From positions 1-34,786 of IMG/VR virus record IMGVR_UViG_3300008009_000023: 34,786 nt of DNA; one strand, 5' to 3'. Shown in pieces: positions 1 through 34,786 of this stretch. Each line of letters opens with the position of its first letter. Position 1 is the first letter of the stretch. Position numbers and translations under genes: made by a program. Source of the DNA: a virus. Taxonomy: Duplodnaviria; Caudoviricetes. Under the pieces are notes generated by a model, which was given only the letters and a program-made list of their open reading frames with translations, searched no databases and was not told the origin of the DNA.

Positions 1-338
1 CCGTGGTCCATGCCGATCTCGCGCCGTGCGGAGAAGTCGGTCTGGAACTCGTTCAGGAGGGTACGCTTGTCGCGGGCCAGAACGATGGTGTCCACGACGA
101 CCTGAGCACGGTCGAAGTTGCGAGTCGTGCTCCCCCGCCGCCGCCCGGCGTTCACGTCGTTGATCGCCTGAAGGGTCGAGTCGCCCATCCGGCGAACGGT
201 CTTGGTGTCGGTCCCCCGGATGGAGTGCATCGACACGAACTGGCGCATGATGGAACGCTTGGCGATCTGTGCATCGACAACACCGCCGTATTCCTCGATC
301 ATGTCGTTTCGGTCGAAGGAACTGATTTGGTCAACCAT
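1..338 (-). CDS. Major capsid protein, N-terminal part (runs off the window start)
   Basis: Hand translation from ATG 338 (RBS AAAGGAA): MVDQISSFDRNDMIEEYGGVVDAQIAKRSIMRQFV...RGTDT...VVVDTIVLARD...EFQTDFSARREIGMDH, which resembles T7 gp10/phiKMV capsid N-termini; directly follows the scaffold gene. Confidence 0.9.
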   Translation of the reverse strand, partial: MVDQISSFDRNDMIEEYGGVVDAQIAKRSIMRQFVSMHSIRGTDTKTVRRMGDSTLQAINDVNAGRRRGSTTRNFDRAQVVVDTIVLARDKRTLLNEFQTDFSARREIGMDH

Positions 339-382
339 GATAGGTTCCTTTACTGAGTGTGGTATTCTTCAGGCGATCTCTC

Positions 383-1273
383 TCAGATGCCCTGCTTCTT
401 CCCTGCGTTGCGCTGTGCACGCAAGGCGTTGAACTCGGATTCGGACGCACCGCGCCGGTACAGCCGATCAAGCTGCTCACCGTACTCACGGCGAGTGATC
501 CCCTTGACCGTGGTAGTGGCCTTGGTGTCAGGAGTGACCTGACCCTTGCCAGCCGCGAGTGCGGTGTTCTTGGGGTCGCTGTTGTAGCGGGAGATGATCT
601 CGTCCGCTGCGAACTTCGCCTGACGCCCGCCCTTGTCGAGCATGGCACGGAGTTCGTCCAGTTCTGCGGCGTCCATCTTGGCAGTGGCCCACTTGGTGGC
701 CTTCTTCCAGTTGTCCTCGCCGCCAGCCGCCTCGTGGACGACCTTGGTGACTTCCTGCAACCGAGCCTTCTCGCGGCTGGTGACAGTCTCGAAGCCCGCC
801 ATGATGAGCGTGGCCTTGGTCTTGCCGACAGCCTCGATCAGCTTGTCACGGTCCACGAGGGACGGGTCCATCTGCTCCCGAGCCTTGCCGAACAGTTCCA
901 GCGCCGTCTCCGGGGTCATGCCCGAGTTCTGGATCAGGGTGAGGGTGGACTTCCCGACTTCATCGTTCCCCGGATCACCCCACACGGAGGTGTCCAGTTC
1001 CTTGTCGTCGTTGTCATCCTCGTCCTCGTCCTCACCGTCCTTGGCAGCGGCGTCAGCGTCGGCTTTCGCCTTGGCTTCCTTCTCCGCAGCTTCCTTGGCG
1101 GCTTTGGCGTCGGTCCGCTCCTTGTTCGACGGGGCAGGGTCGCCGGTGTTTACGTGGTCGGGCTGCTGGCCCTGCGCGGCACCCGCGCCCTTGTCCTCGT
1201 CGTCATCAGCCGGGGAACTCCCACCGGGAGCGGCGTTGCCACCAGCCGGGGTCACGTTTCGCAGATCGGTCAT
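383..1273 (-). CDS. Capsid scaffolding protein (T7 gp9-like)
   Basis: Acidic low-complexity N-half and 'VHEAAGGEDNWKKATKWA' motif; lies between portal and capsid; RBS AAGGAGAG. Confidence 0.88.
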   Translation of the reverse strand: MTDLRNVTPAGGNAAPGGSSPADDDEDKGAGAAQGQQPDHVNTGDPAPSNKERTDAKAAKEAAEKEAKAKADADAAAKDGEDEDEDDNDDKELDTSVWGDPGNDEVGKSTLTLIQNSGMTPETALELFGKAREQMDPSLVDRDKLIEAVGKTKATLIMAGFETVTSREKARLQEVTKVVHEAAGGEDNWKKATKWATAKMDAAELDELRAMLDKGGRQAKFAADEIISRYNSDPKNTALAAGKGQVTPDTKATTTVKGITRREYGEQLDRLYRRGASESEFNALRAQRNAGKKQGI

Positions 1274-1282
1274 TCTCTCTCC

Positions 1283-2833
1283 TTACTTTCCAGATGCAGC
1301 CTTGCTTGCCACCTGAACTTCGCCCTGCTTCTGCATGAGGCGTTCTTCTTCGGCAAGTTGGGCGTTACGGTTCGCAGTCATCTCGTCCTGCGTGAACAGG
1401 AAGTCCTCTGCGGACACTCCGCGATTACGGAAGATGAAGGTTGCGAACTTCAGTGGGTTGAACGCAGCCCGGATTTCCTGCGGAACTGCGTCGAGCATCT
1501 GAAGGTCCGTAACGGCCAGCCGGAGTGCATCCAGCTTTCCTTCTCTGCTCAGGCTCTCCAAGCCCGTCACGACAGTCGTCTCGAAAGCCTGCTCTCCATT
1601 CGGCAGGTACGAGTTGAAGTCGATTTGAGCCAGTTGGTACTCGGCTTCCTTGCGCTGCCAGTCGAGTGCGAGGCGGCTGTACAGCCCACCAAACGCGCTC
1701 TCGATCTCGCGGGCGAAGAAGCGGATTTCTTCTGCGGTAACACGCTCGGCATCGCGAACGCCTGCACTCGACAGTAGAAACGCTTGCGCGAGTTCCCGTT
1801 CCAGCTTGGCGATTGCCTCACCGATGAACTGGACCTCTACAGCGAACTTGAACTGAGGGACAGTGATGTCGCCTTCCTTACCCGGCAGGTACTCGCCCCG
1901 CTTGGCATTGTTCCAAGCATCCACGTCGAAGCTGCTCGTGTCGTTCACGAGGAACTTGATGTCTGCCGCCACGCCGATCAGGTCGATCATGGCTTCGGTC
2001 ATCACGTCGATGTTGTGGAAGCTGACCGAGTAGTCCTCGACCAGACCACGACCGTAGTGGTCTCCCCGGCCAAGGTTCCAAGTCAGTACGAGGCAAGGGA
2101 AGTCCTCGTCCTTGTAACTGGTCTTGGCCTTTTCCAGTTCGATCTCGTCCACGGCTTGGCGCATGTGCCACTTGCCGCCCTCATGCCAGTAGTACGTGTA
2201 CAGTTCGACAGGGCTGTCGTCCTGATACTTCTTCGACTTGGCGTTGGCTTTCAGTTGCTCGCGGAGGTCCTCGTCCAGTGCACCGTACAGCTTGCAGTCC
2301 CGAAGGATGACTTCGCGCAGCTTACCACTGATCTCCCGAGAGACGCAGTAGTCGCGGATGCTGTAGACCACCCGGTTGTTGTCGGGCAGGCGGTAGATCA
2401 GGGCGTTGCCCGTCACGATCTTAAGGCTGACTGCGGCCACCGCCACCGGGCGGTAAGAAGTGAGGTTCAGGTTCCGCATTGCTGCGTTCTCTGCCTCGAT
2501 CAGCCCGGCGTCGAGCGCCTGCTTTTCCTCGTCTGAGGCTTCAGCGAAGAACTTCCGCTTGGCCTCGGGTGTCAGCGTGACTGCGAAGAACGGCTTGTCG
2601 TTCGGGAACATGGTGTCCACGATGCGGTGCGACAGGTGGTTGACCAGTCGAGCGCCAATCGCGACGTTCCCCTTCTCGCTTTCTTCCGGGTTGTCCGTCC
2701 GGGCGTTGTCCTCGTGCGGGAAGATCGAGGGCACCGTCCACCGTGCGTACTGTTCGCATCGGTCGAGCAGGTCTCCCTTACGCCCGTCGAGGGCCATCCA
2801 GTGTCCAGCGAGGCTGGTGCCCTCGCGGATCAT
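1283..2833 (-). CDS. Portal / head-tail connector (T7 gp8-like)
   Basis: 516 aa; GARLVNHL, YGRGLVEDY, RDAERVTAEEIR and FGGLYSRL motifs typical of T7-like portals. Confidence 0.95.
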   Translation of the reverse strand: MIREGTSLAGHWMALDGRKGDLLDRCEQYARWTVPSIFPHEDNARTDNPEESEKGNVAIGARLVNHLSHRIVDTMFPNDKPFFAVTLTPEAKRKFFAEASDEEKQALDAGLIEAENAAMRNLNLTSYRPVAVAAVSLKIVTGNALIYRLPDNNRVVYSIRDYCVSREISGKLREVILRDCKLYGALDEDLREQLKANAKSKKYQDDSPVELYTYYWHEGGKWHMRQAVDEIELEKAKTSYKDEDFPCLVLTWNLGRGDHYGRGLVEDYSVSFHNIDVMTEAMIDLIGVAADIKFLVNDTSSFDVDAWNNAKRGEYLPGKEGDITVPQFKFAVEVQFIGEAIAKLERELAQAFLLSSAGVRDAERVTAEEIRFFAREIESAFGGLYSRLALDWQRKEAEYQLAQIDFNSYLPNGEQAFETTVVTGLESLSREGKLDALRLAVTDLQMLDAVPQEIRAAFNPLKFATFIFRNRGVSAEDFLFTQDEMTANRNAQLAEEERLMQKQGEVQVASKAASGK

Positions 2834-3192
2834 AGTCCAACCCTCCGCGATGCGCGGCTAGACTGACCAATTCCGCCAACGGGGCGCGGAGTTCCCACAC
2901 CGCCGACACGAGCACCGACCGACCCGGTCCTGCTCGTCGCACCGCCTTGACCCGCACCAGCAGTGGCAGTGGCAGTGGGTGCAGCGCCTTCACCGCGACC
3001 GAGGCGGATGTCCGCTCCGGTCTCGTCTCGGGCGGCGTTCAGCCCTGCACGCTCCCGCGCTTGCTGTTCCTGTCGGTTCAGTCGCGCAACCTGCTGACGC
3101 GCGGCCTTCTTCTGCTGATTGACGCTGTACACCGTGGCCGCAGCACCGACGACCGCAGCGCCAATGATAGCGGCAGTGGTAAATGCTGCCAT
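2830..3192 (-). CDS. Small Ala/Gly-rich virion protein (gp6.7/7.3-like position)
   Basis: Start MAAFTT at 3192 after GGAG; hydrophobic N-terminus and basic Gly-rich tail; overlaps the portal start. Confidence 0.6.
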   Translation of the reverse strand: MAAFTTAAIIGAAVVGAAATVYSVNQQKKAARQQVARLNRQEQQARERAGLNAARDETGADIRLGRGEGAAPTATATAGAGQGGATSRTGSVGARVGGVGTPRPVGGIGQSSRASRRVGL

Positions 3193-3202
3193 AGCACGTC
3201 TC

Positions 3203-3613
3203 CTAGAGTAAGAGCCTGTGGCTCGTTTCGATGGAAGTGTATCCCCGGCGCATGAGCACCCGTTCAACACCAGCGTTGACCTCAAGTGTGGTCATCCGCA
3301 CTTCGTCCACTCCAAGTTCCCTGCCTCGGTGCTCGAACGCATCAAGCAGTCTGAGACCGTCACGGCCCTCGGAGTACCAAGCCGTTTCCACCAGCACTTC
3401 CCAATCCCGACATGGGTCGGAGATGTGGACGCCAGTGATGGCTCCGGTGTCCGTCCGAAGTACGACGCCCTGTTCTGCCACGATCAGCCCGGTTAGGTAG
3501 TTCACCAGCTTGTCGAGGTTGAGCGGTATTCCGTAGTAACGGTCGTTGAAATGTTCCGCCTTCTCGATGAGAAAGGGGATGTCGTCCAGTGTGCAGTCAC
3601 GTACCTTTGTCAC
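3203..3613 (-). CDS. GNAT-fold acetyltransferase-like protein
   Basis: 'VRDCTLDDIPFL', 'ETAWYS..G.RLLDAFE..GRELG', 'LMRRGY'; usual position before the portal in phiKMV-like phages. Confidence 0.7.
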   Translation of the reverse strand: MTKVRDCTLDDIPFLIEKAEHFNDRYYGIPLNLDKLVNYLTGLIVAEQGVVLRTDTGAITGVHISDPCRDWEVLVETAWYSEGRDGLRLLDAFEHRGRELGVDEVRMTTLEVNAGVERVLMRRGYTSIETSHRLLL

Positions 3614-3833
3614 GACGCAACTCCCTTATGAGCCGGGTCGAAGTGGACATGACGAACTCCGGGCCGAGTGTCCTGCCGAGTATCTTCAGCAGATCAGCCT
3701 TCGCTCGCTCATAACCGATATGGTACACGGTCGATGTCTCACTCAGTTCCGCAGGTTCCAGTGCTGCTAGGAGTTGGATCATAACCTGTCGGTCAACCAA
3801 CGCCTTTCCTGTGATGGAAGTAAGGTCTGTCAT
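3597..3833 (-). CDS. Hypothetical protein, first gene of the late block
   Basis: 78-aa ORF with strong RBS AAGGAGAG, downstream of the phage promoter. Confidence 0.7.
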   Translation of the reverse strand: MTDLTSITGKALVDRQVMIQLLAALEPAELSETSTVYHIGYERAKADLLKILGRTLGPEFVMSTSTRLIRELRRDKGT

Positions 3834-3944
3834 TCAGTCTCTCCTTCTGAATAGTAGATAGAGATAATCCTGTTATAGATTACCTGTATATACTATCCAT
3901 GTATAAACTAGGTGTATATTACAGCCAATAACATTGGATATACA

Positions 3945-3998
3945 GATACCGGGGTAGCTTTCAGGCCGCACTAAGCGACTATACACTACCCCGGCATC
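3945..3998 (-). other. Long RNA hairpin, RNase III-site-like
   Basis: GAUGCCGGGGUAG (3998-3986) pairs with CUACCCCGGUAUC (3957-3945), with a G-U pair only on the minus strand; inner stem GUCGC/GCGGC. Confidence 0.6.
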
Positions 3999-4024
3999 CG
4001 AGACCCAGCGGGAGAGAACGCCTT

Positions 4025-4044
4025 TGTCTATATGTGTGGAACTC
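4025..4044 (-). promoter_or_regulatory. Phage RNAP promoter (late), copy 1
   Basis: GAGTTCCACACATATAGACA; the 17-bp core is identical at 24231-24247 and 32456-32472; lies immediately after the RNAP stop; ends in T7-like TATAG. Confidence 0.85.
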
Positions 4045-4046
4045 GT

Positions 4047-6497
4047 TTATCCAAAGAAATACAAGGACTTACGAACCCCTTCCAGATCAAGCGTCCCGGT
4101 CTCAGGTAGGTCCGGTAGGGTGATCCCTGTCCGTTCCTCCTGCTGAAGTTTGAACTCCGAGAGCACGCTGTGCTGCGAGTGCAGCTTCACGAACTGGTCT
4201 CGGATGATCTCGTGCCACTCGTCAACATGACAGGCGTGAACTCCGAAGTCGTCGTGGATCATGGCGAAGCTGGTGATGCCTCGTCGTGCTCCCTCGCTGA
4301 CTACCATGTGCATGTGCGTGGCGTCTACGCTATGCACAAGGTTCGGGCTGGAACCCGATGCAGCCTTGTACATATCGACGCCGGGCATCTCCTTCTTGAT
4401 CTGAAGTGCGATCCTTCCTCCGATCTGCGCCTCTACACGCTTGACCGAGGTATTTGGTGCGAACTGCACCATCGGAAAGCCCAGCGGCGTGGTGTAGATC
4501 AGAGGCTCGTCTGCCTTCGCTAGAACTCTGGCGCACTTCTGCATCCAGTCCATAGCCGCCCGTGCTGCCACGACGACCTCTCCGATGGACTTCCAAAGAA
4601 GCTGGGACAGGAACACGCTGTGCTTGAACGCGGTGTTCTTCGGGAAGAAGTCGATCCGCTGTTCCAGATACCATCCGTACACCGACTGCGTGCACGTCTG
4701 AAGCGTCGATCCGTAGGGCAAGGTCATCACCGGCTTCTTCGCCAGCTTCCGGCCCATCTTGCCGTCCGACACCTTCTTGAACAAGGCCATCCAGTTCGCC
4801 GCGAGTGTGTAGTGCTCGTGCTCAGGGTTGGTCAGCAGTGCTCGCAGCTTGTCGGTGGCGACATCAGCCACATCCTGATAGATGTCCGAGGGTCGTCCAG
4901 CGGGAGTGAGGTTGACAGACTGTCCTCCCACCGGATCACGGAGCATTGCAGAGAAATGCTGTAGTCCGTTGCAAGACCCGTCAAGAGCGATTGACAGTCT
5001 CGACACAAACCGTGCAGGGCCTCCGCTGGTATGAACAGCAGCCGCGTACTCCATGCACCATGCAAGGAACTGATAGGGCTTGTCCGCACCCTTCCAAGTA
5101 TCTGTGTTCCCCAGCGGGTCAAGCCCTGCCGCGATGATGGCAGAGGCTCGATCTTGAACCCAGCGAACTCTGCCGTCGTAGTCGTCCTTGTCGTATCCAT
5201 ACTTGTTCGCTCCGTGCACTTGGAACCAGTACCAGCCTCGGTCGCCAAGTGGTTTCGCTTCTCCGAAGTGCAGCAGCGCCTTGGACACATCCGATCCCTG
5301 CGGGCTTACTCCATTCGTGGTGCTGTAGGTCCGACCCCGGAAGTCCATCTGGTAGACCATCCAGAGTAGGTCGATCTCCTGCATCCGGGCAGCGAGACGC
5401 ATAGCGCGAACCACAGCCATCAGACCGGCTTTACGCTCTGTCTCAAGACCGTGCAGTGTACGCGCTTCCGCCTTCCACTCATCGAAGCGCAGCTTGTCGA
5501 GGCCGTGCAAGTCCTTCGGAGCCTTGCCCTCGGGGATCGGCGCTGGCGGTATCTCGAAGGGCTGCGACCGCGGCATCCCGATCTCAAGTCCCCTGTTCCA
5601 GACTTCGCGGACGACCTCAAGCAAGGGCTGGTTTATCTTCCAGCTTGTCCGCTGCATGGCGTTCACGCTTTCAAGGATCACGGGCATCGCCGCGCTGTCG
5701 AGAAGCGGTGCCTGCGTGTCGCGCTGCTGTCCTGCCCGCGTCTTTACGAGAGGGGTCAGCCCGGACATGCGGCTCGTGTAGAACCCGCCGTCCTTCCAGC
5801 CGGTCCAGTCCCGAGGCTCGATGATGCACGGCATCCTGTCGGGCAGCATGACCTCGACACTCTGGTCATGCTTCTCAATCCACTCGATGACCTCGGCGCT
5901 AGGGCTGAACTGCACTGCCCCGTTGATCTTCTTCCGTTCGATCAGATCAGAGGCTACTTCAGAGCAGGTCAGCAGTAGCAGGCCGACGCCGATGTGCGTC
6001 TCGTTGGTCCACGACACCCACTCCACGCCTTTCTCGGTCATGGTGTTCACGAGGACGCGGTGTCTGTGCCGGTACTGCGTGGACTTTCGGCTGTCCAGAT
6101 CGCGCTGAACCGCGTTGTAGTATTCCGGCAACTCGATCTCGAACTTGCTGAAGCGCAGTTCGTCCTCCACCATCTTGCCTACCGACGCTGCCACTTTCTG
6201 AACGGTGGCAGGCTTGTGGACGCACTCAACGACCTTGGTCAGAACGAACAGGGCCAGCTTATCGGGATCAACTCCGCGTACCAGCTTGATGTACATATTG
6301 CGTTGTTTGGTGTTGTTCACTCGTTCGGTGATCTCTGCACTGACCTGCGAGAGATAAACCCGCAGGAGCCGGGCACCAGCAGAAGTGTCAGCGAACCGCT
6401 CACTGTCCTTGGCCTTCTGTTCCTGTACCCGGAAGCGGGACACGCCAAGCGCGGTCATGTCGCGCTCCCACTTCTTCTGCTCACTGATCTCGGGCAT
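4047..6497 (-). CDS. Single-subunit DNA-directed RNA polymerase (T7 gp1 family)
   Basis: DFRGRTY, PQGSD, motif A LDGSCNGLQH, motif B RKLAKKPVMTLPYG, motif C IHDDFG, C-terminal YFFG. Confidence 0.98.
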   Translation of the reverse strand: MPEISEQKKWERDMTALGVSRFRVQEQKAKDSERFADTSAGARLLRVYLSQVSAEITERVNNTKQRNMYIKLVRGVDPDKLALFVLTKVVECVHKPATVQKVAASVGKMVEDELRFSKFEIELPEYYNAVQRDLDSRKSTQYRHRHRVLVNTMTEKGVEWVSWTNETHIGVGLLLLTCSEVASDLIERKKINGAVQFSPSAEVIEWIEKHDQSVEVMLPDRMPCIIEPRDWTGWKDGGFYTSRMSGLTPLVKTRAGQQRDTQAPLLDSAAMPVILESVNAMQRTSWKINQPLLEVVREVWNRGLEIGMPRSQPFEIPPAPIPEGKAPKDLHGLDKLRFDEWKAEARTLHGLETERKAGLMAVVRAMRLAARMQEIDLLWMVYQMDFRGRTYSTTNGVSPQGSDVSKALLHFGEAKPLGDRGWYWFQVHGANKYGYDKDDYDGRVRWVQDRASAIIAAGLDPLGNTDTWKGADKPYQFLAWCMEYAAAVHTSGGPARFVSRLSIALDGSCNGLQHFSAMLRDPVGGQSVNLTPAGRPSDIYQDVADVATDKLRALLTNPEHEHYTLAANWMALFKKVSDGKMGRKLAKKPVMTLPYGSTLQTCTQSVYGWYLEQRIDFFPKNTAFKHSVFLSQLLWKSIGEVVVAARAAMDWMQKCARVLAKADEPLIYTTPLGFPMVQFAPNTSVKRVEAQIGGRIALQIKKEMPGVDMYKAASGSSPNLVHSVDATHMHMVVSEGARRGITSFAMIHDDFGVHACHVDEWHEIIRDQFVKLHSQHSVLSEFKLQQEERTGITLPDLPETGTLDLEGVRKSLYFFG

Positions 6498-6893
6498 TTA
6501 CTTCTCCTTGAGTGCAGCCCTCTTTTCGCGGGCCTTCTTGTTCCGCGCGAGGCGCTTCTCAGCTTCGGTCTTGTGCGTCGGGTGCCAGACCCCACCGTGC
6601 TGCGGCTTCTCATGCCGTCGCCAGTAGGCAACCAGCCTCTCGATCCACTCGATCTCCGACATGCCGTTCCTGGCACGACGAGCAAGGTTGAACACCTTGC
6701 CTTCGATCCCGTTGCAGTTCAGGCAAAGCACGTCCCTGATGAACCCGGTCTTGTGGTCGTGGTCGAGGACTGGTCGCTTGTCCTTCAGCGTTTTCATCCG
6801 CCCACCACAAAGTATGCAGGTGTAGTTCTGCTTCTTCAGCAGTATGTCCCGCGCTGGCGAGACCTCAGTCGTCTTGAGACGCCGGTTCTCCAT
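6498..6893 (-). CDS. Recombination endonuclease VII
   Basis: CxxC...LDHDHKTGFIRDVLCxxCN motif. Confidence 0.92.
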   Translation of the reverse strand: MENRRLKTTEVSPARDILLKKQNYTCILCGGRMKTLKDKRPVLDHDHKTGFIRDVLCLNCNGIEGKVFNLARRARNGMSEIEWIERLVAYWRRHEKPQHGGVWHPTHKTEAEKRLARNKKAREKRAALKEK

Positions 6894-7089
6894 GCTGGAG
6901 CCTTTCCTCGTACTTGCCGATCCAGAACATATATTCCTCGTTCAGTTCCTCGGGATCAGCGTAGAGCATGTCGTCCGCGTCAGCGGTGCCGTTCATCACG
7001 GCCATGTAGTGCTTGTGCACCGCCGAAGCGACCTCCTTGATCTCTGCTGCACTCAGGTGGTCCGTCTCGTAGTGCGTGTCCGTTGTCAT
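6865..7089 (-). CDS. Small acidic hypothetical protein
   Basis: 74-aa ORF overlapping both neighbours, RBS AAGGAGG. Confidence 0.6.
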   Translation of the reverse strand: MTTDTHYETDHLSAAEIKEVASAVHKHYMAVMNGTADADDMLYADPEELNEEYMFWIGKYEERLQHGEPASQDD

Positions 7090-8183
7090 TTCTTGATGAC
7101 CTCCTTGAGCCAGTGCAGCACATCGTTCTCGTCAGAAGTTCGCCGCATCCACAGCAGCTTCATCTCGGAGAACAGGGCTTGTGTCGGGGTGACGACCTCG
7201 CCGGTGCGCCAGTGGGTGAACTCGTACCCGTGGTCCTTCGCCAGCCGCTCGTAGCAGGCTTTCACGGTCTCGAAGCACTCCCGATCATTCCGGGCGTCCT
7301 TCAGCAGAGCGTAGGTGAGCACGGGTCCGCACTTCTTGGTCTTGGCCGTAAGTTGCGCCAGCTTCTTGTCCAGCTTGTCGGCCACCGCCTTGTCGTGCGT
7401 GGCGATCCACTGAGCATACGTGTCGCGGTACGCTGCGGTGCCACTGTACGTCTGCCACATGATGCCGGGACACTCGGGAAGTCCGCTGATGTTGTCGGCA
7501 GCATCTCCCATGAGGCACTGCGCCCAAAAGAACTTGGTGCCTCTCCCGACGACCTTCTTGCTCGACTTGCTGTCGTCAATCTCGATGAACCCGAAGTGGT
7601 CGTCCTGCCGAGTGATCGCGTAGGTCTGCATGTTCAGCTTCAGTCCGGGCACCATGTACAAATCCTTGTCGGCACTGCACAGGATGGCGTTCTCGAAGTC
7701 GGCGTACAGGGCTTGCGTCATGCCATCGTCAGCTTCCTGCTGAGTGTGGTTGCGTCCCTCGAACACTCCGGTGGTGTCTCCGACACCCGATCCGAGGAAC
7801 TCCCGAATGGCGTCCAGATGCTCAGGCCGGTTGTCCCGGTCTGCGCGGTTCGCTTGGTAGGGCTTCAGGATCGCAGTACGATCTCGGCCACCCTTGTTCG
7901 ACTGGTGCGTGGTGTGCAGCACGGCTCGCTCAGCACCAGCCAGACGACGAATGTGATCCACAGCCTGCTTCGTATTGTGCAGCATGTCCTCGTAGGTTTT
8001 GCGGGGCGTTGGATCGTCGTGGTCCAACTCCGCTTTGCTCTCCGCACTCACCTGATACGCCATGAAGTCGGCGTCGATGTGTGCAACTCGGCCAGCAACC
8101 GGCTTCGGGTACTGGTCCATCTGGCCGGGAAGGGACGCGACCGTAGCCGCGTCCACCCCGAACCTGCTCAGCAGGTCGCCCAT
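7086..8183 (-). CDS. 5'-3' exonuclease (T7 gp6 / FEN family)
   Basis: HIDADF, PYQANR, EADD, SADKDL, LMGDAADNISGLP motifs. Confidence 0.92.
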   Translation of the reverse strand: MGDLLSRFGVDAATVASLPGQMDQYPKPVAGRVAHIDADFMAYQVSAESKAELDHDDPTPRKTYEDMLHNTKQAVDHIRRLAGAERAVLHTTHQSNKGGRDRTAILKPYQANRADRDNRPEHLDAIREFLGSGVGDTTGVFEGRNHTQQEADDGMTQALYADFENAILCSADKDLYMVPGLKLNMQTYAITRQDDHFGFIEIDDSKSSKKVVGRGTKFFWAQCLMGDAADNISGLPECPGIMWQTYSGTAAYRDTYAQWIATHDKAVADKLDKKLAQLTAKTKKCGPVLTYALLKDARNDRECFETVKACYERLAKDHGYEFTHWRTGEVVTPTQALFSEMKLLWMRRTSDENDVLHWLKEVIKK

Positions 8184-9118
8184 CAGTCGAGACCGAGATC
8201 GGCCAGCGGGTCGTCAGAGGCGCTGGGAGCGGCCTTGGAGGGCTTCTCCGTCTCGCCGGTGTCCTCGGACCCGGAGACCCCTTCATCGCCGCTAGCGCCC
8301 ACCAGATCGTCCAGATCAGGCTCCTGCTCGCCCGGGTCCGTGGAGACCTCAGGCAGATCGCCGTCGATGCTGGCGATCACGAGGTTCTGGACCGGGGAAC
8401 CCTCCCAATTCAGGGCCGACTTCACGGTGTTCTGAAGCCAGTTCTTGCTGACCTCAACTTCCTTGTCGTCCTCCTTGCGCTTGTACGTGCCGGGGATGTG
8501 GATGCTGTTCCACTGTTCGATGCTCGGGGCATCCCACAGCAGCAGGCGCTCGGTCGCGGTCGCAGCCGGTGCCTTCAGCGGCTCGGTCTCGCCTTCCTCG
8601 TTCACGCGCACCGGGGCACTGACTTTCCAGTTCCCGCTGTCGTCCTTGATGTTGGCGTAAACGCGCTTCTTGCCGTCCTTCTCGACCTCGTTGTGAACGA
8701 TGGTCAGGATGAACGCCTCGCCCAGCATGAAGGCCATGTGGGTGTTGCCGCGTCCGTAGTCCATCGCGCTGAGCAGCTTGTAGAAGCCCGCACGCGGTCC
8801 CGACTTGATGGCGACCCGCTCGGTGATGATCGGGTACACGATCCGCTTGACCGTCTGGCCGGTCTCGTCATGCGTCTCGATCTCCTTCGCGTGCTTCTTG
8901 CCAAGCAACTCGAACTGGATGATCGCCTCGGGAGCAGGCGGCTTGGCCTTGCCCTGAAACGCCTTCTGCGGGTGGTTCCCGATCTCGACATACGAGATGA
9001 ACCGGGCGATGCACGGGCCAGCAGCGGGCGGCTCGTACTCGAAGTTGCCGCCCTTGTCCTCGGTCTGGTCGGCCAGCTTGGCGGCTGCGGCGCGGGCCTG
9101 TTCAATGAGTGAAGTCAT
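8183..9118 (-). CDS. Conserved phiKMV-type replication-block protein, possibly ssDNA-binding, with an acidic tail
   Basis: Start MTSLIEQ at 9118 (RBS AAGGAGAG); sits between polymerase and exonuclease; acidic C-terminus ending DDPLADLGLD. Confidence 0.6.
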   Translation of the reverse strand: MTSLIEQARAAAAKLADQTEDKGGNFEYEPPAAGPCIARFISYVEIGNHPQKAFQGKAKPPAPEAIIQFELLGKKHAKEIETHDETGQTVKRIVYPIITERVAIKSGPRAGFYKLLSAMDYGRGNTHMAFMLGEAFILTIVHNEVEKDGKKRVYANIKDDSGNWKVSAPVRVNEEGETEPLKAPAATATERLLLWDAPSIEQWNSIHIPGTYKRKEDDKEVEVSKNWLQNTVKSALNWEGSPVQNLVIASIDGDLPEVSTDPGEQEPDLDDLVGASGDEGVSGSEDTGETEKPSKAAPSASDDPLADLGLD

Positions 9119-9128
9119 GTGTCTCTCC

Positions 9129-11423
9129 TTACGCTGCTGCCTGCCAGTGATGCAGGTCCAGCATGTTGTCGCCAACTTCGGCATCCACAGGGAAGCCTAC
9201 AGGGCAGTTGATCCCGAAGAAGTGCTTCAGGAAGTGCGGGATCGCCTGCATGATCTTGACCATGCCAGCGACAACCCTGTCGAGAACCGTATGGTGGCAG
9301 TCTGCCCACACACAGTCGTGAACCGTGTTGACGAGGTACGCCTTGCCTCCGAAGAAGTCGTTCTTGACGAACCAGCGCCAAAGCTGACCGAGAACCATCT
9401 GCACAAGTTCACCTCCGGTGCCCTGCACAGGGTAGTTCTTCATCTCGGTCGGGCTGAAGGTGTCGGTGATCCCTTTCCGTCGCAGATAATCAGGCGCATC
9501 GTATGACCGGAACGAGTAGGTTGTGCCTGTGACTGCTTGGTACGTTCCTCGGCGGAAAGTGCGGTATCCGCGCTCGCCATCATGGAACGGCTCAGAAGTC
9601 ACAGTAACTTCCCGCTCGACCGCCGCGTTGAACTTGGTAACACCGGGGTACTCCTTGTCCTCTGATTCGATCAGGGCCTTCACTTCCTCCACGTCCATCC
9701 CGGTCTCGGCAGCGATCAGGGCTGCACCGGCACCGTATGCCCGCTGGAAGCTGAAGATTTTGCACTTGGTGCGCTCCTTCTTCCACTTGCTGTACTCGGG
9801 GTGGTCCTCGTTCTTACAGGCGTCGAGGGCAAACTCGTAGCTGACGCTGTTCTTCAGCGCAACACGCTTGCAGTGGAAGTCCACCTTGTTGTTCAGGTCT
9901 CGACACAGGTTCGCGTCCAAGGACAGCAGACCCATGACGACTACCTCAAGCTGGCTGTAGTCGATCTCGCCCAGCTTGCCATCTTTCCCGAAGCGGGAGA
10001 CGAACATCGCTTTAACTTCCGACTTGTACTTGCCGGTCTCGGCGTCGAAGTCCGCTCGGGTGAGGTTCTGTAGGTTCGGGTCCGACGAGGACAGCCTGCT
10101 CGTGACTGTGCTGGTGTGGTTCAGCTTGTGGTGCACCATGTGGTCCCACGGCTGCACACAGGTGAGCATCCCCTTCTTCTCGCCGGTCTTGGGATCGGTC
10201 TTGACGTAGTACGTCCCGATCTCCTTATTCAGTCGGTTGGCATCGCCCAGCGCAGCGAGGAATGGCACGTTCCCGGCGTTTGCGGTGATTGTGTCGAGCA
10301 CTTCTCCGCTGGTGCTGTACACCGGCCCTCCGAGGCCATCGGTCAGGCTCGACTTCCAGTCGTCCAACGGTACGACGTATCCGGGGAACTCGTGGAAGAA
10401 GTCCTGATACTTTACCTTCAGTTCACCGGGGAACTTGACCTTCTTCGTCTTGTACTCGCCAGCCTTCTTGCCGCTCAGGTACTTGACGTAGTTGTCCGGG
10501 TTCCTACCGGGATCGTCCGGGTTCTCGGTCGTGGTGTGGCCCGTGGTCAGCACCCACTCGTGCCGTTCTTCCTGCTTGCGGGCCAATTCGCCCGTCTTAG
10601 GATCGACGTAGGTGTCCTGCTTCTGGTACTTGACCGTCCCGCCGAAGATCAGCGCAGACTTGTGCACCGGGCTGTTCCAGTTGAACGTCAAGCCCTCGGG
10701 CATGTCTTTGATGTACTGGCTCAGTTCCTCGTCAGCCGCAGCCTGTTCCACGAGGCGCTTGCGCAAGTCGTTCCGTGCTCGCTCCACGTCGATCTTCAGG
10801 CCCCGGAACTCCATCTCCGAGGTTGCGCACAGGCTGTCCATGCGCAGCTTGATCGCGGTGAGCATCCCGAGTTCTTCAGCGGCCTTGATCTGTCCGAGGT
10901 AGATGATCTCGGTGTTTCCGATGTCACCGCTGTTCCGGCCTTCTTCCTCGGTGCCTATCAGATAATCGAGCAGCAGATCACAGTCGATGTCGCTGGTCTG
11001 AACACCGGCATCCCATAGCGCCTTCACACCGTCGATCTTGACCCTGCCGCCGTAGGTCGGGGCGATCTGGTCGAGGCTGTTCATGTGGAACTTCTGCTGC
11101 TGGGCGTTCAGCAGGTACTCGGCGTACTGCGTACACCACACTCGCCCACCCCGCTTGAAGAAGGCGTGCAAGTTCTCACTGCTGAAGCGCATCTCGTAGA
11201 GCAACTCGAACTTCGCGTTGTGCGCCACGATCACGTCAACATCGTCGGGGATGTCCAGCGGCTTCACGCTGTCTGCGTCGTCGTAGAACTCGGCGCTGCA
11301 CCGCTCGTCACCCGCGACCTTCCAGCCGCGAGCGACAATGTAGTTCTCGGGAAGGAACGAGTTCGCCTTCCGTTTGAACCGAGTGTGCGTCTGGGTTTCT
11401 TCGTCAAGGATGAGGTACTTCAT
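9129..11423 (-). CDS. DNA polymerase, family A, with 3'-5' exonuclease
   Basis: Start MKYLILDEET (Exo I); HNAKFE; TSRLSSSDPNLQN; motif A DYSQLE; motif B RTKCKIFSFQRAYG; NYPVQG; motif C VHDC. Confidence 0.96.
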   Translation of the reverse strand: MKYLILDEETQTHTRFKRKANSFLPENYIVARGWKVAGDERCSAEFYDDADSVKPLDIPDDVDVIVAHNAKFELLYEMRFSSENLHAFFKRGGRVWCTQYAEYLLNAQQQKFHMNSLDQIAPTYGGRVKIDGVKALWDAGVQTSDIDCDLLLDYLIGTEEEGRNSGDIGNTEIIYLGQIKAAEELGMLTAIKLRMDSLCATSEMEFRGLKIDVERARNDLRKRLVEQAAADEELSQYIKDMPEGLTFNWNSPVHKSALIFGGTVKYQKQDTYVDPKTGELARKQEERHEWVLTTGHTTTENPDDPGRNPDNYVKYLSGKKAGEYKTKKVKFPGELKVKYQDFFHEFPGYVVPLDDWKSSLTDGLGGPVYSTSGEVLDTITANAGNVPFLAALGDANRLNKEIGTYYVKTDPKTGEKKGMLTCVQPWDHMVHHKLNHTSTVTSRLSSSDPNLQNLTRADFDAETGKYKSEVKAMFVSRFGKDGKLGEIDYSQLEVVVMGLLSLDANLCRDLNNKVDFHCKRVALKNSVSYEFALDACKNEDHPEYSKWKKERTKCKIFSFQRAYGAGAALIAAETGMDVEEVKALIESEDKEYPGVTKFNAAVEREVTVTSEPFHDGERGYRTFRRGTYQAVTGTTYSFRSYDAPDYLRRKGITDTFSPTEMKNYPVQGTGGELVQMVLGQLWRWFVKNDFFGGKAYLVNTVHDCVWADCHHTVLDRVVAGMVKIMQAIPHFLKHFFGINCPVGFPVDAEVGDNMLDLHHWQAAA

Positions 11424-11680
11424 GTTATCTCCCCCTGATATGCGAGGTTGTCGGTCCAGTATTCGCGCCACGTAGCGCCGTAGCACCCGCAGGCGAGCAT
11501 ACCGTAGCTGTCGAAACCCGAGCAGCAGTAGTAGTCGTTCAGGTTCTTGCGCCACAGGTCTCGCATCCCGTTGCGCAGCCAGCCCCATGCGAACCGACGA
11601 ACCTTGGGGTCCGCATAGGCGCAAGCGTTCAGCCAGATCAGCGCGGCGCTCACCTTCAGTCGGAACAGGAAGTCCTTCAT
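11420..11680 (-). CDS. Small Cys/Trp-rich hypothetical protein
   Basis: 86 aa with ATGA overlaps at both ends; CCSG...CGC motif. Confidence 0.65.
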   Translation of the reverse strand: MKDFLFRLKVSAALIWLNACAYADPKVRRFAWGWLRNGMRDLWRKNLNDYYCCSGFDSYGMLACGCYGATWREYWTDNLAYQGEIT

Positions 11681-11922
11681 TGCAGGTTCTCCCCGTCGAT
11701 CTTGTCAGGCAGCATAGCCAGCCAAGCGTGGTCAGTGCGCCACTCGGTGATGGCACGCTCGATGACCGCCTGCTTTCTCTTTGGCACTTCCTTGAGGACT
11801 TCGGCCATCAGCATCTCTGCATCCTCGGCCACGGTGCCACAGAACAGGCTGGCCCGCAGCCCGCCCCGTGCAGCGAAGGACAGTGCGGCCTTCGTCTTGT
11901 AGGTGATGTCGGCTTCACGCAT
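11677..11922 (-). CDS. Hypothetical protein
   Basis: Start MREADITYK at 11922 after AAGGAG; coupled to the ligase stop. Confidence 0.65.
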   Translation of the reverse strand: MREADITYKTKAALSFAARGGLRASLFCGTVAEDAEMLMAEVLKEVPKRKQAVIERAITEWRTDHAWLAMLPDKIDGENLQ

Positions 11923-12808
11923 CGGGTGTCTCCTTGTCGTCGCGCCAGAACTGGAAGGTCGGTTGACGCAGCGCGTCGTAGCTGTCATCCGCCTTGTACT
12001 TTATCTGAGCGATCCGGTTCGGCCATGTGCGGGTCAACCGGGTGGTCCAGCCGTGCCATAGTTCGCGGCGCTCATCGTGCGCCAGACGACCTGGACCAAT
12101 CCCGATCTCCGCGCCCTTGTAGCTGGCGATCAGACCACCAGCCATGCCCTTCGGGTTGCCGTCCTTGTCGATGGCTTCCTCGACCCCGATGATCCGCAGG
12201 TCGATGGTCGGCTCGCGCAGCAACTTCTGGTAGCCCCAGCTTCGCTTTCCCGGCACGAACGGGTCATCCCAATTCCGGGCGACCATGCCTTCAGCCTTCG
12301 GGAACTGGTTGCAGAAGTCCTCGAAGTGGTGCTCAAGCTGGCTCAGGTTCTCGACCCGCTGTTGCCGGAGCACATGCACCCGGCTGTGCAGGTCGTTCAG
12401 TTCCAGCATCGCCTCGTAGCGCCGCTCGAAACCGACCTCCTGAAGCGTAGGGGTGAACATCTCGAACAGACCGAGGGCCAGCCGGTGGCTCTGGTCGTCC
12501 TGCCTCCGAACGATGCCGCTGGTGTCCTTGAAGTCCGCATACGGGTCGCCCTGCTGGTGGACTTCCCCGATCAGCGTGCAGGGCGTGTCGAAGTAGCCCA
12601 GCGCAGCGTTGCCCCGGAACTCGTCTGCGAACTTCTGCACTAGTTGCCGCACCGAGGGAACGTCCTTGCCCTGCCGGGTGCGGCTCGTGTGGTTGCCGTC
12701 CGCGTCGATGTCGATGCGAACCGGCACGCCGTCGATCTTGTGGCTCAGGAACACGGGGAACTTCAGGTGCTTCTCGCTGAAGCCTTTCGCGAGTGGGATG
12801 GTGCTCAT
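11915..12808 (-). CDS. ATP-dependent DNA ligase
   Basis: Motif I HKIDG, LIGE, AEGMVAR, YQKL, C-terminal OB fold with LRQPTF. Confidence 0.93.
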   Translation of the reverse strand: MSTIPLAKGFSEKHLKFPVFLSHKIDGVPVRIDIDADGNHTSRTRQGKDVPSVRQLVQKFADEFRGNAALGYFDTPCTLIGEVHQQGDPYADFKDTSGIVRRQDDQSHRLALGLFEMFTPTLQEVGFERRYEAMLELNDLHSRVHVLRQQRVENLSQLEHHFEDFCNQFPKAEGMVARNWDDPFVPGKRSWGYQKLLREPTIDLRIIGVEEAIDKDGNPKGMAGGLIASYKGAEIGIGPGRLAHDERRELWHGWTTRLTRTWPNRIAQIKYKADDSYDALRQPTFQFWRDDKETPDA

Positions 12809-13380
12809 TGATTGCTCCCGTACATTGCAGTCATGCGCTCAGCGTACCAGCGCAGGAATGTGTCGATCCGCTCGTACAGCTTGTTCATCGTGCTGTCGTT
12901 GTAGATCACGTAGTTGAAGGCGAAGTCCGCGAGCGCTTCCTCACTGGCGTGCGCCTCAACCGGGTCAAGAGCCGGTCGAACCACGTTCACCACGACACCG
13001 CCCGCCCTGCGGATTGCGAGTGCCTCGTTCGGGAAGCGCACGTCATCGAAGATGATGTCGCCGTCGCCGGGCACGATCTGCTTCATCGCAGCATCGACCC
13101 AAAAGTTCTGCGAAATCAGCCCCCGCCCCCACTCCGTACCGAGGGTCTGCATTGCGTAGCGCGGGCTGCGTCCTGCGAGGTAGTCCGTTGGGATTTCCTT
13201 CAGGTGCCCTTCGATGAAGTCGGGGGTGGTCTCGGGTGAAACTCCCTGCTGTTCGAGCAGAGCGGCGATCATCGCCTTGAGAGGCCCGGCAAACTTGCGA
13301 GTGCCGAAGCCCTTGTCGTTCAGGTAGCGGGTGACGGTGCTCTTTCCCGACCCCGCCTTGCCGCTCAATCCGATCAGCAT
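12805..13380 (-). CDS. Deoxynucleoside monophosphate kinase (T4 gp1-like)
   Basis: IGLSGKAGSGKST P-loop, FAGPLK, SPRYAMQTLGTEWGR, DDVRFPNE, HASE. Confidence 0.92.
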   Translation of the reverse strand: MLIGLSGKAGSGKSTVTRYLNDKGFGTRKFAGPLKAMIAALLEQQGVSPETTPDFIEGHLKEIPTDYLAGRSPRYAMQTLGTEWGRGLISQNFWVDAAMKQIVPGDGDIIFDDVRFPNEALAIRRAGGVVVNVVRPALDPVEAHASEEALADFAFNYVIYNDSTMNKLYERIDTFLRWYAERMTAMYGSNQ

Positions 13381-13389
13381 GTGTCTCTC

Positions 13390-13959
13390 CTATGCAGATA
13401 GCCACAGGCGGGCCCAGCGGTCCATGAAGTGGTCAGCACCCATGTTCAGGTACTTCCTGTGCAGCTTGAGGGCGAGGTCGCCGTCAATGCCGAGGTAGCT
13501 GGGTGGCCAGAACTGGTCGTCCTCGGGCACGGGTTTCCACTGCGCCTTGCGCTCCACTTCCAGTGCGGCGTAGTCGTACCGCTTGACGGCGTGGTAGGTC
13601 TCCGGGCCGATGTAACCGCCGAGGGCGAAGCGTACTGCCGACTTGATGTGCGGCGGCTCCACAATGCCCATCAGCATCTTGTTCGGCGTGGTGTTGTCTC
13701 CGATGTACGCCTCGTGTGCGTCATGGATCAGGCAAGCGTATTCCAGCGAAGCCGGTACGCCCTCGTGCTCTGCGAGGTCCGCAGTCAGCATCGAGTGCTG
13801 AAGCACGCTCAGAGGTTCGATCCTCCCGTGGTGCCCGTTGCACCGTTTGATGTGAGACAGTGCGGTCACGATGTCGGTGAGCGCAACGTCTGCCGGGCTG
13901 AAGGTCGCGAGGTTGATGTACCTGCCCGACGAAACGCGCATCCAGATCGGATCAGCCAT
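13390..13959 (-). CDS. HD-domain 5'-deoxynucleotidase-like phosphohydrolase (YfbR-like)
   Basis: RCNGH, SVLQHS, LIHDAHEAYIGD; alternative start at 13968. Confidence 0.85.
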   Translation of the reverse strand: MADPIWMRVSSGRYINLATFSPADVALTDIVTALSHIKRCNGHHGRIEPLSVLQHSMLTADLAEHEGVPASLEYACLIHDAHEAYIGDNTTPNKMLMGIVEPPHIKSAVRFALGGYIGPETYHAVKRYDYAALEVERKAQWKPVPEDDQFWPPSYLGIDGDLALKLHRKYLNMGADHFMDRWARLWLSA

Positions 13960-14146
13960 CGGCTTCATCCTTCAGCACCTCGGCCAGCTTGCGCCAGCGG
14001 GCCGCATGGTGCTGTGCGATACCGAGGTCGCACGATACCCACGAGGGCCGCACGCCGGTGCCATACTGGTCGATGAGGCGCTGTGCCTCCTTATCGTAGT
14101 GCCCGGCCATGCGCATCGCGGTGGCCTTCGTGAGTTCCACGCTCAT
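13952..14146 (-). CDS. Small hypothetical protein
   Basis: MSVELTKAT..., 64 aa, ATGA-coupled to the upstream NDT-like gene. Confidence 0.55.
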   Translation of the reverse strand: MSVELTKATAMRMAGHYDKEAQRLIDQYGTGVRPSWVSCDLGIAQHHAARWRKLAEVLKDEADG

Positions 14147-14658
14147 TTTCCCAAGTCCTTTCTGAGCCATGCCGCCAGTTCGTCCATGTCCGCAGTCACG
14201 CAAGTGGCGAACTGGTACATCACGTCCCAGCGATCCTCGTTGCTGTCGAGCAGGATGTAGCCCGGAGTGCCTCGTCCGAGGAACCACCCGAGTTCCATGT
14301 GCCCGCTCTTGCCCGCAGGCAGCGCCAGCACCATAGTCTTGCTCGCCAGCATGTTGCGCCGGTCGAACTCGAAGGTGTTGACGCTGGCCGGTTCCTTCAG
14401 GGCTTTGGTGTAGGTGTATCCCACGCCCTTGTAGAACGCCTTCCAGTGGTCGTCAGCTTCCGGCCCCGCTGCGTACCAGTCAGCGAACACCTTGGCGTTC
14501 ACCTTGATGTGCAGTTCCTCCATGATCGAAGGAATGGCCGGGTTCCGCAGTGACCCTGCGAGGTACACGTCCCACAGGTAAGGCTTGCGGTTGTCGGGGT
14601 GCCCTTCGGCACCACCGTTCCGCATGAACTCCCAATAGGGCCTCTGTCGCTCGGTCAT
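14143..14658 (-). CDS. Nucleoside 2-deoxyribosyltransferase / nucleotide N-glycosidase-fold protein
   Basis: VYLAGS, FEFDRRNM, GKSGHMELGWFLGRG (catalytic Glu motif), WDVMY; ATG 14658 overlaps the upstream TGA. Confidence 0.8.
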   Translation of the reverse strand: MTERQRPYWEFMRNGGAEGHPDNRKPYLWDVYLAGSLRNPAIPSIMEELHIKVNAKVFADWYAAGPEADDHWKAFYKGVGYTYTKALKEPASVNTFEFDRRNMLASKTMVLALPAGKSGHMELGWFLGRGTPGYILLDSNEDRWDVMYQFATCVTADMDELAAWLRKDLGK

Positions 14659-16271
14659 CGCCAAGCCCTCCCATCACGAATGGTGCAGATCGTCCGCTTC
14701 CCGTTCTCGTAGGTCAAGATGAACGAGTGGCTCCACGACGAGAGGCCCTTGTTGTAGCCCATGTCGAGATGCCCGAAAACGCCTGCGGTGTACACCCCCT
14801 CAGTGATGCCTGCGGAGTGCGTGTGCCCGGTGTTGGCCTTGCCGACCGACCGGAGGTTCTTCGGGTTGCCGCGTGCACCGTTCGGCCCGAGATGCCCGTG
14901 AAGGCCGTGCTCTATCCCGGCGATGATGAGGCTGTCGTCCTCGTGCACGATGTTCCAGCGGTAGTTCTGCGGCAGGTAACGCTTCATCAGCGTCCAGAAG
15001 GGCCGAGGGTGTTCACCCTGCTCACGCTTCCGTGCACACAGGCCGTTCAGGTCGAGCCACGTCCGCATGTTCGCAGGATCGTGGAACGCCCGAGTGTCCC
15101 GCAGCCAGCCCTCGACCGCTTGGTCGTGGTTCGAGGTCACGATGTGGTGCACCGTGCCCGGTCGGGCCAGATGCGAGGACATCTTGCTCGCGATGTACTG
15201 GAACTCGCCCTCGACGCTTTCGCGCTTCTTGGCCCGCATCTCGTGCAGGAAGTGCGGATCGTTCCTGTTGTGGTGGTTGCGCGGCTGGAAGTCCACCGTG
15301 TCGTGGAACACCTGCTGCTCGGGGTAGAGCACGTCGATCACGTCGCTCATCACTTCCAGCACGGACAGGTCAACCTTGTTCCCGTGCAAGTCGCCATGAG
15401 TGACCACCTTTGCCCGCACTTGGCGCTCGATCTGTCCATCAGCGGTGTACTTGTCCGTCAGGTCGTAGATCGTGCCTGAGTTGTCGGCGTTGATCTGCCG
15501 TGCCCACCAGTGGCCGTTCTCATCGACCTCGACCAGCAGCGCACCGTAGACGTGGTGCAAGCTGGCCTTCTGCCCTGCGGCCTTCTCGATGTAGTTCCGA
15601 GCGGTCACAGTGCCGGTGGTGTAGCAGAAGCGCGCCGGGTCGTTCTTCATGGTCGGTACGCTGCGCATCGCCATCTTGGTGTGCGGGATGATAATGCTGG
15701 CACCGCGTCCGTAGTTCTCGAAGCCGGTGATCGGGTCAACCCGCGTGGGGATGATGTTCAGTTCACCGCACCAGATCAGGTCCGCTGCGATCTGCACGCT
15801 CTCGTCCGACACGAACGGCTCGATCCGAGGGTCGAACCAGATGTCGTCCTTGTCGCTCGCTTCCGCGCTGCCCGGCTTCACGCTGTTCTTGCCGTACTGC
15901 TGCTTGTTATAGGTGAAGCGGCTGATGTGCAGTTGCGCCTGCCGGTCCTCGACCAGCGCCATCAGGCTGATCCAGAACTTGTCGTTAAGGAAGGTGTTCG
16001 CCTGAGCACTCGTGAACACGAAGGTCGTGCCCGTGGCCCACTGGCGGAAGTCCTCGGGAGCGGCGATGGTGCCAGTCACCAGCGGTCCATCGTCCTCGGT
16101 CTCCTGCTCGGGCGGGGTTTCGAGCCACTCCCGCCACATGCTGCGGGCGGTGGTGTTCGCCAGCGTGAAGCCCTTGCGCCGCAGAGTGCGGAGTACACCC
16201 GTCAACCCTTCGGCACGGCTGGTCGTCCCCGCCGCAAGCGCGAAGTCCGTGAAGTCTGCTGTCTTTCTCAT
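14655..16271 (-). CDS. T5 A1-like protein with a calcineurin-like metallophosphoesterase domain
   Basis: FTSAQANT, GELNIIPT, YTTGTVT.RNY.EK.AGQKA..HH.YGALLVEVD, then GDLH, HD..DF..RNHH, SNHD, HGH, GHTH, LDMGYN.G.SSWS; start MRKTADF after AGGAG. Confidence 0.75.
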   Translation of the reverse strand: MRKTADFTDFALAAGTTSRAEGLTGVLRTLRRKGFTLANTTARSMWREWLETPPEQETEDDGPLVTGTIAAPEDFRQWATGTTFVFTSAQANTFLNDKFWISLMALVEDRQAQLHISRFTYNKQQYGKNSVKPGSAEASDKDDIWFDPRIEPFVSDESVQIAADLIWCGELNIIPTRVDPITGFENYGRGASIIIPHTKMAMRSVPTMKNDPARFCYTTGTVTARNYIEKAAGQKASLHHVYGALLVEVDENGHWWARQINADNSGTIYDLTDKYTADGQIERQVRAKVVTHGDLHGNKVDLSVLEVMSDVIDVLYPEQQVFHDTVDFQPRNHHNRNDPHFLHEMRAKKRESVEGEFQYIASKMSSHLARPGTVHHIVTSNHDQAVEGWLRDTRAFHDPANMRTWLDLNGLCARKREQGEHPRPFWTLMKRYLPQNYRWNIVHEDDSLIIAGIEHGLHGHLGPNGARGNPKNLRSVGKANTGHTHSAGITEGVYTAGVFGHLDMGYNKGLSSWSHSFILTYENGKRTICTIRDGRAWR

Positions 16272-16279
16272 GGTGTCTC

Positions 16280-16882
16280 CTATATCCGAAGTGACTTGAC
16301 GTGCATAGCACTGATGGCGTCTGCGCTGTAGCCGTTGCGCTCGCCAACGTACCTGCACCAGTTGTCCCACAGGAACTCCGCGCCGCCCCGATCTTCACAG
16401 AGATTGGCGTAGTCCATAGCCATGAGGGCTTTCCGCTTCATGCTCGCCTCCTTGTAGCGGCTGGCTTTGAAGCGGTACGGGTCGATCTCGAAGATGTTCG
16501 AGTTGTGGGTGTCCATGCAGCCTGTCTGGCCGAACACCAGTTGGTTGACGAAGCCACCCTTCACCAGTCCGAGGCCCGGAAGGCTGGCTAAGAACTTCAG
16601 CGTCTCGATCTCAGCGACCCGAGGGTCAGCGAAGCCTGCGTGTAGGTTGCAGGCAACCCGGTACACTTCGTCCTTGCTCTCTTGCAGCCACTCGTAAGCG
16701 CCCAGCTTGAAGCCCCACAGGTACTTGCTCTCGGTTCCTGCCCGGTCAACATCCCGCATTGCTTCTTCGATGGTCGTGATCGACTGCTGGATCGTCAGGT
16801 ACACGAAGGTGATAACTCGGGCCATCTGGTCTGGCCCGGTCATCGCGTACTGGCTGATCTCACTCTGGTCCCTCTGAAACAT
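16280..16882 (-). CDS. HhH-GPD DNA glycosylase-superfamily-like protein
   Basis: Helix-hairpin-helix LASLPGLGLVKG followed by GCMDTH (compare the EndoIII VDTH motif); no Fe-S Cys motif; alternative start at 16888. Confidence 0.65.
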   Translation of the reverse strand: MFQRDQSEISQYAMTGPDQMARVITFVYLTIQQSITTIEEAMRDVDRAGTESKYLWGFKLGAYEWLQESKDEVYRVACNLHAGFADPRVAEIETLKFLASLPGLGLVKGGFVNQLVFGQTGCMDTHNSNIFEIDPYRFKASRYKEASMKRKALMAMDYANLCEDRGGAEFLWDNWCRYVGERNGYSADAISAMHVKSLRI

Positions 16883-18140
16883 CGTCATCTCCGTTGACTA
16901 CGGGCAAGTCCTCGTACCTCGCGATCTGAGGCTTGTAGGAGACACAGGCACGAGGGTCGCCCGGCGATCCCTCGCGGCGCAGCTTGTTCTTCGGCAGGCC
17001 GATGAAGCGGGCATTGGCGTAGCCCAGATCGTCCACCGAACCGATCATCAGGATGAAGTCGCAGGCACCCTGCTTGCCGGTCTTGCTGTCCTTCAGCATG
17101 TGGTCGGCTGGGAACTGCGTGTTCGCACCGTCCGCGCTGATCTGGCTTGTGGCGATGCCAGCGAAGTCGTACTTCACCGCCAACTCCCTCGCCCACTGGT
17201 ACATCTTCTCCAAGGCGAGGTCCGTCCGAGCAGCGTCACCGAAACCGCGCACGTTGTCGATCATGTCATACACCACCAGAGAAGGCTGGTGCTGCTCCAC
17301 GATCCGCTCGACTGCGTAGGTGTCCATCCCGTGGATGTCGAACACTTTGATCTTCCACTGGTCACCCTTGACGGCACCCTCGTACTCCGTGAGCATACGC
17401 CCTCGGCGGTGCAGGTCGATCAGGCTGGACAGCGGCATACCGAGTGCGGCCTGCCACAGACGGGTGTAGATGCGGTTGCCCGGACCCTCGTTGTTGAGCC
17501 ACAGGACAGGTTGATCCGTCTGCGATGCCAGATGCGTGATCTCCGACGCGAGGAAGGTCGTCTTGCCCTTGTCAGGCCGACCGGCAACGATACCGAAGTC
17601 TCCGGGCCGTAGACCCCTCATGCTCTCGTTCAGGCAGTCCAGCCGCCAGCGAAGGCCCTCGTCGTTGATCTCTTGGTTCAGTATCTCGTCCACGTTCACA
17701 CGAATGAAGTCCAGACCCTTGATCCGCGCATCGCGCTGGAACTGCGTCAGGATCGTGTCGAGTTCGCCGTGGATGTTCCCCACGTCGCCTTCCTCGAACT
17801 TCATCACGAGCGTGGCGAGGTCAGAGGACAGCCGCAGTTCGAGCAGGGAGTGCAGAACCACAGCGCGCTCATCGTCTGGTACATCCTGCGCCACCCGCTT
17901 CAGTATCGCTGCGTAAGCGTGCTTCTGCTCGGTGGTCATCTTTGGGTGCCAAGACGAGAACAGCGGCGCGAATGTCTGAAGGTTCACCTTCTCGTGCGTG
18001 GGGAACTTGTCGAAATACTTGCCGAAGTCCTTCAGCAGTGCGACTGTGGTTTTCTCCATGCTTTCCTGCGGCACGCGACCGATGACCTTGCGGTATTCGT
18101 CTCGGTATTTCAGGATTTGGAGTAGCTTCAGGTCGATCAT
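16860..18140 (-). CDS. Replicative DnaB-type (SF4) helicase
   Basis: Walker A GRPDKGKTT, NNEG, VYDMID, TSQ, SKTGKQGACD, KNK. Confidence 0.95.
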   Translation of the reverse strand: MIDLKLLQILKYRDEYRKVIGRVPQESMEKTTVALLKDFGKYFDKFPTHEKVNLQTFAPLFSSWHPKMTTEQKHAYAAILKRVAQDVPDDERAVVLHSLLELRLSSDLATLVMKFEEGDVGNIHGELDTILTQFQRDARIKGLDFIRVNVDEILNQEINDEGLRWRLDCLNESMRGLRPGDFGIVAGRPDKGKTTFLASEITHLASQTDQPVLWLNNEGPGNRIYTRLWQAALGMPLSSLIDLHRRGRMLTEYEGAVKGDQWKIKVFDIHGMDTYAVERIVEQHQPSLVVYDMIDNVRGFGDAARTDLALEKMYQWARELAVKYDFAGIATSQISADGANTQFPADHMLKDSKTGKQGACDFILMIGSVDDLGYANARFIGLPKNKLRREGSPGDPRACVSYKPQIARYEDLPVVNGDDDVSEGPE

Positions 18141-18916
18141 GTCGTGTCCTCTGTGTACTTGATGATTTCCCGGCGACTGTACCGTTTCGGGTCGCGCTCA
18201 GTCTGTATCCGCTTTGGGTCCGCACCGTAGGGTGCAAGTGCCTTCCGCAGTTTGACGAAGCCGTTCCTTCCAGCTTTGTCGCCATCGAACCACCCGATCA
18301 CCGGGAAGTCCGCTATCAGTGCCGCTTGTGTCGGTCCTACGGTAGTCCCGAGTACAGCCAAGCTATTGTATCCCGCTTCGTGTACTCGGATGGCTGAGAG
18401 CACATCTTCGACAACGACAACAGGCGTAGTTCGACCTCGCTGTAGTCGATACCAGCAAGCACCCGTTGACCCACGGGGCATGATGTACTTAGGCTTCCGT
18501 CCGTCGATTGCTCGACCAGTCCACAGGCCGGTTGGTTGTCCATCGTGAAGGATCGGAACGATGACACGGCTGCTTCGATCTGACCATCCAAAGCCGTACT
18601 GCTCCGAAGCACGCTCAGGTGTGATGCCTGCTCTGAGCACCCAAAGGTGGGCGGGAGTTGGCACATCACCGGCGTCGAGGGCGGTAACATCTGGATAGTC
18701 TGCACCAGCTTCTTCCTCATCTCGCTGACGCATTGCCAGTATGTCCGATGCGGACAACCGACCATGCGGCACGAACTCATTCGCCCCGCACCTGAAACAG
18801 TGCAGTGACAAGCCAACCGACCTGTTGGAGATATAGGCTGAAGGGTCTGGTCCACAGTGCGGAACCTTACGCTTCTGCCCGAAGGTCAGTGATCGGGCCT
18901 TGTCCTGCCACTCCAT
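18137..18916 (-). CDS. DNA primase (Zn-binding plus TOPRIM), separate from the helicase
   Basis: Start MEWQDK; HC...HCFRC Zn motif, KPKY, VVEDVLSA, LGT, WFDGDKAG. Confidence 0.9.
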   Translation of the reverse strand: MEWQDKARSLTFGQKRKVPHCGPDPSAYISNRSVGLSLHCFRCGANEFVPHGRLSASDILAMRQRDEEEAGADYPDVTALDAGDVPTPAHLWVLRAGITPERASEQYGFGWSDRSSRVIVPILHDGQPTGLWTGRAIDGRKPKYIMPRGSTGACWYRLQRGRTTPVVVVEDVLSAIRVHEAGYNSLAVLGTTVGPTQAALIADFPVIGWFDGDKAGRNGFVKLRKALAPYGADPKRIQTERDPKRYSRREIIKYTEDTT

Positions 18917-19238
18917 ACCTGCCCGCCTCCACGACTTCGATGGTGAATGTCGCACTCGTGAAGCGCCACACCGCATCGAACATCTGGTACTTACCAGCGT
19001 GGATCGCGATGAACGCAGGGTGCTTCCGCCGCGAGCCATGAGGCCAAGCGACGATGGTCCGCCCGCGTGCTGGATGCTCGTAGCCTTCCAGCCCGCCGTG
19101 CTCCATCAGTCCGTCGATGAGGTACACGAAGCGCTCTTCCCAAGCGACCGTAGACCGAGGCATGAAAGTCTCGACCGCCAAGTCGCTCAGCCAGTCCGCG
19201 TCTGCGACAGCCCGAAGGTGCGCCAGTTCAGTGTCCAT
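18867..19238 (-). CDS. Hypothetical protein
   Basis: Start MDTELAH after GGAG; overlaps the primase start. Confidence 0.6.
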   Translation of the reverse strand: MDTELAHLRAVADADWLSDLAVETFMPRSTVAWEERFVYLIDGLMEHGGLEGYEHPARGRTIVAWPHGSRRKHPAFIAIHAGKYQMFDAVWRFTSATFTIEVVEAGRYGVAGQGPITDLRAEA

Positions 19239-19413
19239 TGGTCCGTCTCCATGCGATGAACGCCACGGCGACCAGCGCCCCGAGCACCCCAGCGAGTGCA
19301 TACGGGAACACGATCATCACGACTGCTGAGAAAAGGTAGATGAGCCACACCGCTGCTCCCACGATGGAGAACAGCAGGCACAGCGACAGGAAAGTCTTGA
19401 TGTAGTAGTCCAT
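19228..19413 (-). CDS. Small two-TM membrane protein
   Basis: MDYYIKTFLSLCLLFSIVGAAVWLIYLF...ALVAVAFIAWRR; overlaps the upstream stop. Confidence 0.6.
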   Translation of the reverse strand: MDYYIKTFLSLCLLFSIVGAAVWLIYLFSAVVMIVFPYALAGVLGALVAVAFIAWRRTNGH

Positions 19414-19886
19414 CAGAACTCTCCGTACTCTCCGTTGAAGGTGAGCTCGCCCTCGACCGTCTCCCACCGCTCGCGCATCTTGTCGATGGCCTTCGAGGGC
19501 ACACCGTGCGACGACTTGAACAGGCCAGTGCAGACGATCACCTTCACGTCCACGTCGCGGGACAGTCCGGTGCGCTGAAGCCCGGTGATGTAGCGTTCGA
19601 CCTCGCGCTTCGTGGTGAAGGCGTTCGCCACGGCGACGGAGTACCCGCTGCGCAGATACCGGAAGGTGCGGCCATAGCACTCGTCGTGCGCCGCGCCGAG
19701 GAACCTGCGGTCGAAGTTGTAGGTCTCGGCGTGCCCATTGCTCGACACGAAGAACTTATCGGCCTCGACCTTGATGGCCTGATACCGCCCGAGTTCGTCG
19801 GCCAGCAGCATCGCAACGATCGTGTCCGCCAGTGTGGACTTGCCAGAGCCGGGCAGGCCACGGATGATGTAAAGGGTCGGTTTCAT
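19413..19886 (-). CDS. P-loop kinase (AAA_33 / polynucleotide-kinase-like)
   Basis: LYIIRGLPGSGKST, EADKFF, VAVANAFT, SSHGVP...M.ERWE. Confidence 0.85.
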   Translation of the reverse strand: MKPTLYIIRGLPGSGKSTLADTIVAMLLADELGRYQAIKVEADKFFVSSNGHAETYNFDRRFLGAAHDECYGRTFRYLRSGYSVAVANAFTTKREVERYITGLQRTGLSRDVDVKVIVCTGLFKSSHGVPSKAIDKMRERWETVEGELTFNGEYGEF

Positions 19887-19986
19887 GTCAGTTCTCCTTG
19901 TGGAATGATGGGTGGCAGTGATGTCGGGATGCCAGCCCGCCAGATGGTTCAGCTTGCGCTAGGGATGTCTGGACCCCCCGTCTCGA

Positions 19987-20313
19987 TCAGAGACCGGCCA
20001 GCGGGTCGTCCTCGTCCTCGATCTCGTCGGCTGCGTCGTCGCCCTCGGCTTCGGTCGCGGCACCGGCGTAGGTCTGGCGCGTCGGCTTCACGATCCGGCC
20101 ATCCTCGGCGGCGCGGTTCAGGTAGGTGCGGACGGTGGTCTCGGCAGGCACTTCGATCCCCGAGGCGACGGCCACGGCGATGATCTCCTTGATGCCCAAC
20201 GAACGCGGGGCGGCGTTCACCAGCGCGGCGAAGGTTCCGACCAGTTCCGGCTCGACGCCGCCACGAACGGGCGCAGCGGGCAGGGCCGAGAAGTCGAAGT
20301 TGAAGTTGGTCAT
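19987..20313 (-). CDS. Winged-helix-like protein with an acidic C-terminal tail
   Basis: LGIKEII..AVASG...PAETTVRTYL...GRIVKPTRQTY followed by EAEGDDAADEIEDEDDPLAGL; RBS GGAGAG. Confidence 0.6.
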   Translation of the reverse strand: MTNFNFDFSALPAAPVRGGVEPELVGTFAALVNAAPRSLGIKEIIAVAVASGIEVPAETTVRTYLNRAAEDGRIVKPTRQTYAGAATEAEGDDAADEIEDEDDPLAGL

Positions 20314-20329
20314 TGGTCTCTCCAAAGGT

Positions 20330-20545
20330 TGTGAGGCAGCACGCCTCGGTTCAGGGCAGGATGCGCCCTCAAGTGCAGCACGCTGGCGTTGTCCACCCTC
20401 TCCACGAGGGTAGGGTTAGCCATAGGTCTCCACGTCTAGCCGCTTCATAGACCATGCTGTTTCTGACTTGCCGGTCAGCCGCAGCTTCACACCCACGGCA
20501 ATGGCCGTGCTGCACATGGGGACGCACCTTGACAGTGCGTCCTGC
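20330..20545 (-). ncRNA. Candidate multi-stem structured RNA (intergenic)
   Basis: 10-bp closing stem 20373-20382/20506-20515 plus at least six further hairpins in about 220 nt with no convincing CDS. Confidence 0.4.
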
Positions 20546-20547
20546 GT

Positions 20548-20868
20548 TCAGGCTGCCTGCTCTTTCAGGCGGTCCGACTGTCCAGTGTCGATCATGCAGG
20601 TCAGGCCGGGCTGCGGCTTGATGAGTACCGTGTAGGTGCCTGTCGAACCGTTGGCCCACAAGTATGCAATGCCTCCCGGTACTGGCGCTGGCTGCTCGTC
20701 CCGCAGCGTTTCACCGTAGTCTTCGGTGAGTTGCTTCTCGATCACGCCAGTCTGCGCGCAGGGAACACCCTGAGCCTCCGCACGGTCATAACCGATGATG
20801 ATGAAGACGATCGCCACGGTCAGCATGGCGATGAGGTTGCCGAAGTAGGCGGCGAAGAAACGGTTCAT
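20548..20868 (-). CDS. Membrane-anchored or secreted protein with a Cys pair
   Basis: MNRFFAAYF...TM segment, then C...L...YGE...TGTYTV...G.TC pattern; RBS AAGGAGAG. Confidence 0.65.
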   Translation of the reverse strand: MNRFFAAYFGNLIAMLTVAIVFIIIGYDRAEAQGVPCAQTGVIEKQLTEDYGETLRDEQPAPVPGGIAYLWANGSTGTYTVLIKPQPGLTCMIDTGQSDRLKEQAA

Positions 20869-20879
20869 GTTCTCTCTCC

Positions 20880-21311
20880 TTATTCGTGGGCGAACCGCGT
20901 GCCCGGAGACACGATGTCGCGGTAGGTGGCGCGGCTCATGCCCGCCATTGTGTCCTTCGTGGAGAAGTGCATCCCCGTGAAGGCCGTGCGCTGGACATGC
21001 ACCCATGTGGTGTCGATGCCGAACAGGTCTGCCCATGCGCTGATGTAGTTCCGCATCGTCTCGTAGACGCGGGTCTCCTTCGCCAGTTCGCAGGACAGCT
21101 TGATGTGCAGCGTGTCCTCGCGTTCCAGCTTGCCACGGAAAGTCTCGGCATGGGACGCTCCGTCGCTCCTCCAGTACCCTTCGGTCGGAATCACGGCGCA
21201 CCCGCCGCACAGCTTGCAGGCGAGTTCGATGACGCGATTGCGAAAATGCTCCGCGTTCTCGGCCTTCCGGTCGTATCCGATCAGGAAGGTCAGTTCGACT
21301 TGTTCACGCAT
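20880..21311 (-). CDS. Hypothetical early protein
   Basis: 143-aa ORF, RBS AAGGAG. Confidence 0.7.
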   Translation of the reverse strand: MREQVELTFLIGYDRKAENAEHFRNRVIELACKLCGGCAVIPTEGYWRSDGASHAETFRGKLEREDTLHIKLSCELAKETRVYETMRNYISAWADLFGIDTTWVHVQRTAFTGMHFSTKDTMAGMSRATYRDIVSPGTRFAHE

Positions 21312-21711
21312 TGGAGTTCTCCTTGCTGGTATTCACACCCTGAACAGGGCGCAGAGTGGGCAACGGCGGGTCCATGGCCATCTTCATGGCGTTGTCGGAC
21401 AGCGCCATCTTCATGGCGTTGTCGGACTGCTTCGGTGCGGTGTATTCCGCGTACTCCATCCAGCAGCTTGCCCCGCAGGGCGTCTTGTTGACGGGATCGT
21501 AGATCATGTGCCCGGCAGGCACATCGTAGTCGTAGTGGTGTTCGGTCTCACCGATCTTCGGTCCCCACACTCGCGTCAGCCGGTCTCCGAACGGTCCACG
21601 GCTCACGTCCACCCACTGGTAGCGGTTCACGCAGATCACCGGCAGGTTCGCGCCCTCTGTGGCATTGGCCTTGATGTGCCACTGGTTCACAGTCACAGTC
21701 ACGACAGTCAT
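21304..21711 (-). CDS. Hypothetical early protein with an internal duplication
   Basis: 135 aa, RBS AAGGAG; contains SDNAMKMA twice. Confidence 0.65.
   Translation of the reverse strand: MTVVTVTVNQWHIKANATEGANLPVICVNRYQWVDVSRGPFGDRLTRVWGPKIGETEHHYDYDVPAGHMIYDPVNKTPCGASCWMEYAEYTAPKQSDNAMKMALSDNAMKMAMDPPLPTLRPVQGVNTSKENSNA
21377..21427. repeat. 24-bp perfect direct repeat, period 27
   Basis: gccatcttcatggcgttgtcggac at 21377-21400 and 21404-21427. Confidence 0.9.
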
Positions 21712-21714
21712 GTT

Positions 21715-21948
21715 TCACTCCTTTGTTGAACGCTCGATGCTCCGTAGCAGAGCAAGGTAGCAGTGTTGCTTCTCACGGACGGAGAAGTCGAGGAAGGCGG
21801 CTAAGATGCCCACCCGAGGGTTGAGCAGGACGACCAGTCCGGTGATCCCGCATAGTGTCCAGCCCGGCGGAGTGTTCAGCAACATCCGGCTCAAGGCTTC
21901 GCTGGCGTGGGATCGGAATGGCCGACCAGTCATCGCATGGGTCATCAC
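21715..21948 (-). CDS. Small hypothetical early protein
   Basis: 77-aa ORF coupled to the upstream stop. Confidence 0.5.
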   Translation of the reverse strand: MMTHAMTGRPFRSHASEALSRMLLNTPPGWTLCGITGLVVLLNPRVGILAAFLDFSVREKQHCYLALLRSIERSTKE

Positions 21949-22160
21949 ACCAACTCCGCTGCATGACGCTCGCTCATCTCGCCCAGCGTGCCATCGGTGA
22001 ACTTGAGCAGTATCCAGTAGCCCAAGAGTGCACCACGGCTGTAGCGCCGGTGATAGGTCGCTTCGCGCACCTGTTCAGACTGCATGGCACGATTGCACAC
22101 GCAGGCCGCCTTGTCACTTGTCACGAACAAAGCGGTCGCGGTATTCGCAGTATCGAACAC
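21945..22160 (-). CDS. Small hypothetical early protein
   Basis: 71 aa, GTG start with upstream AAGGAGG. Confidence 0.55.
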   Translation of the reverse strand: MFDTANTATALFVTSDKAACVCNRAMQSEQVREATYHRRYSRGALLGYWILLKFTDGTLGEMSERHAAELV

Positions 22161-22320
22161 TTCCGTCCTCCTTCCAGAACTCGCGGGCGAGGAACACGAA
22201 GGTGATCGCCATGCCCAGCAGTTGAACTTCGGCAGGCATCATCCAAGTCAGGGTGATGCTGCCCATGCAGCCGACAGCGGACATCAAGCCCACTGTCGCA
22301 ATCTTCTTGAGGGTTTTCAT
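22114..22320 (-). CDS. Small membrane protein (two hydrophobic segments)
   Basis: 68 aa, ATGA-coupled to the upstream micro-ORF. Confidence 0.55.
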   Translation of the reverse strand: MKTLKKIATVGLMSAVGCMGSITLTWMMPAEVQLLGMAITFVFLAREFWKEDGSVRYCEYRDRFVRDK

Positions 22321-22412
22321 CTGTCAACCCACTTCCATGTCCATGTGTCCCATGCAAGCCAGCACTCGCTGACAGGCATATACTTGAGGAGGATGTAGCG
22401 CCCGTCAAACAT
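22317..22412 (-). CDS. 31-aa Trp-rich microprotein (not in the ORF track)
   Basis: MFDGRYILLKYMPVSECWLAWDTWTWKWVDR; RBS-like AGGGGA; stop overlaps the next ATG (ATGA). Confidence 0.5.
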   Translation of the reverse strand: MFDGRYILLKYMPVSECWLAWDTWTWKWVDR

Positions 22413-22467
22413 AGTGTATCCCCTGTAATCCGTCAGGCGGGAGGCCCTGCTGAATACACAGGTGATC

Positions 22468-22677
22468 TTACGCCGCGACCATCAGGGCAACGCGGTCGAG
22501 GTTGAACACGCCGCGCCACTTGTAGAGCGCGAGGTTGGTGCCGATGTCCCGCAGCGCGGTCATAGCCTGCACATAGTCCTCATAGCACTCATCGTAGTCG
22601 TCGTAGGTCTTGCTCCACAGTTGCGTGCCCAGCGAATTGCAGGCACCCCAGCGGTAGCGATTGCTTGTGTTGTTCAT
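22468..22677 (-). CDS. Small hypothetical early protein
   Basis: 69 aa, RBS AAGGAGAG. Confidence 0.7.
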   Translation of the reverse strand: MNNTSNRYRWGACNSLGTQLWSKTYDDYDECYEDYVQAMTALRDIGTNLALYKWRGVFNLDRVALMVAA

Positions 22678-22689
22678 AACTCTCTCCTT

Positions 22690-22802
22690 GGCTGCACTCT
22701 AGTGAGCATGGTCAATCCGTTAGGCGTGCTGCCCTGCTGTATAGACAGGTGGACTTATGCCGCGTGCAGGTAGGGCGGTGCCATGCTCACAAGGGTGCAG
22801 CC
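22690..22802 (-). other. Long-range RNA stem (RNase III-site-like) enclosing a 69-nt loop domain
   Basis: 22690-22711 and 22781-22802 are complementary at 20 of 22 positions. Confidence 0.65.
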
Positions 22803-22828
22803 CGGTGTTAAGCCGGGCCGCAGGTAGG

Positions 22829-23365
22829 TCAGTGCATGATCGCAGGACGGTTCAGAGCCTTGAGACCGGCGATCATCTCGGGCGTCACCTTGCTCTCGTC
22901 GCCCATCTTGCCAACGTCCTTCTCCATCTTGGCGATGAGCGAGGCGATCAGCTTGCGAGGGTCGTCAATCGGCTTGTATTCCGCTTCGGGCTTGAATTCC
23001 CACCAGCGATTGTTCGCCAGTTCCTTCAGGTTCAAGTGCTGACCCTTGGCGAGCAGCTTCGGCACGTAGAACTGGCCCTTGTTCTCGCCTTCCTCGACCG
23101 GCTTCAGGCCCATGTAGACCTCGACCCACTCACGGATCGCGTTCTTGCGCAGACCGCCCAGCTTGTCCTTGTCGAGCAGCATGTTGATGTGCCCAGCGAC
23201 AGGGCGCATGTCCCCCGAGGAAGCCCAGCGAGTGCAGATGGCCACCAGAAGCCGGTGCACGTCGAGTTGCAGAGTGTCGCCCCGAGTGTGCAGCGACTTG
23301 ATCGCGGCAGTAATGCCAGCCTCGTCATTGACCGAGGCAAGTTTCATGAAGCTGATAGCGGCCAT
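22829..23365 (-). CDS. First early protein, hypothetical
   Basis: 178 aa, RBS AGGAGAG; first ORF after the host-type promoters. Confidence 0.8.
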   Translation of the reverse strand: MAAISFMKLASVNDEAGITAAIKSLHTRGDTLQLDVHRLLVAICTRWASSGDMRPVAGHINMLLDKDKLGGLRKNAIREWVEVYMGLKPVEEGENKGQFYVPKLLAKGQHLNLKELANNRWWEFKPEAEYKPIDDPRKLIASLIAKMEKDVGKMGDESKVTPEMIAGLKALNRPAIMH

Positions 23366-23803
23366 TGTGCTCTCCTATGTTGAATGGCTTCAGGTTCACA
23401 GTGAACCTGTAGATGCACTTCACCCGTCCGATGAAGTGTCCATTCGTGGAGTGCATTTATAGGCTCACCACATAAAGGCCGAGTTGTCAGTTCGCCCAAT
23501 AATGCAGTTACCTTTCCCTGATAAGTCAAGACTAGCGTTCAGATTGCATAAGCGCAGGACGAGCGTCAGCAATGTCCATAGCCCACAAGCTAGGCCCTGT
23601 CTTGATAACAGGTTGGTGGCGTGCCAAGTCTTAGGCACGATTTACGCCACCCTATCCCCTTCAAGGTATAGCCCGCGACTTACAGATGCACAAGGCTAGT
23701 TTCTATCGACACTCTAATGCCGTGAGGAACCTTTGCGGCACAAGTTATGAAGCCGCTATGTCTTGACTTAGGCAGCTACCGCTGCTTTCGGTCTATGCTA
23801 TCT

Positions 23804-23832
23804 TGTCTAGCCTAGTCTTGTTCCCTTGTCAA
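23804..23832 (-). promoter_or_regulatory. Host sigma70-type early promoter
   Basis: TTGACA-17 bp-TAGACA. Confidence 0.6.
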
Positions 23833-23942
23833 GCCCTAGTTTCGCTTTCCTGTTGACCTAGGACGCTGGCAATAGGCGGAGCACTCTGGCCCTACAACCC
23901 TGTAGCCTAGTCGCATAGTCTAGTAAGCTAGTTAGTGGCCTA

Positions 23943-23971
23943 TCTATGGCATAAAGCCTAGGCTATGTCAA
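23943..23971 (-). promoter_or_regulatory. Host sigma70-type early promoter
   Basis: TTGACA-17 bp-CATAGA; shares the upstream AGGGCTTGACA with the 23832 promoter. Confidence 0.5.
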
Positions 23972-24083
23972 GCCCTAACTTGTCGGGCTATCTTCGATCC
24001 GGTTTCCCTGTGGGTGTGTCCGTTTCGATGATTTGACTATGCCATAAGCCGAAACGAATTGCAAGAGAAAAGTTATACAAGGT

Positions 24084-24188
24084 TTTCAATAGGTTAGACG
24101 ATCCGGTATGATAACCCATTGATATTAAACAGGAATAAAATTGCCGTGCGAAGCAGGGATTCACCAACAATCTTATAAGCTATTGATA
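24084..24188. promoter_or_regulatory. Cluster of IHF-consensus-like sites in an AT-rich tract
   Basis: TAACCCATTGATA (24112-24124) and TAAGCTATTGATA (24176-24188) match the reverse complement of WATCAANNNNTTR; a one-mismatch site lies at 24084-24096. Confidence 0.45.
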
Positions 24189-24230
24189 AACAAGGGTAAT
24201 CTGGCCAAGACAGATACCGTTAAACCCCTC

Positions 24231-24250
24231 TGTCTATATGTGTGGAAGTC
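24231..24250 (-). promoter_or_regulatory. Phage RNAP promoter, copy 2 (genome-end region)
   Basis: GACTTCCACACATATAGACA, identical core to the other two copies. Confidence 0.85.
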
Positions 24251-24341
24251 AGATTATTGAATGAAAACAGATAGATAGCACCCATGCACACGATCAATCC
24301 AGCTTTCAAACCCCCCCCTGCACTAGCAAAGGCGGGCGCAC

Positions 24342-24370
24342 GCGTTACACCACGCGGACTAGCAAGTCAA
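24342..24370 (-). promoter_or_regulatory. Possible host sigma70-type promoter
   Basis: TTGACT-17 bp-TAACGC. Confidence 0.4.
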
Positions 24371-24405
24371 TCCCCATTGTGGGAAATGAAACATAACTTG
24401 ATGTA

Positions 24406-24434
24406 TTGACCTAGGGCCCCCCCTATGGTATCAT
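24406..24434 (+). promoter_or_regulatory. Strong sigma70-type promoter on the non-coding strand
   Basis: TTGACC-17 bp-TATCAT with extended -10 TG at 24426-24427. Confidence 0.6.
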
Positions 24435-24518
24435 GGCGGGCATGGGGGAAATTCACGCGCGACTTGGTATAGATACCCGCTCAAAAAATTGTACCGCAAA
24501 AATTACAACTCACTTCAC

Positions 24519-24560
24519 CCTGAGTGGGACTACACAGTCAAAACCATGTAGTCCCGCAGG
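24519..24560 (-). terminator. Hairpin after the last late gene (terminator or processing site)
   Basis: GGGACTACA/TGTAGTCCC (24526-24534, 24547-24555) extended by CCTG/CAGG; T-runs occur further downstream rather than immediately after. Confidence 0.4.
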
Positions 24561-24563
24561 GCA

Positions 24564-24860
24564 TCACCCCTTCAGACCCCAGATGTCATACATCGCGGCA
24601 GACGTGCTGGAGACACCCCGGATGGGCACATCATACACGAGACCGGCCTGAACACCCTTGATGACAAGGATGGAGCCGTCAAGCGTATACACGCCGATTT
24701 CTGGAGGGGTAGCGGACCCGACTGTTCCGACGACAAAACCTCGGAATGAGCCAATAGTGGAAGAGAAACGTACATCCACGTTAGCTGCAACACCCGGAGT
24801 GGGGTCATAAGCCGCGATGGGGACAGCGCCGGTGTACTTTGGAGCGGTGGGATAACTCAT
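24564..24860 (-). CDS. Small beta-rich hypothetical protein, last late gene
   Basis: MSYPTAPK..., RBS AGGAGG; alternative GTG at 24863. Confidence 0.65.
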   Translation of the reverse strand: MSYPTAPKYTGAVPIAAYDPTPGVAANVDVRFSSTIGSFRGFVVGTVGSATPPEIGVYTLDGSILVIKGVQAGLVYDVPIRGVSSTSAAMYDIWGLKG

Positions 24861-25333
24861 CACGAGCCTCCTGAGTTGGCCCGGCGATCAACACCACCGG
24901 GGGTTACAGCGTCAAGACGCTCTCGGGCCACACCTTCGCGCTTCTCCCAGCTACGCATCGCGCCGAGACCAAGCATACCCATCAGGACGGGCATCATGGC
25001 AGCGAGATCGAGTTCAGGAACGAGGGTGAGATCGACGGGAAGCCCGAAGGCGACCACGAAGAACGAGAGCATGGGGTAGAGCAGGAAGGCCCAAGTGAAC
25101 GCAAGACCGCATACCCACCCGACGAAGGGACGCCAACCGGCGATGAATATGCTGGCGTGCTGCGCTTCTTGGGCGTTCACTGCGATCTGAGCGAGTTCAC
25201 CGGACTTTTCGAGTTCCAGCACCTTCAGCTTTGCAGCCATGCGCTCGTCGTCGGAAGTGAACAGCTTGTCGATGAGGCCGAACAGGCCCGATGCTATCGG
25301 ACCCGCAGCCAGTAGTGCGGCAGGAAGGGCCAT
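24860..25333 (-). CDS. Holin, GTA-type 3-TM family
   Basis: Start MALPAALL (RBS AAGGAGG); IDKLF..DDER..AKL, N..EA.H.S.F.AGWRPFVGWVCG, LMGMLGLGAMRSWEK. Confidence 0.85.
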   Translation of the reverse strand: MALPAALLAAGPIASGLFGLIDKLFTSDDERMAAKLKVLELEKSGELAQIAVNAQEAQHASIFIAGWRPFVGWVCGLAFTWAFLLYPMLSFFVVAFGLPVDLTLVPELDLAAMMPVLMGMLGLGAMRSWEKREGVARERLDAVTPGGVDRRANSGGS

Positions 25334-25343
25334 ACTGACCTCC

Positions 25344-26168
25344 TTAGAAGGGCCACAGCCACTCCCAACCACGCTCGATGGCAGTGGACTCGGGCTTGCT
25401 GGGAGTTTCAGGGCTGGCCTCGGGAGCCGGGGCCGGGGAAGGTGCCGGGACAGGCTCAGCGGGCCGGTTTTCCGGGCGCTGGACGGGCCTGACGGGCGTC
25501 GGGGTATTCTCGGTAGGCTCGGGCGAGACGCCCTCCTGCGAGGCCCGGAGAGCCGCTGCGAACGTGCGGGCGTATCGGGCCAGCCGGTCGTCAATCCGCT
25601 CGTTTCCGCCCCACTTCTTGTGGCTGTCACCGTTCACGATCACTCGGGCCTGCTTGAACTGAGCCGGGAAGTCGTATTCCTTCAGCTTCTTGCCGGTGAA
25701 CACCCCATCTCTCATTCCGAGGAACATGATGTCAAGTGCGTGGTCCCACTCAAGGGCCAGATCGGGGTTCTCATCCAGCGGAACACCGAGGATGCGAGCG
25801 AACTTCTGGTAGTTGTCATACCATGTGATCTGCACGAGGCCACGACCGTAGTACGACTGACCGTAAGGGCCTGCCGGAAGGGCGTAGTTCGTGCTGATGA
25901 TGCCCTTGGCATGGATCGAGGCCACAGCGCGCTTCGCAGAAGCGTCGGTGTAGTCCGGGCCAAAGCGATGTGCACCCTCGCGGATCGGTGTCATCCACCC
26001 TCCGGTCTCGTGCTTGGCCGTGGAGAGGATGTAGGCGAGGTCATTCGGGTCGTAACCCCATTCCTCGCCGTACTCCACGATCCGCTTCATGCCGTCCACT
26101 TGATGCTGGTTGAGACGGCCCCCGAACAAGGGCCGCACAGCGTTGTAGAACTCGGCGTTTGCGGGCAT
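25344..26168 (-). CDS. Endolysin, GH19 (chitinase/lysozyme-like), with a Pro-rich C-terminal tail
   Basis: LAYILSTAKHETG, PIRE, YYGRGLVQITWYDNY, NPDLAL, ARVIVNG. Confidence 0.9.
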   Translation of the reverse strand: MPANAEFYNAVRPLFGGRLNQHQVDGMKRIVEYGEEWGYDPNDLAYILSTAKHETGGWMTPIREGAHRFGPDYTDASAKRAVASIHAKGIISTNYALPAGPYGQSYYGRGLVQITWYDNYQKFARILGVPLDENPDLALEWDHALDIMFLGMRDGVFTGKKLKEYDFPAQFKQARVIVNGDSHKKWGGNERIDDRLARYARTFAAALRASQEGVSPEPTENTPTPVRPVQRPENRPAEPVPAPSPAPAPEASPETPSKPESTAIERGWEWLWPF

Positions 26169-26171
26169 GGA

Positions 26172-26585
26172 TCAGTCCCCCTGCTTCGGAGCGATCCCGG
26201 CCTTGGCGCGGATGTCCGCAGCCGCCGCCTCGAACTGCGCGGCTTTCGCCTCGGCCTGCCGAGCCAGCTTCTCCTGCACACGGGCGCGAGCCGAGATGGC
26301 GTTCACCTTCGCCGCCTGCCGGGCTTCCGCGTCGGCCACGTACTTCGCCTTGGCGTGCGCCTCGATCAGCTTGAGGGCCGTCAGGAGCCGCTTCAGCCTC
26401 TCCTTGTCACCGTTCACGCGCTTCGCAGCCTCGATCCCGCCCTTCTTGAGCGAGGCCAGCATCCCCTGCTGGTCCTGCGGCCACGGGATGGTCAGCGTGT
26501 TCGTGCCGACCTTGACCTCCGGGGTCTTGTTCTCTACCGGGGCCTTCTCGACGGCCTTGCCGTCCTCTTTCTTCACTTCAGACAT
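26172..26585 (-). CDS. Basic helical hypothetical protein
   Basis: Start MSEVKK after AAGGAG; Ala/Lys-rich coiled-coil-like sequence. Confidence 0.7.
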   Translation of the reverse strand: MSEVKKEDGKAVEKAPVENKTPEVKVGTNTLTIPWPQDQQGMLASLKKGGIEAAKRVNGDKERLKRLLTALKLIEAHAKAKYVADAEARQAAKVNAISARARVQEKLARQAEAKAAQFEAAAADIRAKAGIAPKQGD

Positions 26586-26596
26586 AGCAGTCTCCT

Positions 26597-28402
26597 TCAA
26601 AGTCTGCGTCGAACCTTCCCGAGTGCTCCTGCACGCCGGTTAAGTCCGAGTTTCGCCATTGTTGCCGCAGGGAGGGGGCGACCATCTCCAAGCGGGTTTT
26701 TCATGCGCTCAGCCCACGCTCGCTTGCGTGTCTGGTTCACGACCTTCATGCTGTCCTGAGCCAGCGCCTCGACCCAATGCCGCACCGATCCCGCAAGGGC
26801 GTCGATCCGGTCATCATGCCGAAGGCTGTCCCTGTCACGGGTGATCCGCGACAGTTGGTAGAACAGGCTGTAGGAGGCGCGCTTCTCTAGTGGATAACTC
26901 TTGCAGGCGTCCCAATCCTTCTCGATCAGGCCCTCGTCCACCACCAGTCTGCCCGAGCCAATCACAGGCTCAAGCACGTCGATGATGCGGAGTTCTTTCT
27001 GTCCACTCTCCCACACGTCCTCGATCTCAGCCCGATGCACGCGCAGCAGGTTGGGTCGCCAGACATGCGCGAAAGCGCCGTTGCCGAAGTTGCGTTCCAC
27101 GTCGATCTTGGTCGGCTTCCACCGAGCGGCAATAGCCGTGAGGGCATCAAGACTGTCCTCTCCAAGCCCACCGGGCACTGCGCCGCTGGCCACGAGGAAC
27201 ACGCGACCTGCGAGGAACTTCGTGACCGCATACGCAGTCTCGTCCCCGTTCTGCCCGCCGCCAGCAGGGTCCACGTACATATGGCACCCGTTGAAGCTGG
27301 CGTGTTCACGTCCGAACTCAGCAGCCCGGTAGTACGCATCGTTCACCGGCCAGTCAGCCGGGAGCGTCAGCAGTGTGCGGTCGCTGCGCTGCACGAAGAT
27401 TTCGAGCGGTGCGCTGTGGTCGCTGATCTGCATGAACACCAGCTTCTCAGGCTTCAATGGGAACCTGTCCGCGTCCGATAGGCGAGTGTCCAGCATGTGC
27501 TGAAGCTGGAAGTACGCCGCGCCTTGGTCGATCTCCTTCTTCGTCAGGGTTTCCTCGGGGAGTAGAACCGGGTCCACGACCTGTCCACGGTCGCCCATCG
27601 GGCCACCGCCAGTTCGCAGCGAGGGGTCATCGTCCATGCGCCGCCGAATGAGCGGTGCGAGGAACTGACCATAGTTCGGTTCTTCCGCCACAGTCGGGTA
27701 GCGGCCCGGCCAGATGCGGATGGTGTAGCCACGGCTGAACAGCCCGTTGTAGATGCTGTCGATGCTCTGCGGCGTACCGAGGTAGATGATGTCGCCACGA
27801 GAACAGATCGACGTGAAGTCCTTAGTCAAGTGCCGTAGGCGCTCACGCTGGTGCTCAGTCTGGCTGTTCTTCGTGCTCTCGATGTCGTCTGCGATCAGGA
27901 TGTCTGCTCGCTTACCCTGCATGTTAGACGTGATGCCCACGCAAGCAATGCTGGGCGACTTCTCAGGGCCTTTGAGTTCGTGGTGCACATCGTAGGCTTC
28001 CACGCTCTCCCGGTCGCCAGCAGACCTGTCAGGTCGAAGGCACTCCAACTCGTCCATGTTCTGGATGATCTGGATGACCCAATTCGCGATCTCGGTGGCC
28101 TGTGTTCCGCCAGCAGATACGATCAGGATACGGGCTGAAGGCTCATGGATAAGCCGCCACACCGCGTATGCAGCGGTGATGGTGGTCTTGGCCTGACCAC
28201 GCTGCGCTTGGATCATCCGCTCTTTCGGGCCGAACTCCAAGAACTCTGCGATGTCAAGCTGGATGTCTGTGCACTCGAAACCCATCAGGCTGGTCATCAC
28301 GTCGAAGATGAAGGGCTTGAAGTTCGGGTATTCTGCTCTCAGCATGTCGAGTTCAGCCCAGCGTTCACCGGGCTTAAACTCTCTCTGGTCGCGCTTCGCC
28401 AT
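26597..28402 (-). CDS. Terminase large subunit (T7 gp19-like)
   Basis: QAQRGQAKTT, QGKRADILIADDIE, YLGTPQ, VDPAGGG..GDE, HDDRIDAL. Confidence 0.96.
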   Translation of the reverse strand: MAKRDQREFKPGERWAELDMLRAEYPNFKPFIFDVMTSLMGFECTDIQLDIAEFLEFGPKERMIQAQRGQAKTTITAAYAVWRLIHEPSARILIVSAGGTQATEIANWVIQIIQNMDELECLRPDRSAGDRESVEAYDVHHELKGPEKSPSIACVGITSNMQGKRADILIADDIESTKNSQTEHQRERLRHLTKDFTSICSRGDIIYLGTPQSIDSIYNGLFSRGYTIRIWPGRYPTVAEEPNYGQFLAPLIRRRMDDDPSLRTGGGPMGDRGQVVDPVLLPEETLTKKEIDQGAAYFQLQHMLDTRLSDADRFPLKPEKLVFMQISDHSAPLEIFVQRSDRTLLTLPADWPVNDAYYRAAEFGREHASFNGCHMYVDPAGGGQNGDETAYAVTKFLAGRVFLVASGAVPGGLGEDSLDALTAIAARWKPTKIDVERNFGNGAFAHVWRPNLLRVHRAEIEDVWESGQKELRIIDVLEPVIGSGRLVVDEGLIEKDWDACKSYPLEKRASYSLFYQLSRITRDRDSLRHDDRIDALAGSVRHWVEALAQDSMKVVNQTRKRAWAERMKNPLGDGRPLPAATMAKLGLNRRAGALGKVRRRL

Positions 28403-28749
28403 TACGAAGCCTCCACATGCGGTACGAGGGACAGGTTCAGGCCCGCCGCCTTACGCGCAGCGCGGCGTTCCTCAAGACGACGCTGGGTCGAGTTGAGTTC
28501 CTCCACAGCTTCGCTGTCCATACCGATGTCGTTGTCCTTCAGGAACTTCGCGATAGCACTCAGCATTGCCGGGTTCGGCTCGCTGATCTTCAGCAGTTCC
28601 TCAAGGAGTTCACTCTCAACCTCGTCGCGAGGGAGTGCATCGAGTGCCTCCATTCCACGTTCGTACTTTTCAAGCACCCTCGTGAACACGCGAGCGAGAT
28701 GGGAGTGCAGTTTACCGAGCGTCTGCTCGTTCGCTGCACCTTTCGCCAT
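28402..28749 (-). CDS. Terminase small subunit (T7 gp18-like)
   Basis: MAKGAANEQTLGKLH..., PAMLSAIAKFLKDNDI; directly upstream of the large subunit. Confidence 0.85.
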   Translation of the reverse strand: MAKGAANEQTLGKLHSHLARVFTRVLEKYERGMEALDALPRDEVESELLEELLKISEPNPAMLSAIAKFLKDNDIGMDSEAVEELNSTQRRLEERRAARKAAGLNLSLVPHVEAS

Positions 28750-28759
28750 CTTTCTCTCC

Positions 28760-29038
28760 TTACATAAGCGCTCGGAACAGAAGTTCCTCGCCCCCACTAA
28801 TCGCCACGGTCAGTATCGGAAGTGCGACGCTAGCATACGTGATTACTCGCGTATTAAACTTCTCCACCTTTGTCAGCCGGTCCTTAATTTCGTCGGTCTC
28901 GTTTCGAAAATCAGTTCTCAGCTTCTCCGTCTCCCGCTGGTTGCGGTCGAGCGCGGACAGAATGTGCTTCACATCCGCGCTCAACTCGCCCATCAAGGTG
29001 AATACGGCTCGCCGGTCGTTCAGGTCGTTTCGATCCAT
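28760..29038 (-). CDS. Coiled-coil protein with a C-terminal TM (holin-like, gp17.5 position)
   Basis: MDRNDLND..., heptad region then VITYASVALPILTVAISGG. Confidence 0.5.
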   Translation of the reverse strand: MDRNDLNDRRAVFTLMGELSADVKHILSALDRNQRETEKLRTDFRNETDEIKDRLTKVEKFNTRVITYASVALPILTVAISGGEELLFRALM

Positions 29039-31659
29039 TGCCTGCCTTGCAACCAGTGCCCCGCAGAGTAGTTCCCCCCGTCCGACCACACGTCCAAGAA
29101 CCTCGGAAATACAGGCCAAGGCCGTGCATCCCAAGTCCATGCGAACAGCATGTCGGGATCGACCATCTTGTCGCCGGTGCGGCTAGATACCGGATTGGTG
29201 CCAGAAGTGGCGCTCCAATACTCGGCCAGAGCCTGATAGTACACCTGCTGAATACGGTCGTCACGTTCGCCAGTTGAGTAGTACGGTTCCGTACTCTCCA
29301 CCGACTTCGGGTCGAGGAACTTGTTGGGCTGATTGGTCCCTTTGTTGATGGCCGCGCAACCAAGCTCGGTGTACGCGATCCGTTTCAATTCGGGGACGTA
29401 TCCAGTGTCAGTGGACTGCGTTACCCCGTCGATGATGTTGAAGTGACGTTCCCTCCACCACGACTTGTGATCCTTGTCTCGATAGCGCCACTCCAAGATA
29501 GGGGTCCGCAGTTGGTTGTCCCGGTCGAACTCGTTGAGGTACTGATAGTCGTACTTCTCGCCGCCCTCGATCTGACCCTTGAGGTAGGTCAAGTCGTAGA
29601 TGCTCGGCCAGAGTGCATCGTCAATCGCCAGAGGCGAACCCCTCCAGTCAGAGAGCGGAAGGTAGTTGTCGATGCCAACGAAGTCGATGTTGGGGTCTGT
29701 CCACAGCGGATCGAGATGAAAGATGCTGTTGAAGCCTCCCGAGGTCTCGTAGTTCCTCGGCATGAACTCCGACCAGTCACAGGCGTAAGTGATCTCGCAC
29801 TCTTGCCCGAGGATCAGCTTGACTTCCGCAGCAAGCTGCTTCAGTTTAGCCACAGCCGGGAACGAGTGGTCCCCATCTCTGGCCTCAGTCATGCCAATCA
29901 TTTCGGTCGTGATACAGAACGCATCCACGCCGCCTGCAAGGGCGCACAGGTGTGCGTAGTGCAGAGTGAACCGGCGCAGACCCCATTCGTCAGGTCCGCT
30001 GTAGTTCACCGTCTGGCTCACAGAGTTGGGTGTGAAGTCGTCAGGACTGCACGATCCGAAGAAGTGGTCCATCTGAGTGGTGACGGCACTTGTGCCCTGA
30101 TCGCTGTACAGAGGCCGGATGCGCCCTCGCCACGGATAAGCGCCCTGCGGGCCGCTCTCATCCGGGTCAGGAAGCGCCTGATCGTTCGTGATGTCCATGA
30201 GGATGAACGGGTAGAACATGACCTTCAGGCCACGGCTGCGCATGTCTTGGATGCCCTCGATCACGCTCCGGTCAGAAGGCGTGCCGCCGTAGGAGACCTT
30301 CGGTGTCCCGAGGTCGAACATCGTGACGTTCGTGCAGTAGAACCACGGCTCGTCAGTGTTCTGCTTGTCAAGCACGAACTCCACGTAGGAGAACGTACCA
30401 TCAGCCGGGAAGTCCAAGTTGATCTCAGTCCACGTCTTGGCTGCGACCCACTTCGCCTGCGGCTCGACAAGCCAGCCCCCGCCCGGCCCGCCATTGCGGA
30501 CTGCTGGGTAGAAGTACCTGCCCACCGGAGACCAGAAGTATCCGCGCCAGCGGTACTGGCCCCACGGGATCGGCCCGCCCGGTCCACCGGAACTGGTGTC
30601 CGCGTGGTTCCAAGCTGAGTAGCCTTCTTGATCAATAGTCTGGGTCCCGTAGTCGATTAGAACGATCCCCGCGCCCTGACCTGCGAAGTCACCGGGGTCC
30701 ACGTAAGGCTGTCCAATGCTGCTGTCAGGATCGACGCTGCTGGCGTACTGCGTGGTCACAGTCGCACCGTTCCGAGAGTTCAACCACTGCACGTAGACAG
30801 GATTGTACTCCGCTGGGCTGTCCCAAAAGATGCTTGGCACACCCATCTGCTGACGAGTGAGGCCGTTCACGATGTACGGAAACGGGGTGCTGTTCCCGAT
30901 GGCGGGAGCCAATTCAGGAGCCACCGCCGACACGATAAGATCGAGTTGTCGGTCTACGGCGTTGTCGTTGAAGGTTCCGTCAGTGCTGCGCGTCACCACG
31001 AGCCGGATGGCACGAGTGTTCGTTGGCACAAAAGTAGGCCCGCCCGTGTACAGCCCGGTAAGAGCGACGCTGTTGACGTTACCGTAGTCCACTTGCGAGA
31101 TCAGCAGGGTTCCTGCGTTGTCGCCGAAGAAGCGGAGTACGATCTGGATGTCGGTAGAAGTCGATCCCGTGGTGCTCCACGAGTAGATCACTTCCACATT
31201 CGTGCTTCCATCCGTGACCCGGTTCAGGAGGATGCTTGAGTTCTCAAGCGTGTACAGCGTGGTCGTCGGTACGCCGTTCGCGCCGACAGCCCATGCCCCG
31301 ATGTCCTGATCGAGTTCGATGGTGCCGCCTTCCCCACCGGGAGTGAAGAAGGTGAAATGCTCGCCTTTCGGCTTGATGGTGCACTCGCCCAACCGCAGGT
31401 CATCTCCGAACCACGAAGTGATGAGGGAGACCCACTTCACCCGAGGGAGGTTCTTCTGAAGGTTGTCCATAGCGCGGGAAAAGTTGGTCTTGCCAGACAC
31501 AGCCCCGTCCCACTGCGAGTTCTCATCGCGTACGTCGCCCCACTGGTTAGTGAAGCGTGCGGGAGTTGTGCTGTAGGCCCACTCCCCGGTTGAGGGAAGA
31601 AGGGCCACGCCCGACAGCAGCGACTTGACTTTGCGCGTCGTCTTCGATCTCAGGATCAT
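29020..31659 (-). CDS. GTA TIM-barrel-domain protein (RcGTA g15/megatron-like domain), putative tailspike or receptor-binding protein
   Basis: SWFGDDLR, YGGTPSD.SV, FYPFILMD, YPWRGRI, RRFTLHYAHL..AGGVDAF, TYACDWSE, FHLDPLW....IDFVGIDNYLPLSDWR, TELGC.AI.KGTNQPN.FLDPKS, WTWDARP.P.FP...VWSDG.NY..GHWL.GR. Confidence 0.88.
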   Translation of the reverse strand: MILRSKTTRKVKSLLSGVALLPSTGEWAYSTTPARFTNQWGDVRDENSQWDGAVSGKTNFSRAMDNLQKNLPRVKWVSLITSWFGDDLRLGECTIKPKGEHFTFFTPGGEGGTIELDQDIGAWAVGANGVPTTTLYTLENSSILLNRVTDGSTNVEVIYSWSTTGSTSTDIQIVLRFFGDNAGTLLISQVDYGNVNSVALTGLYTGGPTFVPTNTRAIRLVVTRSTDGTFNDNAVDRQLDLIVSAVAPELAPAIGNSTPFPYIVNGLTRQQMGVPSIFWDSPAEYNPVYVQWLNSRNGATVTTQYASSVDPDSSIGQPYVDPGDFAGQGAGIVLIDYGTQTIDQEGYSAWNHADTSSGGPGGPIPWGQYRWRGYFWSPVGRYFYPAVRNGGPGGGWLVEPQAKWVAAKTWTEINLDFPADGTFSYVEFVLDKQNTDEPWFYCTNVTMFDLGTPKVSYGGTPSDRSVIEGIQDMRSRGLKVMFYPFILMDITNDQALPDPDESGPQGAYPWRGRIRPLYSDQGTSAVTTQMDHFFGSCSPDDFTPNSVSQTVNYSGPDEWGLRRFTLHYAHLCALAGGVDAFCITTEMIGMTEARDGDHSFPAVAKLKQLAAEVKLILGQECEITYACDWSEFMPRNYETSGGFNSIFHLDPLWTDPNIDFVGIDNYLPLSDWRGSPLAIDDALWPSIYDLTYLKGQIEGGEKYDYQYLNEFDRDNQLRTPILEWRYRDKDHKSWWRERHFNIIDGVTQSTDTGYVPELKRIAYTELGCAAINKGTNQPNKFLDPKSVESTEPYYSTGERDDRIQQVYYQALAEYWSATSGTNPVSSRTGDKMVDPDMLFAWTWDARPWPVFPRFLDVWSDGGNYSAGHWLQGRQWIETT

Positions 31660-31670
31660 GGCCCTGCTCC

Positions 31671-32441
31671 TTACGTTGTGATACTGGTCACGTCAACGCC
31701 GCCGATGACGGTGATGCCGCACTCCAATGTTGCGTCTGCAAGTCCACCCACGATCTCGCAGGTCGTCTGACCCGCCACGAGAGTGAACTTGGTGCCACCG
31801 CCGGGGATTGCCCGTGTGACTGCGCCGTTCGGCTGCACGGTGACTGTCGCCTTGACGGAGCCCCCGTTCGAGATCAAGAACTCCACGGTCTGCGAGGGGT
31901 TCGTCTGAACGTCCACCCGGATGTCATCGACTTGACACGTCGCAGGGACGGCGGTGCCGATGTACTCCTTCTGACCATCGAAGGTCTGGTAGAAGCCGAA
32001 GAACAGTTGCTCGAACTGCTGAAGGCTGACCGACAGCGATGCAAGTGCGCCGTTCACGGCGTCCTCGATGGCCTGAAGAACCGCGTCCTCGATCAAGATG
32101 CTGTCCGCGATACGGCCATCGAGTACCTCGTGCAGAGCGTACATGATGTGCTTGCTCAGAAGCGTCAGGTTCTCGCGCGTTGCGTTCCCCGGCTGGGAAA
32201 GGTTCACAGGCAACGCCTGCTTGCTCACTGTGCGCCGGAACACGATCTTGTCGCCGTTGACCAGCCCTTGACCGGGCGTCAGGCGCACACGGCTCGAAGT
32301 AAGCCAGTCGAAGTCCAGATCGACCGGGATCGCGCCCTTCTTGTAGCAGGTCACGTCTCCCTGAGAGGCGTAGCCGAGGGCAAAGTTCAGGTTGAACTCG
32401 TAGTCACCCGCGTAGGTGAACTCGTTCACTGATAGGCCCAT
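31671..32441 (-). CDS. Short tail fibre/adaptor with a T7 gp17-like N-terminal anchor
   Basis: Start MGLSVNEF at 32441 (RBS AAAGGAGG, directly after the phage promoter); F.LNF..GY....DV, IVFRRTV, L...L..L.E..DG pattern; 256 aa. Confidence 0.75.
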   Translation of the reverse strand: MGLSVNEFTYAGDYEFNLNFALGYASQGDVTCYKKGAIPVDLDFDWLTSSRVRLTPGQGLVNGDKIVFRRTVSKQALPVNLSQPGNATRENLTLLSKHIMYALHEVLDGRIADSILIEDAVLQAIEDAVNGALASLSVSLQQFEQLFFGFYQTFDGQKEYIGTAVPATCQVDDIRVDVQTNPSQTVEFLISNGGSVKATVTVQPNGAVTRAIPGGGTKFTLVAGQTTCEIVGGLADATLECGITVIGGVDVTSITT

Positions 32442-32455
32442 CAGAGCCTCCTTTC

Positions 32456-32475
32456 TGTCTATATGTGTGGAAGTC
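32456..32475 (-). promoter_or_regulatory. Phage RNAP promoter, copy 3 (tail-fibre promoter, phi17-like)
   Basis: GACTTCCACACATATAGACAG immediately upstream of the tail adaptor RBS. Confidence 0.85.
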
Positions 32476-32500
32476 GGGATTTCTCCCGACCTCCAATGGG

Positions 32501-34786
32501 TTATCGCATGGCTTCCCAAACCTGCTTCATGCCGTACCAGTTCATAAAGAACATGGCCCGTGCGTTCTGCATGTCGTTGTAGTCGCCATCGCCACTCAGC
32601 ATCCCGGCAATCGAACCGGGAGCTTGCATCAACTTCTGCGTCTGCTCAAACACCGGAGTGTCGAGGTAGGACGTGTACCGCCCATACGGGCTGAAGTTCA
32701 GGTCATCGAACCCGAGCATGGTTGTGATAGGATCAACAACCATAGGAGCCACACCAAGAGTTGCGCTGTACGCGACGGCAAGCCGTGCACGATCTGTTGC
32801 GCTCATCTCCTGACCCTGTACCGTCTGGCCGAGTGTCAGCACTGCGTAGGCGAAGCCAAGCTGCCAAGTAGCAGCATGCAGGAAGTGCTGGCGACCGCCG
32901 ATCATCAGGTTGCGAGCCGTCTGCTTCTGCACTGCCGTCAACGCGAACGTCTTGAGCGAGGTCAGTAGCTTACCGATGTCCGAGTTCATCCACACGGAAG
33001 TCTCGCCAACGAAGCCACGCTGAACCTGCTGGTGAACCGCGCGGAATACCGCTGCACCGAACTCATTCGCGAGTTCAGCCGCTTGTTCCTCTCCCATGTG
33101 AGCAGCCCACTGCGACGGGTTCAGCTTGACATTCCCACCGTTCACTTCGATCACCCCGGAGCGGATCAGGTCCGCAATGTCCGAGATTTGGGAAGGCTCA
33201 AGGCCGATGTCCCGAAGCATACGGTTCGTCAGGTTCGTCTCCTGACCAGCAAGTGCCCGCATCACGTTCGTCGTCACAGCAGCGGCGGAAACCATCTGCT
33301 GCGCCGCTGTGACATGGATTTGTCCGCTGGCGTAGTTCGTTGCCCGCTCCACACTGTTGAGTGCGGACTGGCCCATCTGCATGTACACGTTATTCGCGAG
33401 TTCCGTTTCATCAATCGAGAGATGCGGACGGAACAGCATGTGGTCCTGCCCGACGATGACGCCGAGGCTTTGCAGTTCGTCGTACAGGTTCTTGTACTCA
33501 GCTTTGGTCATGGCACCGGGTCTGTTCCAACCCAGCCGAGCCATCACTGGCTCCATGACGTTCTGCACACCGTTCGCCACGAACAGGTTCGCGGTGTCCA
33601 TAAGCTGCGTCAGACCCGCCCTCTGAAGAAGGCTGGCCCGAGTTGCCTTGGTGAGCATGGAAGTCAACGGGCTGACACCAGAGGTCTCGCGACCCATGAT
33701 GAAGCCCTTGTGCACGCCTCCCGTGAACTGGCTGAAGATCGCGTCGAGTTGGCCACGCTCAAGTCCCTGCTCGCGCAACGCGCTCTGCTCGAACATGATG
33801 GTGTCCTTCAGGGCTTCAAGGTCTGCTTTGTCACGGATGCCCTTGTTTGCCAACGCAGCAGCGCCAGCCGCGTCTCCAACGTACTTATGAAGGCTTATCT
33901 CTATGTCGTCTGACAGTAGATCAACAAGCTTCAAGTTCGTACCGGGGATTGTGGTACGCATGTCCACGTCAGTCCTGCGACGAAGGTAGCCTTTCTTTGC
34001 ACGTTCCTGAGTGTTCACGTCGAGCCGACGCATGATGCTTTCCACATCCGCACGGCTGAGACCGGACTGTTCCAGAACTGCCTCGATACCGCTGCGGCTG
34101 TCGATGTCCAGCAGTCGGCTGTCAGCCGCCCCGACACCAAGCCCGCGATCCGAGAACCGGCGCACGATGGCCTTCGCCAGTCGAGTTGCCAAGTCCGCAT
34201 CCAGTCCAGAGCCTCGCATGTACCCATCGCGGAACGCGCGGATCATGTTTTCCTCTCCGACCTGCTGGCGAACCCGCAGGAAGTTTCGAGGCTCCCAATC
34301 GTACCGGAAATAGCCGGGACGGTGGTCGATGTCGCGTGCACCGCGCACTGAACGATCTTCTTCGAGACCCTTCATCCTGTCGAGGATTTCCATGTGGGTC
34401 TTGTCGATGCTGCCGATCAGGTCTTTGAACTCCGGGGCCGCTCTGCCCGTCATGTAGTAGTCGTGCATAGCAAGTCGCAGGTCGCGACTGAACTGCCGAT
34501 GGCTCTCCACCCGAACAGGGTTCAGGCCCTTCTGACGGAAATACGCCGACCGCTGTTCCACGAGGGCCGCAGCCGAGTGCACCATAGCGGAACCGTGGTA
34601 CATCTCCTTCATCACGGCGGCAGTTGAGCCACGCCGAACAAGCCCGCTCGCGCTCTCAAGGATTTCTGCTGACACGAAGTTTGCACTTGGAGACTGGCTA
34701 TGAACAAGGCTTGTGAAGTCCCGCTGACCTAGTGTGAACACTGTGCCAGCAATTTGCCCGAGGTTGACAGTGCGATTGGTGAACGG
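32501..34786 (-). CDS. Large internal virion (ejection) protein, C-terminal part (T7 gp16-like position); open at the window end
   Basis: More than 760 codons, helical; frame stays open to base 34786; immediately upstream of the tail fibre gene. Confidence 0.8.
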   Translation of the reverse strand, partial: PFTNRTVNLGQIAGTVFTLGQRDFTSLVHSQSPSANFVSAEILESASGLVRRGSTAAVMKEMYHGSAMVHSAAALVEQRSAYFRQKGLNPVRVESHRQFSRDLRLAMHDYYMTGRAAPEFKDLIGSIDKTHMEILDRMKGLEEDRSVRGARDIDHRPGYFRYDWEPRNFLRVRQQVGEENMIRAFRDGYMRGSGLDADLATRLAKAIVRRFSDRGLGVGAADSRLLDIDSRSGIEAVLEQSGLSRADVESIMRRLDVNTQERAKKGYLRRRTDVDMRTTIPGTNLKLVDLLSDDIEISLHKYVGDAAGAAALANKGIRDKADLEALKDTIMFEQSALREQGLERGQLDAIFSQFTGGVHKGFIMGRETSGVSPLTSMLTKATRASLLQRAGLTQLMDTANLFVANGVQNVMEPVMARLGWNRPGAMTKAEYKNLYDELQSLGVIVGQDHMLFRPHLSIDETELANNVYMQMGQSALNSVERATNYASGQIHVTAAQQMVSAAAVTTNVMRALAGQETNLTNRMLRDIGLEPSQISDIADLIRSGVIEVNGGNVKLNPSQWAAHMGEEQAAELANEFGAAVFRAVHQQVQRGFVGETSVWMNSDIGKLLTSLKTFALTAVQKQTARNLMIGGRQHFLHAATWQLGFAYAVLTLGQTVQGQEMSATDRARLAVAYSATLGVAPMVVDPITTMLGFDDLNFSPYGRYTSYLDTPVFEQTQKLMQAPGSIAGMLSGDGDYNDMQNARAMFFMNWYGMKQVWEAMR

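What the first reader, a model, noticed from the sequence alone, without database searches (positions are those of the whole stretch)
12805..16882. Five-enzyme base/nucleotide-processing island between helicase and ligase
Seen: a tightly coupled run of an HhH-GPD glycosylase-like gene, a T5 A1-like metallophosphoesterase, an NDT-fold N-glycosidase/transferase, a 64-aa ORF, an HD deoxynucleotidase and a dNMP kinase. Established: these folds respectively excise or transfer bases on DNA, degrade DNA (T5 A1), cleave or swap bases on deoxynucleos(t)ides (NDT, DNPH1, MilB), dephosphorylate nucleotides (YfbR, DatZ) and re-phosphorylate dNMPs. An HD hydrolase plus a kinase is typical of phages that substitute a base, yet the window has no PurZ, thymidylate-synthase/hydroxymethylase, DpdA or deaminase. 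Inference: this may be an undescribed pathway. Options are salvage-based base substitution, harvesting and sanitising of host (possibly methylated) DNA nucleotides, or depletion of nucleotide immune signals.
Basis: partly seen in the sequence, partly recalled or inferred. Interest (0 to 1): 0.85.

Follow-up and report, generated by a model that had tools for sequence, protein, structure and literature searches.

The report
Phage DNA-harvesting slot with swappable enzymes
A T7-like phage carries a gene related to the host-DNA-shredding nuclease of phage T5 next to several nucleotide enzymes that close relatives gain and lose one by one, so this is likely a flexible kit for recycling and cleaning host nucleotides and not a fixed pathway that makes a new DNA base; one passenger is an unnamed, nearly phage-only family predicted to be a DNA glycosylase.

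Summary
The six ORFs and all five fold calls are confirmed. The window is a T7-like podophage related to Paracoccus phages ParKuw1 and ParMal1 (helicase 84%). The island is not a unit. Among 34 lineages with A1 in this interval, NDT is in 10, HD in 8 and the P-loop dNMP kinase in 6. The full set occurs in 1 of 34. Contigs of close relatives join across the glycosylase gene, or across ORF64+HD, at gene ends. Base substitution is unlikely: no PurZ or ThyA family gene in 30 genomes, and six-base palindromes are at 0.19 of expectation against 0.83-0.86 in two Z-phages. Best reading: A1 digests host DNA, a kinase recycles the dNMPs, and optional enzymes trim or sanitise the pool. Two residues of interest remain. 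All 34 lineages carry exactly one of four enzymes (dNMP kinase, a divergent P-loop protein, DUF3310, DUF5664); the set was chosen after the fact and only 2 independent contrasts support it. The glycosylase is an unnamed OGG2-fold family (Z 14.0) with 744 clusters at 50% identity and invariant Lys108/Asp124. Substrates are untested.

The parts
16860..18140 (-). DnaB-like helicase (left anchor of the slot)
   Evidence: PF03796; 84% to ParMal1/ParKuw1
16280..16882 (-). g1: OGG2-fold HhH-GPD glycosylase-like protein of an unnamed, nearly phage-only family; K108, F111, C122, D124 invariant
   Evidence: AF2 pLDDT 95.9; top matches T. maritima OGG Z 14.0, rmsd 2.6, 163 aligned and SsOgg TM 0.55; 744 clusters; conservation in 172 sequences; no Pfam, PHROG, NCBIfam or PADLOC hit
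14655..16271 (-). g2: T5 A1 homologue, metallophosphoesterase-type nuclease (inferred host-DNA degrader)
   Evidence: 35% to T5 A1; phrog_1745; D294, H296, D324, N381, H382, H458, H460, H483, H485 invariant in 12 of 12
14143..14658 (-). g3: NDT-superfamily protein, predicted dNMP N-glycosidase (DNPH1/MilB type); Y32, R38, D99, E122 invariant
   Evidence: Foldseek NDT/MilB E 4e-5 to 1e-4, DNPH1 E 1.6e-3; MilB by profile E 1.4e-3; 81-sequence alignment; Atlas clusters named dNMP N-hydrolase
13952..14146 (-). g4: 64-aa protein with a conserved GVRPSWV-like motif, found only in the window's sub-clade
   Evidence: 8 of 34 lineages, 1 change on the tree; no family hit
13390..13968 (-). g5: HD phosphohydrolase, predicted 5'-deoxynucleotidase (start may be 13959)
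   Evidence: phrog_318; 2gz4 E 1.9e-9; R42, H58, H82, D83, E86, D91, D132 invariant in 13 of 13
12805..13380 (-). g6: P-loop dNMP kinase
   Evidence: PF21448 62.9 bits; phrog_139 E 6e-49; 740 phage records match
11915..12808 (-). ATP-dependent DNA ligase (right anchor)
   Evidence: PF01068, phrog_114
24231..24247 (-). One of three identical 17-mers (also 4025-4041 and 32456-32472), likely the phage RNA-polymerase promoter; this copy lies upstream of the replication block
   Evidence: 3 exact copies against 0.04 expected; function inferred; no - strand terminator-like site in 11000-25000

Best explanation
This is a variable gene slot in the replication block of a T7-like podophage, in which a T5-A1-like nuclease likely breaks host DNA into deoxynucleoside monophosphates, the kinase g6 likely feeds them back into dNTPs, and three optional enzymes are predicted to clean up, all for DNA that likely has canonical bases. 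Shown: gene identity, folds, catalytic-residue conservation, and gene-by-gene gain and loss among relatives. Inferred steps: (1) A1 degrades the host chromosome, as T5 A1 does. (2) g6 phosphorylates the released dNMPs and host NDK completes the dNTPs. (3) g3 cleaves the base from an unwanted dNMP (damaged or host-methylated), as DNPH1 does for hmdUMP, and g5 dephosphorylates surplus or unwanted dNMPs. (4) g1 excises a damaged purine, most likely 8-oxoG, from DNA already made and hands the site to the adjacent polymerase and ligase. Only A1 plus one pool-adjusting enzyme is constant in the sampled clade; g1, g3 and g5 are independent add-ons, and this phage happens to carry all of them.
For: 34 lineages (63 loci merged at 90% A1 identity, selected for having A1): NDT 10, HD 8, g4 8, dNMP kinase 6, g1 in the slot 3 of the 29 with helicase on the locus; full set 1 of 34. 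ParKuw1 lacks g5 and g6; ParMal1 lacks g1, g3, g5 and g6. Changes on the A1 tree: NDT 5, HD 4, kinase 3; independent pairs show no co-change. Wastewater contigs of two studies join helicase to A1 across g1 (16274-16886; 16281-16897), and one joins g3 to g6 across g4+g5 (13377-14144). In close relatives the kinase position holds alternately g6, a DUF3310 'nucleotide kinase' (ParKuw1) or a divergent P-loop protein (ParMal1; hhalign E 1.6e-5 to g6 family). NDT-family neighbours are pool enzymes: DUF5664 in 21, ThyX in 12 and dCMP deaminase in 7 of 64 groups. T5 A1 is necessary and sufficient for host DNA digestion (10.64898/2026.04.02.716235). Both GC-only (0.13) and AT-containing (0.20) six-base palindromes are avoided; GANTC 7 against 85.7 expected.
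Against: No enzyme was assayed; all substrates are inferred. A1 is 35% identical to T5 A1 and sits among middle genes, not pre-early ones; how the phage would spare its own DNA is unexplained. In T5, A1 plus Dmp destroy rather than recycle nucleotides. 18 of 34 lineages carry DUF5664, a dNTP-to-dNMP hydrolase in the one characterised case (PMC12884076), in place of any kinase, which does not fit a simple harvest model for the whole clade. A phosphatase and a kinase in one operon risk a futile cycle unless their specificities differ. g1 in the slot goes with NDT in 3 of 3 (p 0.015), though in one clade. Pair tests have little power (at most 4 independent pairs). A1 is not needed by all relatives: L011 (helicase 50%) has another phosphoesterase, phrog_284, there.
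Confidence: 0.62

Rival explanations
1. Counter-defence: g5 and g3 remove the precursor of a nucleotide immune signal (dAMP/dIMP for Kongming-type dITP signalling) that A1 and the kinase would otherwise generate, as T5 Dmp does.
For: Phage dNMP kinases trigger Kongming, T5 Dmp counters it, and Dmps co-occur with kinases (10.1101/2024.12.20.629578, passages). The window has A1, kinase and a predicted deoxynucleotidase. Patchy presence is typical of counter-defence genes. The NDT-fold DmtZ hydrolyses dAMP.
Against: HD does not follow the kinase: only 2 of 6 kinase lineages have it, and 6 of 8 HD lineages have DUF5664 instead. No sign of co-change. g5 is HD-fold; T5 Dmp being a different (HAD) fold is recalled. 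In T5 the two genes are separated in time; here they are adjacent.
Confidence: 0.17
2. T5-like destruction: A1, g5 and g3 strip host DNA down to nucleosides, bases and deoxyribose 5-phosphate to silence the host or gain phosphate and carbon; the kinase serves a separate supply route.
For: This is what T5 A1 plus Dmp do. g5 and g3 both act on dNMPs by prediction.
Against: T5 then makes nucleotides de novo; no ThyA or ThyX in the window and no reductase among 30 ORFs scanned. 19 of 34 A1 lineages have neither HD nor NDT (34 minus 15).
Confidence: 0.08
3. A recombination hot spot that collects unrelated accessory genes with no shared function beyond timing of expression.
For: The slot in relatives also holds nucleotidyltransferases, a sulfotransferase-like protein, an HTH protein and membrane-like ORFs. 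g1 lies in the early region in L009, L042, L043 and L044.
Against: Most recurring passengers are nucleotide enzymes, and 34 of 34 lineages keep exactly one of four such enzymes (16.2 expected; 0 of 100,000 permutations; not tree-corrected).
Confidence: 0.09
4. An undescribed base-substitution or base-exchange pathway: g3 transfers deoxyribose-phosphate to a salvaged non-canonical base (DmtZ-like), g5 removes the canonical competitor, g6 phosphorylates the product, and g1 swaps or edits bases on DNA.
For: [quoted passage not shown] 20% of the genome is missing from the window.
Against: No PurA/PurZ or ThyA family in 30 of 30 genomes and records. No ThyX, deaminase or TGT family in the window, ParKuw1 or ParMal1. 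The part missing from the window is head, tail and internal-virion genes in ParKuw1. Palindrome avoidance 0.19 against 0.83, 0.86 and 0.64 in three modified-DNA controls. The genes assort separately. g1 matches the PaMx11 amino-acid:DNA transferase at only Z 4.4 against 14.0 for OGG. Polymerase 74-82% identical to relatives lacking the genes.
Confidence: 0.04

Closest known systems
Phage T5 A1 / Dmp / Dnk
   Same: A1 homologue (35%), a predicted dNMP phosphatase and a dNMP kinase in one phage.
   Different: T5 is a 122-kb siphophage with A1 and dmp pre-early and de novo nucleotide synthesis. Here the genes are adjacent middle genes of a ~44-kb podophage, the phosphatase is HD-fold and optional.
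T7/T4-type recycling of host DNA (T7 gp1.7-type kinase, T4 gp1-type kinase)
   Same: T4 and T7 recycle nucleotides from host DNA. Relatives put DUF3310, labelled nucleotide kinase by PHROGs, at the position of g6. That DUF3310 is T7 gp1.7 is recalled.
   Different: The nuclease is A1-type, and three or four unrelated families alternate in one slot.
DNPH1/Rcl and MilB nucleotide N-glycosidases; DmtZ of PurZ0 phages
   Same: Fold and triad: Y32, D99, E122 match DNPH1 Y24, D80, E104 in spacing; R38 matches R30. Uncharged residue (G116) six before the nucleophile, as in hydrolases.
   Different: Under 20% identity; no PurZ context; residues that set base specificity differ; substrate unknown.
OGG2-type 8-oxoguanine glycosylases (T. 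maritima Tm1821, SsOgg)
   Same: Best fold match by a clear margin (Z 14.0 against 9.3 next), similar size, HhH hairpin followed by invariant Lys and Asp.
   Different: 10-12% identity, no PF22175 match, Lys register shifted by one against the recalled pattern, own invariant set (C122, N127, Y158, W172, W175, C176, S191, H194), nearly phage-only.
Z-genome clusters (PurZ/DatZ/MazZ; PurZ0/DutZ/DmtZ/DUF5664)
   Same: HD hydrolase, NDT-fold enzyme and (in relatives) DUF5664.
   Different: No PurZ; g5 matches phiVC8's HD protein only over 18 residues by BLAST; palindromes strongly avoided.

Membership tests
Z-DNA (PurZ/PurZ0) system | PurA-like PurZ gene | tested here: not met
   PF00709: 0 of 30 genomes/records, control rings in 14 of 14; window 80% complete, ParKuw1 and ParMal1 whole
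Z-DNA (PurZ/PurZ0) system | Modified base in virion DNA | not testable with these tools
   Needs LC-MS; indirect sign against: palindromes 0.19
hmU/hmC or dU substitution systems | Thymidylate-synthase-family hydroxymethylase or dCMP deaminase | tested here: not met
   PF00303 0 of 30; PF00383 0 in window, G029, ParKuw1, ParMal1, positive in DSS3_VP1
7-deazaguanine (DpdA) systems | TGT-fold transglycosylase | tested here: inconclusive
   PF01702 0 of 5; phage DpdA may be too distant for this model; no such hit among 30 ORFs
Amino-acid:DNA transferase (aGPT-Pplase) | Fold closest to PaMx11 gp46 and hmdU kinase context | tested here: not met
   8z2m Z 4.4 at rank 28 against OGG Z 14.0; no hydroxymethylase
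HhH-GPD glycosylase superfamily | HhH fold | tested here: met
   Ranks 1-18 in VIA are all HhH glycosylases; Foldseek top 35 listed rows likewise, though none reaches E 0.001
HhH-GPD glycosylase superfamily | Catalytic Asp after the HhH motif | tested here: met
   D124 in 100% of 172 sequences; feature as described in PMC8307549
OGG2 (bifunctional 8-oxoG glycosylase) | Catalytic Lys on the second HhH helix | tested here: inconclusive
   K108 100% conserved, but three residues after the second Gly and 16 before the Asp; recalled canonical spacing is two and 18-19; no residue-level superposition available
OGG2 (bifunctional 8-oxoG glycosylase) | Match to PF22175 | tested here: not met
   0 match at E 10; only Atlas feature neighbours at ranks 25 and 29 carry PF22175 on 35-40% of members
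OGG2 (bifunctional 8-oxoG glycosylase) | 8-oxoG excision | not testable with these tools
   Needs assay
T5 A1 family | Full-length homology with metal-binding motifs | tested here: met
T5 A1 family | Host DNA digestion | not testable with these tools
   Shown for T5 A1 only
NDT superfamily | Fold and Tyr/Asp/Glu triad | tested here: met
DNPH1/MilB-type dNMP hydrolases | Phosphate pocket: uncharged residue in place of the transferase Asp, Arg six after the Tyr | tested here: inconclusive
   G116 at E-6 and invariant R38, S36, S118 fit; the Ser at E-6 of DNPH1/MilB is absent; by spacing only
DmtZ | Clade membership and PurZ0 context | tested here: not met
   Ghobes and Wayne not among 18 phage hits; hhalign probability 19%; no PurZ
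HD 5'-deoxynucleotidase (YfbR-like, phrog_318) | H..HD..D metal ligands plus Arg, Glu, Asp | tested here: met
   Invariant in 13 of 13; YfbR numbering recalled
Phage dNMP kinase (PF21448) | Score above curated cut-off, intact P-loop (7-14) | tested here: met

The most novel reading that the evidence does not exclude
g1 founds a widespread, unnamed phage family of OGG2-fold glycosylases that removes a base lesion or mark put on phage DNA by host defence or oxidation. With g3 it would form a two-level proofreading pair (DNA and nucleotide pool). In addition, A1 in podophages needs exactly one partner from four unrelated families, which would make stand-alone DUF5664 a functional stand-in for dNMP kinases in phages with canonical DNA.
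Probability: 0.17. Interest if true: 0.72.

Novelty: new variant of a known kind. Interest (0 to 1): 0.42.

Why it matters
As a pathway the island is ordinary in kind: host-DNA breakdown with nucleotide recycling is known from T4, T5 and T7. Two things deserve bench time. First, g1 gives a fold and candidate catalytic residues to a family of 744 clusters that no library searched here names; a cultured phage (ParKuw1, 82% identical) carries it and its relative ParMal1 does not, which is a ready natural comparison. Second, the one-of-four rule after A1 makes a testable prediction about what DUF5664 and DUF3310 do in phages without modified DNA, and about how a podophage copes with the dNMP flood from an A1 nuclease.

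Tried and rejected
Pfam gave nothing for g1-g4; NCBIfam nothing above cut-off; PADLOC nothing for g1, g2, g3, g5, g6. A sequence-profile search of PDB with the g1 alignment found no glycosylase. Homology of DUF5664 to DUF3310 or MazG, which would have explained their exclusion, was not detected (hhalign probability under 1%). A conserved partner for the g1 family: none; the top real neighbour, DUF932, is in 10 of 43 groups, a pyrimidine-dimer glycosylase in 5. The careful tree did not finish; the quick tree was used. Tree-aware test of kinase/DUF5664 exclusion: 2 of 2 independent pairs go the expected way, p 0.5, too few. The 43.6-kb contig of the same phage (L201) and L205 could not be searched whole. 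The divergent P-loop family was searched only within loci, not genome-wide. Palindrome test: partial loci of distant clade members range 0.37-0.71 and overlap the dU control, so the test speaks for the window, ParKuw1 (0.13) and ParMal1 (0.27) only; controls are three phages with other hosts. Expression: no RNA holder listed; the two wastewater runs laid are probably DNA. Literature: 'ParKuw1' gave one ICTV listing, with no passage found; searches for phage 8-oxoG/OGG2 glycosylases listed no paper on this family, judged from titles and abstract starts only; gp1.7 search gave no primary paper; NDT plus kinase search gave one unrelated preprint, not read. Earlier scan findings: nothing. No complex prediction was run, as no binding is claimed. 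Supplements were not read; the DmtZ paper's NDT tree and HMM may bear on where g3 falls.


Full report
What the window is. All real genes lie on the - strand and form a T7-like podophage: primase, DnaB helicase, ligase, family-A polymerase, exonuclease, endonuclease VII, single-subunit RNA polymerase, portal, terminase, tail. The helicase is 84% identical to Paracoccus phages ParMal1 and ParKuw1 (Autographivirales, Kuwvirus). The record is about 80% complete; in ParKuw1 the part missing here holds head, tail and internal-virion genes. Eighteen of 24 listed runs hold half or more of the island's words, all groundwater or aquifer metagenomes. The host is inferred to be an alphaproteobacterium from kinship and from GANTC avoidance (7 against 85.7).

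Observation. The six ORFs are as described. g1 has no hit in Pfam, PHROGs, NCBIfam or PADLOC. Its model (pLDDT 95.9) matches the OGG2 glycosylase of T. maritima at Z 14.0, rmsd 2.6 over 163 residues; the next 17 rows are other HhH glycosylases at Z 9.3-6.6. Foldseek ranks SsOgg first (TM 0.55), though no row reaches E 0.001. K108, F111, C122 and D124 are invariant in 172 sequences. g2 is 35% identical to T5 A1 with metal ligands invariant in 12 of 12. g3 folds like NDT, MilB and DNPH1. Y32, R38, D99 and E122 are invariant in 81 sequences and match DNPH1 Y24, R30, D80, E104 in spacing (PMC10603095, passages); the Tyr points to deoxyribose and the uncharged G116 to a 5'-phosphate pocket (PMC12884076, sections 19 and part of 18, abstract and passages). 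g5 has a full HD ligand set. g6 passes PF21448.

Is it a unit? No. ParKuw1 has g1-g4 then a DUF3310 protein, without HD or g6; ParMal1 has only A1, g4 and a divergent P-loop protein. I took all fetched loci with A1 followed within 6 kb by ligase or polymerase (63 loci; A1 loci without a closed interval were dropped) and merged them at 90% A1 identity into 34 lineages. A1 is in all by selection. NDT is in 10, HD 8, g4 8, g6-type kinase 6; g1 is in the slot in 3 of 29 with helicase present. The full set is only in the window's own species. Fisher p: NDT-HD 0.67, HD-kinase 0.61, NDT-kinase 1.0. g1-NDT (0.015), g1-g4 (0.003) and g1-kinase (0.042) are lower, but rest on three members of one clade. 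On the quick tree NDT changes 5 times, HD 4, kinase 3, and independent pairs show no co-change, with at most 4 pairs. From the other side: of the 80 best g1 loci, 6 have A1, 5 NDT, 5 HD, 5 kinase nearby; of the 80 best NDT loci, 5 have g1 (many contigs are short). Laid contigs of close relatives from two wastewater studies join helicase to A1 across g1 (sides 25 and 49 letters), and one joins g3 to g6 across g4 and g5 (side 70) (threshold 85%, short sides, so supporting evidence only).

A regularity. Every one of the 34 lineages has exactly one of: g6-type kinase (6), a divergent P-loop protein (6), DUF3310 (4) or DUF5664 (18). Shuffling gives 16.2 on average and never 34 in 100,000. Whole-record searches agree: DUF5664 in 18 of 28, PF21448 in 3 (one weak, in a divergent-P-loop genome), DUF3310 in 3, none together. 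The state changes at least 8 times on the tree. Limits: I chose the four after seeing the data, shared descent inflates the permutation result, replacement at one position can itself cause exclusion, and the kinase/DUF5664 contrast has 2 independent pairs. DUF5664 from phage Wayne hydrolyses dATP, dUTP and dGTP to monophosphates, the opposite direction to a kinase, so the rule is unexplained for that half of the clade.

Base substitution. No PurA/PurZ or ThyA family match in 30 of 30 genomes and records. No ThyX, dCMP deaminase or TGT family in the window, ParKuw1 or ParMal1, with positive controls. Six-base palindromes: 107 observed against 576 expected (0.19; GC-only 0.13, AT-containing 0.20), ParKuw1 0.13, ParMal1 0.27, against phiVC8 0.83, Ghobes 0.86 and DSS3_VP1 0.64 (Ghobes Z-DNA from PMC12884076, the modified DNA of the other two recalled). 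The genome behaves as if every base is exposed to restriction. g3 is only distantly like DmtZ, and g1 is far closer to OGG than to the amino-acid:DNA transferase of PaMx11.

Mechanism. T5 A1 is necessary and sufficient for host DNA digestion; T4 and T7 recycle the products, T5 dephosphorylates and excretes them (10.64898/2026.04.02.716235, abstract, introduction and start of results). This phage shows no de novo supply genes among those tested, and it has a dNMP kinase, so recycling is the likelier use. A broad kinase would also pass damaged or methylated host dNMPs; a DNPH1-type glycosidase and an HD phosphatase are the kind of enzyme that removes them, and an OGG2-fold glycosylase beside polymerase and ligase would repair what gets in. 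The g3 family elsewhere sits with DUF5664, ThyX and dCMP deaminase (21, 12 and 7 of 64 groups). All these steps are inferred (0.62). The main rival is Dmp-like counter-defence (10.1101/2024.12.20.629578, passages), weakened because HD does not track the kinase (2 of 6).

The g1 family. 744 clusters at 50% identity; 487 stretches in viral contigs against 2 loci in 185,579 prokaryote genomes, both in MAGs; 6 records in 50,697 phage records, all 'hypothetical'. It lies in the early region in several podophages and has no fixed partner. It is not an OGG2 member by profile; whether K108 is the Schiff-base lysine is open. The two paper searches aimed at it (listings only) showed no description. PMC8307549 (passages) describes OGG2 as archaeal and mentions no phage form in the passages seen.

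Verdict. Observation confirmed; joint-pathway reading not supported; harvest-and-clean reading favoured. New variant of a known kind, interest 0.42, carried mainly by the unnamed glycosylase family and the one-of-four rule.

Noticed in passing
window 4025-4041, 24231-24247, 32456-32472 (- strand): Three identical 17-mers, likely the phage RNA-polymerase promoter: after the RNAP gene, ahead of the early/replication block and ahead of the tail-fibre genes.
   Followed up: partly
window 29020-31659 (-): 879-aa tail protein with a GTA TIM-barrel domain (PF13547, E 8e-115), typical of roseobacter-type phages and gene transfer agents.
   Followed up: no
window 25344-26168 (-): GH19 endolysin (PF00182, phrog_181).
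   Followed up: no
whole window: Extreme avoidance of six-base palindromes (0.19; eight of them at zero against 13-22 expected) and of GANTC (7 against 86).
   Followed up: partly
L002:20223-20720 (ParMal1), L007, L009, L199, L202, L225: A divergent P-loop protein annotated 'hypothetical' sits where g6 sits; weak links to dNMP kinases (phrog_139, hhalign E 1.6e-5, PF21448 E 5.8e-4), likely an unrecognised dNMP-kinase subfamily.
   Followed up: partly
L010:13545-14306, L124:8422-9054, L128:8420-9043: A sulfotransferase-like P-loop protein (PF00685, E 4e-4, below cut-off) lies between NDT and DUF5664 in three lineages; also near g1 in L044.
   Followed up: no
L011:1292-2494: A different metallophosphoesterase (phrog_284) stands where A1 would be, followed by DUF5664: possible non-orthologous replacement of A1.
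   Followed up: no
L010:14287-14754, L012:11525-11950: PHROGs labels these DUF5664 proteins 'endolysin; inhibits RNA polymerase' (phrog_5033, phrog_2252), which looks like a mislabel.
   Followed up: no
L284:19818-20387 (DSS3_VP1): A distant g1 homologue lies directly after the ribonucleotide reductase genes of a Naomviridae phage.
   Followed up: partly
window 13952-14146: g4 is confined to one sub-clade (1 change on the tree) and precedes the kinase position; no family or fold assigned.
   Followed up: partly
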